Source: a virus
Virus record (IMG/VR): IMGVR_UViG_3300025086_000020
DNA length: 60,790 nt
Reading direction: 5' to 3' (one strand)
The translations under genes and the position numbers were made by a program. Below, piece by piece: positions 1 through 60,790 of the stretch. How positions within the stretch are numbered: position 1 is the stretch's first letter; each line of letters opens with the position of its first letter. The notes beneath the pieces were generated by a model. The model saw only the letters and a program-made list of their open reading frames with translations. It had not been told where the DNA came from and searched no databases.

Positions 1-124
1 ATCATATGACTGAAAATAAAATCCTTTGTTAGTATATATTTCAAATTGATTTGGTACAGGGTTATAATTCTTACTTAACATATTTTTTACTCTAATTTTC
101 ATAATTCTAATTTTTAATTAATTA
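1..124. repeat. Terminal direct repeat, copy 1 (identical to 60667..60790)
   Basis: The first 124 nt match the last 124 nt letter for letter. This is a circular-assembly overlap or a terminal redundancy. It contains the 5' part of the minus-strand ORF annotated at 60496..60768. Confidence 0.95.
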
Positions 125-153
125 CTTGTTTTTATTACTTGTTTTTATTACTC
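121..153. repeat. 13-bp tandem repeat ATTACTTGTTTTT x2 plus a partial third unit
   Basis: Units at 121-133 and 134-146, then ATTACTC. It lies in the gap between the stop of ORF 148..366 and the start of the junction-spanning ORF. Confidence 0.8.
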
Positions 154-366
154 TATTTCTATTCCTAGGTGTTCATATATATATTCATCTTCAAACCATA
201 AGAAATCATTTATTTCTGTTTCTGTTGGTGTTCTATCATAAAATAATTCCTCAATCATATATTCTAAATCATCTAGTTTATTATGTTCTCTAATTGTTTC
301 TAATGTATCAACTGCACCACTCCAAGAATTAAAATTTCTTATTGATATTTCTGTTGTATATTTCAT
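148..366 (-). CDS. Hypothetical small acidic early protein (72 aa)
   Basis: Clean ORF in the minus-strand early gene train. No motif recognised. Confidence 0.6.
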   Translation of the reverse strand: MKYTTEISIRNFNSWSGAVDTLETIREHNKLDDLEYMIEELFYDRTPTETEINDFLWFEDEYIYEHLGIEIE

Positions 367-404
367 GTCTATTTATTTTTAAATTGTTATTATTTATTTT
401 TTAA

Positions 405-644
405 TTAATAATTGCAGTATTGAACGATATCTTTGTGTCCTTGTTCATTATGTGGAAATGCAGTTAAACCTACCCAGATTTGAAATGCGTGTTCATGGTT
501 TGATATTTTTTCTAAATATATTTTATTTGAATAATCACCATTTGGATAATAAGTTTTAATATAAAACCCATCATTATGTTTTTTTAAATTTTGTAATTTA
601 TTTAATAATTGATTATCGTTTAAAGATGTAGTAAAGTTTTTCAT
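405..644 (-). CDS. Hypothetical early protein (79 aa)
   Basis: ORF directly downstream of a TAnnTTTG promoter box. No motif recognised. Confidence 0.6.
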   Translation of the reverse strand: MKNFTTSLNDNQLLNKLQNLKKHNDGFYIKTYYPNGDYSNKIYLEKISNHEHAFQIWVGLTAFPHNEQGHKDIVQYCNY

Positions 645-688
645 TTTAGTAATTTTTTAAAGTTATTGTTTGTTTTTAAACCTTTCTA

Positions 689-696
689 CAAAGGTA
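689..696 (-). promoter_or_regulatory. Bacteroidota-type -7 box TACCTTTG (minus strand)
   Basis: Plus-strand caaaggta is TACCTTTG (TAnnTTTG) on the minus strand, 44 nt upstream of the ATG at 644. A TTGACA lies 21 nt further upstream on the same strand. Confidence 0.45.
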
Positions 697-751
697 CGAT
701 AATAATATAATACGTGTCAAGTATTTTTACATTTATTTGTTAATTAATTAC

Positions 752-836
752 GATTAACAGATTAAAAAAAGTTCTAAATTAATTGATAGGTTTAAATACT
801 TTTATTAGTTTGATTAACAGATTGGTACATCTGTTA
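752..836. promoter_or_regulatory. Operator-like repeats: GATTAACAGATT x2 and inverted repeat TAACAGAT-N6-ATCTGTTA
   Basis: Exact 12-mers at 752-763 and 812-823. Perfect 8-bp inverted repeat at 815-822 / 829-836. The same ATTAACAG core recurs at 57191-57214 and 60472-60495. Confidence 0.6.
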
Positions 837-1307
837 GATAATTGTTCAATGTGTTTGGGGGATATGTTATATAAAATGATGGGGGGTTATGTCGTATCTA
901 TTAACGTGCAAATTAATATATCTCAATATATAGTTTTCTTTTTGGGGGGATGAATCACACAATTAACAAAGGGAATATATAATAATTATTATTATGTTAA
1001 ATAGAAAAATAGTTAGTGGTATGTCCCATCGTATTAATAAATAATAGTATACACAATGTCAAACGTATTATATATATATAGATAGTATAGGTGGGGTGTA
1101 GGATATTCACTTGGGTATTAAAAATTGAACTAGCAAATATGTATATAATACCCTCCCCAAAAATTTCTAACAAAAAATTTTAACCCAAAAAAAATATTAA
1201 ATTAACATTCCTTTAACATGTGATTATTATATTCACACTATGAAAATAGAAATATCTAAAATAATTTATATAATGATTATGTTGACTGTTTTTGTTGCAG
1301 CAGTTAT

Positions 1308-1622
1308 CTAGGCAGTGCCTGCAGTAAAAGTAATAGACTTTATGTTGAAAAGTCCACTTTTTTGCTTTACTCTCTCAATTGTATCATTTCCCTCTTTACT
1401 GATAAGTAAAACAATCCTATCAGCCACCTGTTCCATGTACTCTTTTGTCACACCTAGTGTCATGTAGTCGTGATTTATCAAATTGTTCTCTGCTTGGAAA
1501 TAAACATATAAAAAACCAGTTGAGCCTGAAGTATAACTTACAGTAATCTTTTTGAAGTCACTCTTTTTAAAAATATAAAATTCAGTGTTACCTGATATTT
1601 TGAACTTTATGGTTCCCATCAC
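1308..1622 (-). CDS. Hypothetical protein (104 aa)
   Basis: ORF at the end of the minus-strand accessory operon. No motif recognised. Confidence 0.55.
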   Translation of the reverse strand: MMGTIKFKISGNTEFYIFKKSDFKKITVSYTSGSTGFLYVYFQAENNLINHDYMTLGVTKEYMEQVADRIVLLISKEGNDTIERVKQKSGLFNIKSITFTAGTA

Positions 1623-1643
1623 AATTAATGATTTTTTATTTTG

Positions 1644-2225
1644 TTACTTACCACGCTTAACTCTAATAGGAGCTTTTGATTTTACTTTTTTATTAGCTTT
1701 AGGTCTTCCAATAGCTATAATAATAGCCATCTCATCCTTTTTACCTTTTTTTATTATACCTCCATGTTTGTTTTCATTCTCAGTTTCCTTATTAGGTCTA
1801 CTAAACGCATCTTTTAAATTTTCAGTATATTGGAGATTTTCCTCAGCCTTTTCATCTGCTGTTTCCTTTCGTGATGTTGCATCTGCCTGTTCTATCATTT
1901 TTTCTATTCCCTTGTTGTGGGTAAAAGTTACTTCTTTAACCTCGCCATTTTCATCATAATACCTAAATGTTTTGTTAGGCCAGGTGTCACTTTGAGAAGA
2001 ATCATCATTAGCCCAACTACTACCCCACTCCATAGCTTGTTTTCTACTGCTATAAATCCTTCCACCATCTTTAAATTTTTTATTTACCTTTACTGACTTT
2101 CCACCACCTTTCATATATCCCATTTTATTTCTGACACTTGTAGGTAATTTTTTTAAACCTTTATTTTTTGATGGAACAGATTTTAATGCTCCTCCTTTGT
2201 TATATTTTCTATTTACTCTTGCCAT
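1644..2225 (-). CDS. Lys-rich low-complexity protein with x-G-G motifs and a C-terminal MAIIIAIGRPK box
   Basis: Motifs KYNKGG, YMKGGG, FKDGG and NKHGGIIKKG. The C-terminal box at 1698-1730 is nearly identical to that of ORF 7192..8109. Confidence 0.6.
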   Translation of the reverse strand: MARVNRKYNKGGALKSVPSKNKGLKKLPTSVRNKMGYMKGGGKSVKVNKKFKDGGRIYSSRKQAMEWGSSWANDDSSQSDTWPNKTFRYYDENGEVKEVTFTHNKGIEKMIEQADATSRKETADEKAEENLQYTENLKDAFSRPNKETENENKHGGIIKKGKKDEMAIIIAIGRPKANKKVKSKAPIRVKRGK

Positions 2226-2227
2226 AA

Positions 2228-2446
2228 TTATTTCTTTTTATTTGCGAATTTTTCTACCCCACTAATACCAAAACATCCTAGAACGACCCAAACAAAAGAG
2301 TCGTAAACAAATTCATTGATTACTAAATCTTGACCAACCCAGCCAGTAACTAGGTCAGCAATCATAATTAAAACCATAATTGTAAAAGCTATAAACCCTA
2401 TTATAGACTTCTCATTCCAATTATTATCATCTTTAAAAATATTCAT
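2228..2446 (-). CDS. Small membrane protein with two predicted TM helices (72 aa)
   Basis: Two hydrophobic stretches: IIGFIAFTIMVLIMIADLV and FVWVVLGCFGISGV. Confidence 0.5.
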   Translation of the reverse strand: MNIFKDDNNWNEKSIIGFIAFTIMVLIMIADLVTGWVGQDLVINEFVYDSFVWVVLGCFGISGVEKFANKKK

Positions 2447-2470
2447 ATTATCATTTTTTTATTAATACAC

Positions 2471-2890
2471 TTAATCAGCAAAAGGAACATCCTCATTTAA
2501 ATCAGACTTAACAACCTCTTCCTTTTTCTTTTTCTTTTTTTTACCTCCATTATACTCAACTGCATGTCCTTCATCAACCAACTTTTCATTAACATTGATT
2601 GGTAGGTCTAGGTTGTCAGGATATATAATTAGAACACCCAGCACCCTTCCATACTTTCCAACTTCTTTACTTTCTACAACTAAGCTTCCTTTATCAAGAA
2701 TCTCAGTTAATCTATATTTTGCAGCCAGACCTCTTTTCTTTTCCTCTAAATCCCTAGTTCTACTTTCAGGAGTATCTATACCTGCTAGCCTTACTCTTTT
2801 ATGAACTGTTATATCAAATCCTAGATCTATGTGAACATCTATAGTGTCCCCATCAACAACCCTATCTAATTTAGCTTTATAAGTATACAT
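2471..2890 (-). CDS. Staphylococcal (micrococcal) nuclease-like thermonuclease
   Basis: VDGDTIDV ... RVRLAGIDTPE ... GRVLG ... LVDEGHAV matches the SNase fold signature. An unusual K7 run and an acidic DVPFAD tail sit at the C-terminus. Confidence 0.8.
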   Translation of the reverse strand: MYTYKAKLDRVVDGDTIDVHIDLGFDITVHKRVRLAGIDTPESRTRDLEEKKRGLAAKYRLTEILDKGSLVVESKEVGKYGRVLGVLIIYPDNLDLPINVNEKLVDEGHAVEYNGGKKKKKKKEEVVKSDLNEDVPFAD

Positions 2891-3666
2891 TAGTTCATTA
2901 TATATTTAATCTTCCCATCTTGTATATAAATACTTTGTGGTCTTCGTATTGGTTGACCAAGAATATTATACATAAGCCCATCTGCTTTTGATTTATCTAA
3001 TATTTCTCCTATTGATGAGTTACATGGCATACCTGTTTCGCAGTCTATATATTCTGTTTCTATTACTTCAATATACTCCATTACTGTGTCAGTTACAAAA
3101 AATTCTACATATTCTGTCTCTATTATAGTGTCAAAAACAACTACTTCTACATATTCTACAACATCTATAAACATAGTATCTAATACTTCTGCATATACAG
3201 TGTCTGTTACATATATATATTCAGGAACCATAACCTCAACTTCAAAAGTATCAATAACAATGTTTGTTATATATTCTGTTTCTATAATAGTGTCTAGTTG
3301 TATTATTGTTTCATATATAAAAAATGGAACTTCTAAAGTATCTATTTCATAAATATATTCTATAACTGGAACCTCTATGTTTACATAAACAGTATCACAC
3401 TCAGGTATTGGTGGAGCACAATCTAAAGGAGAAGTTGGAACTGCCCCATTTTCATCAGAAGCATCAATACAATCTTCCCAGCCATCGTTAAGCCAAGAAT
3501 TTTGAACACAACCATCAGGAGCATATTGAGTCCAGTTAGCAGGGTCATCCCCACAATAAAAACCTTCTTGTTCAGAACAAGCAATACATAATTCTTGAAA
3601 ATCATAATCTTGACCTTTTAAACTCCAACTTAATAAAACAAATAAAATAATAATAAATTTTTTCAT
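2890..3666 (-). CDS. Secreted repeat protein: signal peptide, LDL-receptor-A-like DGxxDCxDxSDE motif, DT/EY repeat core, T9SS-like C-terminal segment
   Basis: N-terminal MKKFIIILFVLLSWSLKGQ. NDGWEDCIDASDENG at aa 59-74. Eight D-T-initiated acidic/hydrophobic repeats at aa 90-215. C-terminal LMYNILGQPIRRPQSIYIQDGKIKYIMN resembles the last strands of a type IX secretion CTD. Confidence 0.55.
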   Translation of the reverse strand: MKKFIIILFVLLSWSLKGQDYDFQELCIACSEQEGFYCGDDPANWTQYAPDGCVQNSWLNDGWEDCIDASDENGAVPTSPLDCAPPIPECDTVYVNIEVPVIEYIYEIDTLEVPFFIYETIIQLDTIIETEYITNIVIDTFEVEVMVPEYIYVTDTVYAEVLDTMFIDVVEYVEVVVFDTIIETEYVEFFVTDTVMEYIEVIETEYIDCETGMPCNSSIGEILDKSKADGLMYNILGQPIRRPQSIYIQDGKIKYIMN

Positions 3667-3670
3667 ATCT

Positions 3671-4699
3671 CTAAAACATTAAATAGTTAAACCCAAACTT
3701 TACTTCATATACTGGCTTTCTCCAGTAATTCATGTGTGTTCCCTCAACAAACATACCTAAACTTTTAGTTATTCTAGAACCTAGAACAATACCTGAGTCC
3801 CACTCCATATTGTCCCAATCTTCTACACCATACTCGAATGAGTAATCATCCATACCATAGTGTAGTGGCATACAATTAAACCATGCATGTAACCACATTC
3901 TGTCTGTATATTTATAATAAGCTAGACCCACAACAGCACTTATCTGTTTTTGCATTCCAAGCTTCTCTAATTCTCTTTCATTAAATGATGCCACTGCATC
4001 ACCAAAATAATGTTTATAAAACTCATCATCTGATGTAGCTATAAGTTGACCATCTCTAAACCAGTGCCAATCACCATTAACAAACTGAGTAGAATAACCA
4101 AACTCACCAGCTAATTGAGAAAACGATTGTTCTCCTGGTGTCCAGAAATCTTCTATTGGAGTTACACCATATGGATCGTGTATACGAAAAACACTACCCA
4201 ATGTTAAATCCCAGTTTCCTTTTTGCATTCTAAATCTAGTATCAAAAGAGTTATATCTTAAATCTACTCTTTGGTTATCTGTATATTGCAATTTTGTTAC
4301 GCAACTGTTTCCAAGGTATCTAAGCCAGAAATTCTTCTCAGTAAACTCGTCACCACGATTACGTATAAATGAATAATTAAATAAATACTCCCAACCAACA
4401 CTATTACCAATAGTAACATTGTCTGCTACAGCTTTTTCAGTACCATAATACCATGTTTTAACTTTGTATTCATAATCAAATCTAGCAATTTTTCTTAAAC
4501 CTATTGTTAAATTATAATCATATGGGTTAACTTGAGTTACATCCTCATAGCCTTTAGATATAGCTATGTAATCACCTCTCTCTGTAAAAGACGTACCCAT
4601 TGTCATAGAAGTGTAGATAGTTGAGTATTTAAAAAAATTTTTAATTTGTGCTTCTGCACAAATACTTATAAGTATAAATAATATTATTATCTTTTTCAT
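3671..4699 (-). CDS. Putative outer-membrane beta-barrel protein (342 aa)
   Basis: Signal peptide MKKIIILFILISICAEAQ. Rich in aromatic and Gly residues with alternating strand-like segments. The C-terminal residue is Phe (..FGFNYLMF), typical of BAM substrates. Confidence 0.5.
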   Translation of the reverse strand: MKKIIILFILISICAEAQIKNFFKYSTIYTSMTMGTSFTERGDYIAISKGYEDVTQVNPYDYNLTIGLRKIARFDYEYKVKTWYYGTEKAVADNVTIGNSVGWEYLFNYSFIRNRGDEFTEKNFWLRYLGNSCVTKLQYTDNQRVDLRYNSFDTRFRMQKGNWDLTLGSVFRIHDPYGVTPIEDFWTPGEQSFSQLAGEFGYSTQFVNGDWHWFRDGQLIATSDDEFYKHYFGDAVASFNERELEKLGMQKQISAVVGLAYYKYTDRMWLHAWFNCMPLHYGMDDYSFEYGVEDWDNMEWDSGIVLGSRITKSLGMFVEGTHMNYWRKPVYEVKFGFNYLMF

Positions 4700-4746
4700 G
4701 AGGAATTATTTTAAACGTAAATATACAAAATTTTCACCAATACACA

Positions 4747-5325
4747 TTAATCAACCCCTATTACTTTTGCAATACTAGCTGTAGCCACCCCCTTCACCTT
4801 AGTAATGCTTCCTGACGCAACATTATTAACCTCATGACCATATCCAGCAACAGTGTAGTCTACTGTTACGTATAGTTGAAAAATTTGCACTACAGTGCTG
4901 TCAGTTGTAGTGACTGAGATTCTCATGTCATTCACATCACTATCACTAACACTACCCCCAAAGTTTATTGCAGTAGCATTAATAGTTGTAGGAGACGTAT
5001 CTGTTGTAACAAATGTTGTGTCAGAAATACTACCAAAAGTTGTTGCTGACGAAGAATCACCTATTTCCATTTCAAAACTAGCATCAGAACTTCTTGGATT
5101 GTGCTTTTTAAATACTGCTGTAACAACGAAGTTGTTAAATGTAACACCACTTAAGCCACTTGTATTACCTAAAAGAATTACGAATGATTGATCTGCACTA
5201 GAGTTACGAACATACGTAGAGTTACTTGAGTCATTTATTTTTGTTACATCAAAACCACTTCCAGACTCATTAATAAAACTACCTGAACTAATTTCGTGGG
5301 ATGGTTGTAATACTACTGTTGCCAT
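4747..5325 (-). CDS. Ser/Thr-rich hypothetical protein, possibly virion-surface or fibre-associated
   Basis: 192-aa ORF with S/T/N/D-rich composition like the neighbouring fibre-like ORFs. No catalytic motif. Confidence 0.4.
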   Translation of the reverse strand: MATVVLQPSHEISSGSFINESGSGFDVTKINDSSNSTYVRNSSADQSFVILLGNTSGLSGVTFNNFVVTAVFKKHNPRSSDASFEMEIGDSSSATTFGSISDTTFVTTDTSPTTINATAINFGGSVSDSDVNDMRISVTTTDSTVVQIFQLYVTVDYTVAGYGHEVNNVASGSITKVKGVATASIAKVIGVD

Positions 5326-5328
5326 ATC

Positions 5329-6087
5329 TTACGCACTTACTACTACCCATGTGTTATCTGGACAAAACCATATTTCATCATCATTGCCCATTTTATATCC
5401 TATTACTCTTACAACCTCGTTATTGTCAGCTGGTGCAGTCATATCTGCATCACCTGCTGAGGCATCTGATAAATATACTGGGTCTCCAAAATTATTATCT
5501 GATGTATCGTGGTCTAAAGTAAACATGCCTCTTAATAACATCCCATCTGTGGCAGGGTCTGTACCTAAAGATATTGCCAATAAACTAGTTGATGTACTTT
5601 CAGCATTTGACTGAGCTTTAAACCAGGTTGCATTATTACTTCCATCTTTTCCCAAATAACATATATCTCCCTGAGCTATAGAGGAGCCAGCACCAAAATA
5701 AACAACATCTCCATCGTGGTCAAAATGAGTGTCATCAGCAGTTACAGTCATTTTACGTCTTTTTATAGACGTAGAATAATGCATATCAGGAGTGGTTAAT
5801 ATTATATTACCATCAGCACTAAGAGTTAAATTTGCTGCTGTTGCATCGTCATCAACAGTGCTTATTGTGGTTGCTCCATGTGTTGTTGTTGCAATAGTGA
5901 ATTTATCACCTGTATCTTCATTTGATAAAAGTTCTAGTGTAGATATATTGCTAGAATTAGAAAAGGTTAAGTACCCACTTAAAGAGTTAAGGTAAAGTGT
6001 ATTAAAATAACCCTTATCCCAATATTTAGAGCTAGAACCTATCTGCCCATCATTATTGTTGTATGGTTTAATTGTTCTTGTACCCAT
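5329..6087 (-). CDS. Fibre-like protein
   Basis: N-terminal IGSSSKYWDKGYFNTLYL resembles the G-S-S-x-x-x-W/F-x-x-x-Y motif common at phage fibre N-termini. T/S/D-rich body. Confidence 0.4.
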   Translation of the reverse strand: MGTRTIKPYNNNDGQIGSSSKYWDKGYFNTLYLNSLSGYLTFSNSSNISTLELLSNEDTGDKFTIATTTHGATTISTVDDDATAANLTLSADGNIILTTPDMHYSTSIKRRKMTVTADDTHFDHDGDVVYFGAGSSIAQGDICYLGKDGSNNATWFKAQSNAESTSTSLLAISLGTDPATDGMLLRGMFTLDHDTSDNNFGDPVYLSDASAGDADMTAPADNNEVVRVIGYKMGNDDEIWFCPDNTWVVVSA

Positions 6088-6099
6088 ACTTTAAAGATT

Positions 6100-6780
6100 T
6101 TATTTCTCAAATCCAAGAATTATAGTAATTGGACTAGTATTATAAAGGTCTTTATTTACAGCACTAACACTAGCACAGTTCTCTTCTAATACAAGGTTTG
6201 TGGCATCAGTAATTGTTTTAATAGTACCAATAGCTTGATCGTCTTCATCAGCTAACACATCTCCAACAGCGAAAGTTTGTCTAGCGTCTGTGGTCTTAAC
6301 CACTACTGCTGTTGTGTTAGTAGCTGTTTCTGTAGAAACTTGAACTGTTGAACGAAAATCAGGTGTTCCATCACAAATCCCACCTATATATATTTTACCA
6401 CTACTTTGGCCAGGTATTACAAACCCATCATAAGCACTATTTGAGCCACCAACAGAAAAACGATCTAGCCCATCTCCATACTGTTGAACTATAACCTTCC
6501 AGTTTCCAATAATACTATTACTTGGTGGCAAGCTTGCTGTAGCGTTTTGTGCACCCATAGATGCTGCATTTGATGTGGAAAAAAGCAAATCCATTCCAAA
6601 CTCTTGCCTAGATCCATCTGTACCTCTAACCACAAATGTAACAGTTTTTAATTTTAAACTACCTCTTACTGGTAAAGTTACTTCTGTCCAGTCAAATAAA
6701 ACATCTTCGTCAGCATATGCTGCTGCTGCTTGCCTACTTGCAGTAAGAACTGGTTTTATCGTTGTTGTATAATAAGCCAT
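6100..6780 (-). CDS. Hypothetical structural-like protein carrying one VGD module
   Basis: FAVGDVLADEDDQAIGTIKTITDATNLVLEE (6181-6273) is the same module seen in ORFs 10691..12712, 21008..22411 and 26935..32700. Confidence 0.45.
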   Translation of the reverse strand: MAYYTTTIKPVLTASRQAAAAYADEDVLFDWTEVTLPVRGSLKLKTVTFVVRGTDGSRQEFGMDLLFSTSNAASMGAQNATASLPPSNSIIGNWKVIVQQYGDGLDRFSVGGSNSAYDGFVIPGQSSGKIYIGGICDGTPDFRSTVQVSTETATNTTAVVVKTTDARQTFAVGDVLADEDDQAIGTIKTITDATNLVLEENCASVSAVNKDLYNTSPITIILGFEK

Positions 6781-6817
6781 TTTATTATAAATTTTAAGAT
6801 TATCATTTATTTATTGT

Positions 6818-6825
6818 CAAATATA
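6818..6825 (-). promoter_or_regulatory. -7 box TATATTTG (minus strand) for ORF 6100..6780
   Basis: Plus-strand caaatata is TATATTTG on the minus strand, 37 nt upstream of the ATG at 6780. Confidence 0.4.
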
Positions 6826-6838
6826 AGAAATATTTATT

Positions 6839-6846
6839 TATATTTG
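6839..6846 (+). promoter_or_regulatory. -7 box TATATTTG at the start of the plus-strand late arm
   Basis: TATATTTG lies 18 nt upstream of the ATG at 6865. A TTG at 6814-6816 is in -33-like position. It sits back-to-back with the minus-strand box. Confidence 0.45.
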
Positions 6847-6864
6847 TCATTATATTTTAATTAA

Positions 6865-7188
6865 ATGCTAGAAAAAAACTATTTAAAGTATTATAGAGAT
6901 ACTCTGTTTTACTTTAGAGATAACTATAGACTGAAGATTTCAGATATAGAATTTTTGTTCTTTGTGTATGATTTAAAGTATTTCACAGGCACTAATATAA
7001 TAAAAGGATATAAGTGTTCAATGACTTTTTTGACTAGAAATATGCCAGATTTACTAAAAAAAGGTTATCTTGCAATATATCAAGAAAGAGCTAGGCACAG
7101 GGCTAGGAAATATATGATCTCACATAAGGGTAAAATAATGATAACTAGGTTCTATAAAATATTAGAACAAGAAGAAGATAAAATATAA
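6865..7188 (+). CDS. Putative winged-helix DNA-binding protein
   Basis: First gene of the plus arm. LLKKGYLAIYQERARHRARKYMISHKGK resembles a MarR-like recognition helix plus wing. The assignment is weak. Confidence 0.3.
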   Translation: MLEKNYLKYYRDTLFYFRDNYRLKISDIEFLFFVYDLKYFTGTNIIKGYKCSMTFLTRNMPDLLKKGYLAIYQERARHRARKYMISHKGKIMITRFYKILEQEEDKI

Positions 7189-7191
7189 AAA

Positions 7192-8109
7192 ATGCCAAAA
7201 GTAGGAAAAAAGAAATTCCCATACACCAACAAAGGTGTTGCTGATGCGAAAAAATACGCAAAAGAAAACGATTTACCAATAATTTGGACTGAAGACGCAA
7301 AATCAGGTATGGCTGTTCCAGGCTATGCTGAAGGTGGTGGTGTAAGATTTTATGAAGCCCAAAAATCACAGGGTGGTGGAGGATTAGACCTTTATCAACC
7401 AACCACTATGTCTGGTATGGGTGTAGGTGGAGGCTCTAAAGGTGCTGCCACTGAAGAGGAACAACAATATGAATCACCAGAAGAAACTACCACAGAAGAA
7501 ACCCCTACTGATGAACCAGAGTTAAATGAGGAAGGAGAACCAATGTCTCCTATAGAAGATAGGTTTGAGAATGAAGAACAAGAAGAGGAGTTTTATAAAG
7601 ATATGCCTGGTGATGAAGATAAAAAAGGTGTTCAGCAATTTTCACCTATAGAAGATAGGTTTGAGGATGATGAGCAAAAAAAGGAATTTTTCAAAGACAT
7701 GCCAAAAGAAGATGACAAAGAGAGTTCATTGGGAAAAATGAGCATTATAAGTGATAAATCTGGAGATAAAGGCGAGGATAAAAGTCCATTAAGTAATATA
7801 AGTATTATAAGTGACAAGTCTAAAGACAAAGGTGAAGGTTTGTTTGCTGGTAGCGATAAAGGTTCTGGTGAAAGTCTTACAGATAAAATAAAAGACAAAA
7901 CCTCTGGAGGTGGAGGTGGAACCAACCCACTTGAAGCCATAAAGGGGAAAGCTGAAGATGTAAAAGATGAGGTTTCAGCTAAGAAAGGAGCTGTGGTGAA
8001 GGTTAATAAGAAAAAAAGAAAACTCAATAAGGGTGGCAAAATGAACAAAAAAGGAATGGCTGTTGTTATAGCAATAGGTAGACCAAAGGTTAACAGAAAA
8101 AAAAGATAA
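7192..8109 (+). CDS. Acidic/Lys-rich low-complexity protein with x-G-G motifs and a C-terminal MAVVIAIGRPK box
   Basis: GYAEGGG and KLNKGGKMNKKGMAVVIAIGRPKVNRKKR (box at 8056-8088). Internal tandem repeats. Confidence 0.6.
   Translation: MPKVGKKKFPYTNKGVADAKKYAKENDLPIIWTEDAKSGMAVPGYAEGGGVRFYEAQKSQGGGGLDLYQPTTMSGMGVGGGSKGAATEEEQQYESPEETTTEETPTDEPELNEEGEPMSPIEDRFENEEQEEEFYKDMPGDEDKKGVQQFSPIEDRFEDDEQKKEFFKDMPKEDDKESSLGKMSIISDKSGDKGEDKSPLSNISIISDKSKDKGEGLFAGSDKGSGESLTDKIKDKTSGGGGGTNPLEAIKGKAEDVKDEVSAKKGAVVKVNKKKRKLNKGGKMNKKGMAVVIAIGRPKVNRKKR
7546..7737 (+). repeat. In-frame tandem repeat with 96-nt period (SPIEDRFE..EFxKDMP)
   Basis: tc(t/a)cctatagaagataggtttgag starts at 7546 and again at 7642. 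Confidence 0.8.
7741..7860 (+). repeat. In-frame tandem repeat with 60-nt period (SIISDKSxDKGE)
   Basis: ag(c/t)attataagtga(t/c)aa(a/g)tct occurs at 7741 and 7801. Confidence 0.75.
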
Positions 8110-8112
8110 AAA

Positions 8113-9822
8113 ATGAAAATCTTAAAAAAATATGAGGAGGGTGGCAGAGCAGAAATGTCACAAAAAGAGAAAGCTGATAGAGCAAAAGCAAAATATGTAA
8201 TGGATAATAATATTGGTTATGATGCTTTAGATGGGGTAAGTAGCTTTAAAGTACAAGAAATATGGGGATTAAACAATAGATATGGTCCAGGATATTTTAA
8301 AGCCAACTATAATGAATCTATGTCTAGTGCAGTTAGAAAAGCTGGAGGAACAGAAGCAGAAGTAGCGAAAGCTAAAGAGCTAGAGCAAAAAAGACAGAAG
8401 TATAAATACTGGAATAACGAGGGGGCATCAAGTTATCAGCAATTTATACCAGATTGGTATAAAGAAGGGAAAAAGAATCCTAATATAATAGAAAAGAAAT
8501 CTCCAGAAAAAGTTCGACCAACAGATTATGAAGAACCTACTGTAATTAAAAGCAATTCTAATAAACAAGGAACTGAAACAAAAACTGAAGAAGCTCCAGC
8601 AGCTGAAGAGGGTGCTGAAGAAACATTAATGGAAAAAGGTTCTAAAATGTTTGAGGAAGGTGGATTAGGCAAAACTCTAGAACGTGGAAAATTAAAAGAA
8701 TCTGTTGATTTAAAAAAAATAGAACCTAAGAAGCTTCCAACAGGAGAGAGTGCCAGATTAAGTCCTCGCCCTGAAAAAATGGAAATGGAAAAGATGGGTG
8801 AAAAAGATGATAGTGTTACTATAAACCCAACAGAAAGAAGTAGAAGAAGACCAGGAATGTCTGAAAAACAAATGGAAAGATTAGACAAGAAGGAGCAAGA
8901 AAAGGCCATGAAAAATAGGGAAAGAGAAGAGGATCAAATGAGCACAATGAGTGATAGAGAAAAAATGGGACACTCTAGAAGAAGAGCTAGAGAAGAAAGA
9001 AAAATGGAAAGGAAACAAATAAGACATGGTAAAAAAGAGGGAAGAAGGTATAAAAGAACAATGAGAAGAAAAGCTAGAGAGGAGAGAAGAAAAGCTAGAG
9101 GAATGGAATATACTTCAGGAAGAAGAATATCCCCAAGAAGATGGTACAAAAACTTAGCATCTAAACTAACTGGTGGTAGAGCTGGTGGTGATGATGGTGG
9201 ATTAAAGGGTTATAAGGAGTTTAGAACTTCTACTACAGACCCTGGGTATTATGAAGATACAAGTGGTCAAGCTTTAAGAAGTAGAAGAGACAGAACAGGT
9301 GGTAAAGTAAAAAGTGGTAGAGGAGTATTTACACAAGAAGAAGGTTCTGTAAAAAGATACAAAGGTACTGGTAGAGATTTAGATAAACAATACGAGAGCA
9401 TGGGTGAAGCTAAAGAAGGTACTATGGTTAATAAATATCCAGGAGGAGGAACTAATTTTATAAGAAGACCATATAATGATGGTGGAACAACATTAGTTAA
9501 AAAGTCTAAAGAAGAGCAGGAAAAAGCAAATCAGGAGGCTACAGCTATGGCTAGAAACTACCAAGAAAATAAGGCTAGAAACCAAAAAGCTAGAGATATG
9601 GTTAAGTCTAGTCAAAATAAATATGTTAAGGGTGGTTTACCTGACGATAAGATGAGCAATAAAACCAAAAAAGCTACAAAAAGGTATATGAAATATGATA
9701 CTAAAATGGTTAAAAGAGGTGATGAGGGTAAATACGAAAACAAACCTAATAAACTTAATAGAAATTTAAAAAAAAGAATGAAACTTACAAAGAATATAGC
9801 TAAAAGCTTTAGAAAAAAATAA
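8113..9822 (+). CDS. Lys/Arg/Glu-rich low-complexity protein with repeated x-G-G motifs (569 aa)
   Basis: KKYEEGG, MFEEGGLG, KYPGGGT, YNDGGTT and KYVKGGL. Includes an Arg-rich block RRRAREERKMERK...RRKAREERRKARG. Confidence 0.55.
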   Translation: MKILKKYEEGGRAEMSQKEKADRAKAKYVMDNNIGYDALDGVSSFKVQEIWGLNNRYGPGYFKANYNESMSSAVRKAGGTEAEVAKAKELEQKRQKYKYWNNEGASSYQQFIPDWYKEGKKNPNIIEKKSPEKVRPTDYEEPTVIKSNSNKQGTETKTEEAPAAEEGAEETLMEKGSKMFEEGGLGKTLERGKLKESVDLKKIEPKKLPTGESARLSPRPEKMEMEKMGEKDDSVTINPTERSRRRPGMSEKQMERLDKKEQEKAMKNREREEDQMSTMSDREKMGHSRRRAREERKMERKQIRHGKKEGRRYKRTMRRKAREERRKARGMEYTSGRRISPRRWYKNLASKLTGGRAGGDDGGLKGYKEFRTSTTDPGYYEDTSGQALRSRRDRTGGKVKSGRGVFTQEEGSVKRYKGTGRDLDKQYESMGEAKEGTMVNKYPGGGTNFIRRPYNDGGTTLVKKSKEEQEKANQEATAMARNYQENKARNQKARDMVKSSQNKYVKGGLPDDKMSNKTKKATKRYMKYDTKMVKRGDEGKYENKPNKLNRNLKKRMKLTKNIAKSFRKK

Positions 9823-9837
9823 AAATAATAATATATT

Positions 9838-10122
9838 ATGGCAAAAGAGGTATCAGAAGAATCAAAATTTGAGTTAAGTCTAAAAACTATAGGAGGTATG
9901 GCTTTTATGATATTTAGTCTTGTAAGTATGTGGTTTATGCTTCAAGCAGATATTGCTGAAGCTAAGGAATTGCCTATTCCTCCAGACCCAGAGGTTACTA
10001 AAATGGAATTTGAGATGAAAGATAAGATGGTTAGACAAACAATATTAACAACACAAGAAGATGTTAAGGAGATAAAAGAGGATATGAAATATCTTAGAGA
10101 AAAAATAGACGAAATGAAATGA
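9838..10122 (+). CDS. Single-pass membrane protein with a coiled-coil tail (94 aa)
   Basis: TM segment GGMAFMIFSLVSMWFML followed by a charged helical region. The 4-nt ATGA overlap with the next gene suggests translational coupling. Confidence 0.5.
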   Translation: MAKEVSEESKFELSLKTIGGMAFMIFSLVSMWFMLQADIAEAKELPIPPDPEVTKMEFEMKDKMVRQTILTTQEDVKEIKEDMKYLREKIDEMK

Positions 10123-10511
10123 AATATTTGGATTTAAAATTATTATTACTTTTTATTATTGTTATATTTGTTAGTTCAAAAATTTCTGCTCAGGACTTTT
10201 TATCTGTAGATAATTTTACTGATAAAACAGCTAAAGACATTGTTGCAGTAGAATTTTGGGTTGAATGGAACTCGTCTAATGAGTTTTCTGAATTTGTAGA
10301 ACTTAATGATTGTGAGAAGTATAGGGTTGATATAGGTAAGTATCCTGAATTACAGAAAAAGTATGAGGTCACTTGCATACCTACTGTTATTATATTTGAG
10401 AGTGGAGAAGAGAAACAGAGGTTTAAGGCAAATATAATGTTTCAACTAGAAGCAAGTAAAAAAGATGTTCAAAAAAGTATTGATAAAATAATGTTAGCAA
10501 AATTTAATTAG
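10119..10511 (+). CDS. Signal-peptide thioredoxin-fold protein lacking the CxxC active site
   Basis: VAVEFWVEWNSSNEF aligns to VDFWAxWCGPC. YRVDIGKYPELQKKYEVTCIPTVIIFESGEE aligns to the Trx cis-Pro region. N-terminal LLLLFIIVIFVSSKISAQ is signal-like. Confidence 0.65.
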   Translation: MKYLDLKLLLLFIIVIFVSSKISAQDFLSVDNFTDKTAKDIVAVEFWVEWNSSNEFSEFVELNDCEKYRVDIGKYPELQKKYEVTCIPTVIIFESGEEKQRFKANIMFQLEASKKDVQKSIDKIMLAKFN

Positions 10512-10513
10512 TT

Positions 10514-10687
10514 ATGAATTGGATTAATTCTTGGAAAGCTGGAAATAAGAAAGAAAAATATGGTGTGTCTATAAGGCTTGGCACTATAACTGTATTTGAA
10601 TTAAAGTATTGTATTTGTAACACTTGTGAAAAAACAAGCTGTGCAAGATTTAGATTTATGGTATTAAACTTTGGAGTAGAAATTTAG
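10514..10687 (+). CDS. Unlisted small ORF (57 aa), Cys-containing
   Basis: ATG at 10514 to TAG at 10685-10687 exactly fills the gap between two genes. It falls below the 60-aa track cutoff. Confidence 0.35.
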   Translation: MNWINSWKAGNKKEKYGVSIRLGTITVFELKYCICNTCEKTSCARFRFMVLNFGVEI

Positions 10688-10690
10688 AAT

Positions 10691-12712
10691 ATGGCAACAT
10701 TAAGTGGACAAACTATAGCAAATAGATTTTCTAGTTTATTAAAAACAGCTAGTGACAGCACTTTATCTTCATCATTAACTGCTATTGAAGATGGTGCTGG
10801 TAACGATAGTGATTTGTCTATAGCAACTAATAAAGTTAAAGTTGGAACAAATCTATCTATAGGAACTACTAACGTAAATGCTAAACTAGACATTAATGCA
10901 GGAACTAGCCAAGCTATTGCTGTTGATAATGGTAATGCATCTTTTCTTGTTGGTAAAGGTAGTCAATTTGCTTTCTGTATTGGAGACTGCAATCCAGTTG
11001 GTACAGTTGGTGGTGGTACATCTAGTACAGCTGCTCAAGCACAGTCTAACTACATATCTAGTAATCCAGCAGCTCACTCTAATAAGGGTCAAATAACAAT
11101 AATGAATGGGGCTTCTGCAGGAACAGGTGCTATTGGTATAGGTCAAGACAGTCCTGCTAATGGTATAATCCATATTGGTGATGGTGATAAAAACACCTAC
11201 ATTGAAGCAAGAAGCACCACTGAAGCTTTTACTGTATTTGCAAATAGTGAAAAATTATTATCTATTGATGGTTCCAACAAAAGAGTTGGTTTAGGAGAGG
11301 ATGTTTCAAATCCTGCCCACACTGTAGAAATAAGAGAGACAGGCAGTGCTAAAGCTAACACAGATATATTAGCAATCACTAATAAAACTAATGCTGCTGA
11401 CATGGATGACACCAAGGGTAGCATCTTGTTTAATCAGTATTATTACGATGCATCAACACCTGCAGTAGAAACAGCAGCTAGAATTACTGCTGGTACAGAA
11501 ACAGATTGGACATCAACTGCTTCAACAAGAGATGCTTATTTAGCTTTTGCTACCACTGTTAATGGTGTTGATCCAGCAGAAAGAATGAGAATAACAAGTG
11601 CTGGTAATGTTGGTATTGGTAATACTAGCCCATCAGTAGCACTTCATGTAACAGGAGATATAACAGCTTCAGGAACAATTACTGGAGGTTCGTTTATTGG
11701 AGATTCTGCTAAATATAAATTAGAAGAATATTTTGCACAAAAACCAGGAATTAATGCTGACTTAGCAAACACTTCTGAGGCAACTAGGGTAATTGCTAAT
11801 AGAAATTTTGAAATACAGGGAACAAATTCTACCTCTGCTTTATGCACTTTTGACACTAATAATGTAGGAGTGCTATTAACAACAGATACTGCAAGTGGTG
11901 ATGAAATGATTATAATGCCTCATGCTGACACAAATCAGTCTGCTTGGTATAACACTAAATGGGGTGTTGCTGATGGACTTGTTTGGGAGTGTGCTATAAC
12001 AACACCAGCAAATATAGCTGATTGTAGGTATCATTTAGGTTTATTTACTGGAACTGCTTTACTTGACGCAGCTCACACAGCAACTACATTGACAGACCAA
12101 GCTTTTTTCTATTATGATGCTGCTGACACAACACTTCCTAATCAGTCTGATAACACTAAGTGGCACTTTGTTTATTCTAATAATGGAACAGATTATGTAA
12201 CAAAAGTTCCTGTAACTGTTGAGGCATCAACAACATATAGATTTAAAATAGAAATTAACGCTTCTACTTATAAACCAAAAATATACATAAACGATGTTCA
12301 ATATGGTTTAACACTATTTGGAGTAGCTGGAGCAACTGGTGGAACTGGTGTGGCAATAAATAATGGTGCTGGTTATGGAACATCAGGAAGTTCTACTGCA
12401 ATGACAGTAGATACTGTAGATGCTACAACTGTGATTGTTGTTGGAGACACTCTGGCAGATTCAGGTGGAAATATAATTGGAACAGTAACTGCTGTAGCAG
12501 CTACAACTGTGACAGTCAGTTCAGTTTTACACGCAGTGGTTGATGACGAAATTCTTTATGTTTTTGGAAGTCTAGCAGCATCCTCAACAACAGAAGGGGC
12601 AGCAATGCTTAACACTGCTCATCTTGGACCACAAATAGGTGTTGCCACTAGAACTACAGCAGCAAAGGCATTGAATGTTCATTATCAAAAAATAAGTAGA
12701 AATTTAACATAG
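10691..12712 (+). CDS. Tail-fibre or receptor-binding-like protein (673 aa)
   Basis: G/S/T/A/N-rich. GNVGIGNTSPSVALHVTGDITASG is a motif frequent in fibre-like proteins. Carries a VGD module at 12431-12520. Confidence 0.45.
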   Translation: MATLSGQTIANRFSSLLKTASDSTLSSSLTAIEDGAGNDSDLSIATNKVKVGTNLSIGTTNVNAKLDINAGTSQAIAVDNGNASFLVGKGSQFAFCIGDCNPVGTVGGGTSSTAAQAQSNYISSNPAAHSNKGQITIMNGASAGTGAIGIGQDSPANGIIHIGDGDKNTYIEARSTTEAFTVFANSEKLLSIDGSNKRVGLGEDVSNPAHTVEIRETGSAKANTDILAITNKTNAADMDDTKGSILFNQYYYDASTPAVETAARITAGTETDWTSTASTRDAYLAFATTVNGVDPAERMRITSAGNVGIGNTSPSVALHVTGDITASGTITGGSFIGDSAKYKLEEYFAQKPGINADLANTSEATRVIANRNFEIQGTNSTSALCTFDTNNVGVLLTTDTASGDEMIIMPHADTNQSAWYNTKWGVADGLVWECAITTPANIADCRYHLGLFTGTALLDAAHTATTLTDQAFFYYDAADTTLPNQSDNTKWHFVYSNNGTDYVTKVPVTVEASTTYRFKIEINASTYKPKIYINDVQYGLTLFGVAGATGGTGVAINNGAGYGTSGSSTAMTVDTVDATTVIVVGDTLADSGGNIIGTVTAVAATTVTVSSVLHAVVDDEILYVFGSLAASSTTEGAAMLNTAHLGPQIGVATRTTAAKALNVHYQKISRNLT

Positions 12713-12718
12713 AATAAA

Positions 12719-13189
12719 ATGGCAGACTTAAGAGTAACATTAACAGAAGATTTATCACTAAAAGGACACCAATATGGTGGAGAGAAGTCATTTACAATAT
12801 CAAGTATAGCAGATGTATATAAAAGGATAGTAACAGTTCCAGCGTCAGTAGACACCACCCTTGTTAGTTTTAAGGATACAGTAGGTGGGGCAGATAGTGC
12901 GATGGATATTCAAAATGTAAAATATATAAGAGTAACCAACTTAGATAGTTCTAATTCAGTTCACTTATCTTTACAAATAGATAATGATGAAGATGATAGT
13001 GCAGCAGATGAGTCTGCAACTATTTTATTAGAAGCAGGTAAAAGCTTTATTCTTGGTGCACCACATGACTCTGTGTGTGTTAATGACACAAATGCAAATA
13101 TAGATGTTACTTTGCATGATTTAGAAAGTATCTTAGTGGACAGTAGTGCTAACGCTGTTAAAGTGGAGGTTTTAGTAGCTAGTGCATAA
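12719..13189 (+). CDS. Hypothetical protein downstream of the fibre-like gene (156 aa)
   Basis: ORF followed by a strong terminator. No motif recognised. Confidence 0.5.
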   Translation: MADLRVTLTEDLSLKGHQYGGEKSFTISSIADVYKRIVTVPASVDTTLVSFKDTVGGADSAMDIQNVKYIRVTNLDSSNSVHLSLQIDNDEDDSAADESATILLEAGKSFILGAPHDSVCVNDTNANIDVTLHDLESILVDSSANAVKVEVLVASA

Positions 13190-13212
13190 CTATGTTCATA
13201 ACTTATTAGAAT

Positions 13213-13240
13213 AAGGCTACTTTTTGTAGCCTTTTTTTTT
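13213..13240 (+). terminator. Rho-independent terminator
   Basis: AAGGCTAC-TTTTT-GTAGCCTT hairpin followed by a T run through 13240. Confidence 0.8.
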
Positions 13241-13270
13241 GTATATTTATAGAAATTTAATTTAATATAT

Positions 13271-13672
13271 ATGACAACAGAAGACTTAATAATAAAGGTT
13301 ACTGACGAAATGAAGGACCTTTTAATCGAAAAAAACAGGGCATATGGAGACAGTGCCACCAATCCATCAAATGTATTCTCATCAGGTTCACCAATAGATT
13401 CTTTATGTGCACGTATAGACGATAAGCTTATGCGTATACAAAATAAGGGAATTAATGATAAAACAGAAGATACAGTATCAGACCTTATTGGGTATCTTAT
13501 TTTATTGAAGGTGGCTTTGTATAAAGAAAAAAATAGTGAATATGATATGTTTAAAGAAACGATAGAAAATGGTGGACATGTTAATATAAATGGTTCGCCT
13601 ATATCAACTGTAGAACATCTTCAGGTTCATTATGATAACATAGATGATTATGACAATGAGGAGGAAAACTAA
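13271..13672 (+). CDS. DUF1599-like all-alpha protein (family name from memory)
   Basis: NRAYGDS...PIDSLCARIDDKLMRIQN...EDTVSDLIGYLILL matches the pattern I recall for DUF1599 / MazG-like helical proteins. Confidence 0.4.
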   Translation: MTTEDLIIKVTDEMKDLLIEKNRAYGDSATNPSNVFSSGSPIDSLCARIDDKLMRIQNKGINDKTEDTVSDLIGYLILLKVALYKEKNSEYDMFKETIENGGHVNINGSPISTVEHLQVHYDNIDDYDNEEEN

Positions 13673-13961
13673 AATAAAAAAAATATTAAAAGATTTGGAA
13701 TCTTTAAAAGGGGATTCTAATATAAGGTTTGCTTTTTCTTATGTAGAAATGGGAAAAACATTAAATGATTTAGATGCTGAAGTTATGCACAACATACAAG
13801 ATGACCTTTGTTCAGAAACTCTTTTATATGTAATAGAGGATAAGATTTTTGAAAATCTAAATGGAGAACAGACAATAGATGATCTTATTGAAGAAAAAGA
13901 GACTATGGCCAAACTACATATGTTTAATTTATTTAATAAAGGAAAAAAATATAAAGCGTAA
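13644..13961 (+). CDS. Hypothetical protein; the true start is probably the ATG at 13656
   Basis: The ORF overlaps the upstream gene. The internal ATG at 13656 gives a shorter 17-nt overlap. Confidence 0.45.
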   Translation: MIMTMRRKTKIKKILKDLESLKGDSNIRFAFSYVEMGKTLNDLDAEVMHNIQDDLCSETLLYVIEDKIFENLNGEQTIDDLIEEKETMAKLHMFNLFNKGKKYKA

Positions 13962-14233
13962 TGGAATTAATAAATGGAATAATAAGAAAAGTTACTGTAG
14001 GTGACATTAAAGATGGTATAACATATGTTGTTGGTCAACCTATAATGAGGGGACAAGCAAAAATCACAGCCATAGTACAAGATGATATGTATTTTTACAA
14101 ATACAATATGTTAAAGTTTAATGTGTTTATAAAAATGAAAAACGAAGAAGAATCAGAATTATGGAAATCATTTTTTAAAATAACAGGAGTAGAATACAAT
14201 TTAGATTATAAAGAAGAATATCAAGTTAATTAA
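13961..14233 (+). CDS. Hypothetical protein (90 aa)
   Basis: Tightly packed ORF with a TAATG stop/start overlap. Confidence 0.5.
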   Translation: MELINGIIRKVTVGDIKDGITYVVGQPIMRGQAKITAIVQDDMYFYKYNMLKFNVFIKMKNEEESELWKSFFKITGVEYNLDYKEEYQVN

Positions 14234-14234
14234 T

Positions 14235-14885
14235 ATGAAAATACCAAAAAATTATTTTTTAGTTCAAGTTGAGAAAGCTTATGATGATACCATAGAATTT
14301 AATGGTAGAGAAGTTTTTTTAGATATTAAATTTGACCCATATAAATTTGCCAGACAATATGGTGTTGTTTATGAAACACCCAGATGGTTACCAAAAGGTT
14401 TAGAGTTTGATGTCAAAAAAGGTGATAAAATATATTTTCACCATCTTATTACTGCAGCCAAAGGAGGAGTTACTATAGATAAGAAGTTCTCAAATGAATC
14501 TGGACAGGATTACAAAAGTGCAAACCTTGTAGACTGGGTAGAAGAAGAGAATGTATATAAGGTTCATTGGCAACAGATATATGCAAGAGTAAGAAAGGGT
14601 AAGTTAAAAATGTTACACCATTGGAATTTTGTTAAACAAAAGGTTGAGAGTGAAGATAATATAAAAACAAAGTCAGGTATATTTTTTAAACCTGAAGTTG
14701 AAGATATTACACTTCATGGTACTATTATCCATATGAATGATTGGTTAAAAAATCAAGGTGTTAAAACTGGTGATGAGATTGTTTTCTCAGAAAACTCTGA
14801 GTATGACATGACTATAGAGGGAGAGAAACTTCTTAGAATGAGAAATGAAGATATATTAGCGTTGGTTCAAAATGAAAGAAAGTAA
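14235..14885 (+). CDS. Tandem (double) GroES/Cpn10-like co-chaperonin
   Basis: The second half, NFVKQKVESEDNIKTKSGIFF...HGTIIHMN...GVKTGDEIVFSENSEYDMTIEGEKLLRMRNEDILALV, aligns along its length to GroES (VKVGDIVIF...EVLIMSESDILAIVE). The first half repeats the pattern: FLVQVEK...GVVYE...VKKGDKIYFHH...VYKVHWQQIYARV. Confidence 0.6.
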   Translation: MKIPKNYFLVQVEKAYDDTIEFNGREVFLDIKFDPYKFARQYGVVYETPRWLPKGLEFDVKKGDKIYFHHLITAAKGGVTIDKKFSNESGQDYKSANLVDWVEEENVYKVHWQQIYARVRKGKLKMLHHWNFVKQKVESEDNIKTKSGIFFKPEVEDITLHGTIIHMNDWLKNQGVKTGDEIVFSENSEYDMTIEGEKLLRMRNEDILALVQNERK

Positions 14886-15156
14886 CAAGTCATATGTACA
14901 AAGAACACTACAAGACCTTATAGACTCCTCTAAGGAGGCTGTAGCTATATTAATAAATGATATAAGAACACCTTTAGACCCAGATTTGTCTGATGAAAAA
15001 AGAAGAAACGCAATAAAAGCTAAGAAAGAGTGTTTTTTAGATGCTCAAGAAATACTTATAGGTATATCTAAACTGGAAACTCAAATAACAGAAGGAGAAT
15101 TTAAAGAAGAAAAAGATTTTGAAAAAGGTTTAGCAGAGAAATTTGCAAAACGATAA
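14872..15156 (+). CDS. Hypothetical helical protein; small terminase candidate by position only
   Basis: 94-aa charged helical ORF immediately upstream of the large terminase. Confidence 0.3.
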   Translation: MKESNKSYVQRTLQDLIDSSKEAVAILINDIRTPLDPDLSDEKRRNAIKAKKECFLDAQEILIGISKLETQITEGEFKEEKDFEKGLAEKFAKR

Positions 15157-15159
15157 TAT

Positions 15160-17229
15160 ATGTCTAAACCCATAATACTAAATCCTAAGAGCTTAGGTGA
15201 TATAATAGAAATTCAAGGATTAAAAATCCAACTACCAAAGAAACCTAGAAAGAGAGATATATTATTCTCTGATAAAAAGAAGGTTGAGCAAAAGTGGATT
15301 AGACAAGAAATACCCAAACTTTTAACTAGAGAAAATGCAGGAGATTACTATGACTATATTGAGCAAGAATTTGTAAGAAGAAGAGAAGGCTTGTGGTTTA
15401 TGAATAATGGTACTCCTACTTACATTACAGGTAGTCACTACATGTTTATACAATGGTCTAATATAGATGTTGGTTACCCTGACTATAGAGAAGCTAATAG
15501 AAAGTTTTTCTTGTTTTGGGAAGCGTGTAAGCTAGATCCTAATAGTATGGGTATGTGTTTTCTTAAGAATAGACGTTCTGGTTTTTCATACATGGCTAGT
15601 TCTGAGATGGTTAATCAAGCTACACAGACATATGAATCTAACTTTGGTTTATTATCTAAAACAGGTTCTGACGCTAAGACTATGTTTACAGATAAGGTTG
15701 TTAGAATATACAGAAGGTATCCTTTTTTCTTTCAACCCATACAAGATGGATCAAGTAATCCAAGAGTTGAATTAGCATTTAGAGAGCCAGCTAAAAAGAT
15801 AACAAAAAAGAATAAACATATACAGCAGTCAGAAGCTCTTAATACAATTATAGACTGGAGAAATACTGCAGATAATAGTTACGATGGTATGAAACTCAAG
15901 TTACTTGTTCATGATGAGGCTGGTAAGTGGACAGGTTCAACTTCTATAGCTAAAAACTGGTCTGTAACACAAACATGTCTTCTTTTAGGTAGAAAAATTG
16001 TTGGTAAATGTATGATGGGATCTACTGCCAATAAATTAGAAGATGGAGGTTTAGAATATAAAAATCTATATTATGATTCTGATGCAACAGATAAAGATTT
16101 AAATAAAAGAACTAAATCAGGTTTATATTCTCTGTTTATACCTGCTCAAGAAAATCTAGAGGGTTTTATTGATGAGTATGGCTTTTCTGTAACAGAAACA
16201 CCTGAAAAACCAATAATGGGAATGGATGGTGCTAATATAGATGTAGGTTCAAAAAACTATATAAAAAACAGAAGGGATGGATTAAAAAATAACACTAATG
16301 AGTTGTCAGAGTTTAAAAGACAGTTTCCACTCACTTCAGAAGAAGCTTTTAGAAATGATTCTTTATCTAGTGTTTTTGATGTAGAAAAGATATATCAACA
16401 AATGGATTATAATGAATCAGCTGATAAATTAACAACTAAAGGTGATTTCATATGGAAAAATGGTATTCAAGACAGTGAAGTTATATGGATTCCAAATAAT
16501 AAAGGTAAGTGGGAAATATGCTGGGTTCCTGATGAGGGTAAGAGAAATTTAATAGAAAATAAAAACAACAAAAAGAAACCTGGCAATTCATTAAATCTTG
16601 TTGCAGGATGTGACCCCTATGACCATGACACAACAACAGATGGGAGAAGGTCTAACGCAGCCTGTCATGTGTATCACAAATTTACAATGGATGAAAACGC
16701 ACCATGTGAACAGTTTGTTTGTGAGTATATTCATAGACCACCTAAAGCTGATATATTTTACGAAGACATGATTAAACAGTGTGTATTTTATGGATGCCCA
16801 ATACTTGTGGAGAATAATAAAATAGGAATAATAAAGTATTTTGAAAGAAGGGGTTATTATGAGTATTTAATGGATAGACCAGAATCAACTCATACAGACT
16901 TTAGTAAAAAACAACAAACAAAGGGAATCCCAGGTTCTGGAATGGCTGTTATCAATGCTCAAGCTGAGGCTGTGGCTACATATATATATGACCACGTAGG
17001 CTTAAAACCAGACACAGGAGAGGTAGGAAAATGTTATTTTAACAGGCTTTTAGATGATTGGAGCAGGTTTGATATTAACAATAGAACCAAGTTTGATGCA
17101 ACCATAAGTTCTAGTTTAGCATTATTGGCCTCACAAAAATTCGTCAGAATTAAGGAAGAATCCCCAAAATTTGTTAAATTTGTAAAAACTTATACTAACA
17201 GGGGAATTTTATCTCAAAAAATACGATAA
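15160..17229 (+). CDS. terL: Terminase large subunit
   Basis: 689 aa. Walker B-like LKLLVHDEAGKW, nuclease-domain acidic motifs GCDPYDHD and ILVENNKIG, and a position directly upstream of the portal gene. Confidence 0.8.
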   Translation: MSKPIILNPKSLGDIIEIQGLKIQLPKKPRKRDILFSDKKKVEQKWIRQEIPKLLTRENAGDYYDYIEQEFVRRREGLWFMNNGTPTYITGSHYMFIQWSNIDVGYPDYREANRKFFLFWEACKLDPNSMGMCFLKNRRSGFSYMASSEMVNQATQTYESNFGLLSKTGSDAKTMFTDKVVRIYRRYPFFFQPIQDGSSNPRVELAFREPAKKITKKNKHIQQSEALNTIIDWRNTADNSYDGMKLKLLVHDEAGKWTGSTSIAKNWSVTQTCLLLGRKIVGKCMMGSTANKLEDGGLEYKNLYYDSDATDKDLNKRTKSGLYSLFIPAQENLEGFIDEYGFSVTETPEKPIMGMDGANIDVGSKNYIKNRRDGLKNNTNELSEFKRQFPLTSEEAFRNDSLSSVFDVEKIYQQMDYNESADKLTTKGDFIWKNGIQDSEVIWIPNNKGKWEICWVPDEGKRNLIENKNNKKKPGNSLNLVAGCDPYDHDTTTDGRRSNAACHVYHKFTMDENAPCEQFVCEYIHRPPKADIFYEDMIKQCVFYGCPILVENNKIGIIKYFERRGYYEYLMDRPESTHTDFSKKQQTKGIPGSGMAVINAQAEAVATYIYDHVGLKPDTGEVGKCYFNRLLDDWSRFDINNRTKFDATISSSLALLASQKFVRIKEESPKFVKFVKTYTNRGILSQKIR

Positions 17230-19719
17230 ATGGAATTTATAGAAAATGCTTTTGAAAAAATTAAAAAGGTTGGGGGCTACCCAAGTCCATTCGTAACTCC
17301 AGAACAGAAAGAAAAAAAAGAATATGGTCTTGCATATTTTAAAAAAATGTATCATGACTGGAAGGATAATGCTGATATGAAAATAGACAGTAGAAGGTCT
17401 AGGTATGTTAAGTCAAGAAGTTATGCTCAGGGTTCTCAAAATGTTTCTAAATATAAAGATTTATTAGATGTTCAAGGAGACTCATCATATTTAAATTTAG
17501 ACTGGACACCAGTAAATATAATACCTAAATTTTTAGATTTAATAGTAAACGATTTAGCTAATCAAGAATACGAAGTTTTAGCAAATGCAATAGACCCTAT
17601 CTCTGAAACCTTAAGAGAAAATGATAAAAAAATATTATTTGCTAAGATGCTTGTTAATCCAGCTATAAGAAAACTTAGTAAAGCTACAGGATATGATGTG
17701 GAACAAAAGGGTTATATACCACAAAGTCAAGAAGAGTTAGATATACACATGGCTTTAAACTATAAACAGTCTACTGAAATAGCTGTGGAAAATGGTATTA
17801 AATTCATTATGGATATAAATAATTATAAATCCATTAAAAAAGCAGTTATAAGAGATCTTATTGTTTGTGGTATTGGTGCTACAAAAACATCTCTTGATCC
17901 AAGTACTGGTGTTAAAATTAAATACGTAGACCCAGCAAATCTAATTACATCATACACAAATAATGAAGATTATGATGATATACAACACGCTGGAGAGGTT
18001 TACACTATTACTATAGGTGAATTAAAAAGAATAGCTGGAGACCAATTAAGTGAGCAGGATTATGAAAAAATAGCTAGAGAGTATGCAGGTAAAAATCATA
18101 ATGACCACATTACTCCAAATTATGAGTCTTATATGAATGAGTATCAAGATGAGTTTGAGTACGACAGATACAGAGTTACCATTATGGATGCAGAGTTTTT
18201 ATCTGTAAACACAATGAACTATGAGAAGAAAAAGAATGCTTATGGTGGTTATACTGTAACCAAGAAAAAAGGAAACTATAAGAAACCAAAAAAGACAAAA
18301 TTTGAAAGAGAGTTAATATCAAACTCTGTTAAGGTTGTTTACTCTGGTAAATGGATTGTTGGAACTGATTATTGCATAAACTATGGTTTAGCAAAAAATA
18401 TGATGAGAAAGAAGTCTAATTTAACAGAGACAAAATTATCTTATGTAGTATATGCACCAGGAACACATAAGATGGTTAATAAATCTATGGTTGAAAGAAT
18501 GATACCATTCGCAGACCAAATACAACTAGCCCACCTAAAACTTCAACAGGTAATTGCAAAGGCAAGACCAAAAGGTGCTGCATTTGAATTAGGTGCATTA
18601 GAAAATGTTTCTAAAGGAGATGGTGGAACATTCACTCCATTAGAGTTGCAAGAAATATATGACCAAACAGGTAATATATATTATAGGAGTTTAAATGATG
18701 AAGGAACCCCTGGTGGTGCAATACCTGTTCAAGAGCTTGAAAATGGTATAGGTGGTGATATGCAAAAACTTGTAAGCATATATAATCACAATCTTCAAAT
18801 GATAAGAGATGTAACTGGTGTTAACGAAGCTAGGGAGGGTGCTAAACCACCAAGTGAAGCTTTAGTTGGTGTTCAGAAACTACAATTAATGGCATCTAAC
18901 AATGCTACTAGAAATATAAATGATGGTTATTTAAGTATAACAAGGAGGGTTGCAGAGTGTGTTTGTATGAGACTTCAAGATGTTATAGAAAATAAAGCTA
19001 AAAGACAGTCTCTTAAAAATGCTTTAGGAAAAGCTACAGTGTCTCTCTTTGGTATAAATAAAGATATTTCCTTACATGAATTTGGTATAGTTCTTGAAGT
19101 TGCTCCTGATGAAGAGGAAAAAACTCAATTAGAGGCAAATCTTCAAATGTCTTTAGCTCAAAAAGAAATAAGACTTGAGGATGTTATAACAATAAGAAGA
19201 ATAAAGAATGTTAAGCTGGCTAATCAAGTTTTAATGTTTAGAAGAAAGAAGTATCAAGAGGAGGAGCAGAGAAAATCTATGGAGGCTCAAAAAATGAATG
19301 CAGAAACACAGCAAAAAGCTAATCAACAACAAGCTGAGTTAAAAGCACAAGAAAACCAAATGATGGCTCAATTTGAACAACTTAAGATACAAGCTGAGTC
19401 TCAAGCTCAATTAAGAAAACTAGAGGCAGAGTATAAATTAAGAAACCAATTAGATGACATGCAACATCAAAGAAGGATGAAAGAAATAGCTCTTAATAAC
19501 TCTGGTAAAAAAGAAGTTGCTGATGTTACAGGGAAAGTTAAATTAGAAAATCAAGATAAGACTGCCTATAACCAATCTAGAATGATTGAGCAAAAAAGAG
19601 ATAGAGCTTTACCATTAACTGAAATATATTCATCTCCTGATGGGAGCCTTCAAGAAGAAGCCCCAATGACAGGTGTAGATGAAAGCATGGAAAATCCATT
19701 ACCAAATATTTTAAGATAA
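17230..19719 (+). CDS. Portal protein with a long C-terminal Gln/Glu-rich coiled coil
   Basis: 829 aa, immediately after terL. The C-terminal stretch of about 80 aa is QEEEQRKSMEAQKMNAETQQKANQQQAELKAQENQMMAQFEQLKIQAESQAQLRKLEAEYKLRNQ. Confidence 0.6.
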   Translation: MEFIENAFEKIKKVGGYPSPFVTPEQKEKKEYGLAYFKKMYHDWKDNADMKIDSRRSRYVKSRSYAQGSQNVSKYKDLLDVQGDSSYLNLDWTPVNIIPKFLDLIVNDLANQEYEVLANAIDPISETLRENDKKILFAKMLVNPAIRKLSKATGYDVEQKGYIPQSQEELDIHMALNYKQSTEIAVENGIKFIMDINNYKSIKKAVIRDLIVCGIGATKTSLDPSTGVKIKYVDPANLITSYTNNEDYDDIQHAGEVYTITIGELKRIAGDQLSEQDYEKIAREYAGKNHNDHITPNYESYMNEYQDEFEYDRYRVTIMDAEFLSVNTMNYEKKKNAYGGYTVTKKKGNYKKPKKTKFERELISNSVKVVYSGKWIVGTDYCINYGLAKNMMRKKSNLTETKLSYVVYAPGTHKMVNKSMVERMIPFADQIQLAHLKLQQVIAKARPKGAAFELGALENVSKGDGGTFTPLELQEIYDQTGNIYYRSLNDEGTPGGAIPVQELENGIGGDMQKLVSIYNHNLQMIRDVTGVNEAREGAKPPSEALVGVQKLQLMASNNATRNINDGYLSITRRVAECVCMRLQDVIENKAKRQSLKNALGKATVSLFGINKDISLHEFGIVLEVAPDEEEKTQLEANLQMSLAQKEIRLEDVITIRRIKNVKLANQVLMFRRKKYQEEEQRKSMEAQKMNAETQQKANQQQAELKAQENQMMAQFEQLKIQAESQAQLRKLEAEYKLRNQLDDMQHQRRMKEIALNNSGKKEVADVTGKVKLENQDKTAYNQSRMIEQKRDRALPLTEIYSSPDGSLQEEAPMTGVDESMENPLPNILR

Positions 19720-19743
19720 TTATTGTTTGTTAATAATAATTAA

Positions 19744-19751
19744 TATATTTG
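19744..19751 (+). promoter_or_regulatory. -7 box TATATTTG upstream of the scaffold and capsid genes
   Basis: Exact TATATTTG, 32 nt upstream of the ATG at 19784, in a 64-nt gap. Confidence 0.45.
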
Positions 19752-19783
19752 CAAAAAGTAGTAACAATTTAATTTAATAGAAT

Positions 19784-20959
19784 ATGGCTGAAGAAAATTT
19801 AGATGTAGCCAGTGAGTTTGCTGAACTAACTGGTGCAGAAGTAGAAGTTTCAACTGATTCTACACCAGACGAAAATGGTGCAGATACAAATTTACAGAGT
19901 GATGTTATTGATTTAACAACACCAGAAGAGGTAGAAACTGAGAAAAAAGAAACTCCTATGGAAATGACTCAAGAAGAGGAGAGTCCACAGGAGATTATAG
20001 AGAGCTCTTTGAAATCAGATTCTCGTAAAGAAGAAAACGAGAGTCAAGAAAATGACCAAAATAATGAGTCCAATTCATATGATTCAACTCTAGAATTGCT
20101 AAACGAAACGTATGGCACAGAGTATGATGACTTAAATGAATTATTAGACGATTTAGAGGGTCAAAAAGGTCAAAGTTTTGCTAGCGAACAGCTAGAGGAA
20201 CTTAATCGATTTGTTTCTGAAACTGGTAGAAGTCCACAAGACTTTTTTAAAACTCAAACACAAAATTATGACGAAATGTCTGATTCTGACGTAATAAAAG
20301 AATACTTATCTTTTGAAAATCCAGAATTATCACAAAAAGAAATAGACCTATTTTTTGACAACACGTATAAACTTAACGAGGATAAGTATAAATCTGAAGA
20401 AACTGAACTAGGTAAGATTCATCTTAAAAGAGATGTTTCTAAGGCTAGGGGAGAATTGAAGGAACTTCAAGAAGAATATTGGTCACCTGAACAAAAAGAT
20501 GGCAATTATTCTGAAGAGGAGATTCAGCAATTTGAGCAAGAACAGCAAAAAGCTAAAGAAGATTTTTACAACAACATGGATAAAGAATTAGATAGTATAG
20601 AATCTTTAACCTTCCAGATCAATGATAAGGAAAGTTTTGATTATCAACTAACTGAGGAAGATAAAAAAGTTGTTGGAGAAGCTTTATCCAATTTAGATGA
20701 CTTCTTTGAACCATATATGGATGATAAGGGTGAAATAAATAAAGAAGCTTTAGCTGTTGACATGATGGCTATGAAGTTGCAAGACAAAATAGTTAGAAGT
20801 GTTGCTAGTCAATATAGGTCTAAGGGGTCTGAACAGGTCCTTAGAGATATAAAGAATCCATCTTATGAACCTGCAAAGGTCAGTGGAAATCAGGAAGGGA
20901 ACTCTATTAGTGACCAGATAGGTAAACAAATCTTTGGTGATTCTACCTTATGGGACTAA
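19784..20959 (+). CDS. Scaffolding-like protein
   Basis: 391 aa, very acidic and helical, located between the portal and the major capsid candidate. Confidence 0.5.
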   Translation: MAEENLDVASEFAELTGAEVEVSTDSTPDENGADTNLQSDVIDLTTPEEVETEKKETPMEMTQEEESPQEIIESSLKSDSRKEENESQENDQNNESNSYDSTLELLNETYGTEYDDLNELLDDLEGQKGQSFASEQLEELNRFVSETGRSPQDFFKTQTQNYDEMSDSDVIKEYLSFENPELSQKEIDLFFDNTYKLNEDKYKSEETELGKIHLKRDVSKARGELKELQEEYWSPEQKDGNYSEEEIQQFEQEQQKAKEDFYNNMDKELDSIESLTFQINDKESFDYQLTEEDKKVVGEALSNLDDFFEPYMDDKGEINKEALAVDMMAMKLQDKIVRSVASQYRSKGSEQVLRDIKNPSYEPAKVSGNQEGNSISDQIGKQIFGDSTLWD

Positions 20960-21007
20960 AAATGTGTATTAAAAAAATTATTAAATAACAACTAAAATTA
21001 TAAAATT

Positions 21008-22411
21008 ATGGCAAGTGTAAGTTTAGGTTCTGGTATGATACTTAACCCAACTAGTGTTAAGTTGGCTACTCAGGACAATTACGTAAGTGCTCTAACTACT
21101 GCTGCTTTAGCTATGCATAAGCGAGACGTAGATGAGAACTTTGTCAAGAGGTATGGTAATCAAGGTATTACTGGACTTCTTGAATTAGTGGGTGCAAAAA
21201 AAGAATGTACTCAAACAAAATTTGAACATTATGAAGAAGCTTTTATTCATAATACTGTAAAATTAACAACACCAGGCTCGTTTTCAGCAAATACTGCTGC
21301 TCACATGCCTTATACAGAGCAAGATAATACAGACCAGTTAAATGGTGACCAATCTATTGATGGTACTAATAATGATACACCAGTAAGAGTTGGTGACATC
21401 TTATTAGCTCCTAATGGAGAGTTAGGTTATGTAACTGCTGTTGCTGCTGATGGGGACGTTGATGCTCAAGCATTTGATGGAACTTGGTCTTTAGCTGTTA
21501 GTACAGAATATGAATTTGCGATTATAGGTAACATGTGGGCTGAGAATACAGACCAACCTGCTGCTTTATTACCTAGAGTTCATACATATACTAATGAGTG
21601 TATGATTATCAAGGAATCATTTGAGGTATCAGGTACTGAAGCTACTAACGTAATCTACTTTAAAGTGGATAACGAAAAGATGGGTTCAGGTTACTTATGG
21701 TATTTAAAAGGTGAAGCTGATACTTATAAAAGATTCTTGGACTATTGTGAGTTAATGATGGTTATGGGTCAAACAAATGCAAATACTGGTATTTCAAGTT
21801 TAACTTCAACTGAAGGTTTACTTTCTTTCATTGAAAATAAAGGTCAGTCTATGGATTTGGGTTCATCTTCAATTACGATGGCAGACTTTGACGCTATGGT
21901 TAAGTCTTTAGATAAATATAGAGGTGCTAAAGAGATGGCTCTTTACGCTGGTATAGATTTATCTTTAGATATTGACGATTTATTAGCTGCTCAAGGTGCA
22001 TATGCTGCTGGTGGTGCTAACTATGGTACTTTTAATAACAATAAGAATATGGCTTTAAACCTAGGTTTTAATTCATTTTCTAGAGGTGGATATACATTCC
22101 ATAAGAAAACTTATGACGTGTTTAATCACCCTAAATTATTAGGAGCTTCTGGTCACAACTACTCAGGATATGGTATGTGTATTCCTATGGATACTCAGAG
22201 AGATGCTAAGAGTGGTGCTAAAATACCATCGTTGAGAGTAAGATATAAAGCTGCAAATGGTTATTCAAGAGAGATGGAGCACTGGTTAACAGGTTCTGCT
22301 GTTCTTAAGAATAAGACTAATTCTGAAGATAACTTGAAGTCTCACTATAGAACTGAGAGAGGATTTGAAGGATTTGCTCCTAACAGATTTATGTTAATCA
22401 AGAAGTCTTAA
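21008..22411 (+). CDS. Major capsid protein candidate
   Basis: 467 aa. Its position follows the portal and scaffold genes, and a strong hairpin follows the downstream gene. Contains a VGD module (VRVGDILLAPNGELGYVTAV) at 21383-21460. Confidence 0.6.
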   Translation: MASVSLGSGMILNPTSVKLATQDNYVSALTTAALAMHKRDVDENFVKRYGNQGITGLLELVGAKKECTQTKFEHYEEAFIHNTVKLTTPGSFSANTAAHMPYTEQDNTDQLNGDQSIDGTNNDTPVRVGDILLAPNGELGYVTAVAADGDVDAQAFDGTWSLAVSTEYEFAIIGNMWAENTDQPAALLPRVHTYTNECMIIKESFEVSGTEATNVIYFKVDNEKMGSGYLWYLKGEADTYKRFLDYCELMMVMGQTNANTGISSLTSTEGLLSFIENKGQSMDLGSSSITMADFDAMVKSLDKYRGAKEMALYAGIDLSLDIDDLLAAQGAYAAGGANYGTFNNNKNMALNLGFNSFSRGGYTFHKKTYDVFNHPKLLGASGHNYSGYGMCIPMDTQRDAKSGAKIPSLRVRYKAANGYSREMEHWLTGSAVLKNKTNSEDNLKSHYRTERGFEGFAPNRFMLIKKS

Positions 22412-22439
22412 TTATTAACCTTATAAACTTTATATAAAA

Positions 22440-22859
22440 ATGGAAAAGTATTTATATTTTAACAATGCAGGAACTAATGGTCAGATTGATGCTGCTGACG
22501 ATATATTATGTGTTCCAGTATCTAGATTTATGGGTTTTGGGCAACCAGGAACCACTAGAACTGAAATGACAATGTATTTTAAGCCATTAGAAGGGCCTAT
22601 TGAGTTGGCATCTAATGCTTACCCAGCAGAAGTTCATGACACAGTTGTTTTAACAATAACAAGCGATAAGCACAAAGAGGTAATCGATGCTATTATTGCT
22701 GCTATTGATGCTCCTATTATTTCAGGACATGGAAAGCGAGTTATTACTATTGCTGATGATATGAATGGAACATATCTATCAGTAGACCCTGATTCTTCAG
22801 GAACTGCTGTAGCTATTTCAGGATGTGTGATTACTTGTCAAACACCTGCTGCTGCATAA
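22440..22859 (+). CDS. Head-associated hypothetical protein (139 aa)
   Basis: ORF directly after the capsid candidate and before a terminator. Confidence 0.4.
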   Translation: MEKYLYFNNAGTNGQIDAADDILCVPVSRFMGFGQPGTTRTEMTMYFKPLEGPIELASNAYPAEVHDTVVLTITSDKHKEVIDAIIAAIDAPIISGHGKRVITIADDMNGTYLSVDPDSSGTAVAISGCVITCQTPAAA

Positions 22860-22919
22860 TTGTAGTTAATTGTTAACTGTCTTGAAATGATATACAGGCA
22901 GTATAAAGAACATATCTAA

Positions 22920-22942
22920 GGAGGGGGAGTTTCTCCCCTTCC
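22920..22942 (+). terminator. GC-rich hairpin terminator
   Basis: GGAGGGGGAG-TTT-CTCCCCTTCC forms a 10-bp stem (one G-U pair), followed by T-rich sequence. Confidence 0.65.
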
Positions 22943-22981
22943 AAAGATTTTAATTTTAATTTTAATTTAATATTTAATAAA

Positions 22982-23905
22982 ATGAACAAGAAAAAAACAT
23001 TCCCAAAAAAGAAAGCTGAAGTTAATACAGGAGTATTAGAAACAGCTGTAAAAGCAGAAGAGAACTTTGAAATTCCTCCAATGCCTAAAAAAGAAAATCC
23101 CTTTACTAATCCAAATCTTGGTAAAAAATCTAAAAAACCAACACTATATAGATTATTAGCTGGTAGAAAAAAAGTTAAAGGCACTAATCAATATAGTTAC
23201 CCTGTTATTTACATGATAAGAGCAGAAGATATTATTTTTGATCCAATTAAAGGTGTAAATAGAAAAATTAGATATATACCTGGAGAAGCCTCTATATATG
23301 AGGATGAACAAAAAAAAGATGCTAAAGTAAAAGCACCTATTGTATTTACTGAGGGTGTTTTAGCTGTTAATCATCAAAACCCAACATTAAAATCTTATTT
23401 AGATAATTGTAACGCAAATAAAAATAATCCAAATAGGATGCAAGATAAGAGAGTTGCTTTTGAAGAAGTTAACAAATCTATAACTGCAAAAGCGTCTATA
23501 AATAAAGACCTTCTAGAAATAGATGCCATGTCTTTAGCTCTTAAAATGCCTATTAATAAACTTATTGGTTATGCTAAAGTTTTAGGTGTTAATGTTGATA
23601 AAAGTACAGAGGAAATTAGATACGATATGAAGATATTAGCTAAGAAATCTCCAAATTCTTTTATAACAGGTTTAGATGACCCAATGACAGAAATTAAAGA
23701 AACAATATTAAATGCTGAGGACTATGCTATTATAAGAATGGAATCAAATAGAGTCTCATGGTTGAGAGGAAACGAAACCAGTCTTATATGTCATGTTCCT
23801 GTTGGTGTTAAGCCACTAGACCATATTGCTGGATATTGTTTACAAGACGAAGGAGAGCTAGTTTTGGAAGAAATGAAAAAACAAATAGCTAGATTTAATA
23901 GCTAA
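22982..23905 (+). CDS. Hypothetical protein with a Lys-rich N-terminus, transcriptionally insulated (307 aa)
   Basis: A single gene bracketed by hairpin terminators at 22920-22942 and 23929-23961. Confidence 0.5.
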   Translation: MNKKKTFPKKKAEVNTGVLETAVKAEENFEIPPMPKKENPFTNPNLGKKSKKPTLYRLLAGRKKVKGTNQYSYPVIYMIRAEDIIFDPIKGVNRKIRYIPGEASIYEDEQKKDAKVKAPIVFTEGVLAVNHQNPTLKSYLDNCNANKNNPNRMQDKRVAFEEVNKSITAKASINKDLLEIDAMSLALKMPINKLIGYAKVLGVNVDKSTEEIRYDMKILAKKSPNSFITGLDDPMTEIKETILNAEDYAIIRMESNRVSWLRGNETSLICHVPVGVKPLDHIAGYCLQDEGELVLEEMKKQIARFNS

Positions 23906-23928
23906 TAAAAATCACATATCTGTTTTTT

Positions 23929-23961
23929 AGAGGGGGTTGCTTTTGTAACCCTCTTTTTTTT
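23929..23961 (+). terminator. Rho-independent terminator
   Basis: AGAGGGGGTTGC-TTTT-GTAACCCTCT stem with a 2-nt bulge, followed by T8. Confidence 0.75.
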
Positions 23962-23963
23962 AC

Positions 23964-23971
23964 TATATTTG
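23964..23971 (+). promoter_or_regulatory. -7 box TATATTTG for the long structural operon
   Basis: Exact TATATTTG ending 6 nt before the ATG at 23978, which implies a near-leaderless mRNA. Confidence 0.45.
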
Positions 23972-23977
23972 TATATT

Positions 23978-24646
23978 ATGACAATAGATGAAATATATAA
24001 AATAGTTAAGATTCTAGCAAACAAGGAAAATAGGGGCTGGATAAAACCTTCTGAATTTAATTTATTAGCTAAAAGAGTACAGCTTGATATTATTAAAGAT
24101 AGAGTTGGTAAAGTATCTCCTGATGGAACTAACAATGGATATAGGGATGATGCCAGTATTCAAGATGAGTTAAGAACTGTTATGGAGGATTCAGGAGCAT
24201 TATCATCAACGACAAGTGGACACTCTCTTCCTACTAGTTATTTACATTTTATTAGTGCTAAGTACAATGAGTATGAAATTGACATGGTTAATCATGGAGA
24301 GATAACAAAAAGAAAAAGAAGTCAATTAAATCCTCCATCATCTGATTCTCCTATTGGTGTAATTATAGGTGATTATCTTAGAGTATACATATCAGGTGGT
24401 GAATTTGTTGAGGGAAATGGTGTGGTTAAAATGATGTATATAAAAGAACCAACAGCACCAAGCTGGGCTTACACCACCCTTAATAATGTGGAGGTTTATA
24501 ATTCTTCATCATCAGTACAAATAGCACTACCTGAAAGCACTCATAAAGAAGTTATACATAGAATACTAGCATATGTTGGTGTAACACTCAGAGAGAAAGA
24601 TGTGGTAGAGTTTGGTACATCAACAGTATTAGAACAAAATAAATAA
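23978..24646 (+). CDS. Virion structural protein, function unknown
   Basis: The track starts at a TTG at 23969. I prefer the ATG at 23978 (MTIDEIYK) because the TTG lies inside the promoter box. Confidence 0.5.
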   Translation: MTIDEIYKIVKILANKENRGWIKPSEFNLLAKRVQLDIIKDRVGKVSPDGTNNGYRDDASIQDELRTVMEDSGALSSTTSGHSLPTSYLHFISAKYNEYEIDMVNHGEITKRKRSQLNPPSSDSPIGVIIGDYLRVYISGGEFVEGNGVVKMMYIKEPTAPSWAYTTLNNVEVYNSSSSVQIALPESTHKEVIHRILAYVGVTLREKDVVEFGTSTVLEQNK

Positions 24647-26217
24647 TGGCAACAAAAGGACAAATAGTAGAACAAGTATTAAGAATCGTTAATGGTGGTG
24701 GTATAAGTGATGATTCTAAAGTTACCTCAAAAGAGGTTGGAACACTTCTTGAACATGAGAGAGATGCTTTAGTTAGGAAAACAATTTTAGAAAACTCTTC
24801 TATAGGTGAACATGAAATTCCAAATGAATTTTTAAGTATGTTAACACTAGATGTTCTACAAGATACATCTAATGTTTATGGTAATGGTGGTAGAGCATAT
24901 TCACAACTACCACAAACACCTGTTAATCTACCAAATGATGGTGGTATATATAGAGTTTGTAAAGTTGAATCAGATGAGGCTTTAGATGCTACACATTCGA
25001 TTCTTTTAACTGCTAATTCTGCAGTAGCAGAATCAAGTAGTGATGTAGGTTCTTCTGCTCTTAAATTCACTAGGGATAAGGTGGGTTCTTATAGTATAGG
25101 TAATAAATTAGTTTTTTCTTTTCAGTTTAGTTCTGGTGGAGCTGGTTTAGTTTCATATCAATTTGCTTTTGATTACTTTGATTATTCAAGTAACAATCCC
25201 TCTGAATTAACTCTTTCAACCTTAGATCCATTTTGGTTGGTGCACAGTTTAATGAGAGACTCTGAATTTAACAACTTTTTAAAAATAAACAATCTTACCT
25301 TAGAATATTCTCACTCATCAGGTTCATCTTTAAGCAGTATAATATTTAGCTCATATCATGGTAAGTTTTCTTTTGGTTTAGCTGATGAGACAAATTATTC
25401 TATTAAGTCAGTATTAACAAACTCAGAGGTAATAACCTGTGGTGGTGTAAACCCATTATCAATCTGGAGTGATATGACAGCAGATACCACCCCAGTTTTA
25501 TCATTTGGACTTCAAATTGATTATCATAAAAATAAAAGAATTTATAGCATGGAAGCAGACCCATTAGGTATAAAAGCTAAGGACTCTACTTTTTTAAATA
25601 TGCACGTTAGTTTTTCTCAAAGGGATGTGATAAATTATGATGGTTTAGCTACTGATATGATAGCTAAAGCGTGGATGAATAAGTTTGGTGGTCACATAGG
25701 TCAATATGGACTAGTTGCTGAACAGGCTGGTGCTGCAATAACTATAAAAGAGGAAAAACCATTAGGTGGTTTTGACCATTGGGCAATTTCCAATAATACT
25801 ATGGGTTCAAACAGCAGTGTGGGGGAGGCATCTTCGATTCCCACAAATGCAGAAGCAGCAAATTATAATCAAAGTTATTGTTATTCTAGAATGCCTAATC
25901 CTGGAACATATTCTGGAATGTATGATAGTGCTATAGCTTTGAGTGGTAGAAAGTATTGGTATAGACAAGAGGGTAGGGTTTATTTATATAACGAAAACAT
26001 ATTTAATGACATACGTTATGGATTAACAGGGGTTGGAAGTATTGATGTAAAAATAGCTGTATGGATGCTAGCTAAATCTGGTGAGCTAAAAAATGAGGAG
26101 GAGTTTCCTATGCCATCAGATGCTATACCAGAAGTAATAAAATCTCTTGTTGCTACATTTACAGCAATGAGAACAGCAACAGAGGATTTAACAAATAATA
26201 ATATAGATATATCATAA
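24646..26217 (+). CDS. Virion structural protein, function unknown (523 aa)
   Basis: ATAATG stop/start overlaps on both sides. Part of the structural operon. Confidence 0.5.
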   Translation: MATKGQIVEQVLRIVNGGGISDDSKVTSKEVGTLLEHERDALVRKTILENSSIGEHEIPNEFLSMLTLDVLQDTSNVYGNGGRAYSQLPQTPVNLPNDGGIYRVCKVESDEALDATHSILLTANSAVAESSSDVGSSALKFTRDKVGSYSIGNKLVFSFQFSSGGAGLVSYQFAFDYFDYSSNNPSELTLSTLDPFWLVHSLMRDSEFNNFLKINNLTLEYSHSSGSSLSSIIFSSYHGKFSFGLADETNYSIKSVLTNSEVITCGGVNPLSIWSDMTADTTPVLSFGLQIDYHKNKRIYSMEADPLGIKAKDSTFLNMHVSFSQRDVINYDGLATDMIAKAWMNKFGGHIGQYGLVAEQAGAAITIKEEKPLGGFDHWAISNNTMGSNSSVGEASSIPTNAEAANYNQSYCYSRMPNPGTYSGMYDSAIALSGRKYWYRQEGRVYLYNENIFNDIRYGLTGVGSIDVKIAVWMLAKSGELKNEEEFPMPSDAIPEVIKSLVATFTAMRTATEDLTNNNIDIS

Positions 26218-26930
26218 TGTATATAGAATTAGAAGAAATAATAAATAACTTAATGGTTGAGGAGGGTAAAACAAGTGAAAATGATTTCCTTAGATACTTT
26301 AAATTAGGCATGAATGGGATGAAAGAATTAAGTATTGATGTTGGTGGTGGGGTAAAAACAGTAGAATTAATTGTTGATTCAAATACACTTACTGTAGATT
26401 TACCTAATGATTACGTTAAATACACTAAAATAGGTGTGTATGGTAACGATGGTGACATTCACTCTTTAGGACTTAGAAATCAAAAGTCTTTAATTTCTAC
26501 TGCTGCTAACTCTACTCAGGTAAATGACGATGAACTTAACCCTACATATTTTGAATATATACAGGAGTATGGAATAGGTGGTGGTAATAATGCTAATGGC
26601 TACTACAGAGTTGATTTAGAGAACTCAACTATTCAATTTACCTCTAGTTTATCTTCTAAAAAAATAATATTAGAATATATTTCTAATTCGTTTATACACC
26701 CAACAGAGGGTAAGGTTGTTGTTCATGAGCTTATGGCTGATGCGATGGTAGCCTACATATATTGGAAATCTATATATAGAAAAAGAGCAGTACCTCCAAC
26801 AGATAAGGATGGTGCTAAAAGAAATTATTATAATGAGAAGAGGCTTGCTAGAGCTAGAATGTTAAGCTTTACAAAAGATGAAGCTTTACAAACTACTAGA
26901 AAAGCATTTAAGCAATCTCCCAAAATGTAG
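26217..26930 (+). CDS. Virion structural protein, function unknown (237 aa)
   Basis: Coupled ORF in the structural operon. Confidence 0.5.
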   Translation: MYIELEEIINNLMVEEGKTSENDFLRYFKLGMNGMKELSIDVGGGVKTVELIVDSNTLTVDLPNDYVKYTKIGVYGNDGDIHSLGLRNQKSLISTAANSTQVNDDELNPTYFEYIQEYGIGGGNNANGYYRVDLENSTIQFTSSLSSKKIILEYISNSFIHPTEGKVVVHELMADAMVAYIYWKSIYRKRAVPPTDKDGAKRNYYNEKRLARARMLSFTKDEALQTTRKAFKQSPKM

Positions 26931-26934
26931 TTAA

Positions 26935-29900
26935 ATGCAGGATAAGAGAAATTTTCAAGGTGGACTTAACAGAGATGATGATTCCAGGGTTATGCCAAAT
27001 GGAGACTATTTCTATGCTCAAAATGTAAGGGTATTATCTTCTGAAGATAGAAGCACAATGCTTCTTGAAAGTGTTAGAGGAATGATTAAAGAATCAATGC
27101 CTGCTGCGTTAAGTGATATAACTAATAAAGGATTAGATTGGAGAGTTATTGGATCATATGAGGACAGGCCCACTAATTGTATATATTATTTTTTATGGAG
27201 TGCGTTTAATTATCACTCTATATTAGAGTATAATATTAACACAGATACTGTGTCAATTGTTTTTAGAGACAATGGAGATGTATCAAACCTTCTTAGATTT
27301 GACAAAGAGACACTTATAACAGGAATCAATAAGATAGACGATTTATTATACTGGACTTCTGATAATGAATTTGAAGTTAGAGGAATAGGGGAGATGGTTC
27401 ATAATGAGCCAAAATATATAAACGTAGAAAAAGCTAAAGCTGGTTGGACAATTTTTTATGATGGTGGTGATTATTCTATAAATCCTCAAACAGCATTTAA
27501 TTTAGATACAATGTATCCTTATGAGTTTTATGCAATAGCTGGTGGTGGAATAAATTTACCTACATGGAGAAAGAGAAAATATATTGATGTTTGTAAAACA
27601 AGACCTTATCCACCTATATACTTTTACAAAACACCTATAAAAAATATAACCACAACAAATCAAGATATTAACACTCTTATAGATGCTGAAACAGACTTAG
27701 CTTTTGGTTCTGTTACAGTTACTCCTGGTGAAGTTATATATGTTAATGCAACTATAACATCTATTGAGGAATCAACAGTGTTTGACTTTGCTTATAAGAA
27801 AAATAACTTATATGGATTTATGTGGCAATTTGCATACAGATATGTTTATAAAGACAATGAGGTTAGTTCTTACTCTGAGTGGAGTCACGTTATGCCATCT
27901 CCTCAATATGCAACTAATAAGGTGGATGAAACAAAACAGAACTCTTATAATCAAATAAGGGTTTGGTACTGGAATGGCCCAGCTGATGTAGATAAAATAG
28001 AAATAGTGGCTAGAAAATGTTCTTATATAGAAACGTCTCCAGATGAGGGAAATAAAGGTGAATATTATTTAATATCAACTATAGATAATAATTACTATGA
28101 CGCTAATTATACAGGTGCTTCTAGTGATGTTGAGAGTATACCTTATCAATATGGATATAATGCTGTTACTACAAAAAACATACCATATATAAGAACAATG
28201 GCAGATGATGGAACAACGCTTCAATATTCTGGTGAACCATATGGATATATAGATTTTAGAAATGATGGTGTTTATACTCAGGTGGACCCAGTAGCTTTTA
28301 ATAAATTATATGACAGAGTTCCTAAAAGAGCCAAGTCACAAGAACTTATTAATGAAAATAGAATTGTATATGGTAATTATATAGATGGGTTTAATCAAGT
28401 ATTACCACACTTTCATTTATCACCAACTTATGGAGAGGGGGGTGTACAACAAGAAGCTCCTACAAACCCATTAACAACTGTAGACTTAGACGCTTGGAAT
28501 GGTGATCCATCAGACCCACAAAATTATGGTTTATCCCCAATTACACCAGAGGCTCAAGGTGCTAATTTTATTGACAGGGGTACAAAGCCAAATGATTTAT
28601 CAGGAGACGCTACAACAGGAATGCTCACATCAGATTACACCCCATATAGTTATCCTGATATTGATGAGCAGTTAAATAATACTCAAGCTAGAAAAGCTTT
28701 TGGTTGGGATTCTAATATGCAAAGAAGTGCTTTTACAATTACGTTTCCAACTAATGTTACATCAGGTCAAACCTTTAGAATAAGGATGAATCATACAGTA
28801 AGATATTATGCTAATAATGTTTTTAAAAGTAATGATGAAAATGTAGAATATCCATTTGGTAGTGGTACTGAGGATAGCACAAAAGCATATGATAATTTTG
28901 GTTTTCAAATAGATTTAACTAGGCAAGTTTCTGGAGGTGGAGTTAGTGGCATGATAGATGATTTTATATCTGATATTAAAACAATGGCAAACTTTCAACA
29001 AAGTAGTGCAGGAGCAGGTCTAACAGATCTTAGAGGAAATAATATAGAGGGTTCTGACGATTTTAACCCCAATTTTAATACTGGTAAAATATACACCACT
29101 TACATGGTAGATTCTGATAGCAACCAAACTTACGCTTGGAATGGTGGTCAAACACAAGGTGCTGCACTAATGAGATTATCAAGTATAAAAAAATTAGATT
29201 CTGATTTTGGTACTAATAATGTTTTACAAATAGAATTTGTTCCTTATGGTCAATCAATAGGTACTACTGGTCAGCTTCCTGAAAATGGTTGTAATGAAAA
29301 GGTTAATAAGGAAGATTACTATTACCCTGATGGAACAGAAACTACTAACCTACATGTTTGGAAAGTAATAAATGAGTCTGCAGGTGATGATAACAGTTAT
29401 AGAGATTCTACAAAATGTACTTCTTGTTCTGGATTTCAGTCAATAGATAATTCTGAGCCAGGTTGTGACGATGGTAGCACTGGTCTTGGTTCATCAAGAT
29501 GGAGAGAGGAATTAAAAAGAGAAATGAGAAGTAATTGGTCTGGAGAGTCAGCAGCAGGTATTAATATTGAGGGGCCAGCATGGTCAGATACTACAGGTTT
29601 AAATGACGCTAATGCTGACAGTGTAAAGAATGCAGAAACAGCAGCCTGCTTTAAATCTGGTGCTTGGCACAGGTTTGGTTTAGTTTATTATGATGGAAAG
29701 GGTAGAAGCTCAACTGTTATGTTAAACACAGAGGATATTAGTGATACAACGTATGATAGAAACTCATCTGTATATGTTGGTTTTCCACCTGAAAGAATTT
29801 ATGAGCAGGGCTTGTCTGATGATTTTGACACAGCCAACCCTAGTGGATTGACAACAACTTCTTTAACTAATGCACAAAAATTATCACCAGTAAATATATA

Positions 29901-32700
29901 TTGGAAAATATTTCACAAACCACCTATTTGGGCTAGATATTACCACTGGGTATATGCTAGAAACACTTCTGTAGGTGATTTTATGCAATTTACTATTGAC
30001 AATGCTTACGTCAATAAAGGTGCTAAAGCAGGAACAACATCTGCAGAAGCACAGAATGATACTAAAATATACATCTCCCTAAACACCATGGATGGTAGAT
30101 TATGGAGTTATAGTCAAAAAAATAGGTCTTTAGTGGGTGATTGGAGTTTTGCTGAAGGGGATAGGGTTAGACTTATAGCTCAGGCTGATGGTACTGTTTT
30201 TGATAAGTATTATGACTTTAAGGTTGGTGATGTTGGTAATTACCCTGGTAGATTTGATATTGACCCAAGTGGTGGTGAAGGTATATCAGATGATGGTGTG
30301 TCTGGTAATGTAGCATTAATTAATGAATCTCCTGTTGGGGGATCTTCTAATGAACCTCAAACTGCAAAACTTGGAAAGTTTATTGTTATAGATGACCCTA
30401 AAATAGATGGATATGGTGTAGAATTAGCTTCTGATGCTAATGGAGATATACCAAACTGGCACAAAGTAACAGTTGAAATATATAGACCTAAAAAGAATAC
30501 TACTGAAGAGCAATCACTTTATTACGAGTTCTCTGAAAGATTTGGTATAGGTGATATTGGTAAAGAAACAAGGTATCACATGGGAAGAAACGAAGGCAAT
30601 AATCAGCAACCTTCTGACTACAACTCAGATAATAAAACATTGAATGCACCAGCTAGAGGGGTTTTCATGAGAGGAGACGTTTGGTATAAACCAAGAAATT
30701 TAAAAGTTATAGATTCTGGTGGAGGTAGTGTAAATCTAGGAGAGATATGGTATGAAAGTTATTTCTTAAATGATTTTCTTCAAACAAATCACAATAACAT
30801 AGGTAGACCACACTTATACTCTATATACTCAAAAGAGCAAAGAAGAAAAGCTACATTAACTTATTCTGATGTATACCAACCTGATACACAGTATAATGGT
30901 TTACATTCATTTAGCTTTAGCCAGAGACCTTATATGGATTATGATTTATCTTTAGGTTCTATACAGAAGCTTGTATCTAGAGACACTAACCTTGTTATGC
31001 TTCAAGAAAATAAAACATCTAGAATACTTGTTAATAAAGATATAATAACAACACCAAGTGGAGACCAAGGCATAACATTGTCTACTAATGTTTTACCAGA
31101 AACTGCTGAACCATTTTCTGGAGACTATGGTGTATCTACAAACCCTGAATCTGTAGCTATACATGAATCAAAGATTTATTTTACAGATATAAAAAAGGGT
31201 GCAGTATGTAGATTAGGGGGAGATGGAATAACAGTTATATCTGACTACAAGATGAAAGATTTCTTTAGAGATAAGATGGACGAGTATCAATCTATATTAA
31301 CATCAGAATATGAAGAAAAGTTGGGGGGTGGTTTATTTATTATTGGTGGTTACGATCCAAGACATGGAGAATATGTATTAACATTCCCACCTATATATAA
31401 TACAACAACTAGTTCAACACTACAAACATCTATAGCTTTCTATAATACAAATGCTATTAATTTTAATTCAGCATCAAGTAATTTTGAAACTTTTATTACT
31501 GACCCATATATAGTAACAAATGAAAACATGGACGACAGTATACTTCAAGAGATAAATGGAAGAGAAATATCTGTAGCTCCAGTAACATTATCTTTTAATG
31601 AATCAGCTAATAGATGGTCTAGTTTTTACACTTTTTATCCTGAATATTATGGATCTTTAAATAGAGTGTTTATAAGTTTCAAAAATGGAGTCTTATATAA
31701 ACATGATTATGATTCAACTAACCATTCTATGTTTTATGAAAATCCACTACCAAGTGAAACAAAGGTTTCTTTTCCATTTAATATTGATGTTTCTTCTGTT
31801 AAGTCTTGGAACTCCCTATCTATAGAGGGTTCTGCTAAACAACAGGCAATACCACTTATTACAACTTCAGCTATTTATGCACCTGTTACTGTTACTGCTA
31901 CAACAGATAGTGCAAACCTAGAGGGAGCTAATGTTAGTTTTACAACAAATGATATAGTGGTGGGTGATTCTGTGTGGTATAATGATAATGGAACTCTTAG
32001 AACTTTAGGTGTAATAACTGCAATAACTGATGCAGATACTATTGTTACAAGTATTACAGAGGTTAATGCTTTTATAACTGCTAGTAGTACGTCATCAGGA
32101 GCTGCTTTAAATAATGTGTTTATTATAAGTGGGGGAGAGACAGCATTCAAGACTACTATGACAACAAATATAAATTCAACATCACTTGTCCACAGGTTAT
32201 CATATGATAATGATGTTAGTGGTAATAATTTCCCAGGCAACTGGGTTGAGAGAGAAGATGTTCTTAGTTCTAATATACCTCTTGGGGAAACAAATTCTGC
32301 AGGGGGAGAATACTTTGGGTTAGGTATGTCCTCTTTTGATAGTGGTTCTACGTTTTTATTAGGACGAAGCCTTTTTGGTAATCCAACAACATTAACTAAT
32401 ACTAACTACACTTCTTCAGGAGTTGTGGCTGGAGATTCTGTTTATTGGGATAATAGTGGGGTAGAAACCTTAATAGGGACAGTATCTTCTGTGAATAGTG
32501 AAAGTAAAATAACTCTTTCTGGTAACGCTACATCATCTCAGGATAATAAGTTTTGTTATGTAAAGAAAAACTCAACCATAGAGGGAGATAGATTAAAAGG
32601 ACATTATATGGATACCACATTAACAAAAAGAACTAAAGATAAAGTTCACATTTACGCTGCGAATGCAAATATAATTAACAGCGAACTTAGTAATAAATAA
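26935..32700 (+). CDS. Large tail or host-recognition structural protein (1921 aa) with two C-terminal VGD modules
   Basis: Size, position and G/S/T/N/Y-rich composition. VGD modules at 31951-32052 and 32419-32520. Confidence 0.5.
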   Translation: MQDKRNFQGGLNRDDDSRVMPNGDYFYAQNVRVLSSEDRSTMLLESVRGMIKESMPAALSDITNKGLDWRVIGSYEDRPTNCIYYFLWSAFNYHSILEYNINTDTVSIVFRDNGDVSNLLRFDKETLITGINKIDDLLYWTSDNEFEVRGIGEMVHNEPKYINVEKAKAGWTIFYDGGDYSINPQTAFNLDTMYPYEFYAIAGGGINLPTWRKRKYIDVCKTRPYPPIYFYKTPIKNITTTNQDINTLIDAETDLAFGSVTVTPGEVIYVNATITSIEESTVFDFAYKKNNLYGFMWQFAYRYVYKDNEVSSYSEWSHVMPSPQYATNKVDETKQNSYNQIRVWYWNGPADVDKIEIVARKCSYIETSPDEGNKGEYYLISTIDNNYYDANYTGASSDVESIPYQYGYNAVTTKNIPYIRTMADDGTTLQYSGEPYGYIDFRNDGVYTQVDPVAFNKLYDRVPKRAKSQELINENRIVYGNYIDGFNQVLPHFHLSPTYGEGGVQQEAPTNPLTTVDLDAWNGDPSDPQNYGLSPITPEAQGANFIDRGTKPNDLSGDATTGMLTSDYTPYSYPDIDEQLNNTQARKAFGWDSNMQRSAFTITFPTNVTSGQTFRIRMNHTVRYYANNVFKSNDENVEYPFGSGTEDSTKAYDNFGFQIDLTRQVSGGGVSGMIDDFISDIKTMANFQQSSAGAGLTDLRGNNIEGSDDFNPNFNTGKIYTTYMVDSDSNQTYAWNGGQTQGAALMRLSSIKKLDSDFGTNNVLQIEFVPYGQSIGTTGQLPENGCNEKVNKEDYYYPDGTETTNLHVWKVINESAGDDNSYRDSTKCTSCSGFQSIDNSEPGCDDGSTGLGSSRWREELKREMRSNWSGESAAGINIEGPAWSDTTGLNDANADSVKNAETAACFKSGAWHRFGLVYYDGKGRSSTVMLNTEDISDTTYDRNSSVYVGFPPERIYEQGLSDDFDTANPSGLTTTSLTNAQKLSPVNIYWKIFHKPPIWARYYHWVYARNTSVGDFMQFTIDNAYVNKGAKAGTTSAEAQNDTKIYISLNTMDGRLWSYSQKNRSLVGDWSFAEGDRVRLIAQADGTVFDKYYDFKVGDVGNYPGRFDIDPSGGEGISDDGVSGNVALINESPVGGSSNEPQTAKLGKFIVIDDPKIDGYGVELASDANGDIPNWHKVTVEIYRPKKNTTEEQSLYYEFSERFGIGDIGKETRYHMGRNEGNNQQPSDYNSDNKTLNAPARGVFMRGDVWYKPRNLKVIDSGGGSVNLGEIWYESYFLNDFLQTNHNNIGRPHLYSIYSKEQRRKATLTYSDVYQPDTQYNGLHSFSFSQRPYMDYDLSLGSIQKLVSRDTNLVMLQENKTSRILVNKDIITTPSGDQGITLSTNVLPETAEPFSGDYGVSTNPESVAIHESKIYFTDIKKGAVCRLGGDGITVISDYKMKDFFRDKMDEYQSILTSEYEEKLGGGLFIIGGYDPRHGEYVLTFPPIYNTTTSSTLQTSIAFYNTNAINFNSASSNFETFITDPYIVTNENMDDSILQEINGREISVAPVTLSFNESANRWSSFYTFYPEYYGSLNRVFISFKNGVLYKHDYDSTNHSMFYENPLPSETKVSFPFNIDVSSVKSWNSLSIEGSAKQQAIPLITTSAIYAPVTVTATTDSANLEGANVSFTTNDIVVGDSVWYNDNGTLRTLGVITAITDADTIVTSITEVNAFITASSTSSGAALNNVFIISGGETAFKTTMTTNINSTSLVHRLSYDNDVSGNNFPGNWVEREDVLSSNIPLGETNSAGGEYFGLGMSSFDSGSTFLLGRSLFGNPTTLTNTNYTSSGVVAGDSVYWDNSGVETLIGTVSSVNSESKITLSGNATSSQDNKFCYVKKNSTIEGDRLKGHYMDTTLTKRTKDKVHIYAANANIINSELSNK

Positions 32701-32712
32701 AATAATAATTAG

Positions 32713-32720
32713 TATATTTG
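32713..32720 (+). promoter_or_regulatory. -7 box TATATTTG upstream of the internal-protein genes
   Basis: Exact TATATTTG ending 7 nt before the ATG at 32728. Confidence 0.4.
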
Positions 32721-32727
32721 TAAAACC

Positions 32728-33783
32728 ATGGCTAAAAAGAAGAAAAAATTAAAAGGTTTATATGCTGCCAAGTATTTTATTGGTGGATTAATCTCTGGTA
32801 TAAAGGGGGCTAAAAAATCTAAAAAAGATATACAGAAGGCTGAACAAGATAGATTACTGCAACTACAAAAAGAAGAACAACTTAGAAGTAGTAGACAACA
32901 ACTTACTATGTCACCAGAAGTTGAGAAATTAAAAGAAGGTTTAGGTGGTACTGAAATCCAAAGAAGAGAAGAACAAACTGATAGAGCAAAAGCTGCTGCT
33001 ATGGCTGCTGCTACTAGAGGGGGAACAAGAGTAGATGCATTTGCAGCTATGGGAGCAGGAGACGCACAGGCATCTAAATTAGCACAAGACCAAGCAGAAG
33101 CACAAAGAAGAGGTTTAGAAGCTGCACAACAAGAAAGAGGAAAACTTAGAGACACTCAAGAGGCTAGGGAGCAGGCTGACTACGCAAGACAAGCCCAGTT
33201 AGCTGATTACTCCAGAGAAGATGTTATGGCTGGTCAATCAAACTTGGCAGCTTATCAACAACAACAATATAGTGGTTTAGACGCTGGTATTGGAACTCTT
33301 TTTGGAATGGGAAAAGATGGAATGGTATCTGGTAAGAAAAAATCCTTAAAGGAAAAAATAAAAGAAAGAATGACTAAAGGTGTAGAAAATAAAGATGTTA
33401 TGGAAGCTGGTGAACCTGAAGTTACTCCAGGAAAATTTTCTCATGAAAAGAATCCTATAGACCTAGTTCAGAAAAATGGAGAGAATGGTGCACCAGAAAA
33501 AATTGGTGAAATGACAGGTGGTGAGGCTATAGTCCCACCAAAGAATGTTAAGCAAATGAGAAAAATGATTGAAGAGAATAATGGAGAGGCTTTAGTTAAA
33601 TTAATGGATAGACTATTGACTAAATGGGATAAGGAGGCTGAAGACACTAGTGAGTCAAGAGAAGAGTTTAAAAAAACAATGGCTAAACATGGTGCTGTTC
33701 ATAAACCTAGAATGTCATCAGGAAAACAAATGTTTGCTTGGGATAGAGAATCTAAATTTAAAAAAGGAGGAATCTTTAAATAA
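32728..33783 (+). CDS. Putative internal virion protein (351 aa)
   Basis: Lys-rich N-terminus, Ala/Gln-rich coiled region, ends in FKKGGIFK (an x-G-G motif). It precedes the giant protein. Confidence 0.4.
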   Translation: MAKKKKKLKGLYAAKYFIGGLISGIKGAKKSKKDIQKAEQDRLLQLQKEEQLRSSRQQLTMSPEVEKLKEGLGGTEIQRREEQTDRAKAAAMAAATRGGTRVDAFAAMGAGDAQASKLAQDQAEAQRRGLEAAQQERGKLRDTQEAREQADYARQAQLADYSREDVMAGQSNLAAYQQQQYSGLDAGIGTLFGMGKDGMVSGKKKSLKEKIKERMTKGVENKDVMEAGEPEVTPGKFSHEKNPIDLVQKNGENGAPEKIGEMTGGEAIVPPKNVKQMRKMIEENNGEALVKLMDRLLTKWDKEAEDTSESREEFKKTMAKHGAVHKPRMSSGKQMFAWDRESKFKKGGIFK

Positions 33784-33791
33784 TATAATAT

Positions 33792-35546
33792 ATGCCAATA
33801 GCTAATGTATCAGAAATTGTAGGCCAAAGAGATTTGGTTAAAGAAGCTCAAGGTTGGGCTGATTTGAGGTTAAAGAAAAAACAACTTCAAGCAAGAGAGG
33901 AAAAAGAAAAACTAAAATCAAAACCTAAACCATACAATTTTAACACAGAAAACTTTGGAAGTGAGAATCCTCACATGTTTGATCTTCAACAAAACTTAAA
34001 TCAGCAAATGAGTGATTATGCTTTAGCTAATGCTGAATTGTTAAGAACAACTCCTGGAACAGAGGATTGTGGACCACAGTGTCAGCAAGCTCACAGAACT
34101 TTAAATAATATGAATAATGCTGCTAAGATGTTTACTAAATATGGGGACAATCTTCAGGGATCTTATGATGAGAGAAAAAGGCTAATGGAGGAAAATCCAG
34201 ACGCTTATGGGAATGACGAAAACATGGCAGCCTTAGAATCCTATATTAGTGCTTGGAATCAAGGACTTGGTGGAGAAGGTTTTGATATAGCATTTAATCA
34301 AAATGGTCATCTTATTGTAAATAAAAAAACAAGAAAAAAAACTCAAGCCACAACAGATGAAAATGGTGAAACTGTACCATTATGGGACAATGGAACAGAA
34401 GAAGGGACTACTGATAAGAGTCAAGCTGTAATGGAAAATGGTAAACCAAAACCACTTATGATGAGTTTGGATACTGGGGAAAGTACAGACTTTGATGTAA
34501 ACCAAATGAGCTTTAATCAATTTGTAAAAGATATTGGGTTTGATAAACCTATATCTAATGTAGGTCAACAAGGTTTTGATAAAACAATAGGTTCTTATTC
34601 TGAATTAATTTCTAGAAACCCTGATCCAAGTCTTGACCCTAAAGCAGCATATAATGAATACAATAATCAAAACTTACAAAAACTTGAAGCTTACATATAT
34701 AGTGGTGAAGGTAGAGTTAGAAGTCATTCAAAATATCTTGAGAAACTTCTTCAACAAGAAAGACTACAAGATGATGACCCTAATAATGATTTTGCACCTA
34801 TAACAAAAGATGATATAGTAGGTAAAGCTTATGAACTTGCTATGGGTAAGGCTCTAGGTGATGATAAGATGAAAGATATTAAGAAGTCTTCTGTATATGA
34901 CTTTTACGAAGAAACACTTAGTGGTGGTTATTTCGAGAATCCAGATGATATGAAGAGTGACTTTAAAGGAACAAATTATAAATTTGAGGGTAGCTCTTTT
35001 GACTCACCAGGTGGAACAGTTGATTTTAATATTAATGTTAGACCAGGTAATATTTCCCTTTTAAGTGGTGATAATCAATTCCAAAAATTAAATTCAAAAG
35101 ACCAACTAGATTCTTATAGAACAACACAAAAATTTAGTGCTAGTAGATATGGTGTGGCTTTATTTTATAAAGGAAGAGCTATATCTGATGAAGAATTTGC
35201 TAATTTAGAACCACCTGAAGAAAAGGCAAAAGCAAAATATCAAAGAGCCATGTATGGACAGTTAATATTAAATAGTGGGGAAGAAGATGATATTAAGTTA
35301 CTGATTGGTGAAAATTATGGTCTGGATAAGGACAATGTTTTAATTGATGCAATTGTACCAGCTGGTATATATGAAAGAACTGTTGGTGGTACTGGTTCTG
35401 CAAAAGAGGGTGAGGGTAAAATTAATGAAGAAATGATAAGAGATGCTCAAAAATTAGTGGAAGCTAAACAAAAGCAGCATGATGCTACCTATGGTGCTAA
35501 AAAACAAAAGAAAAAGAAAACAAACACTAGAATAGATGTATTATAA
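33792..35546 (+). CDS. Putative internal virion protein (584 aa)
   Basis: Position only. A TAATG overlap couples it to the giant ORF. Confidence 0.35.
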   Translation: MPIANVSEIVGQRDLVKEAQGWADLRLKKKQLQAREEKEKLKSKPKPYNFNTENFGSENPHMFDLQQNLNQQMSDYALANAELLRTTPGTEDCGPQCQQAHRTLNNMNNAAKMFTKYGDNLQGSYDERKRLMEENPDAYGNDENMAALESYISAWNQGLGGEGFDIAFNQNGHLIVNKKTRKKTQATTDENGETVPLWDNGTEEGTTDKSQAVMENGKPKPLMMSLDTGESTDFDVNQMSFNQFVKDIGFDKPISNVGQQGFDKTIGSYSELISRNPDPSLDPKAAYNEYNNQNLQKLEAYIYSGEGRVRSHSKYLEKLLQQERLQDDDPNNDFAPITKDDIVGKAYELAMGKALGDDKMKDIKKSSVYDFYEETLSGGYFENPDDMKSDFKGTNYKFEGSSFDSPGGTVDFNINVRPGNISLLSGDNQFQKLNSKDQLDSYRTTQKFSASRYGVALFYKGRAISDEEFANLEPPEEKAKAKYQRAMYGQLILNSGEEDDIKLLIGENYGLDKDNVLIDAIVPAGIYERTVGGTGSAKEGEGKINEEMIRDAQKLVEAKQKQHDATYGAKKQKKKKTNTRIDVL

Positions 35547-38500
35547 TGAATGAAGATTTAGACTCATTATTAGTTGATTTTTATAGTAAGTATACTGAAG
35601 AGGAACTTACCCCAGAAAAGATAAACTCCATAAAGAATACTTATGGTGATGATATTGATGGTTTACTACAAGACTTATATCAAAAGTATGGAGATGGTCA
35701 GGTAGATGAAGATAAACTAAATATCATAAAAGAAACATATGGCTTAAAAAAAAAAGACCAAACAGAACCAGATTTGGTTGGGGAAAGTGGTACATCAGAT
35801 GTGGGACCTGGTGGTTTGGACTCTTCAGAGGTTAGCATACAACCTCCCCTAGAAACTCCAAATCTTTTAATAGATGGAGTTCCAATAGAAAAAAATGAAC
35901 TAATAGATATAATAAATACTGACGAAACATTTGTTTCTGGACTAGCAGATGGCTCAATAGATTATTGGTTTGGTGGTGAAAATCTAACAGAAGAAGCTCA
36001 AGAAGAATTAGGTAATATAGAAAAAATCGTTGGAGATGCAATAGAATCTTATAGGTCTCAACAAGAGGTAGAAGAACCTAGGATTAGTGAAGAAACTGTT
36101 GAAGAAAAAATAGAAAAGGAGGATAATAGGGTAAACCCAGAAAAAGCTGTTCCAAAAGAGTCTTTAGTTCCCATTAATGAAAGACCTAATATTAATATTA
36201 ATGAAACATCAACATATAATTTAGTAAACCCCATAGTAAATGAAGCAATGGACGAGATTGACTCATTGTGGAGTAATCACCCAACATTAAATATAGAGAG
36301 TACCTTCAGAGATGAAGAGCTTAATGATAGTGTTCGTGGACATAAGCATTCATACCATTTACATGGAATGGCAATAGACTTAACAGGTCAATCAGCAAGA
36401 GATTTTATGAACTGGATTGAGAACACAGAGGAAGGAAAAAACTGGGCAGAGAAATGGACAGAGGGTGCTGATGGTGGAGCAGGAGTGGTATTAGAATATG
36501 AGGGTGAACAAAAAGAACACGTTCATATACAATTTAAAAAGGGTCTATCTCCAACTGAGAAAGAGAAAGTAATTGAAGAGCAAGGCTTAGAATCAAAAGT
36601 TAATAATTATGCTTCAGCAACATATAGTCCAGTGACTGGATATATGCTTCAAGGAAGAGATGATGAACAATCTGTATTTCCAGGCGAGGTTGATGTAGAA
36701 AAGTTTGTAACAGGAAAAAGTAAAGAAACTGGAGCTAAAACATATGATACAAAAGCAATTCAGGAAGAGGCTGGTAGAATATGGGATGCCAAGTCTGACA
36801 AGGAAAAAGAAGAGTGGGAAAAGGGAGGTTATGATAGAAAAAAATATATTGAGACTAATGGTGGTGCTCTTAGGAGGGGCCCACAAATAACTGAAGGTGA
36901 AGGTGGTAAAATACCTGACCAAACAATTGGTCCAATTGTGAATTGGCTTAAGGAAGACGTTCCAGTAGGTTTAGGTTTAAAAGAAGCTGATAAAAAAGAA
37001 AGAGTAAGAAAACAATGGCTTAGTGCAGAAAATGATGGCTGGTCTCTTCACGTTGATGATAATTTTAATTCTGCTGATATTTCTAGTCTATATACTGATA
37101 AGGAATTATCTAACTTAAATGAATGGATTTACAATCAAAAACAAAGAGATAAGGGTTATATTGATCCAACATCTCCTCATCAGGTTAGTTGGAGCTTAAG
37201 TGGTTTGTCATCTTATTATAAACAATTCTGGGACCCAGATGGAAAGGGTGGCTGGAAGTGGAGTCAAAGCCCTGATAATCAGTATTATAAAGAATTATAT
37301 GAAAGACCTAGAAAAGTTATAGAAAACTATCTAAACAATGGGTGGGAGCATGTTGGTGGTAGTAAATACAAACATAAAGAGTCTGGTATTATTATAACGC
37401 CAGAAGATACTGAGGGTAGAAATCCTCTTATTGCTAATCATCAATCTTTACCTGAGCTTGTAAAAATAATAACCTCTAATCCTAATCATTTTGTAAATGA
37501 AAATGGAGAGTTTGATTCTGATAAATTATTAGATTACTATAATAAATCTAATCCAATTGTGGCTAAAAGACTTGAGGAGGAATTGGGTTTTGTTATTAGA
37601 AAAGAAGATGGTGTAGGGGATAGAATAAGGGGTGAGCACGCTGCTAAAGCAACAGTATTTTTAAAGAAAAATTTAGATGCCATTCTTAGGAAACAGCAAG
37701 ATGTAGCTGATAAATCTGGAGCCAATAATGAGTTTAAAAAACTTGGTAGGACTATGGGGTTGGCAGAAAAGTGGATGGAGAAACAAATAGACCTGTTGGA
37801 AGAGTTTCCTATAAATGCAAATGGAACTCTTAATACTAGAAATTTAAGTAGAGAGGATATATTAAGATATAATAATCTTTTAGAAAAGTTTCAATATTTT
37901 CATGGTGGGAGGTATCAAGAGTTGTTAAAAGAACAGGAGGAAATGTTCTCGAAAGACACAAGCCTTGGACTTTTTGAATCAACTTTTCAGCTTTATGATA
38001 ATGTTTTAAAATATGGAAAATCAGGCATAAAGGAAGATTATCCACAATATTCTGATTATCAAGATAGAATTTCTAAAAGAATATTAACAGCTAGTGAACA
38101 ATATGAGAAAACTAGTTGGTTTGGTGCTTCATTAAGAAATATAGCCACCTCAACTGTTGCTTTACAAAAACAAGTACCACAAATGATTGCTGCCCTTCCT
38201 CAGCAGTTTTATGGAATGATTAGTGACGAGAACACGTTTGACTGGACAGATGCTGTTGCATCTTTTGTTAGTGATGGAATGGAGGAACGTTATATGGAAG
38301 CGACTGCTGATATGGAGGAGCTTGGAGTGCCATTAACTTCTTTTTTCTTTGCACCAAAAAGGCATGAGAACTCAGAATATTTAGGTAACGTTTACTACAC
38401 TGATGTGGATGATAATACAATTATCTTTGATAAAGATGGTGAAATAAAACATATGTTAACAAAAGATAATATACCTATAGAGGATGGTTCTGATATGTTT

Positions 38501-41500
38501 GAAAGCACAATGAAGGAATATCAAGAGAATAAAGAAAAATACCCAACAGAAACTAAAAAAGAGTGGGGTAGTTTTACACAGAACTTTCTTCAAGCAGGAA
38601 TGGGTTTTGCTCTAGACATGGCAGCAGCATACTTAACAAGAGGAAAAGTTAAGAAAATGGGTTATGGTATGAAAAGTCAAAAAGCTGCTTTTTATGCTGG
38701 TATGACAGGAATGCAAAATAGAATGTATTATAACTTTTATGAAGAAGCTTTAAATGCAGGATTAAACCCAGCTGACGCAACTGACTTTTCTAATGCTGCG
38801 ACTTTTACTACAGCTATGATAGAAATTGCAACTCCTGATTTTGGTATGCTGAATGCAGGCACTAAAAGAATGCTTGTAGGAGAAACTGTAGATGCTATTT
38901 TAGGTAAGACAAAAAAATCTGCAGTAAATAAAGTTTTGGCTAGAAACATTATTAGTAACACAGTTTTTTATGGTGGATTTGAGGGTCTAGAAGAGGTGTC
39001 ACAAGGTGTTGCTGTTGATGGCATCAAGAACAATTGGTATGGTGAGTATAATTTTGATGCTAACTTTGAAATAAACAGGTCTATTGAAGAGTTTATGATA
39101 GGTGGTATTTTAGGAGGTAGCACCACACTTGTTACAAATGTAAAAGCAGGTAGAAAAAATATAATGAGTGGTTTATACAAAGATGGTGTAATGAACGCTT
39201 ATACTAAGAAAAAAGAAGTTTTTAAAGGTATAGATAATATGGTTGGTGAAACCATTATAGTAGCGAAGAAACCAAAGGTTTTTACAAAAACTGATGCCAA
39301 GAAGTTAAAAGAAAAACTAGCAGGTCAATTTAAAACCTTAGACAATATGACTGAGGGTAAAAATATTTCAGATATTGGCAAAAGAGAGATCCTTGGTTTA
39401 TTAGATATAAAAAATTCTGCAAGCAGTCTACAGGGTATACCAGAAATTAAAGAAGAAATGTCTTTAAGGATAAAAGAAGCTGACAAGGCTATGGAAAGTA
39501 TTTTAGCTGGTAAAGATGTTGTTTCAACAATGAATACTTTTTATGATAATATGGATACTGGGATTAGTAAATATCTAGGTCCATTTACAAATATAAGTGG
39601 TCAAGATATGGATGTAAGTGTCAGAGCATTAATAAGAAAAATAAACAAAGGAGATGTTATATCTGAATCTGAGAAATCACAAATCTTACAAGCTTTATCT
39701 GAAGATATTAAAAACTTAGATTCTAAATCTATTTTAACAAGTAAAGAAAAAACTATTTTAAACCTATATAAGAAAATAGAGAAAGATATTAATAATTTAA
39801 AAACTGTAAAAGATGCAAAAACAACAACTAAGACCAGAGGTAGAGGCAAGACTGGACGAACTACCAGAGGAACTGAGGGTACGAGTATTAGAGAAGATAT
39901 TGAACAAGCTCCAACAGAAGGAGACAAAACAACCCTCAACCAAAACATTGGAAAAAAAGTCTCCTACAAAGGAAGAGAAGGAGTCTTAGCTAAAAATAAA
40001 AAAGGAGAATTTGTTTTAAAACCTATTGGGAAAGGTAGAAGTATTAAGATTAAGGATGCTACTGGAAGAAAAAGACTATCTACTCTAGGTTTAAAATATC
40101 AAGGTAAAGATATAAGTGTAACTCCAGAGGGAGATTTAATAGTTGAAGGAGATAATACTGGTGAAATACTTGGGATGTCTAAAAATGACACAGGAGGATT
40201 AGAGGGTGTTATTACTTTAGATAATAAGTTTTCTAATGAGGTGAAAGACAAGGCTAGAAAAGAATTTAAGAAGCTTCAAAATAAGAGAAATAAAGGTGAT
40301 ATTTCTCAAAACGAGTTTATAGATGGTGTAAGAAATATTGAAGGACTTAATTTAGAAACCTCAAGTGATGTTCGTTTTAAAGCAGCAGCTGATAAGATGA
40401 TGAATGATATTTTAAATTCTGGTAACGCATCTGTTATAAGCATGTTAGATGTTGAGCAGATGATAAAAGAAGCTGAACAAGAATTAGGTTATGAGACTCA
40501 GGAAAAGGAAAAACAACAGAAAGAGCAGGATGATATAAATAAAAAAAGAAAAAAGAAACAAAAAACTAAAAAACAAAAATCAGAAGTTAAACCATTGTTC
40601 GATAGCACTACTGATAATATAGACGACTTAATAGAAGAGTATTCTAAATATGAAGGATCTGAATATAGAAAAATTGTTGAAAACTTAAAAATAGCTAAAA
40701 AACTATTTAATAAATTAGGGTTTACTACAATTATACACGCTGACACAGGGTCAATGAACAATTGGTACTCAAGTCGACCTCACTTAGAGAACCCTGGTAT
40801 TGGAAGAGGATTAAATTATGAAACAGGTGTTGATGGAGTAACACCAGAAATTCACATTAACCTAGAGCTAGCAAATCCTAACACCTCATTTCATGAAGTA
40901 GCTCACCCATTTGTTACATCTATATTTAAACTAACTAAGAGTGGTAATAAAAACGCTAAAAAACTAGTTGAAAGTTTAGAAAAAATTCTACCTAAAAAGT
41001 ATTTAGATTTTGGTGCGAATTACGCTTTATTCAATAATGAAGGTGAAATTGTAAATAAAAATGAGGCAGATGGACCACTAGCAGAAGCATTAACTGAGTT
41101 TTTAGCTGATGCTGGTCTTAAAAAGTTTAACGCTGACCAAGGAACTCTTAATAAGGCTAAGAATTTTGCTAAGTCTATATTTAAAAGTTTAGGTATAGGA
41201 CCTAAAAATTGGACTGCTGACCAAGACCCAATAACCATAGGTTTAAAAGAATTATCAGACCTAACAACTGTTGAAGATGTGGTTAGAGTGTTTACTAGAG
41301 CTACATCAAGTGGAGCTAACTTAAATGAGCTAAAAAAAGGTAGACATACAGTAAAACCTAAATTCCAGTATAATATAAATGAACAGATTGATGCTCACCA
41401 TGCTGGGGACCCCAATAACTTAACAGAGGAAACAGGCTCCACATTTAATGATTTATTTGGAGACGTAAGTGGTAAACCATATACTAGTGTTTCTATATTT

Positions 41501-44500
41501 ACAGATAGAACAAAAAAAATAAAAGGTAAAAAAATTACAAAGAAAGATATAGAAGATTTTATAAAGAAAAATAAATTTATATTAGACCAACATGATTCCT
41601 TAGCAGTAGGAACTTGGTTTAACTCAAAAGATGGATTTACTTATATAGATATTTCTTCAGTCATACCTAAATCTAAACAAAAAGAAGCAGAGGCTTTGGG
41701 TAAAAAACATAATCAAATATCTATTTTTAATTTAGAGAATTTTGAATACATTGACACAGATGGTGATGGAAAAAACATAAAACATACACCAGATAATTTA
41801 CAAGAAAGAATAAAAACAATCCAAGATATAGTGGGGGATTTAAGAGTTACACCACCCTCAACACCTAAGTTTCAAGTAATAGCACCTAAAGGAACTAAAA
41901 GTTTTAACAATTGGTTTGGAGAATCTAAAACAGTTAATAATGAGGGGGAACCTGTTCCATTCTATCATGGAACTTCTAGTAAAATGTTCACCCAATTTGA
42001 TGCAGGTGTGTCAGGTTCTATATTTTTTAGCCCAGACCCTGAGTTTGCTAATGTTTTTGCTGCAGCAGATTCCAATACTGGTTGGATACCAAATTTTGAG
42101 ACATATTTACCAGGTTCTAGAGTTTTGCCTGTTTATATAAAAGCTGAAAATACTTGGGACTATGAAAACCCTGAACACAGAGAGATGGTTATTGATGAGC
42201 TTCAAAAGAGATACTTAACAACAGGTAGAGATAGATTATTATTTAACCTAGAAAGAGGTACTTGGAATTATATAGAGGGTATTAGTAATGTAATTAAAAG
42301 ATTGGGTTTTGACTCTTATCACATTTTTGAGCAAGCAGATGTAGACCCTAATGCTTTACCAAGTCAAAATATTGAAACTATAAAGAATATTGTAAAAGGA
42401 AAAGACAGTATAAAACAAATAGGTGTTAAAAATATAGCAGTATTTAATTCAAATCAAGTTCGTTCCATTAATAGGAAAGATTACACAGATATAGAATCTC
42501 CTAAATTCCAAAAAGTTGAACACAAAACAACAAGTTCCTCTATAAACTTTACAAGCATGGAAACTGGAACACCTCAACAATGGATGGCTGAATTAAAGAG
42601 AGTTGGTGGTACTAATATAGATAATGAACTTAGGTTTATAGGAATGAAAGACTTCTTAGATGCTGTTGAAACAGCTTACGTTGACTTTATGATACCTAAA
42701 GTTGCTATTCAGGATTATATAGAAATCAACAATACATCTATTGAAATGGATGGGTTTACTATGAGAATCAGTAATCCTTTATTTGAACTTGCTAAAGTAA
42801 ATGTTGAAAATAGGTATGATGATAATGGTGAGATGGCACTTTTTGTAAGTGATATAATAGCTCCTGATTTAGAGATGATGTCTAATATAATGCCAGTTGT
42901 AAGAAGCCTTGTTAGATTTGCTTCTGATAATAATTATGATAGTGTTGCGTTTGCAGATGGTAGTGCTTTTGATGGACCAAAAGCAGAGTTTTTTGGTTCT
43001 GCTGTTCCTCAAGCTATATCTGATGTTCTTTCAAGTATAGATTCAAATGCTGGACCAGTATTAACAGGTATTGGGGGTAAAGCCCAAGCATCTTTTGATG
43101 TAACAAATAAAATAACAGCTCTATCTGAAGACACTAGTAATCCATCTAATAGTGTTGAAAACACCAACGACTTTCAAGAGGGTGCAAAGACTCTATACTC
43201 AACAAAACCAAAAATGCAAAAGATTAACAATGGTCTTAGATTATGGGAGCACATAAGAGACTTTTCTCTTAAGAGAGAGTTATTACCTGAAGGTAATATA
43301 CCTAAAGATGTTTTTAATAAAGAATATAAGTATAAGGGTAGGATTCAAGCTGAGAAATTCAAACTAATGAAGCTTGTTGAAAAACTAAGAACTGTTATTT
43401 TAGAAAATCAGAAGAGTGATAATCCACTTTCGTTAAAACAAATTAATGATGCTCTATCAGACCCTACAATTAAAATACAAGAATTACAATCTGAACTAGA
43501 GGGTTATGAGAGTGATTTAGATTTACTAGAAACACAAGGAAAAAGTTATGCAGCAAAAACTGTATTAAAAAGAATAAGAGAAACAGAGGCTGAAATTAAA
43601 GAACTTAAAAAGAGTGCGTCTAACAGGTCTACTTTAAAAGACTTAGATTCAGCCCCAGAAATACAAAAATTAGTAAAACAAGTTAGAAGAAAAATAGACT
43701 CTTTAAGTAGGAAACTTAAAAGTGTTGTTAATGAGAAGCTTGGAATAACTATTGATAAGAATTTAGGTTTATATATCAATAGACAATACAGGATACATCA
43801 TGATAAAAAATATGTTGACAATATGATTAAAATAATTGACAACATGATTAATGCTGATAACAACCCAGATAAATTAGCAAAGACTATAAAAAGATTTAAG
43901 AAGGAGTATGATATTATACAAAATGCTGCCAACCTTGTTAGGGAGAGATTAGAGAAATATCGCAAAAACAATGGTCTTAATCCACCAACTGAGCATGATG
44001 TCCTACAAGAGATTAAGAGAATGTTTGATAGAGATGGAACACCATCAGAGTTTGGTAAAACAATATTTAGAGCTGACGAGGTAAATAATAAAATATTTAA
44101 AATAAGAAAAGACATTCCTAGTGAAATAGCAGCTTTATTTGATGAGGTTCAAAACCCATTATTTAACATGGTAAACTCTATAACTAAGATGGTTGATTCA
44201 TTTGAGACTATGCAGTTTCAATCAGATGTTGTTTCTAACCTAGAAGGCACAATGATCTTTAGAGAAGACAACAGACCAACTGGTAAAGATTATAAAAAAT
44301 ATGGTTATGAATTTACACTACCATTTTCTAATATAAAATACTACACGTCTGAAGAGGTAATAGAATTTATATATGGGGAGCTACCAGGATATAGTAATCT
44401 TAAATGGGCTCAGTTTTTTAATGGTGCTATTAAACTTTCTAAAACAGTTTGGTCTATTAAAACCCATGTTAGAAACCTTATGGGTAATATGTACTTTGCA

Positions 44501-46354
44501 AGTATAAATGGTCATTTCTCTCCTAAATCTTTCTTAGAGAGTATAAAGATTATGCAAAACCTATATGGTAAATCCACAACCAAAGATAGAGAGATGATGT
44601 TTATATCTATGATAGAGAATGGTATAGTAGACTCTGTTCACGCAGATGAATTGAAATCTATACTTAAAGATGGTGGTTTAGGAGTATTTATGGGAGACCT
44701 GTTTGAAGCAAACATGGATATTGATAAAGTTAAAAAGAAATATATCAGCATAAGGGATAGTTTTAAAGACCCCAAAAAAGTTCCTGCTTATGTAAAGCAG
44801 GGCTTCAAACTATTAAACTCATTTGTAAATAAAACTTATTTATGGGAGGATGTTGTATGGAAAGGTGCTGCATACATTAGTGAAGTACAACTTTACCAAG
44901 ATGCTGGTTACAGTAGAGATGAGGCTGTGAACATGGCTGCTGAAAATATAAGGGGTGGTTACACAACATATTCTCTCGTCCCAAAATTAGGTAAAAGATT
45001 AAGAAGAGCTATATTATTAAGTGACTTCGTATCTTTTCCAGCTGAAATATTTAGAACAGGTGTAGGTTCTTTAATGATTGCTAAAAAACATATTACTTCA
45101 GGGAATCCAGTGCTCGTTAAGAATGGTTTAAAAAGGTTAGCTGGAACAGCTGCTGCCTGGTATGCTTTACCACATGCTTATACAGGAATAGTTTCTGTTT
45201 GGGCTACTCTTTTCTCTATGATTAAAGATTTAGTTGATGATGAAGAAGAGTATGAAAAACCACCAATAATGTCCTATGAATTAATGAATGGTGAAGAGTT
45301 AAAAATTAACGAAGAGTTTACCCTATATGAGAACTACTCAGATTATTATGATAAGTCTATTAGGGGTGCTGACTTTGAAGACTTAAATACACCAGACGTA
45401 AGTAGAGATAAAATGATTCAATTATTTGTACCTCACTATATGAAATATGGAGATGTAAAGTTAACCTCTTGGGATGTTGATGACAATGGTGAATTTAATG
45501 GAACATATTATATATGGAACTCATCAGATAACTTATCACAAAATGTTTTAACTAACATTTGGAGTGCACTATGGAACACACCTGAAAATGATCCAACCTG
45601 GGCAAGAGATTTTATGCCACAGTTTAAGGGATCATTAGATGATGTTTTTGATGCTACTGTTAGTCCTTTTGTTAACTTTAGTATGAGTCTTGAAATGGGG
45701 ATGGAGATAATTGGGGACGTTAAGGATATGGATTATAATAAGGATAGTTGGAGTGATATTGCTGTAAAAGCCACAAAAAATGTATGGGAAACTGCATCAC
45801 CTAGTGTCATTAAAGAAATATATTCTATATCAGAAAGTTATAATCCAGATTTCTTTTTAGATGAAGATGAATTACATAAGAAAAAATCTCCAATTCACGA
45901 GACCTTGGCATTGACTGGTTTTAGGTTCTCAAGATTTAATATTGCAGAAAACTTAAACTTCAAAGTTAGAGAGATGTCTAACCATTTAAGAAAATTAGAC
46001 CCAGAAGAAAAAAGTCCTAAAAAGATAGAAAAAGAAGTTAAAAAAACTCTTGTATATATGGATAAGTTATATCATTACTCTGATGCACTTGGTATAGAAC
46101 AAGATGGTGTTGAACTGCTTGATGACAATGGGGAAAGGATAACAAGAAAAGACCTTCCAAATAAGACTAGTATAATAAGACAATACATTAAAGGATTTGG
46201 AGAGGGGAATAAAATTTATGATTTTATAGATAGAGACAGAAAGAAATTCCCAACATATGATTCTTGGATTGAGGTGTTTGGTGATGAATTAGAATGGTCT
46301 GAGTTCCTTAATGATTGGCAAAAAGAAGAATTAGAAAAACAATTAAGTGAATAA
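35546..46354 (+). CDS. Giant polyvalent virion protein (3602 aa): M15/LAS peptidase signature, HExxH motif, ART-PolyVal-like block
   Basis: SYHLHGMAID (SxHxxGxAxD, aa 269-278) plus HVH (aa 325-327). HEVAH at aa 1783-1787. PFYHGTSSKMFTQFD...IAVFNSNQVRS at about aa 2138-2310. A duplicated 27-aa N-terminal unit at 35567-35743. Several hydrophobic helices. Confidence 0.65.
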   Translation: MNEDLDSLLVDFYSKYTEEELTPEKINSIKNTYGDDIDGLLQDLYQKYGDGQVDEDKLNIIKETYGLKKKDQTEPDLVGESGTSDVGPGGLDSSEVSIQPPLETPNLLIDGVPIEKNELIDIINTDETFVSGLADGSIDYWFGGENLTEEAQEELGNIEKIVGDAIESYRSQQEVEEPRISEETVEEKIEKEDNRVNPEKAVPKESLVPINERPNININETSTYNLVNPIVNEAMDEIDSLWSNHPTLNIESTFRDEELNDSVRGHKHSYHLHGMAIDLTGQSARDFMNWIENTEEGKNWAEKWTEGADGGAGVVLEYEGEQKEHVHIQFKKGLSPTEKEKVIEEQGLESKVNNYASATYSPVTGYMLQGRDDEQSVFPGEVDVEKFVTGKSKETGAKTYDTKAIQEEAGRIWDAKSDKEKEEWEKGGYDRKKYIETNGGALRRGPQITEGEGGKIPDQTIGPIVNWLKEDVPVGLGLKEADKKERVRKQWLSAENDGWSLHVDDNFNSADISSLYTDKELSNLNEWIYNQKQRDKGYIDPTSPHQVSWSLSGLSSYYKQFWDPDGKGGWKWSQSPDNQYYKELYERPRKVIENYLNNGWEHVGGSKYKHKESGIIITPEDTEGRNPLIANHQSLPELVKIITSNPNHFVNENGEFDSDKLLDYYNKSNPIVAKRLEEELGFVIRKEDGVGDRIRGEHAAKATVFLKKNLDAILRKQQDVADKSGANNEFKKLGRTMGLAEKWMEKQIDLLEEFPINANGTLNTRNLSREDILRYNNLLEKFQYFHGGRYQELLKEQEEMFSKDTSLGLFESTFQLYDNVLKYGKSGIKEDYPQYSDYQDRISKRILTASEQYEKTSWFGASLRNIATSTVALQKQVPQMIAALPQQFYGMISDENTFDWTDAVASFVSDGMEERYMEATADMEELGVPLTSFFFAPKRHENSEYLGNVYYTDVDDNTIIFDKDGEIKHMLTKDNIPIEDGSDMFESTMKEYQENKEKYPTETKKEWGSFTQNFLQAGMGFALDMAAAYLTRGKVKKMGYGMKSQKAAFYAGMTGMQNRMYYNFYEEALNAGLNPADATDFSNAATFTTAMIEIATPDFGMLNAGTKRMLVGETVDAILGKTKKSAVNKVLARNIISNTVFYGGFEGLEEVSQGVAVDGIKNNWYGEYNFDANFEINRSIEEFMIGGILGGSTTLVTNVKAGRKNIMSGLYKDGVMNAYTKKKEVFKGIDNMVGETIIVAKKPKVFTKTDAKKLKEKLAGQFKTLDNMTEGKNISDIGKREILGLLDIKNSASSLQGIPEIKEEMSLRIKEADKAMESILAGKDVVSTMNTFYDNMDTGISKYLGPFTNISGQDMDVSVRALIRKINKGDVISESEKSQILQALSEDIKNLDSKSILTSKEKTILNLYKKIEKDINNLKTVKDAKTTTKTRGRGKTGRTTRGTEGTSIREDIEQAPTEGDKTTLNQNIGKKVSYKGREGVLAKNKKGEFVLKPIGKGRSIKIKDATGRKRLSTLGLKYQGKDISVTPEGDLIVEGDNTGEILGMSKNDTGGLEGVITLDNKFSNEVKDKARKEFKKLQNKRNKGDISQNEFIDGVRNIEGLNLETSSDVRFKAAADKMMNDILNSGNASVISMLDVEQMIKEAEQELGYETQEKEKQQKEQDDINKKRKKKQKTKKQKSEVKPLFDSTTDNIDDLIEEYSKYEGSEYRKIVENLKIAKKLFNKLGFTTIIHADTGSMNNWYSSRPHLENPGIGRGLNYETGVDGVTPEIHINLELANPNTSFHEVAHPFVTSIFKLTKSGNKNAKKLVESLEKILPKKYLDFGANYALFNNEGEIVNKNEADGPLAEALTEFLADAGLKKFNADQGTLNKAKNFAKSIFKSLGIGPKNWTADQDPITIGLKELSDLTTVEDVVRVFTRATSSGANLNELKKGRHTVKPKFQYNINEQIDAHHAGDPNNLTEETGSTFNDLFGDVSGKPYTSVSIFTDRTKKIKGKKITKKDIEDFIKKNKFILDQHDSLAVGTWFNSKDGFTYIDISSVIPKSKQKEAEALGKKHNQISIFNLENFEYIDTDGDGKNIKHTPDNLQERIKTIQDIVGDLRVTPPSTPKFQVIAPKGTKSFNNWFGESKTVNNEGEPVPFYHGTSSKMFTQFDAGVSGSIFFSPDPEFANVFAAADSNTGWIPNFETYLPGSRVLPVYIKAENTWDYENPEHREMVIDELQKRYLTTGRDRLLFNLERGTWNYIEGISNVIKRLGFDSYHIFEQADVDPNALPSQNIETIKNIVKGKDSIKQIGVKNIAVFNSNQVRSINRKDYTDIESPKFQKVEHKTTSSSINFTSMETGTPQQWMAELKRVGGTNIDNELRFIGMKDFLDAVETAYVDFMIPKVAIQDYIEINNTSIEMDGFTMRISNPLFELAKVNVENRYDDNGEMALFVSDIIAPDLEMMSNIMPVVRSLVRFASDNNYDSVAFADGSAFDGPKAEFFGSAVPQAISDVLSSIDSNAGPVLTGIGGKAQASFDVTNKITALSEDTSNPSNSVENTNDFQEGAKTLYSTKPKMQKINNGLRLWEHIRDFSLKRELLPEGNIPKDVFNKEYKYKGRIQAEKFKLMKLVEKLRTVILENQKSDNPLSLKQINDALSDPTIKIQELQSELEGYESDLDLLETQGKSYAAKTVLKRIRETEAEIKELKKSASNRSTLKDLDSAPEIQKLVKQVRRKIDSLSRKLKSVVNEKLGITIDKNLGLYINRQYRIHHDKKYVDNMIKIIDNMINADNNPDKLAKTIKRFKKEYDIIQNAANLVRERLEKYRKNNGLNPPTEHDVLQEIKRMFDRDGTPSEFGKTIFRADEVNNKIFKIRKDIPSEIAALFDEVQNPLFNMVNSITKMVDSFETMQFQSDVVSNLEGTMIFREDNRPTGKDYKKYGYEFTLPFSNIKYYTSEEVIEFIYGELPGYSNLKWAQFFNGAIKLSKTVWSIKTHVRNLMGNMYFASINGHFSPKSFLESIKIMQNLYGKSTTKDREMMFISMIENGIVDSVHADELKSILKDGGLGVFMGDLFEANMDIDKVKKKYISIRDSFKDPKKVPAYVKQGFKLLNSFVNKTYLWEDVVWKGAAYISEVQLYQDAGYSRDEAVNMAAENIRGGYTTYSLVPKLGKRLRRAILLSDFVSFPAEIFRTGVGSLMIAKKHITSGNPVLVKNGLKRLAGTAAAWYALPHAYTGIVSVWATLFSMIKDLVDDEEEYEKPPIMSYELMNGEELKINEEFTLYENYSDYYDKSIRGADFEDLNTPDVSRDKMIQLFVPHYMKYGDVKLTSWDVDDNGEFNGTYYIWNSSDNLSQNVLTNIWSALWNTPENDPTWARDFMPQFKGSLDDVFDATVSPFVNFSMSLEMGMEIIGDVKDMDYNKDSWSDIAVKATKNVWETASPSVIKEIYSISESYNPDFFLDEDELHKKKSPIHETLALTGFRFSRFNIAENLNFKVREMSNHLRKLDPEEKSPKKIEKEVKKTLVYMDKLYHYSDALGIEQDGVELLDDNGERITRKDLPNKTSIIRQYIKGFGEGNKIYDFIDRDRKKFPTYDSWIEVFGDELEWSEFLNDWQKEELEKQLSE

Positions 46355-46356
46355 AT

Positions 46357-46857
46357 ATGAAATTAGAAGTATTAAGAATATCTAGTGGACCAGATTCCAC
46401 ATCTGGAGTATTATTTATAGTAGATGATGCTGCAGACAACCCACATGGAGAGGGTTTTAGATGTAAAAGAAGTTTTGTTTGTTATACATTAGAAGATGAA
46501 AAAAGAGATAAAAAAGTTTTTGGGGAAACTAGAATCCCTGCTGGCACATATGAAATTAAACTCAGAACAGAGGGGGGATACCATGCGAAGTATTCTAAAA
46601 GATTTTCTAGTATTCATAGGGGTATGCTTCATGTCACTAATGTTCCTGGCTTTAAGTATATTCTCATTCATTGTGGCAATACTGATGAACATACTGCAGG
46701 TTGCTTACTCGTGGGTGACTCACAGGAAAACAACCAATTAAATAAGGATGGTTTTATAGGTAAATCAACACAGGCTTATAAAAGAATATATCCAAAAATA
46801 GCTGAAAAACTACTTAATAACACTAAAGTGTTAATAACTTATAAAGATATTGCTTAG
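46357..46857 (+). CDS. DUF5675-like protein with a YkuD-like H...GC motif; cell-wall enzyme or endolysin candidate
   Basis: FVCYTLED...TRIPAGTYEIKLR...VTNVPGFKYILIHCGNTDEHTAGCLLVG matches the pattern I recall for DUF5675. The His and Gly-Cys arrangement is reminiscent of L,D-transpeptidase catalytic sites. Confidence 0.4.
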   Translation: MKLEVLRISSGPDSTSGVLFIVDDAADNPHGEGFRCKRSFVCYTLEDEKRDKKVFGETRIPAGTYEIKLRTEGGYHAKYSKRFSSIHRGMLHVTNVPGFKYILIHCGNTDEHTAGCLLVGDSQENNQLNKDGFIGKSTQAYKRIYPKIAEKLLNNTKVLITYKDIA

Positions 46858-46907
46858 GAAAGTGATTTTTTTTGTATATTTAATTTGTGTTTTCATAATA
46901 TTTATTT

Positions 46908-46947
46908 TTAGGGGGTGTATTTGATTTTTTATTAAGTCACCCCCTAA
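46908..46947. repeat. Perfect 10-bp inverted repeat TTAGGGGGTG-N20-CACCCCCTAA
   Basis: A GC-rich palindrome in the 107-nt gap between operons, followed by ATTTTTAAAAA. It may be a terminator with a large loop or a protein-binding site. Confidence 0.6.
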
Positions 46948-46964
46948 ATTTTTAAAAACTACAA

Positions 46965-48701
46965 ATGAGAGATTATAAAGACGAATATAAAAAGTTTCAA
47001 AGCTCTAATAAAGAGAAAAAGAATAGAGCTAAAAGAAATAAGGTTAGATTAAAGTACCTTAAATTAGGTAAGGTTAAAAAAGGAGACAACAAAGATGTTC
47101 ACCACACTAATGGTATAAATAATGATAGTGTTGAAGTGATGTCATCTAGCAAAAATAAAGGAATGCCAAATGAAGGTGGTAGAAAAAAGAATATGAAAAA
47201 AAGAAAATTTGTTGATGGAGGTGTAAGTGCACCTAAAGGATTTCATTGGATGAAAAAGGGTATGGGCAAATATAAACTCATGGAGCATGGAGATAAACCA
47301 TTTAAGAAACATGAGGGTGCAAGTTTAAAAGCTGAATTTCCTATACAAAAAAAACACAATCCTAAACAGGATGCTAAAATGGCCAAAAAAAAATATAAGA
47401 CAGGTGGTCAGGTGTTCCACGAAACCAATGACAAAGAGGGGTATAAAGATTGGAAGAAAGGAAAAACCCCAGTTAAATATTATCAAACCACAAACATATC
47501 TCCTTCAGTTTTGAAAGAACAAGTAGTAAGTAAACCTTATGAAGATCAAGTACAGCCAGGCTCTAAAGAAGCTCAAAGAAAAGAAAATTGGGTTTATGAT
47601 AGAAACACTCAAGATGGTAGCAACAGGAGAGAAGAAGAATTGTTATTAGAAAAAAAAGGAGGAAAAGACATAAAAAAAACTGGCTTTATGAGAGGGTTGT
47701 TTAATAGAAAAACTGAGAAAGGCCTTGTTAAGAAAAAATTTGATGATGAGCTATATAAGGATAGTAAGTTAATAGAAGGAGCTAGAACACCTATATATAG
47801 TAAAGACGCAGAAAAATCTCAAGGTAGAGAACAATTGAAGTTTGTTCAATCAGGTACAGACAGTGATGGAAACCCTATGAAAATGAAATGGAAGAAAAAA
47901 GGTATAAAGGGTAGAGATATACCAACTGAAATGGGAAAATCAAAAAGGGTCAATAAAGATGAAAGCAAGTTTGTTAGTTTTGTAGATGGTAAAAGAATAA
48001 AGAAAAGAGGAGAGTCTCCAGATGCTGCTAGAGAATATAAAAGAAAAGGATTCAGAAGGGTTTATGTTGATCCAGATGCTGAAGGAAATGTTCAATATGT
48101 AGGGACCAATAAAAGATCAACTAAAATAACTGATAAGGAAAGTAGTAGAGAACAGAAGAAACAGCAAAAGCTAGAAAACAAAGCCATCAGAGAACAAAAG
48201 AAAATAGAAAACAAAGCCATCAGAGAACAAAAAAGAAAAGATTTTAGATCGTCTTTTGGTTCGCCCTCAAAATCTTATTCTTCTAGCTCTGGTTATGGTG
48301 ATTACAAAGAAGGTGGTGGTCTTTGGGCAAATATACATGCTAAAAGAAAAAGAATTGCTGCAGGCTCTGGTGAGAAAATGAGAAAACCTGGTAGTCCTGG
48401 TGCTCCTACAGCGAAAGCTTTAAAAGAGAGTAAAGCAGAAGAGGGAGCTGTTGTTTTTAACAAACCAAAGAGAACTCCAAACCATCCAAAAAAATCACAT
48501 ATGGTTATTGTAAGAAAACCAGGAGGTGGTAAAAAAACAATTAGATTTGGTCAACAAGGTGTGACCACTGCTGGTAAACCAAAAGAAGGTGAATCACAAA
48601 AACAAAAAAACAGAAGAAAATCTTTCAAAGCTAGACACAGAAAAAACATAGCAAAAGGAAAATTGTCAGCAGCATATTGGGCTGACAAAGTAAAATGGTA
48701 A
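46965..48701 (+). CDS. Lys-rich protein with x-G-G motifs and a conserved-looking C-terminal module (578 aa)
   Basis: RKFVDGG, KYKTGG, YKEGGGLWANIHAKRKRIAAGSGEKMRKPGSPGAPT, then KPKRTPNHPKKSHMVIVRKPGGGKKTIRFG...RRKSFKARHRKNIAKGKLSAAYWADKVKW. Confidence 0.55.
   Translation: MRDYKDEYKKFQSSNKEKKNRAKRNKVRLKYLKLGKVKKGDNKDVHHTNGINNDSVEVMSSSKNKGMPNEGGRKKNMKKRKFVDGGVSAPKGFHWMKKGMGKYKLMEHGDKPFKKHEGASLKAEFPIQKKHNPKQDAKMAKKKYKTGGQVFHETNDKEGYKDWKKGKTPVKYYQTTNISPSVLKEQVVSKPYEDQVQPGSKEAQRKENWVYDRNTQDGSNRREEELLLEKKGGKDIKKTGFMRGLFNRKTEKGLVKKKFDDELYKDSKLIEGARTPIYSKDAEKSQGREQLKFVQSGTDSDGNPMKMKWKKKGIKGRDIPTEMGKSKRVNKDESKFVSFVDGKRIKKRGESPDAAREYKRKGFRRVYVDPDAEGNVQYVGTNKRSTKITDKESSREQKKQQKLENKAIREQKKIENKAIREQKRKDFRSSFGSPSKSYSSSSGYGDYKEGGGLWANIHAKRKRIAAGSGEKMRKPGSPGAPTAKALKESKAEEGAVVFNKPKRTPNHPKKSHMVIVRKPGGGKKTIRFGQQGVTTAGKPKEGESQKQKNRRKSFKARHRKNIAKGKLSAAYWADKVKW
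48174..48232 (+). repeat. Perfect 26-nt duplication with 33-nt period (ENKAIREQKKI x2)
   Basis: gaaaacaaagccatcagagaacaaaa occurs at 48174-48199 and 48207-48232, in frame. Confidence 0.85.
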
Positions 48702-48702
48702 A

Positions 48703-49095
48703 ATGTCAATTAAAGAAAAGAAAACGAAGCAGCTGGGAATGAATCCTGGAACTGCTTCAAATAGATTAAAAAAATCTATACTATTTAATTTCGCTAAAAT
48801 GCTGGGTTATGCATGGTGCTACCAGTGTGCCACAGAAATAAAAGATATAGACAAGTTCACAATAGAACACAAGACCCCTTGGTTAGATTCAGAAGATCCA
48901 ATAGATAATTTTTTTAATTTAGACAATATAGCTTTTTCACATGCTAGTTGTAATTATAGTGCTGCCAGAGCAAAATATGGCATACCATGTCCATCAGTAA
49001 CAGCATATAGAAATGGGTGTAGATGTGATGGTTGTAAAAAAGCTAAAACAGATTATAGAAAAAAAAGAAAACAATTAAAGGGAAGAGATGAGTAA
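48703..49095 (+). CDS. HNH endonuclease
   Basis: CYQC...FTIEHKTPW...NLDNIAFSHASCN matches the HNH motif with flanking Cys pairs. Confidence 0.7.
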   Translation: MSIKEKKTKQLGMNPGTASNRLKKSILFNFAKMLGYAWCYQCATEIKDIDKFTIEHKTPWLDSEDPIDNFFNLDNIAFSHASCNYSAARAKYGIPCPSVTAYRNGCRCDGCKKAKTDYRKKRKQLKGRDE

Positions 49096-49318
49096 GCCAA
49101 GTTTTTTAGATAAAGTAAAGAGTGTTATAAAAGACACTTCTAAATATATTGCAGCTGGAGCAAAAAATGTCCCACCAGAAGAATTTTTAAGAAGGGCAAA
49201 GGTTTGTGACTCATGTGTTCACTTTGTTAAGAAAGATAATTTATGTGGTATATGTGGTTGCTATATGGATGTAAAAGCTAAATGGAGCACTTCAGAGTGC
49301 CCCAAAAATAAATGGTGA
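49088..49318 (+). CDS. Small Cys-rich (zinc-binding-like) protein
   Basis: CDSCVHF...CGICGC...ECPKNKW contains seven Cys in about 35 aa. Confidence 0.45.
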   Translation: MSKPSFLDKVKSVIKDTSKYIAAGAKNVPPEEFLRRAKVCDSCVHFVKKDNLCGICGCYMDVKAKWSTSECPKNKW

Positions 49319-49319
49319 T

Positions 49320-49463
49320 ATGAAAAGAATGGGTTTTGGTTTTCAGTTTTCTAATGGTATATTATTTGGTATAAGACATTACGAACCAGACGATGTGTGT
49401 AATTATTATGAAATACACTTTTATCTTGGACTCTTTGTGTTTTTTATTACTATAGAATACTAG
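49320..49463 (+). CDS. Unlisted small ORF (47 aa) with a hydrophobic C-terminus
   Basis: ATG at 49320 to TAG at 49461-49463. Last ORF of the plus arm. Its stop overlaps the convergent minus-strand stop by 4 nt. Confidence 0.3.
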   Translation: MKRMGFGFQFSNGILFGIRHYEPDDVCNYYEIHFYLGLFVFFITIEY

Positions 49464-49753
49464 ATTTTAGACTTACTAATTTTTTCAGTTGGTGTAAATA
49501 TTCCTTCTTCTAAATTAATTGTGCCATCACCATATTTTTTCTTAAGCTTGTCTGCTATCTTAGCTTCCTTAGTTTGATTACCCTTAAACCTAGCAGTCAT
49601 ATCATCCTCCATCTTTTCTAACTCTGAGAGTTTAGCTTTCATCATTATTATATCCATTTTTATTCTACCAAAATCAACAGTCATTCTAGTATTCTCTCCT
49701 CTAATTTCTCTTATTTCTTTAAGTTCTTTCTCTTCTAATTTAATTTTTTCCAT
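49460..49753 (-). CDS. Coiled-coil hypothetical protein (97 aa)
   Basis: Charged heptad-like sequence. Last gene of the minus arm. Confidence 0.5.
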   Translation of the reverse strand: MEKIKLEEKELKEIREIRGENTRMTVDFGRIKMDIIMMKAKLSELEKMEDDMTARFKGNQTKEAKIADKLKKKYGDGTINLEEGIFTPTEKISKSKI

Positions 49754-50141
49754 TTTTCTTTAATTTATTGTTAGTTCTTATTTTTTCGATTGATCGACCA
49801 GCGAAGTAGGCTGAGTAAACGCATAGTAGCAAGGTCTGATAAATTGGGACATATGCTGGTGAGATTGAGAACCCACCTATATTACCATCAAATACAGATA
49901 TAATAACAAATACTATTGTTAAAAATATCAATGTTATTGGTCTTATGTTTGCTGGCAACCAACCTGCCTTAGCATCAGCCTCCCATCTTCTTGTTACTTG
50001 TTCTTGTGCATTGGACTCTGCATTAACTAAGATTTCTTTCATCTTATTTTTCAGGGTTAACTTTTCCTCTTTGGTTGTTACAACCTCGTCAATTATTCCT
50101 GAAGCATTTCCAATTAGTGATTTAAATAGTCCTTGTAGCAT
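49740..50141 (-). CDS. Holin-like membrane protein (resembles the 3-TM gene-transfer-release holin family)
   Basis: An N-terminal amphipathic region with EEKLTLKNK..AQEQV..RRWEADAKAGWLPANIRP, followed by hydrophobic helices ITLIFLTIVFVIISVF and YQTLLLCVYSAYFAG. Confidence 0.45.
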   Translation of the reverse strand: MLQGLFKSLIGNASGIIDEVVTTKEEKLTLKNKMKEILVNAESNAQEQVTRRWEADAKAGWLPANIRPITLIFLTIVFVIISVFDGNIGGFSISPAYVPIYQTLLLCVYSAYFAGRSIEKIRTNNKLKKNGKN

Positions 50142-50724
50142 TATATTTTGTTTTACGTGTATATTTTTTCTTATTCTTATATGGCTTAGACCTTAAGTCC
50201 ATACCATTATTTTTAGCTTCAGTGTCAGAATCTCTTCTAACCATTTTAGCTATTCTTTTTTTATCTGCCTGTGATATTTTAATTTTTTCCTTAATCATAT
50301 TGATACATTGAAGTATTTGTTTTTTACTTCCAGGCATGTAAAGTTCGTAATTTAAGTTGTTTTTTACAAGGTATTGTTTAAAAAGTTTCCATTTAAGATT
50401 AAAAACATCTGTTTTCATACCTTTCACCTCTATTATCCATCCCTCCTCTAGATTGGTGAAGTCAGGTAAGTAGGTTGTGGACCTGATACTCGTCAAAGCC
50501 TGGTCAAACACCAACTTACCTTTCTTCTTCCTCTTTTCTATACTTACATTTTCGTACTTAAACTTTTCCATAAGAACAAACTTCTCCTTCTCATAGTCAA
50601 ATTTTATACCTTCCTTTTTTAGTTCAGCATATGCAAATGCCTCTAGCCTGGATCTAAATTCCACACCATCTATCTTGGTGGTCTGTACGTTCTTTACTCT
50701 ACCTTTACTTTTTCTATTTCTCAT
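50122..50724 (-). CDS. PD-(D/E)xK-type endonuclease candidate (resolvase/DUF1064-like)
   Basis: IDGVEFRSRLEAFAYAEL...YLPDF...IIEVKG matches a G-x-x-F-x-S-x-x-E ... D ... E-x-K arrangement. Confidence 0.45.
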   Translation of the reverse strand: MRNRKSKGRVKNVQTTKIDGVEFRSRLEAFAYAELKKEGIKFDYEKEKFVLMEKFKYENVSIEKRKKKGKLVFDQALTSIRSTTYLPDFTNLEEGWIIEVKGMKTDVFNLKWKLFKQYLVKNNLNYELYMPGSKKQILQCINMIKEKIKISQADKKRIAKMVRRDSDTEAKNNGMDLRSKPYKNKKKYTRKTKYNATRTI

Positions 50725-51130
50725 AGTCTAATATAGGTACATTAGAAATATATTCCAAACCTCTCCATTCTATAGACTCTGTATACCATCCAGTTGAGTT
50801 GTCAAAACTCTGAAAGAGAACAGCAAAATCACCCTTCATTTCAAACCTGTCACCAAATGGGACAGCATACGACTCAAATCCATCACTCATTTTACCTATA
50901 TGTATTAAAGGATAACTGTTTCCTGTATCAGTATTTTTCGTATATACCCTAAATCCATTTTCAGATATATGTAAAAACATTGGTTTGGTAGAGGCAAATG
51001 TGTTTTCCATTTGTATACCCTCTTCAAAAGTAAAGCGATAAGTCTCTTGAATTTTATACACCCCACTTTTAACTTGTGAAAACCCCTGTAGCGTCAGAGA
51101 TACTATCACTAAAAAAATTGCTTTCTTCAT
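50714..51130 (-). CDS. Secreted hypothetical protein (138 aa)
   Basis: Signal-like N-terminus MKKAIFLVIVSLTLQGFSQ. Confidence 0.5.
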   Translation of the reverse strand: MKKAIFLVIVSLTLQGFSQVKSGVYKIQETYRFTFEEGIQMENTFASTKPMFLHISENGFRVYTKNTDTGNSYPLIHIGKMSDGFESYAVPFGDRFEMKGDFAVLFQSFDNSTGWYTESIEWRGLEYISNVPILDYEK

Positions 51131-51152
51131 AATAAATTAAATTAAATTAACA

Positions 51153-51446
51153 CTAATCCTCTACAGGGCTTTCCTCTAGAGCCACATTTATACTCGTACT
51201 TAGAATTATTTCTAAAAAATAAGTATAATGTTTTTCATAATCCTTTTCAGCCTCCTCTGTATACTTACAACCCACATAGTTCTCAAAAGTTTCTACATAA
51301 GGGGACCACCCAAGGGATTTCCATTTTTTTTCTATTTTTCTTTGAGCAAGTTTAGCTGCTAATTGCTCTGCATGTATTTTAATTGTTGTATAACACATAA
51401 TATATATATTAGTTAATACTTGTTTTAATATAAGGATACTTGCCAT
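51153..51446 (-). CDS. Hypothetical protein; start moved to the ATG at 51446
   Basis: The track uses a GTG at 51452. An in-frame ATG lies two codons downstream. Confidence 0.45.
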   Translation of the reverse strand: MASILILKQVLTNIYIMCYTTIKIHAEQLAAKLAQRKIEKKWKSLGWSPYVETFENYVGCKYTEEAEKDYEKHYTYFLEIILSTSINVALEESPVED

Positions 51447-51508
51447 GAACACTTATTGAGATTAAGGAGATGATGTTTAATTAATCTCTGGCAAGTACCC
51501 TTATTTTG

Positions 51509-51582
51509 TACACCCAGTAGGACTTGAACCTACAACCTACAGCTTAGAAGGCTGTTGCTCTATCCAATTGAGCTATGAGTGC
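51509..51582 (-). tRNA. tRNA-Arg (anticodon UCU)
   Basis: The reverse complement folds as a 74-nt cloverleaf: acceptor GCACTCA/TGGGTGT, D arm GCTC..GAGC, anticodon stem ACAGC/GCTGT with loop CTTCTAA, T arm GTAGG-TTCAAGT-CCTAC, discriminator A. No CCA is encoded. Confidence 0.9.
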
Positions 51583-51584
51583 AG

Positions 51585-51848
51585 TTAATGTACGTCATTA
51601 CTTATACCCATTTTTTCTCTCCACTTCCACCCTGTTATCTTTATATCAACATTTTGTGTTGATTTTATTTCACTTTTTAAACAAGACAATAAATACTTGT
51701 TTTTATTTAATTCACTTATGGTATCTCCAACTGCTGTAGTTACAAATGTTCCTTTGCTCTTCTTCTTAGTTTCTTTTTTCACACCTCTAACCCTTCTCCA
51801 TGTGTTCCATTCGTAATCAACCTCAATATGCCATATCTGTTTTCTCAT
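51585..51848 (-). CDS. Hypothetical protein (87 aa)
   Basis: ORF with a 4-nt overlap to the upstream gene. Confidence 0.5.
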   Translation of the reverse strand: MRKQIWHIEVDYEWNTWRRVRGVKKETKKKSKGTFVTTAVGDTISELNKNKYLLSCLKSEIKSTQNVDIKITGWKWREKMGISNDVH

Positions 51849-52297
51849 ACCTTCTTTTTTATCCTACCTATAAAACAAAGGTCTAATGTTTTAACCTTAG
51901 TAAATAAGTCTTTCGCACCTGGTCTAGTTGATAACTCATAAAAGTCCCAACCCTTAACTTTATCTATGCACTTGTCATGCACCATTTCTTGTAGATCATC
52001 TTTTTTAACCTCTATCCAGTAATCCCTAGTCTCAAAAGCAAATCCATCTGCATCTCCATATAGCCAACCTTTCTTTCCTAATACATTTTTAAATTCTACA
52101 AAATGTATATTCTCATCATCTTTTTTAATAGCCTTTACATCTATCTTTATGCCACTAACTTCCAGGTCCCAGTGCTCATTATAATCTTCCTCTTCAGTGG
52201 GCCACTTTACATTTTCATATAGATTAGCATAATCTTTTTCAGCACGTCTGCCCCTAATCATATCTTCTCTCTTCTTTTCTTTAGTCTTGTATCTCAT
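51845..52297 (-). CDS. Possible PD-(D/E)xK nuclease-fold protein
   Basis: RGRRAEKDY...WDLEV..IKIDVKAIKK...FVEFKN suggests an E...D...(D/E)xK core. The assignment is weak. Confidence 0.3.
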   Translation of the reverse strand: MRYKTKEKKREDMIRGRRAEKDYANLYENVKWPTEEEDYNEHWDLEVSGIKIDVKAIKKDDENIHFVEFKNVLGKKGWLYGDADGFAFETRDYWIEVKKDDLQEMVHDKCIDKVKGWDFYELSTRPGAKDLFTKVKTLDLCFIGRIKKKV

Positions 52298-53582
52298 GAA
52301 ATTTTGTTAATTCTCTTTGAAACCTAAGACCTAGCACCCCAGTACCAATGTTTCTTCCTTTAGCAAATATAATTTCTGCTAAACCCTCTGTGCTGTTTCC
52401 TTTATCATCCTGCGTTATACCATAGTATTCTGGTCTATATACTAACACCACCACATCAGCTGCTTGCTCAATTTCTCCTGACTCCCTTAAGTCTGCTATT
52501 GTAGGTCTACTTTCAGCTCTTTGACCTACACCCCTATTAAGTTGAGACAATGCAATTATAGTTACACCTAATTCTTTAGCTATATTCTTTAATGCTCTTG
52601 CCACCTCAGAAACCTCCTGCTCTCTGCTCCTCCCTTTTTTGTCGTTAGATACTAGTTGTAGGTAATCAACCATAAATAACTTAACCTTCTTGGTTATAAC
52701 ATATTGTCTTATCCTGTTTAGAAGGTATTTAAGAGAGGAGGAGGAGCACTCATCAACATACAGGGGTACTTGTTCTATTCTTCCTACACTTTCATGTATT
52801 CTACTTAACTCAGACTGGTCTAGTGTTCCTTTCATTATCCACTTATTATCTATACCACTATCAGAGGATATTAACCTACTCAATAGCTGTTGGGAGCTCA
52901 TCTCATAAGAGAATAAGCATGTTGGAGTTTTACCATAAAACGCACTATTAAAGGCAAATGCTAAGGCAAGAGAGGTTTTACCCATTGAGCTAGCACCCCC
53001 CACGATAACTAAATCAGTCTCCTGCCAACCTCCTGTAAACTTATCAAGGCTCTCAAACCCAGTTGTTATACCATTGAGACCATCATTGTTCATCTTATGC
53101 TCAATACTCTTTAACAGTCCACTTAACTGTGTTGAAACATCAGTTATACTGTCCTTGCTTACATTACCTATTTTTCCAACCTCTTCCTCAACGTACTCTA
53201 GAATATCAAATATATCATCATTGTTGTTTAACATTCTAGATATTTGACCATTTAAATTAAATAGTTGTTCTTTCTTTTTTTTCTCGTTCAATATTAATAT
53301 ACATGTTAGAGCCTCTGTTTGCATATAAGCCTCTTCATGTGACATTTTTGCTAAATCATAGGATAAGTTTTCACCCTTTTTAGATATAGTTGCACTCAGG
53401 CTAACTAAATCTATTTTATTGCCATTTTGTAGTTCCCCAGCTATATAATCAAATATCTTTCTGTTTTTAGGATCTTCAAACAACTCACTACCAACTAGAG
53501 AGTGATTGTTATAATACTCTTGAGGGTTGTTTATAAACTTCCCTATCAATGTTCTTTCTATTTGTAAACTATCTACTGACAT
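52281..53582 (-). CDS. dnaB: DnaB-family replicative DNA helicase
   Basis: Walker A GGASSMGKTS, Walker B LFMVDYLQLV, and EVSEVARALKNIAKELGVTIIALSQLNRGVGQR...PTIADLRESGEIEQAADVV. Confidence 0.9.
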   Translation of the reverse strand: MSVDSLQIERTLIGKFINNPQEYYNNHSLVGSELFEDPKNRKIFDYIAGELQNGNKIDLVSLSATISKKGENLSYDLAKMSHEEAYMQTEALTCILILNEKKKKEQLFNLNGQISRMLNNNDDIFDILEYVEEEVGKIGNVSKDSITDVSTQLSGLLKSIEHKMNNDGLNGITTGFESLDKFTGGWQETDLVIVGGASSMGKTSLALAFAFNSAFYGKTPTCLFSYEMSSQQLLSRLISSDSGIDNKWIMKGTLDQSELSRIHESVGRIEQVPLYVDECSSSSLKYLLNRIRQYVITKKVKLFMVDYLQLVSNDKKGRSREQEVSEVARALKNIAKELGVTIIALSQLNRGVGQRAESRPTIADLRESGEIEQAADVVVLVYRPEYYGITQDDKGNSTEGLAEIIFAKGRNIGTGVLGLRFQRELTKFHEIQD

Positions 53583-54066
53583 TTGTAAAATTTGGTGTTT
53601 TATATTTAGTTTTTTCTTGTTCTGAGCTACCTATTACCTCATTTCTCCAAGCCTTTTGGTATATCCATGTGCTAGGGTTTTTTCTATACTGCTTATCAGG
53701 TGTTGATTTAATATATATATCAACCATCTTTAAAGCCTCTTTCATATCTGATATAGATAACTTTTTCCATTTCTTTAAACAATCATCTCTATTTATTTTC
53801 TTATCGTATCTATCCCAAAAATCATTAAACATATCTAACTTTTCTGACATTATTCTTTCAGTTGGTTTGTTTGTTATACTCTGCATTGTAGCATCCCTAA
53901 AGGTATTAGCCACTTTATCAAAGACACTTTTAGCAAAAGATACTGATGGATAAACTTCTTCATGCTTTCTAGATGATATATAAAATATAATCTTTCTATC
54001 ATCTAAATAGTATTGTTCTATTTTAGTGCTCTCAATGAATGAATCTGTGTTTATTTTTATTAACAT
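53569..54066 (-). CDS. Replication-associated hypothetical protein (FW..Y.KK...W motif)
   Basis: FNDFWDRYDKKINRDDCLKKWKKL...YRKNPSTWIYQKAWRNE resembles a motif common in phage replication-module proteins. It is adjacent to the dnaB gene. Confidence 0.3.
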   Translation of the reverse strand: MLIKINTDSFIESTKIEQYYLDDRKIIFYISSRKHEEVYPSVSFAKSVFDKVANTFRDATMQSITNKPTERIMSEKLDMFNDFWDRYDKKINRDDCLKKWKKLSISDMKEALKMVDIYIKSTPDKQYRKNPSTWIYQKAWRNEVIGSSEQEKTKYKTPNFTNVSR

Positions 54067-54083
54067 ACTGATTTGTTTAAAAG

Positions 54084-54110
54084 AAGGGGCACCCCTACAG
54101 TACCCCCCTT
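54084..54110 (-). terminator. GC-rich hairpin (possible attenuator or terminator)
   Basis: AAGGGG...CCCCTT with an inner GGGGCACCCC, in the 51-nt gap after the SSB-like gene. It is a GC island in AT-rich DNA. Confidence 0.35.
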
Positions 54111-54117
54111 AGTTGAA

Positions 54118-54387
54118 TTAAAATGGTAGTTTATCAGTATCTGATGAACCCTCTGCCACTTGTTTTTCTGGTTTAAAGTCATTAATCTTAACGTAATGTG
54201 TCTTACCATATTCATTAGCACCACCTTTGTTGGCACCAATAGTTAGATTAACATACTTCTTTCCTTCATAAGTGTAAACATGTTCTCCAATCTTATCAAG
54301 ATGAATGGTCATGTTTATTATAGAGCCTCCATCATCAAATGAAACCTCCTTACCATTTCCACAAAAAATTGCTTCTTTCTTTTCCAT
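54118..54387 (-). CDS. Small SSB-like protein with an acidic C-terminal D-x-L-P-F tip
   Basis: Ends in SSDTDKLPF, resembling the SSB C-terminal DDDIPF tip. Beta-rich body. Lies in the recombination and replication module. Confidence 0.45.
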   Translation of the reverse strand: MEKKEAIFCGNGKEVSFDDGGSIINMTIHLDKIGEHVYTYEGKKYVNLTIGANKGGANEYGKTHYVKINDFKPEKQVAEGSSDTDKLPF

Positions 54388-54414
54388 AATAAAAAATAAT
54401 TAAATAGTTAATAG

Positions 54415-54606
54415 TTATATAAATAAATTGTTATATGCCCATGTGTCATCAACCCTCAACATCTCAGAGATTAATCTAATTTCCTGTGCACTAAACGTGT
54501 CAGGAGACTCTAGTCTCTTTGATATTGTTGGTCTTGAAACACCAACATATTCAGATACCTCTTGTTGAGATATTTTCCTTGCTCTTAGTTCTGCTTTTAA
54601 TTTCAT
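54415..54606 (-). CDS. XRE-type helix-turn-helix transcriptional regulator
   Basis: ISQQEVSEYVGVSRPTISKRLESP is a classic HTH. Confidence 0.7.
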   Translation of the reverse strand: MKLKAELRARKISQQEVSEYVGVSRPTISKRLESPDTFSAQEIRLISEMLRVDDTWAYNNLFI

Positions 54607-54618
54607 AGTAATTGATTT

Positions 54619-55383
54619 TTAAAGTATTGATTCAACATAATAGTCATTAATTTCTTTTTCCTGTTTTATAAAATAATGGTCATATATATTTAATAAGTTT
54701 TTGTATTTACCTCTACCACCACCAACAAACTCATCACCACACATATATATACCAACGTCAAATGGTTCTGTTTTTTCTATAACGATAAACCAAAACTCGT
54801 CTGCCTCAAACCCATCCATATAAAAAGCTGATTGCCTATCATACCCATACTTATAGCACGATCCCATAAAAGCTCTTTGTGAATGGTCTTGGGTGGTTTT
54901 TATATCTACAAGTATTTTTCTTCCATTTTCTTCTTTAATATAGTCTGTCTTACCCTTACAATAAACACCTGTATCAGAGTCCTCCCAACAATTTACAATC
55001 TCTGCTTCACCCCCAGAAAGTAATCCAACAACTCTTGGGATGGAGTATAATTTTTGTCTCATTTTTAACAAAGATCTCTCCTCTCCTTTTGTTATAATAG
55101 TTTTATCACTATTGTTTAACTTAAACTCATCCCAAACCTTACCCCTTCTTGTTCCATCATAAGATATAACCTGTTCTTTATATTTCTCAGGCTCTAATAT
55201 GTTCTGGTGAAAAGCTCTACCAAACAGTAGTGCGTTTGTATCATCTTGACCATACATCCTGTAGCTTTCAAGCTTTGCAGGTGAGTGAGCTAACTTACCT
55301 AATTGAGAATTAGTTATAAAATTCTTATCCCCATAATAAATAGCATCACTATCAAAGTCTTTTATGTATTTAGCAAAATCCAT
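54619..55383 (-). CDS. PD-(D/E)xK recombination exonuclease (RecE/DUF3799-like)
   Basis: GRAFHQNILEPEKY and KGKTDYI...LVDIKTT (D...D-x-K), next to an annealing-protein candidate. Confidence 0.6.
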   Translation of the reverse strand: MDFAKYIKDFDSDAIYYGDKNFITNSQLGKLAHSPAKLESYRMYGQDDTNALLFGRAFHQNILEPEKYKEQVISYDGTRRGKVWDEFKLNNSDKTIITKGEERSLLKMRQKLYSIPRVVGLLSGGEAEIVNCWEDSDTGVYCKGKTDYIKEENGRKILVDIKTTQDHSQRAFMGSCYKYGYDRQSAFYMDGFEADEFWFIVIEKTEPFDVGIYMCGDEFVGGGRGKYKNLLNIYDHYFIKQEKEINDYYVESIL

Positions 55384-55384
55384 A

Positions 55385-55903
55385 TTATTGTTTTTCTATT
55401 TCTGACATTAATAACTTTCTTTGATCTTCTGTCATAGAGTAATTTTCCATTCTTTGTTTAACAACCAAAGACTCACCATCTCTAACAGCTTTCATCATGG
55501 CATCAAACTGACTACTTGTTAGTTTTTTTTTACCACTAACTGTTGGTTTTTTAGGTACACTTGTTTGTGCTATTGCGTTTGCCACCTCATGTGCTGAAGC
55601 AACTGAAGCATCTATACCTATACCAAAGTTAGCCAAAGCTCTACCCCATGCAGACGTTTCACATACCTCTACAAAAGATGTTTTATTGATAAAGTTAGCT
55701 GATCTCACTTCGTGTGCATGTCCTGTTGCAATAATCTCACCCCCATGAGATATTGTTGCTTTAATAACACAATGTTCATCTGTACATTGAATAATGTCTG
55801 TTGTTAGTGCGTAGTTTGGATGATTCTCCCTAAAGTATTTAAGTCTTTCATTGACTTCAACATACTCCTTTCCTTTGATGTTTATTGTTTTTAGTTTTGT
55901 CAT
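55385..55903 (-). CDS. Single-strand annealing protein candidate (Rad52/Sak-like)
   Basis: KGKEYVEVNERLKYFRE...ATGHAHE...ETSAWGRALANFGIG. Paired with the exonuclease gene. Confidence 0.4.
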   Translation of the reverse strand: MTKLKTINIKGKEYVEVNERLKYFRENHPNYALTTDIIQCTDEHCVIKATISHGGEIIATGHAHEVRSANFINKTSFVEVCETSAWGRALANFGIGIDASVASAHEVANAIAQTSVPKKPTVSGKKKLTSSQFDAMMKAVRDGESLVVKQRMENYSMTEDQRKLLMSEIEKQ

Positions 55904-55928
55904 AATATCTTAAATTAAATTGTTTTTA

Positions 55929-55936
55929 CAAATATA
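55929..55936 (-). promoter_or_regulatory. -7 box TATATTTG (minus strand)
   Basis: Plus-strand caaatata is TATATTTG on the minus strand, 25 nt upstream of the ATG at 55903. Confidence 0.4.
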
Positions 55937-55958
55937 GTTAAAAAATGTTCCATTATAC

Positions 55959-56438
55959 CTACATTGGTATATATTTTTTCTTAAACGTTATTAACAAACC
56001 TTGATACCTTTCCTTCTCTGATTTCTCATTCATCCACAAGTCCTTATATCTACCTATTTGTTTTTCTTGTTCTTCAATTTTGTTTTTCATTGATAAATTA
56101 ATGGTGGCATCAATATCTTTGTCGTTCACATATAACCCTAGCATATCCATAGATTTATCATACATTATCCTGTAAGATTCATTATATTTATAGTCTGTAT
56201 CATGCATACCTCTAGCATGCACAACAGATGCGTGGTTTTTATACCCTACAACATCTCTAATCATATGGTTTGTATAGTTAAAGTTTCTCCACAGTATATT
56301 AACCAACACTTGTCTGGCTACAACCACGTTTGAGTGTCTTGTTGCTCTCTTGTTTCTTATTATTTTGTTTTCTTCAACATTACAAACTTCAGATACAATT
56401 TTTACTATATTCTTTTCAATCGTTTTCATAATAGTCAT
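55959..56438 (-). CDS. DnaA C-terminal (domain IV)-like DNA-binding protein
   Basis: NKRATRHSNVVVARQVLVNILWRNFNYTNHMIRDVVGYKNHASVVHA aligns to DnaA [42 protein letters not shown]. There is no AAA+ domain. Confidence 0.55.
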   Translation of the reverse strand: MTIMKTIEKNIVKIVSEVCNVEENKIIRNKRATRHSNVVVARQVLVNILWRNFNYTNHMIRDVVGYKNHASVVHARGMHDTDYKYNESYRIMYDKSMDMLGLYVNDKDIDATINLSMKNKIEEQEKQIGRYKDLWMNEKSEKERYQGLLITFKKKYIPM

Positions 56439-56439
56439 T

Positions 56440-56580
56440 TTATTTGTTTTTATTAGTTATTTTAATCGTTATCATTGAGGTTACACACATTAGAAGTATT
56501 ACTATCATAAAATCAAGCCCATCAGGTACGCACCCATGATTAGCCAACCAATAACTTTCCCAATACTTTAGCATTTCCAT
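56440..56580 (-). CDS. Unlisted small membrane ORF (46 aa)
   Basis: An ATG preceded by the junction motif. TM-like GLDFMIVILLMCVTSMITI. The stop abuts the next start. Confidence 0.4.
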   Translation of the reverse strand: MEMLKYWESYWLANHGCVPDGLDFMIVILLMCVTSMITIKITNKNK

Positions 56581-56584
56581 AATT

Positions 56585-56833
56585 TTATTCGTTATTTAAT
56601 TCGTTATTACTATATACACCCAATAGATTATTAGTTAAGGTTTCAAATTCATCATACATCTCATTATAATAATCTTGTGCCTCATCTGTAAACCTAACAG
56701 TATCTTGACTTGTACATTCATCTTCAGGTAAATCTGTAAATGTTTCTGCACCATAATTCATCTTTGTAATTTGTGTTGCTAACTCATCTATATATTCCAT
56801 AAAGATTGAATTTTCTATATATATCTTACTCAT
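56585..56833 (-). CDS. Hypothetical acidic early protein (82 aa)
   Basis: ORF in the early gene train. Confidence 0.55.
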   Translation of the reverse strand: MSKIYIENSIFMEYIDELATQITKMNYGAETFTDLPEDECTSQDTVRFTDEAQDYYNEMYDEFETLTNNLLGVYSNNELNNE

Positions 56834-56931
56834 AATTTTATTTTTTTTCGTTAATAATTTCTATATCATCTCCTTCGTAATCAAATACATCATAAGGATT
56901 CTTGCTTGGATTTTTTAAATAGAAATGAATT

Positions 56932-57129
56932 TTATCCATTATCTCTTGATAAGCTGTTTTTCTCATAGTTTTTCAATTTTTTAATTCTTAATTCTAATTC
57001 CTCTATCTCTTTTCTTTTCTTCCAAAATATATCTACTTCTTTTTTGGTTATGAATGGGGACACTAATTTTTCCAATCCCCACATTTGTCTTAATCTGTCT
57101 ATATCTTTACTGATTTGTCTTATTTCCAT
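56932..57129 (-). CDS. Hypothetical early protein (65 aa)
   Basis: First ORF downstream of the early promoter module at 57147-57214. Confidence 0.55.
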   Translation of the reverse strand: MEIRQISKDIDRLRQMWGLEKLVSPFITKKEVDIFWKKRKEIEELELRIKKLKNYEKNSLSRDNG

Positions 57130-57146
57130 AATCTTTAATTTATATA

Positions 57147-57154
57147 CAAAGTTA
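57147..57154 (-). promoter_or_regulatory. -7 box TAACTTTG (minus strand)
   Basis: Plus-strand caaagtta is TAACTTTG on the minus strand, 17 nt upstream of the ATG at 57129. Confidence 0.5.
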
Positions 57155-57190
57155 ATAATTTTATCTTTAATTGTAAAATATATTTACCTT

Positions 57191-57214
57191 AGTTATTAAC
57201 AGAGTTATTAACAC
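57191..57214. promoter_or_regulatory. Tandem 12-mer AGTTATTAACAG / AGTTATTAACAC (operator-like)
   Basis: A direct tandem repeat about 40 nt upstream of the -7 box. A near-identical pair lies at 60472-60495. Confidence 0.55.
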
Positions 57215-57360
57215 TCCTCACATTCATCTGCATATTCACACGCTTTATTATATAAGTTACTATCTACATTACCCACATAATCAACAAAGTGATTAAACCA
57301 CATTAGTTGTTTTTCTAAATCACTAATATCTTTTTTGTACATTCCTTTTATTTTTCCCAT
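57208..57360 (-). CDS. Unlisted small ORF (50 aa)
   Basis: I translated it codon by codon: MGKIKGMYKKDISDLEKQLMWFNHFVDYVGNVDSNLYNKACEYADECEEC. The start is preceded by the exact junction 18-mer. Confidence 0.45.
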   Translation of the reverse strand: MGKIKGMYKKDISDLEKQLMWFNHFVDYVGNVDSNLYNKACEYADECEEC

Positions 57361-57368
57361 AATTTTAT

Positions 57369-57566
57369 TTATTTAAGTTTATTAATATGTCGATCCCAAT
57401 AAGAGAAGAAATTATCTATACTATCTATTGGATTCTCTTGATCGTTAAATTCTTTTTCTAATGTGTTTCCTAAATAATTATTACATAAATCAATTAGTAC
57501 ATTTACATTTTCTTTTAACTTTTCTAAATCATCTGTTAGAAAATTGTGTAGTGTTTCTTTTTCCAT
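57369..57566 (-). CDS. Hypothetical early protein (65 aa)
   Basis: ORF preceded by the exact junction 18-mer. Confidence 0.55.
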   Translation of the reverse strand: MEKETLHNFLTDDLEKLKENVNVLIDLCNNYLGNTLEKEFNDQENPIDSIDNFFSYWDRHINKLK

Positions 57567-57712
57567 AATTTTATTTATTTAATTCGTTAATTAATTCGTT
57601 TGCTTGTTTATCATTTTTTACAGATGATATTGTTATATGTTTTAAATCTCCTATATATGTATGCATAGTATTTTTATCATCTATATAATAACTTGTTATC
57701 TTTTCCATAGTT

Positions 57713-57949
57713 TTATTCTTCATTTGTTATTATTCCATTATCGTATATTCTTATTCTTGTATCATAATCATCTTCAACCTCATACAAGGCAACACAAGTA
57801 GTTTTGTCTTCTACACTATTAATGCAATCCATAAACTCTTGTAATGCAAACCCTTTATCACCATAACTATCTTCGCCATAAGGAACACAATCTGCAAATC
57901 CCTCTACACCATCTGGGTATTCTATTTTTTCTATCCAATACTTTTTCAT
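57713..57949 (-). CDS. Hypothetical early protein; start moved to the ATG at 57949 (78 aa)
   Basis: The track start at 57988 would overlap the upstream small ORF. The ATG at 57949 (MKKYWIEK) is preceded by the junction motif. Confidence 0.5.
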   Translation of the reverse strand: MKKYWIEKIEYPDGVEGFADCVPYGEDSYGDKGFALQEFMDCINSVEDKTTCVALYEVEDDYDTRIRIYDNGIITNEE

Positions 57950-57960
57950 AATTTTATTTA

Positions 57961-58089
57961 TTAATCGTTCCAATATGCTTTCGCACATTCATCAGAACAA
58001 AATTTATACTCTGTTAATACTTCTCCACAGAAATCACATTCTGTTTTATCTACTATATCTTGATATGGCTCTCTATCGTAATCGTTCAT
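57961..58089 (-). CDS. Unlisted small zinc-ribbon-like ORF (42 aa)
   Basis: MNDYDREPYQDIVDKTECDFCGEVLTEYKFCSDECAKAYWND has a CxxC...CxxxC arrangement. Confidence 0.45.
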   Translation of the reverse strand: MNDYDREPYQDIVDKTECDFCGEVLTEYKFCSDECAKAYWND

Positions 58090-58210
58090 ATCCTAATTTT
58101 CTTTTAAGGTTTTCAATTTCAGTTTCATACTTGTTTTGTATGTTATCATATTCTTCTATCGTGAATACATAATAACCATTTTTAAACATATCAAATTTAT
58201 TTATCTCCAT
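58073..58210 (-). CDS. Unlisted small ORF (45 aa)
   Basis: MEINKFDMFKNGYYVFTIEEYDNIQNKYETEIENLKRKLGYERLR. Overlaps the next start by 17 nt. Confidence 0.4.
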   Translation of the reverse strand: MEINKFDMFKNGYYVFTIEEYDNIQNKYETEIENLKRKLGYERLR

Positions 58211-58215
58211 AATTA

Positions 58216-58611
58216 TTAATCTATTAATTCAACTTCTGTTATACATACTTCATCTACCCAATCATCTACCTGTTTCTCATTGAGATCAGAATAATTTTCT
58301 AATATATGTACAGGTACTTCATCTCTCTCATCAAATATCTCTTGTAGTGTTATACTATATTCCCCCTCATCTCTTAATTCATTTACAAATCTTCTACCCC
58401 AATACTCTACATCATCACTATCAGAGAATAACCAATCTGCAAATCTTTGTTTTGTTAATTTATATTTTTTTTCCATAATTTTATTTTTATTTCTATATTC
58501 TTGTTTTCCATAATTAATTACCCATTCTTTATATGATAATGGTATTTCTTTCTTGTCTTCATCTATACAATTCTCAAGATAAAATGAATATAATTCTTGT
58601 AATGTTGTCAT
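58216..58611 (-). CDS. Hypothetical early protein, apparently a fusion of two small genes (131 aa)
   Basis: A junction-like sequence AAATAAAAATAAAATTATGGA lies in frame inside the ORF, with Met46 at 58474-58476. Confidence 0.5.
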   Translation of the reverse strand: MTTLQELYSFYLENCIDEDKKEIPLSYKEWVINYGKQEYRNKNKIMEKKYKLTKQRFADWLFSDSDDVEYWGRRFVNELRDEGEYSITLQEIFDERDEVPVHILENYSDLNEKQVDDWVDEVCITEVELID

Positions 58612-58615
58612 AATT

Positions 58616-58825
58616 TTATTTATTTAATTCATAACCATTTATTCGTGTATCAGATATAAGTTCGTGTTTAATTTTATAACTCATTTCATTAATAACATCT
58701 TCAATCTGTTCTTCTGTTAAACCTATTGTAAAATTTAAACCTATATTTATATAAGCAACTCCATATTTTTGTTCAAACTCATTTGGTTGAGAGTTTGCAT
58801 AATCTAAATCGTTTCTTGTTTCCAT
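58616..58825 (-). CDS. Hypothetical early protein (69 aa)
   Basis: ORF preceded by the exact junction 18-mer. Confidence 0.55.
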   Translation of the reverse strand: METRNDLDYANSQPNEFEQKYGVAYINIGLNFTIGLTEEQIEDVINEMSYKIKHELISDTRINGYELNK

Positions 58826-58837
58826 AATTTTATTTAT

Positions 58838-59134
58838 TTAATCTAATAGTTCTACTTTCTTTAATAAATTCTCTGTTCTTTTTCTAAGTATTATATTATA
58901 ATATCGATCCTTTAATAAGTTCCTTAATATCGTTCTTAAGCCATAATCTTTTAAATGTACATCTTCATATAGTACTTTATCCCCTTTCTGTACTTTTAAT
59001 AAATAAAAGTCCTCAAATTCTAGGTGATACTCTTTATCATATTTCTCAAGAATACCTGTTATTTCATCTACTATCTTAGTTATATCACTTAGTGATTTAT
59101 CTTCTAGGTGTTTATTTAATACGTTTGTGTCCAT
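58838..59134 (-). CDS. Hypothetical early protein (98 aa)
   Basis: ORF in the early gene train. Confidence 0.55.
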   Translation of the reverse strand: MDTNVLNKHLEDKSLSDITKIVDEITGILEKYDKEYHLEFEDFYLLKVQKGDKVLYEDVHLKDYGLRTILRNLLKDRYYNIILRKRTENLLKKVELLD

Positions 59135-59300
59135 AATTTTAATTTTTTAATTGTTACCACTCTTTTTTATGCCAAAATACTCTAACTTTTTAGATAAGTT
59201 GTCAGCTCTATTGTTAAGAACAACACTATCACTTAATTGTTTTACCTCTTGACAAAACATAAAACAATCTATTAATACCTCGTTTTTATTCATAACTTAT

Positions 59301-59501
59301 TTAATTTAAACTATTTAATACTTTTTTTATTCTAACCTCTTTAACATCATCGCTTAACTCCTCCCAATCATCTGGCTTTATTATACCATTCGTTGCAAAG
59401 ATTAATCGTTCTTTACTTTTTATCCAATCTTTCTTATTTAATTCTTGATTCGTTGTGTCTTGTAATAGACTAAACAACTTTAACATACCTACATTATCCA
59501 T
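59301..59501 (-). CDS. Hypothetical early protein; start moved from the TTG at 59543 to the ATG at 59501
   Basis: The track start is a TTG. The in-frame ATG (MDNVGMLKLF) has the A-rich upstream context seen at other starts. Confidence 0.4.
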   Translation of the reverse strand: MDNVGMLKLFSLLQDTTNQELNKKDWIKSKERLIFATNGIIKPDDWEELSDDVKEVRIKKVLNSLN

Positions 59502-59655
59502 AGCTTTTATTATTTTTTTATTAACATTACTTGACTTTGTCAAAATTTACTTGTAACTTCCCCAACTCTTTATTTAGGAGATTATTCAAAAAGAGAACTT
59601 TTTAAATATCTCTCTCAATATCTCTCTTTATTTAGAAGATTTGTATTAGGGATAA

Positions 59656-59889
59656 TTATATTCTTTCGTTTATTAAATCCCAATTAATAGCACCATCTTT
59701 ATATATATAATCATTCTCTATTAATGATGTTGCAGTTCTCCCATAGTGTCCTTGTAAACTCCAAGCCATACCATTTTTTATAAGATGACTAAATAATTCT
59801 AACACCCCTTTATCATCAATACTACCATCTTCATAAGCCATAATATAATCTATTCTATTTTTATCTGTTACTTTATTTTCTTTATTCAT
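59656..59889 (-). CDS. Hypothetical early protein (77 aa)
   Basis: ORF in the early gene train. Confidence 0.55.
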   Translation of the reverse strand: MNKENKVTDKNRIDYIMAYEDGSIDDKGVLELFSHLIKNGMAWSLQGHYGRTATSLIENDYIYKDGAINWDLINERI

Positions 59890-60016
59890 AATTATTTATT
59901 TAATTGTTTTATTCTATTTAGTGTTATCAATACTTCTTGTCTTATTCTTTCGTGTTCTTCTTTATTATTAAAGTTTATAAACACTTCTTTTAATTTAATT
60001 TCCTCCATATATATAC

Positions 60017-60298
60017 TTATTTAGTTAATAATTCAATTCTATGTTCCAATATGTATTTATAAAATTTAATCTCATTTTCTTTATTTATCAGCTCTAATGA
60101 TTTGTAGTCAATACTTCCATCTTCTTTTATTAATGGTGTTCTTGCCCATAAAAAATGATTTGTACCATTTTTATCTAGCCAGAATACCTTTTTTTTATGG
60201 TATAATAATTGATCTTTCCATTCATCAAAACAAATTATGTTTTTATTAGATATTCTTTTTTTAAAAATTCTCTTAAGTATATTTATTAATCTATTCAT
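60017..60298 (-). CDS. Hypothetical early protein (93 aa)
   Basis: ORF. Its start overlaps the stop of the small upstream ORF. Confidence 0.55.
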   Translation of the reverse strand: MNRLINILKRIFKKRISNKNIICFDEWKDQLLYHKKKVFWLDKNGTNHFLWARTPLIKEDGSIDYKSLELINKENEIKFYKYILEHRIELLTK

Positions 60299-60413
60299 AA
60301 GTTTTTATATTTAATTCGTTACATTTTATTCTTAAAAAGTATTGTGTATATGATATTATATTATTCTTCCATAATAATCTTAAATACTCTATGTTATTAT
60401 TTTGTTGTTTCAT
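60291..60413 (-). CDS. Unlisted small ORF (40 aa), first after the promoter
   Basis: The ATG at 60411-60413 lies only 4 nt after the TAACTTTG box. The stop overlaps the next ATG. Confidence 0.3.
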   Translation of the reverse strand: MKQQNNNIEYLRLLWKNNIISYTQYFLRIKCNELNIKTYE

Positions 60414-60417
60414 ATTA

Positions 60418-60425
60418 CAAAGTTA
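60418..60425 (-). promoter_or_regulatory. -7 box TAACTTTG (minus strand)
   Basis: Plus-strand caaagtta is TAACTTTG on the minus strand. A TTGACA lies 19 nt upstream on the same strand. Confidence 0.5.
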
Positions 60426-60471
60426 CGACAATTATCTATATTGTCAAATTATTTTACATTTATTATTCCAA

Positions 60472-60495
60472 AGATATTAACAAAGTTATTAACAG
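60472..60495. promoter_or_regulatory. Tandem 12-mer AGATATTAACAA / AGTTATTAACAG (operator-like)
   Basis: Same architecture as 57191-57214. It directly abuts the stop of ORF 60496..60768. Confidence 0.55.
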
Positions 60496-60768
60496 TTAGT
60501 TTAAATTCTTCAATATATATCTTCCTTCTTTTATTCCTTTTCGTGTTTCTTTTCTGTTCTCACCCAATACTTGATTAAGATATTTTCCTGTTGTTATTGA
60601 GTAATCCCAATCGTTTTTATCAAGGTATTTTTTCCCTGTCTTTTTACATTCAAAGTATATTATACTATCATATGACTGAAAATAAAATCCTTTGTTAGTA
60701 TATATTTCAAATTGATTTGGTACAGGGTTATAATTCTTACTTAACATATTTTTTACTCTAATTTTCAT
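60496..60768 (-). CDS. Hypothetical early protein (90 aa) spanning the assembly junction
   Basis: I checked the frame codon by codon. Its first 102 nt are duplicated at 1..102. Confidence 0.6.
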   Translation of the reverse strand: MKIRVKNMLSKNYNPVPNQFEIYTNKGFYFQSYDSIIYFECKKTGKKYLDKNDWDYSITTGKYLNQVLGENRKETRKGIKEGRYILKNLN

Positions 60769-60790
60769 AATTCTAATTTTTAATTAATTA
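60667..60790. repeat. Terminal direct repeat, copy 2 (identical to 1..124)
   Basis: See copy 1. Confidence 0.95.

Follow-up and report, generated by a model that had tools for sequence, protein, structure and literature searches.

A marine phage encodes a predicted secreted protein with an LDLa-like N-domain, a DT/EY sequon tract and a host-shared C-terminal tail, next to a predicted outer-membrane barrel

The window analyzed here, a 60,790-nucleotide stretch of viral DNA (IMG/VR record IMGVR_UViG_3300025086_000020), contains an ORF at 2890..3666 on the minus strand that begins with ATG and encodes a 258-residue protein. From its N-terminus, the product consists of a signal peptide, an acidic domain rich in Cys, a tract of 118 residues and a conserved 50-residue tail, four parts in all (Table 1). 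An earlier note, made from the sequence alone, had described it as a phage-encoded, secreted protein. The window does carry phage genes for terminase, portal and a capsid-like protein, and the predicted Sec/SPI signal peptide supports export. The positions given in that note are also correct, with 3418-3510 corresponding to C53-C83 and including NDGWEDCIDASDENG at aa 60-74, and the core at 3022-3399 corresponding to aa 90-215.

Table 1. Features of the gene, its product and two neighboring genes in the window
Feature	Position (nt)	Residues or motif	Strand	Basis
72-aa two-TM protein, Lys-rich C-terminus	2228..2446		-	holin-like in shape only
Conserved C-terminal domain	2893..3042	aa 209-258	-	AF2 pLDDT 77-81; conserved residues
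Putative short sorting signal	2893-3015	~aa 218-258	-	likeness to described short CTDs
DT/EY tract, eight D-T-hydrophobic units	3043..3396	aa 91-208	-	composition, sequon match, variable length
Cys-rich acidic N-domain, LDL-receptor-A-like variant	3397..3612	aa 19-90	-	PF00057 E=0.011, below GA; PDB profile search
Ca-cage motif	3451-3510	C53-E72; W58-x-N-D-G-W-E-D-C-x-D-x-S-D-E72	-	sequence and conservation
Sec/SPI signal peptide	3613..3666	aa 1-18	-	cleavage predicted between ...LKG and QDYDF, Gln at +1
342-aa outer-membrane beta-barrel gene	3671..4699		-	AF2, Foldseek, synteny; 4 nt before the ATG of the 258-aa protein

Across 22 homologs (66-91% identity), all nine Cys residues and the NDGWxDCxDxxDE motif are invariant, as are Y233, G237, Y247, I248 and G251 of the tail. 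The Asp of every DT is likewise invariant, and so is its hydroxyl residue, with one T/S exception. The family comprises 1234 metagenome clusters and 231 IMG/VR contigs, chiefly from ocean viromes such as Tara. Together with the conservation among the homologs, this distribution indicates that the features of the ORF are not due to chance. The protein had no match in PHROGs, in PADLOC or by tblastn against 50,697 deposited phages.

The predicted signal peptide starts with MKK, continues with a hydrophobic stretch and has a small residue at -1 of a cleavage site that was predicted by eye. Gln19, at +1, is found in 22/22 family members, with Ala, Ser or Gly at -1. Gln at +1 of the SPI site is the hallmark of the Bacteroidetes Q-rule (PMC5837995, PMC10653852), and Q-rule proteins have a precedent in Bacteroidota phages (PMC10367356). 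The signal peptide is, as predicted, of this Bacteroidota SPI type, and the barrel protein encoded by the adjacent gene likewise has Gln directly after ...AEA. The capsid-like protein of the window is 29% identical to that of Flavobacterium/Cellulophaga/Maribacter podophages. With the +1 Gln and the marine Flavobacteriales homologs described below, this bears out the earlier proposal that the protein marks the host phylum, and points to Flavobacteria-like marine bacteria as hosts. If confirmed, the Q-rule, the sequons and the tail would provide a sequence-based host marker.

The N-domain contains an acidic cage, W58-L-N-D-G-W-E-D-C-I-D-A-S-D-E72, matching the W-x-x-D-G-x-x-D-C-x-D-x-S-D-E cage of LDL-receptor class A (LDLa) modules. 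Cage residues N60, D61, G62, W63, D65, C66, D68, D71 and E72 are invariant in the 22 homologs, as are C27, C30, C38, C53, C66, C83 and C90 of the domain. A PDB search with the family profile returned LDLa-containing chains in 29/29 matches, aligned on the cage segment, and the profile reaches true (eukaryotic) LDLa repeats; the domain itself is also found in large marine proteins. The PF00057 profile matched with E=0.011, at 16.4 bits below its gathering threshold of 24.1, and covered only profile positions 14-35 of 37. Like LDLa modules, the domain is small and disulfide-rich and has equivalents of Cys I, II, III and V. It departs from the six-Cys I-III, II-V, IV-VI pattern in that Cys IV is replaced by Asn60 and no Cys lies 3-4 residues past E72; Cys VI is displaced, with a C27...C83 pair probably in its place, and the C2-C3 loop spans 14 residues (DDPxNWTQYxPxG). 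Cys IV is retained in the related marine proteins P0270 and P0278 (YICDGWDDCVDASDExxC). The LDLa motif proposed in the earlier note thus stands on the cage, the PDB matches and the Cys IV variants, while the Pfam match stays below threshold, and by these signatures the N-domain is an LDLa-like variant. AF2 modeled it with a pLDDT of 33-43 from the 22-sequence alignment, and Foldseek found no match with that low-confidence model. The passenger of the protein is this single small, disulfide-rich domain, which probably binds Ca.

Between C90 and C209 lies the DT/EY tract, whose Cys bracketing, restricted composition and eight D-T units had all been recognized previously. Seven residue types (V22 E20 I19 T15 Y12 D10 F7) account for 105/118 residues of aa 91-208, whereas Lys, Arg, Gly, Ser, His, Trp and Cys are all absent; 30 residues are acidic and 0 basic. 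The DT units, of 8-18 residues each, start at aa 91, 109, 125, 139, 155, 163, 179 and 193. The tract holds seven EY, and both repeat examples quoted in the earlier note were found. Tandem Repeats Finder detected no tandem repeat at the nucleotide level. AF2, run with the 22-sequence alignment (whole-protein pLDDT 41), modeled the tract at a pLDDT of ~26, with no secondary structure and no solenoid at this low confidence; the stacked beta-solenoid or amyloid-like rod suggested in the earlier note is a candidate form only.

The DT units are, by motif, Bacteroidota O-glycosylation sequons. This sequon is D(S/T)(A/I/L/M/T/V), with Phe added in an extended set (PMC10897501). Seven of the eight DT units fit the strict form D[ST][AILVMT] and all eight fit the extended set. 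Shuffled sequences gave a mean of 0.67 strict sequons, and 0/20000 shuffles reached seven. The homologs carry 7-16 compliant sequons each, with Ser seen only as DS[IV]. The protein is therefore probably O-glycosylated, judging from these sequons. If confirmed, the tract may represent a natural, length-variable array of O-glycosylation sequons, of use in glyco-engineering and for glycan-shielded stalks.

The C-terminal domain opens with a C209-x5-C215 loop, followed by a helix (219-229) and three or four short strands. This tail is the only part of the protein that AF2 modeled confidently (pLDDT 77-81). The 43 residues after C215 include the string that the earlier note had likened to T9SS C-terminal domains (CTDs). 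At E<=10, neither the full protein nor the 58-residue tail alone matched TIGR04183 or TIGR04131, the models to which that note had pointed, or PF18962. Membership in the type A CTDs (TIGR04183 / PF18962) was rejected on these negative profiles, and membership in type B (TIGR04131) on the lack of any NCBIfam match at E<=10. Type A CTDs are seven-stranded beta-sandwiches of 70-100 residues, as opposed to 43 residues with a predicted helix and 3-4 short strands here. The tail has no YPNP start and is missing the ~22 residues (two strands) that separate motifs B and D, hence its length of ~41 residues compared to the 70-100 of type A. There are nonetheless resemblances to type A. The motif-B segment is near-identical to that of marine type-A domains (KIYNLLGQEV vs KVYNLVGQEV), the tail has GxY and a terminal Lys, and the kinds of passenger are the same. 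An hhalign comparison of the tail with seven canonical type-A CTDs gave 13.7% over 14 columns (2.9% for an unrelated control), and a HMMER tail profile placed its motif B in register with that of five canonical CTDs, at non-significant scores.

A closer fit is provided by the short CTDs of Prevotella intermedia, which have 40-55 residues, motifs B, D and E, three strands and an optional helix (Ye et al. 2025, PMC11969387), and are stated there as reported only in that species. Our comparison is with this published description only. Both kinds of tail form the extreme C-terminus of proteins with a signal peptide, and the 41-43 residues of the present tail agree with the published length. Its strand motifs are Y233-N-x-x-G237 (B-like), S245-I-Y247-I248 (D-like) and K252/K254 (E-like). 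Shared with the short CTDs are the motif-B Tyr and invariant Gly, a short B-D gap, xY followed by Ile in motif D, a basic motif E and a predicted three-stranded sheet with an optional helix. Y233, G237, Y247 and I248 are the invariant positions among these, and K252 is present in at least 90% of the family. The family consensus for motif D is GxYI, with S245 in place of Gly in this protein; Gln238 follows the motif-B Gly, a position at which Arg or Lys is preferred in PMC11969387. Passenger types overlap as well (LRR, proteases, DUF285), and a Prevotellaceae LRR_5 protein with a 38%-identical tail is the only sequence link to the Prevotella side; a protein search with that Prevotellaceae tail retrieved one fragment. 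The two differ in setting, which here is marine Flavobacteriales and their phages, in the CxxxxxC loop and DT/EY tract upstream of the tail, and in the distance from cleavage to motif B (~13 residues vs 6-11). By description, the tail is thus consistent with the short T9SS CTD class.

An exhaustive profile search showed that the DT/EY tract and the tail form a C-terminal module shared by over 50 marine protein clusters. It occupies the extreme C-terminus in 53/150 representative proteins, on unrelated passengers that include trypsin, LRR, LamG, DUF285 and SprB repeat, and many of the proteins that end in it are 270-500 residues long. Within these, the tract varies from 0 to ~200 residues. Two module proteins are encoded in cellular Flavobacteriales/Bacteroidetes loci (L006 and L007) flanked by housekeeping genes, and are 42-46% identical to the phage protein (E 3e-27 and 7e-23). 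Module-bearing proteins are encoded in the single-cell genome SAG AG-343-M05 and in MAG SP256. As for the phage protein, the tails of the cellular module proteins had no match to TIGR04183, TIGR04131 or PF18962. The LDLa-like N-domain and CNYN modules occur either with the short tail or with a canonical type-A CTD, which suggests that the two endings are interchangeable on shared passengers. Across many host proteins, the tail behaves as a C-terminal signal of modular use. Because it fits the P. intermedia description and is used in this modular way, we keep the earlier term 'T9SS-like signal' for what the tail may do and not for membership in a canonical class, for which no profile speaks. 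If confirmed, short T9SS signals would rank among the major sorting signals of the uncultured Flavobacteriales that abound in the sea, rather than being a peculiarity of one oral Prevotella species. Since current CTD models (TIGR04183, PF18962) miss them, predictions of the marine secretome would then be incomplete.

The adjacent gene encodes a protein with a signal peptide and a C-terminal ...FGFNYLMF, an OMP-type beta-signal. It lies upstream of the 258-residue protein on the same strand in 75/75 phage loci, directly adjacent in 64, where the gap has a median of 7 nt, an operon-like spacing. This linked gene, the sequons and the variable length of the host-shared tract had all been missed by the earlier note. 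AF2 modeled this phage-specific protein (pTM 0.64) as a barrel of 12 long strands with an internal helix, 224-247. The barrel had no Pfam or NCBIfam match at E<=10, none in PHROG or PADLOC, and none by tblastn against the 50,697 deposited phages. Foldseek retrieved 12-stranded barrels, namely FapF, EspP/NalP/BrkA, NanC, OMPLA and invasin. FapF was the top match (E 1e-6) with a TM-score of 0.33-0.39, and many unrelated 12-stranded barrels scored alike.

These matches raise the alternative of a two-gene export cassette, in which the barrel itself would translocate an aggregation-prone DT/EY protein to form an amyloid-like surface fiber or rod, independently of T9SS. Such a role would agree with the polypeptide-transporting barrels among the top matches (FapF, EspP, NalP, BrkA, invasin), the long internal helix, the strict linkage with 4-nt spacing and the repetitive core, 56% of which is beta-forming hydrophobic residues. 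As in FapF and autotransporter systems, a 12-stranded barrel with an internal helix is encoded beside a repetitive, beta-prone secreted protein. However, TM-scores of only 0.3-0.4, with 6-10% identity, indicate a similarity that is generic to barrels, so translocation by the partner is a candidate role only. Moreover, dozens of host proteins bear the tract and tail without a neighboring barrel gene: none was found beside the cellular module-bearing genes, where the context of two module proteins comes from contigs under 2 kb only. A dedicated barrel is thus not needed for export of the module in cells. The tract is also dispensable in some module proteins, being absent from P0361. Taken together, we consider translocation by the barrel unlikely.

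The pairing is instead reminiscent of Type B CTD cargo and their PorP/SprF-like shuttles, which are also adjacent, co-expressed pairs of cargo and outer-membrane barrel (PMC12618676, PMC9143113). PorP/SprF genes lie downstream of Type B cargo, and their co-production is needed when the cargo is over-expressed (PMC12618676). The present pair differs in its reversed gene order, in being carried by a phage and in a tail without a TIGR04131 match. The PorP/SprF (TIGR03519), PorV and PorQ models showed no similarity to the barrel, and PorP/SprF identity was rejected on these profiles.

Two further alternatives follow from the neighboring genes. The first is a lysis accessory, with the barrel and an acidic, Ca-binding protein destabilizing the outer membrane late in infection as a spanin substitute in Bacteroidota phages. 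The pair lies beside a conserved holin-like gene, the 72-residue two-TM protein, a homolog of which is found 750-1250 nt downstream of the start of the 258-residue protein's gene in 44/80 IMG/VR loci. In relatives a Peptidase_M15_3 gene is nearby, spanin-like genes were not recognized, and the 258-residue protein as a whole is extremely acidic (51 Asp/Glu vs 9 Lys/Arg). Against this, the holin assignment is by shape only, and the tail and tract are common to ordinary host surface proteins. Chelation of divalent cations is implausible in seawater. The protein has neither an inner-membrane anchor nor a lipobox and hence no spanin-like topology; a spanin-like role was rejected on this basis, and the lysis reading as a whole appears very unlikely.

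The second is a virion component, either a tail-fiber accessory or a receptor-binding adaptor, rather than a protein of the host envelope. In two related loci, L001 and L002, a giant structural-type ORF (at least 1353 aa in L001, 4416 aa in L002) is followed directly by the pair on the same strand, and the ORFs at 4747-6780 near the pair in the window are Thr/Ser/Asn-rich, as in fiber proteins. In the window, however, the pair is located in a minus-strand block running toward replication genes and outside the plus-strand structural block, and the module has its homologs among secreted proteins of cells. Both proteins have cleavable Q-rule signal peptides, as predicted, and the barrel ends in the OMP-type ...YLMF beta-signal. 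The virion reading was rejected on the signal peptides and the beta-signal, and we regard it as highly improbable.

The reading that we favor, with a probability of about 0.5, is that the protein mimics surface proteins of the host, is exported by Sec, probably becomes O-glycosylated and probably is sorted by T9SS, and remodels the cell surface together with the barrel. Following Sec export into the periplasm, the N-terminal Gln would be cyclized, and the host's general system for O-glycosylation would modify the eight D-T-(I/V/L/M/F) sequons. The glycans would turn the very hydrophobic, acidic tract into a stalk. The last ~41 residues would serve as a 'short' T9SS signal, in which YNxxG, (G/S)xYI and K represent motifs B, D and E; this signal would route the protein by way of the host's type IX translocon, with cleavage near S217/S218. 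By analogy with PorP/SprF, the co-expressed barrel may be the cognate outer-membrane partner, as shuttle or anchor. Remodeling of the infected cell surface is the least certain step; plausible purposes would be to block superinfection or to prevent the adsorption of progeny to infected cells or debris. The borrowed host repeat linker and sorting tail, along with the constant barrel pairing, suggest that a protein of the phage itself is probably placed on the surface of the infected cell.

A bolder form of this reading, which we consider doubtful, is that cargo and cognate outer-membrane shuttle or anchor make up a self-sufficient phage cassette built on an unrecognized short-signal class of uncultured marine Flavobacteriales, the barrel founding a new phage-borne family of T9SS shuttles or anchors. 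A heavily expressed, O-glycosylated viral protein would then take over the type IX route and coat the infected cell. If surface remodeling as favored above is confirmed, a marine phage lineage that is very common devotes two conserved genes to an envelope cassette modeled on the architecture of host surface proteins, and the pair would offer a handle on surface remodeling by Bacteroidota phages, for instance to exclude superinfecting phages or mask receptors.

A single precedent for T9SS cargo encoded by a phage has been published, 'Cryophage', in which type-A domains are carried by an endoglucanase, a GH39 and a PA14 protein (Bellas et al. 2020, PMC7468147). In both cases phage genes bear a Bacteroidota C-terminal sorting signal, putatively so here, and host secretion is presumed to be hijacked. 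The 'Cryophage' cargo has no linked barrel, whereas the protein described here combines a tiny LDLa-like passenger and a short, non-canonical tail with an obligatory barrel partner.

The target protein begins with a signal-peptide-like N-terminus (MKKFIIILFVLLSWSLKG↓Q), followed by a Cys-rich acidic segment containing NDGWEDCIDASDENG and a 118-residue core (aa 91–208) bracketed by Cys90 and Cys209. The core, with Val (22), Glu (20), Ile (19), Thr (15), Tyr (12), Asp (10) and Phe (7), includes 30 acidic residues, lacks Lys, Arg, Gly and Ser altogether, and holds eight DT units and seven EY; 43 aa follow Cys215. A search of the target region for a DNA-level tandem repeat found none. These features are as the earlier note described them; overall, its observation is confirmed and its interpretation is partly supported.

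Features of the window discussed in the text
Feature	Position	Strand	Basis or remark
Target ORF, 258 aa	2890..3666	-	ORF reading
Barrel, 342 aa	3671..4699	-	4 nt upstream of target
Staphylococcal-nuclease-fold endonuclease (SNase)	2471..2890	-	phrog_452, E 3e-41
72-aa protein, two predicted TM segments, KKK C-terminus	2228..2446	-	downstream of target in 44/80 IMG/VR loci
Lys/Gly-rich protein, 193 aa	1644..2225	-	
Lys/Gly-rich protein, 305 aa	7192..8109	+	
Cpn10/GroES-domain protein, 216 aa	14235..14885	+	
Giant ORF, 1921 aa	26935..32700	+	structural block
Giant ORF, 3602 aa	35546..46354	+	structural block
Bacteroidetes -7-like TAnnTTTG	in 6781..6900	-	45 nt upstream of first gene of minus-strand block

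Decisive was an exhaustive search with the family profile, whose positions ~185–259 matched numerous other proteins (270–500 aa) at their very C-terminus. These end in a short DT-rich tract and then the conserved ...TEYIDCDTGLPCxSGMxEIIxKSKxDGKIYNLLGQEIxRRxGIYIEGGEIKYRF. Domain search found the passengers ahead of this module to be mutually unrelated: trypsin (P0299), Laminin_G_3 (P0286), thyroglobulin-1 (P0292), DUF285/PARCEL repeats (P0305), SprB repeat (P0342), internalin-like LRR (P0303, P0361) and multiple CTDxxACNYNxxAxxDDGSC modules. Tract length is free, from none in P0361 through ~15 aa in P0335 and P0342 to very long in the ORF of L007. Two module genes lie in a cellular context, L006 in the MAG Flavobacteriales SP256 and L007 in the SAG AG-343-M05 ('uncultured Bacteroidetes'), the latter flanked by lysS/rpiB on one side and an M28 peptidase gene on the other. 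Over tract and tail, the target is 42–46% identical to the L006 and L007 proteins (E 3e-27 and 7e-23). Because tail and tract recur on unrelated passengers and in cellular loci, the 'repeat core' and 'CTD' are one host-derived module, on which the phage has placed a tiny LDLa-like passenger.

The tail had been taken for a CTD of type IX secretion (T9SS), which is right in spirit and wrong in kind, as it is short, non-canonical and fails every curated model. TIGR04183 and TIGR04131, the proposed check, and PF18962 gave no match at E≤10 to the phage protein, the cellular proteins or even the isolated tail, and the PDB matches of the family profile include no T9SS CTD structure. A tail HMM set against seven canonical type-A CTDs from the ends of other N-domain proteins brought motif B into register for five, weakly; hhalign of the tail with canonical type-A CTDs returned 13.7% over 14 columns (control, 2.9%). 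In Prevotella intermedia, 48 CTDs of a 'short' kind (40–55 aa) do undergo cleavage and glycosylation (Ye et al. 2025, PMC11969387). In these, motif B carries a conserved Tyr together with an invariant Gly and lies only a few residues from motif D, which reads GxY then Ile; motif E is basic. They are predicted to fold as a three-stranded sheet, with a helix in some, and their typical passengers are LRR, proteases and DUF285 (PMC11969387). Like these signals as published, the target tail is 41–43 aa long and has Y233-N-x-x-G237, a 7-residue gap, and (G/S)-x-Y247-I248 followed by K252/K254. Its AF2 model (pLDDT 77–81) shows a helix at 219–229 and short strands at 232–233, 239–240, 246–249 and 252–255; ahead of the helix, a small residue then Ile (S↓GI or S↓SI) stands at the place of the published cleavage motif (PMC11969387). 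A Prevotellaceae LRR_5 protein ending in ...YDLQGRRISEKPSRGIYIEGGKVKARP is 38% identical to the module. Among 150 representatives, the same passenger modules carry the short tail in 53, canonical type-A CTDs in 6 and a second short tail in 2; since the same passengers bear differing tails, the C-termini are argued to be interchangeable signals. Our reading of the tail is a putative short-type T9SS signal, by analogy of architecture and context; homology to validated short CTDs is not its ground. The second short tail, ...IDILGKxxxxKGFxLxIYDDGxxxKKYxIK, ends marine proteins (P0280, P0337) with an LDLa-like domain and CNYN modules and may be a further short sorting signal that has gone unrecognised.

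The general O-glycosylation sequon of Bacteroidota is D(S/T)(A/I/L/M/T/V), with the third position later extended to F and others (PMC10897501). All eight DT units satisfy the extended sequon, and seven of them the strict one too. Composition-preserving shuffles averaged 0.67 sites and 0 of 20,000 reached seven, which shows non-random order only, as expected of any repeat. We favor the sequon reading because of Thr/Ser exchange and an invariant Asp: tract serines occur only as DS[IV] replacing DT[IV], and the Asp of every DT unit is invariant among 22 homologs of 66–91% identity. Homologs carry 7–16 sites each, nearly all compliant, and among the 22, the DT/EY unit number differs via clean indels, giving proteins of 244–342 aa. 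The tract lies between passenger and signal, its length is variable, and AF2 gives it no fold (pLDDT ~26), which together suggest a glycosylated stalk or spacer with predicted sequons. The tract may also be a rigid β-structure, since it is 56% V/I/Y/F/L/M, a composition unlike that of a disordered linker. The β-solenoid proposed earlier has no support; a host-derived sorting module, of which the tract is the variable and sequon-laden portion, accounts for it better.

Among the same 22 homologs, all nine Cys and NDGWxDCxDxxDE are invariant, as are tail residues Y233, G237, Y247, I248 and G251. PF00057 (Ldl_recept_a) was the sole Pfam match to the target, over the second half of the model (E=0.011, 16.4 bits, below the gathering score of 24.1). 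All 29 matches of the family profile to PDB sequences at E≤10 contain LDLa modules, with LRP1 CR best (2knx, E=0.009), and the profile extends to P0399, a eukaryotic protein built from classical LDLa repeats (8 stretches, E 1e-4). The exhaustive search also placed the LDLa-like domain inside large marine proteins, of which P0270 and P0278 read YICDGWDDCVDASDExxC and so retain both the fourth LDLa cysteine and the sixth; the phage version has neither, with Asn60 in place of Cys IV. AF2 did not produce a fold for the N-domain (pLDDT 33–43). The LDLa-like claim is reasonable; formal Pfam membership failed. We conclude from sequence that the N-domain is a probable bacterial LDLa variant, its Ca-cage intact and one disulfide re-wired.

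The gene directly upstream of the target encodes an outer-membrane β-barrel protein that likewise begins with a Q-rule signal peptide (AEA↓Q); its C-terminus, ...FGFNYLMF, is of OMP type. Its AF2 model (pTM 0.64) has 12 long strands and a 75-residue insertion with a helix at 224–247. Foldseek returned 12-stranded outer-membrane barrels, FapF first, then also autotransporter, invasin, NanC and OMPLA, at TM of only 0.3–0.4. Among viral structure models there was one true relative (UniProt A0A516LKJ4, 342 aa, 28% identity, TM 0.63); a tblastn search of INPHARED phages found no match, and all 291 barrel relatives are marine. All 75 IMG/VR loci with enough upstream DNA have a barrel homolog upstream of the target on its strand, directly adjoining it in 64 (median gap 7 nt), and so do the related phage contigs L001–L004; cellular module-bearing genes have no barrel-type neighbor. 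In T9SS, genes for Type B cargo adjoin those for PorP/SprF-like outer-membrane shuttles, and cargo made in excess depends on co-expression of its shuttle (PMC12618676); this would be the closest functional analogy to the target–barrel pair. Membership of the barrel in PorP/SprF was rejected, as no library searched gave it a family assignment. One earlier publication reports T9SS cargo encoded by a phage, there with canonical CTDs (PMC7468147), and Q-rule proteins in Bacteroidota phages have a precedent as well (PMC10367356). Three things are new here: a candidate short-signal module outside Prevotella, by architecture and context; the fact that a very abundant lineage of marine phages has captured it; and a barrel as obligatory partner.

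The window is phage, with a large terminase, a portal and a capsid-like protein 29% identical to those of podoviruses of Flavobacterium, Cellulophaga and Maribacter; it also encodes DnaB, a PD-(D/E)XK nuclease and a GroES-domain protein. The related contig L004 encodes both Cpn60 and Cpn10 (1113..2977). Target relatives number 1234 at E≤0.01, none named, from marine metagenomes including Tara 0.1–0.22 µm fractions, on contigs of 60–90 kb; in IMG/VR, 231 viral contigs carry one. Genes of the minus-strand block 6780->1308 are packed as in an operon (gaps of -1 to 47 nt), and the target stop overlaps the SNase start codon. SNase genes occur near the barrel–target pair in 18/80 loci, thioredoxin genes in three sampled contexts (L001, L002/L003, L004) and an M15 peptidase gene in one relative locus. 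The 72-aa protein is holin-like in shape only. TAnnTTTG upstream of the block is weak evidence for a putative promoter, since this genome, at 32% GC, contains the motif often. In L001 the pair directly follows an ORF of 1353 aa or more with faint SprB-repeat matches, and in L002 one of 4416 aa. The two Lys/Gly-rich proteins, without a family match for either, are encoded on opposite strands and have a near-identical C-terminal motif, MA(I/V)(I/V)IAIGRPK(A/V)N(K/R)K (11/15 identical).

Follow-up and report, generated by a model that had tools for sequence, protein, structure and literature searches.

The window that we analysed, the whole 60,790-nucleotide stretch of the viral record IMGVR_UViG_3300025086_000020, carries an exact terminal repeat of 124 bp, and the unique genome is thus 60,666 bp. 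A single giant ORF occupies 17.8% of this unique genome and lies among late/virion genes, between a ring/muzzle block and a DUF5675 gene. The features of the locus are listed here with their amino acid (aa) positions in the giant protein and the basis of each assignment.

24646..26217, + strand: tail ring protein homologue (CrAss_Ring_2), context
26935..32700, + strand: crAss-type muzzle protein homologue, 1921 aa, context
32728..33783, + strand: 351-aa ORF, Cys-free, candidate small ejection protein by position alone
33792..35546, + strand: 584-aa ORF with 2 Cys, candidate second ejection protein by position alone
35546..46354, + strand: giant ORF, 3602 aa, ATG at 35546, TAA at 46352-46354
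35558..35749, + strand: duplicated N-terminal unit, aa 5-68 (internal repeat alignment)
35741..35953, + strand: conserved leader/linker KKKDQ..P..GESGTSDV..GGLDSSE, aa 66-136 (common to relatives)
36143..36565, + strand: M15/LAS zinc peptidase domain, aa ~200-340 (zinc motifs, profiles)
37253..40582, + strand: N-half core, aa 570-1679 (conserved in relatives, no Pfam match)
40541..40579, + strand: Lys-rich linker KKRKKKQKTKKQK, aa 1666-1678 (junction of conserved core and variable middle)
40613..41410, + strand: HExxH domain, aa 1690-1955 (invariant motif residues)
41411..41836, + strand: domain X, aa 1956-2097 (comparison with relatives)
41936..42478, + strand: ART-PolyVal ADP-ribosyltransferase domain (PF18760), aa 2131-2311 (Pfam)
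42536..43300, + strand: post-ART domain, aa 2331-2585 (conserved; model-based fold lead)
43301..46351, + strand: C-terminal module (C-module), putative carrier, aa 2586-3602 (conserved motifs, homologues)
46357..46857, + strand: DUF5675 protein, 166 aa, directly downstream of the giant ORF

The genes for the ring, the muzzle, the two small ORFs and the giant protein follow one another in a single operon on the + strand. The start ATG of the giant ORF overlaps the TAA of the preceding ORF (TAATG), which indicates translational coupling within this tail/cargo operon. In the gene order, the giant ORF takes the place occupied elsewhere by crAss cargo proteins, T7 gp14-16 and N4 gp50-52. The muzzle homologue is also related to phi18:3 gp114/115 and Elemovirus gp22. 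An earlier annotation made from the sequence alone (hereafter the first-pass annotation) had placed two internal proteins ahead of the giant ORF; two small ORFs are indeed found there, with the candidate status given above. The 351-aa ORF has a basic, amphipathic N-terminus and a body rich in Gln, Ala and Glu, while the 584-aa ORF matched no family. The cell-wall enzyme candidate expected downstream turned out to be only the DUF5675 protein, whose gene is syntenic in the relatives L003 and L004. No RNA polymerase was found in the screened part of the genome.

The giant ORF is intact, as first described: a single frame of 3602 codons with exact coordinates, no internal stops and about 18% of the genome, encoding a product of 408 kDa with a pI of 5.3 and no Cys. 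A split of the ORF by sequencing errors is ruled out, since the frame is uninterrupted here, in the 88%-identical L003 and in the intact homologues P0012 (3174 aa), P0013 (3373 aa) and L023 (3588 aa). The comparison with L003, a metagenomic sequence from IMG/VR, covers aa 168-3602 with just 3 gap positions, and the codon differences comprise 386 synonymous and 402 non-synonymous changes. The TARA homologue L004 looks split, but this is due in part to a scaffold gap (an N-run) and is no real frameshift. We conclude that the ORF is real, and its integrity and the purifying selection indicated by these comparisons count toward an ejection-protein reading.

Among 50,697 phage records, zero matches were obtained with the giant ORF by megablast or with aa 1-1800 by tblastn. 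Similarly, a word-indexed search of 5.8 billion proteins gave zero matches for aa 1-1250 and a single fragment for aa 1690-2330, and the whole protein had no meaningful match among all PDB sequences (none at E ≤ 1). In scans by segment, Pfam and NCBIfam recognised only the ART and M15 domains, and the PHROGs matches were confined to the ART and to a C-terminal ‘virion structural’ family. The first-pass annotation had thought homologous giant ORFs worth seeking, and two phage isolates do have giants in synteny, gp18 of Elemovirus (3694 aa) and gp123 of Pachyviridae. We rejected Elemovirus gp18 as a homologue of the scaffold, as its relation to the giant protein is confined to the HExxH domain and the N-terminal unit.

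The giant protein begins with a repeated unit, reported at first pass as a duplication of 27 aa. The two copies (aa 5-36 and 38-68) share 13 of 30 residues, with a local score of 76 compared to 19.5 ± 4.1 for shuffled sequences, a score that none of 2000 shuffles reached. Leaders duplicated in the same form are present in P0013, P0015 and P0016, and Elemovirus gp18 begins with a related unit (‘ELTPEK’). The adjoining leader/linker is also found in P0015 despite 23% identity.

The M15/LAS signature noted earlier holds up, with both zinc motifs complete: SYHLHGMAID at aa 269-278 (SxHxxGxAxD) and HVH at aa 325-327 (HxH), so that all three zinc ligands are intact. In the giant protein itself, Pfam M15_3 scores under the cut-off (19.3 bits against a gathering threshold of 23.2; E 1.3e-3), and the endolysin family phrog_894 matches with an E value of 3.8e-5. 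The Pfam threshold is passed by the orthologues P0012 (32.7 bits, E 9e-8) and P0013 (34.9 bits, E 1.8e-8), which are 48-49% identical to the giant protein over the M15 region. In P0015, a Phage_lysozyme2 domain occupies the M15 position.

The N-half core, together with the C-module, is the best-conserved part of the protein, and neither is enzymatic. It contains Gly-rich amphipathic stretches (aa 1013-1201) and a basic stretch rich in Gly, Lys and Arg (aa ~1400-1600), and has only 7 relatives among 1.84 billion representative proteins. The core ends at the Lys-rich linker, which is present as claimed. The hydrophobic helices ascribed to the protein were overstated, as no 19-residue window has a Kyte-Doolittle mean above 1.21 and this measure revealed no convincing transmembrane helices; the C-terminal ~1200 aa to which some of them had been assigned are present and conserved.

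The HExxH site reported at first pass is the only one in the protein (HEVAH, aa 1783-1787) and is conserved in relatives. As judged across the giant protein, P0012, P0013 and Elemovirus gp18, the invariant set of this domain consists of IIH, IHIN, AN..T, HEVAH and the Glu residues at aa 1849 and 1853 (positions +64 and +68 relative to the first His). The HExxH and the two Glu are unchanged across about 40-50% sequence divergence, and are kept even in Elemovirus gp18, which is otherwise unrelated. This pattern suggests that the domain is probably a gluzincin-type metallopeptidase. The region matched no Pfam model, no PDB sequence (including with an HExxH profile) and no named peptidase family, and hhalign comparison with the HExxH regions of N4 gp50 and Y3 ORF30 was not significant (probabilities of 1-4%). 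In the AlphaFold model of aa 1690-2590, built from 5 sequences with a pLDDT of 41, the secondary structure elements of this domain follow a zincin-like order at pLDDT 50-65, but the model does not settle its fold or those of domain X and the ART.

The YHGT...VFNSNQVRS block, described at first pass as of polyvalent type, corresponds to ART-PolyVal PF18760 (score 43.6 bits, cut-off 31.2; E 6.6e-11), and the region also matches phrog_21376 (E 6e-15). The active site of ART-PolyVal, a family related to Tox-ART-HYD2, comprises a His in strand 1, a Tyr in strand 2 and an Asp in strand 5. In an alignment of six sequences, H2141 and D2256 of the giant protein align with the family, and the Tyr position is F2160; this position is Phe in Octadecabacter BD1 gp16 and Trp in Pseudomonas USP_18. 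The His and Asp align with those of F116 p60, a 4947-aa Pseudomonas phage protein, Octadecabacter BD1 gp16 and Caulobacter Jess A gp39, and the ARTs so aligned also sit within giant phage ORFs. Between the giant protein and L003 the ART region is 84-85% identical, with an undamaged frame.

The post-ART domain has a possible GNAT-like fold, as a lead only: aa ~2390-2520, the sole confidently modelled stretch of a low-confidence model, gave GNAT-like Foldseek matches. No GNAT match to this domain was obtained by sequence profile or Pfam, nor any meaningful match among all PDB sequences, and no R/QxxGxG/A motif of GNATs is visible in aa 2430-2470.

The C-module is all-alpha and is marked by the motifs KTVWSIKTHVRNLMGNMYFASINGHF and Y.TYSLVPK..K.LRR....FVSFPAE..RT. 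In one scan it was found in at least 127 IMG/VR phage contigs. It also occurs in virion proteins of Cellulophaga phages that were verified by mass spectrometry, with homology to phi18:3 gp123, a protein annotated from MS/MS proteomics, and matches phrog_22602 ‘virion structural protein’. In a T7-like marine contig, the C-module is part of a long protein at a gp16-like position, fused to a tail lysozyme. Its AlphaFold model (aa 2412-3602, 11 sequences, pLDDT 53) matched BFVD models of ‘large polyvalent protein associated domain’ proteins with E values down to 1e-16, while no solved structure in the PDB was matched by Foldseek (E ≥ 0.087) and a profile found no meaningful match among all PDB sequences.

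Comparison of relatives indicates that the N- and C-terminal scaffold is kept and that the middle is swapped or absent. The ART is a presence/absence cassette (aa ~2098-2327), and in 12 of the 79 relatives it precedes the C-module. Domain X is found in P0012 and P0011; P0012 is without the ART and otherwise complete. In P0013, P0004 and L004, an unrelated module of ~334 aa replaces domain X and the ART, and in P0015, in which the lysozyme replaces M15, aa 1680-2585 are absent. The domain boundaries are thereby set by variants found in nature, in which the ART is present, absent or replaced by another cassette, and these variants are ready constructs for probing the roles of the ART and the HExxH domain early in infection.

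Suppression of Cys is a published signature of the proteins of the N4-like ejection operon (PMC11445570). The giant protein has no Cys in 3602 residues, compared to 0.72% across the remaining proteome (P ~5e-12), and the 79 relatives have 5 in 176,448 aa. Among controls, T7 gp15 and gp16 and N4 gp50, gp51 and gp52 have none, while the N4 replication proteins have 1.1-1.4%.

We consider it likely that the giant protein is ejected, as an internal virion protein of a marine podovirus of Flavobacteriia type whose tail is crAss-like, and that it is a phage polyvalent protein in which a conserved carrier bears swappable effector cassettes. Each main part of the first-pass proposal is supported by independent computational results. 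The protein is polyvalent in that a single chain combines an ART-PolyVal domain of significant score with an M15 domain whose zinc site is complete and an HExxH conserved in relatives; homology of the C-module to phi18:3 gp123 and phrog_22602 points to a virion protein; and the lack of Cys, as in the T7 and N4 proteins, and a crAss cargo position after the ring and muzzle homologues argue for ejection. The presence of the protein in the virion, its ejection, its processing and its enzymatic activities are putative. The giant protein would be packaged in the capsid alongside the two small upstream proteins and, at infection, would be extruded largely unfolded, N-terminus first, via the portal and muzzle. 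The M15 peptidase would then cleave peptidoglycan cross-links locally, and the helical N-half core and C-module, with their amphipathic stretches, might help to build or line a trans-envelope conduit. The HExxH metallopeptidase may cleave the giant protein's own chain, and the ART-PolyVal domain, possibly with its neighbours, could ADP-ribosylate host proteins early in infection.

If the enzyme-like domains had decayed and had no effector role, the giant protein would serve structure alone or be a scaffold of the ejectosome. It would then only build a channel or fill the capsid or tail, as T7 gp16 would if it had no cargo function. The Phe in place of the catalytic Tyr of the ART, the sub-threshold M15 score, the HExxH domain without a family assignment, the absence of the ART from close relatives and the strongest conservation being in the non-enzymatic core and C-module are all in keeping with such decay. 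However, the three M15 zinc ligands and the ART His and Asp are all intact, the HExxH and two Glu are invariant over the divergence given above, the ART is undamaged in L003, and other members of the ART family also have Phe or Trp at the Tyr position. We therefore regard a purely structural role as improbable.

A late multi-enzyme protein that acts in the cytoplasm, for example in lysis or defence, and merely happens to be encoded in the structural block would account for the labels ‘lysin’ and ‘lysis protein’ on certain homologues and for an M15 domain, which is typical of endolysins. Such a non-virion protein is very hard to reconcile with C-module homology to virion proteins annotated from MS/MS, with near-zero Cys over 176 kaa of relatives, which fits ejection proteins rather than cytoplasmic enzymes, or with the predicted coupling of the gene in a tail/cargo operon.

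We give almost no credence to the giant protein as a carrier of a virion RNA polymerase (vRNAP), an analogue of N4 gp50 or crAss gp47/49/50 with a divergent polymerase hidden in the N-half core, for although it is Cys-free, has the size class and genomic position of the N4 and crAss giants, has its HExxH in the C-terminal half like the N4 and DEV vRNAPs, and is encoded by a genome whose screened part yielded no polymerase, while the C-module has a weak Foldseek match to an N4-like vRNAP segment, it contains zero vRNAP Pfam domains (the same scan detects four in N4 gp50), matched no PDB sequence at E ≤ 1 (the inclusion of vRNAP chains there being uncertain), has its sole DxDxD in the dispensable domain X, lacks T7-type motif B and has no invariant acidic cluster typical of a polymerase site in the core. 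An RNA polymerase in the giant protein is thus rejected at the sequence level.

Alignment of the C-module with aa 3203-3438 of N4 gp50 gave a P value of 0.0038 by hhalign, and 0.0069 using a profile of eight N4-like sequences; the Foldseek match is to a vRNAP segment of the N4-like Vibrio phi50-12 (E 0.04, probability 0.95) and is weak. Since the signal was not stronger when the eight N4-like sequences were added, homology is left unproven and is only hinted at. It is conceivable, if doubtful, that the C-module is an ancient general carrier for proteins that exit podovirus capsids via the tail, common to the giant protein, to hundreds of marine phage proteins of 1.2-3.8 kaa and to the extreme C-terminus of N4-like vRNAPs (gp50 aa ~3200-3440). 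If so, effector cassettes (the ART, the alternative modules and possibly a GNAT-like domain) would shuffle between a wall-breaching N-terminus and the C-module; a single superfamily would unite the giant ejection proteins of marine phages of the N4-like, crAss-tailed and T7-like kinds; and mining for Cys-free ORFs with a C-module could yield a catalogue of anti-host effectors that are injected.

On the preferred reading, the giant protein adds a phage protein with several enzymes that is injected into hosts of an abundant marine group, and its domains are well delimited. The combination of the C-module and the absence of Cys provides a simple computational handle for putative ejected proteins of uncultured podoviruses. 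Moreover, the presence of ring and muzzle genes of crAss type in a genome of 61 kb indicates that this tail design reaches past Crassvirales-sized phages.

A close parallel is offered by the polyvalent proteins that phages and conjugative elements encode (Iyer, Burroughs, Anand, de Souza and Aravind 2017; PMC5512222), in which an HExxH-type domain has been proposed to process its own chain (PMC5512222). Like the giant protein, these combine disparate enzymatic domains in one very long chain encoded among late/virion genes, among them ART-PolyVal, which is diagnostic of the class, a peptidoglycan-cleaving domain and an HExxH domain, and their cassettes vary among orthologues. The giant protein differs in having no detectable LPD family or Pfam MPTase family, in using an M15/LAS peptidase where the usual wall enzyme is a lysozyme, and in that two thirds of it (the N-half core and C-module) is unannotated scaffold.

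The ejection operon of N4-like phages (Schitoviridae) encodes the 3500-aa vRNAP gp50 with gp51 and gp52 (PMC13434306, PMC11445570). N4 gp50 resembles the giant protein in size class, zero Cys, an HExxH in the C-terminal half and a multi-domain build, for which we assume a beads-on-a-string form in the giant protein by analogy, and in both operons two smaller ejection proteins adjoin, as candidates only in the giant's case. In contrast to gp50, the giant protein has no RNA polymerase domains and its predicted cargo is M15 and ART-PolyVal. In crAss001, the cargo block comprises the muzzle gp44, C1 gp45, C2 gp46 and the giants gp47/49/50 (PMC10172136). Both phages have ring-2 and muzzle homologues upstream and the order muzzle, two small proteins, giant(s), but the present genome is 61 kb rather than ~100 kb and has one giant gene rather than three, whose product shares no detectable similarity with the RNAP-associated proteins of crAss phages.

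T7 gp16 (internal virion protein D) likewise has an N-terminal peptidoglycan hydrolase followed by a long helical body, is Cys-free and is encoded downstream of smaller core proteins; short C-module members (1.2-1.6 kaa, with lysozyme or glucosaminidase) occupy the gp16-like position in a T7-like contig. The giant protein has no sequence or profile similarity to gp16, reaches about three times its length and bears additional effector cassettes, and a profile test found no homology to T7 gp15/16 or N4 gp51. Isolated Flavobacteriia phages have giant virion proteins of their own: phi18:3 gp123 (1935 aa, from a Cellulophaga phage) and Elemovirus gp18 (3694 aa, from a Flavobacterium phage) are also Cys-free and syntenic, after a muzzle homologue and small Cys-free ORFs. 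The former shares the C-module and the latter the HExxH domain and N-terminal unit, the remainder of each being unrelated; neither combines M15 with ART, and gp18 has a DUF3293. The first-pass annotation could not name this architecture, but it belongs both with the polyvalent proteins described by Iyer et al. (2017) and with the giant ejection proteins of podoviruses. Its kind is already known, and the giant protein adds another member to it rather than a new kind of system.

We consider it probable, and the best explanation of the data, that the 3602-aa giant protein is an ejection protein, which would both breach the cell wall and deliver effectors. This is largely the reading of the first-pass annotation, a polyvalent, ejected virion protein, and the properties we examined are mostly those of the polyvalent and ejection-protein classes of phages. 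The ORF was placed exactly, at 35546-46354 on the + strand; no stop interrupts its 3602 codons. The upstream ORF ends in a TAA that shares its last base with the giant's ATG (TAATG), and 2 nt separate the giant's stop from the next gene start; thus, the gene lies within a tightly coupled operon. An exact 124-bp direct repeat (1-124 and 60667-60790) is found at both ends of the window; it would be a terminal repeat or else an overlap from circular assembly. This makes the window a complete genome, with 60,666 bp of unique sequence, 17.8% of it in the giant ORF. Both ends are unusually AT-rich (GC 0.25-0.26).

We found no splitting of the frame by sequencing errors, and relatives are intact. An IMG/VR contig (L003) encodes a protein 88% identical over aa 168-3602 with 3 gap positions, and the 386 synonymous and 402 non-synonymous codon differences between the two give the pattern of coding sequence under purifying selection. 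Full-length homologues are 3174, 3373, 3250, 3389 and 3588 aa long. Judged by these sequence comparisons, the long frame is no assembly artefact. In a ∼45% identical relative, L004 (TARA scaffold_1544; P0005), an in-frame TAA at 8298-8300 splits the gene at giant residue 3133, a position that other relatives, homologue P0004 among them, read through; this TAA could reflect either a sequence error or a genuine break in the C-terminal module.

The duplicated N-terminal unit proposed earlier is present and highly non-random (z-score near 14; none of 2000 shuffles scored as high), and might serve in targeting, docking or cleavage. The giant proteins open with two ∼30-aa copies, followed by a conserved KKKDQ...SGTSDV..GGLDSSE linker (35558-35953), and the duplication recurs in homologues P0013, P0015 and P0016 despite quite different unit sequences. 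The predicted M15/LAS peptidase (a cell-wall zinc peptidase) has complete zinc motifs, SxHxxGxAxD and HxH. The giant's own copy is sub-threshold against Pfam M15 (E 1.3e-3), and the match is significant in P0012 (E 9e-8) and P0013 (E 1.8e-8), which are 48-49% identical across the domain; PHROG endolysin family 894 also matches this region (E 3.8e-5). The N-half core (aa 570-1679) has no assignable fold and is conserved yet very rare: a search of 1.84 billion representative proteins gave 7 hits. The Lys-rich linker is found at aa 1666-1678, and the hydrophobic helices are weak, the best 19-residue windows reaching a Kyte-Doolittle mean of only 1.2.

The single HExxH site (aa 1783) is probably part of a metallopeptidase, one not yet assigned to a family. 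The HExxH, the IHIN strand before it, AN..T, an IIH further upstream and two Glu, at +64 and +68, do not vary among the giant, P0012, P0013 and gp18 of Flavobacterium Elemovirus, which is otherwise unrelated to the giant; at the sequence level this is a gluzincin pattern. A low-confidence model has a strand/helix order compatible with a gluzincin. The region gave no significant Pfam model or PDB sequence match, nor a significant hhalign match to the HExxH regions of N4 gp50 and phage Y3 ORF30.

The YHGT...VFNSNQVRS block lies within an ADP-ribosyltransferase domain, ART-PolyVal (Pfam PF18760, aa 2131-2311; 43.6 bits versus a cut-off of 31.2), and PHROGs agrees (phrog_21376, E 6e-15). Used as a tblastn query, the domain also turned up within further phage ORFs of great length.

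ART-bearing phage ORFs found by tblastn
F116 p60, 1649 aa
Pseudomonas USP_18 gp31, 4947 aa
Octadecabacter BD1 gp16, 2986 aa
Caulobacter Jess A gp39, 2039 aa

Aligned with these four, the giant retains H2141 and D2256, the His and Asp given as active-site residues of the family (PMC5512222); the Tyr position is Phe in the giant and in one other member. We consider it unlikely that the giant is a scaffold carrying dead enzyme remnants. Pairwise maps indicate a constant scaffold of N-terminal leader, wall hydrolase, core and C-terminal module, with a variable middle. In P0012 exactly the ART is missing, with 19 aa where the giant has 231; P0013, P0004 and L004 have an unrelated 334-aa module instead of aa 1955-2331; in P0015, Phage_lysozyme2 takes the place of M15 and nothing corresponds to aa 1680-2585; and the ART is kept in L003 and in another locus, L023 (3588 aa). 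The same cassette behaviour was described for polyvalent proteins by Iyer et al. (PMC5512222). Domain X (aa 1956-2097; 41411-41836) has no family match; its YIDTDGDGK stretch has the DxDxDG form of a calcium loop. The domain accompanies the ART cassette but is a separate unit, and in P0011 it is joined straight to the post-ART domain. The latter (aa 2331-2585) is conserved; only aa ∼2390-2520 are confidently modelled, and their Foldseek matches make a GNAT-like identity a lead only, with no support from sequence profiles.

Relatives of the giant exist in IMG/VR and in isolated phages. Residues ∼2585-3575 match proteins of Cellulophaga phages phi18:3, phi13:2 and phi19:3, Pelagibacter phage HTVC027P gp85 and ORF31 of Pseudoalteromonas phage Y3. 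The phi18:3 protein, gp123, is annotated from MS/MS as a virion structural protein, and phrog_22602 'virion structural protein' matches the module (E 8e-12). We regard it as very improbable that the giant is a non-virion enzyme. One IMG/VR scan yielded at least 127 relatives with the module; in the 79 analysed, the ORF is 1189-3812 aa and 12 have an upstream ART. Shorter family members carry a tail lysozyme or glucosaminidase, and one, on a T7-like contig, occupies a gp16-like position after ORFs of 689, 234, 198 and 437 aa. The AlphaFold model of the module is all-alpha (pLDDT 53). It has no counterpart among solved structures, but resembles many BFVD models that bear the name 'large polyvalent protein associated domain-containing protein'. 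In Y3 (vB_PunP_Y3, L001 1-8225), described as derived from N4-like viruses, ORF30 is a 3421-aa ddrB-ParB/ART/methylase/LPD5/HExxH/LPD1 polyvalent protein, directly followed by ORF31 (1027 aa), in which ART-PolyVal precedes the module; in its published annotation the ART is listed as an auxiliary metabolic gene, but the context suggests an ejection protein.

The absence of Cys is the strongest indirect support here for ejection of the giant. There are none in 3602 aa, whereas Cys makes up 0.72% of the residues encoded by the other 41 ORFs (P ∼5e-12), and homologues have 5 in 176,448 aa. Similarly, T7 gp15/16 and N4 gp50/51/52 have none, compared to 1.1-1.4% in N4 replication enzymes, and published work on Schitoviridae ejection operons explains their Cys suppression by the route of the proteins across the periplasm (PMC11445570).

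The portal shares 31-38% identity with its counterparts in Flavobacteriia podoviruses (Elemovirus, Maribacter phage Panino, Pachyviridae, Tenacibaculum phages). Upstream genes (24646-32700) match CrAss_Ring_2 and the crAss muzzle (crAss_MUZ, E 8.7e-21), the latter also matching phi18:3 gp114/115 (Pachyviridae) and Elemovirus gp22. Since ring and muzzle homologues occur in a 61-kb phage, crAss-type tail design seems to extend beyond Crassvirales to much smaller Flavobacteriia podoviruses. A 351-aa ORF (32728-33783) contains no Cys; its N-terminus is poly-Lys/amphipathic, and its long body is of low complexity and rich in Gln, Ala and Glu. Small ORFs at this position in phi18:3, Elemovirus and the T7-like contig are all Cys-free and unrelated in sequence. 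The DUF5675 protein after the giant (46357-46857; 166 aa, 4 Cys), kept there in L003 and L004, has no PDB sequence hit; by eye, its stretch LIHCGNTDEHTAGCLLVG may resemble a His/Cys site of the L,D-transpeptidase (YkuD) type. A 216-aa ORF just upstream of terminase (14235-14885) has a C-terminal GroES (Cpn10) domain, and Elemovirus likewise encodes GroES/GroEL. An HNH endonuclease ORF (48703-49095; 5.4% Cys) ends the + strand late block.

The order of muzzle, two small ORFs and giant mirrors crAss001 (muzzle gp44, C1, C2, giant cargo) and resembles T7 gp14-16 and N4 gp50-52; Elemovirus has a syntenic 3694-aa gp18, headed by a related N-terminal unit ('ELTPEK', L007 7852-8060). The giant has no demonstrable homology to T7 gp16, and there is no more than a hint (hhalign P 0.004-0.007, Foldseek E 0.04) that its C-terminal module is related to the C-terminus of N4 gp50, with no improvement on adding eight N4-like sequences to the hhalign comparison. 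Least likely of all is a hidden virion RNA polymerase, since we found no polymerase domains or motifs with tools that detect them in N4 gp50. The giant's combination of modules and its size were first thought to match nothing that could be named, but it is a previously unannotated protein that fits two known classes, polyvalent and ejection proteins. Its own traits are the combination of M15, HExxH and ART in a crAss-tailed 61-kb Flavobacteriia-type phage, the rare N-half core, and the conserved duplicated N-terminal leader that it shares with Elemovirus gp18.
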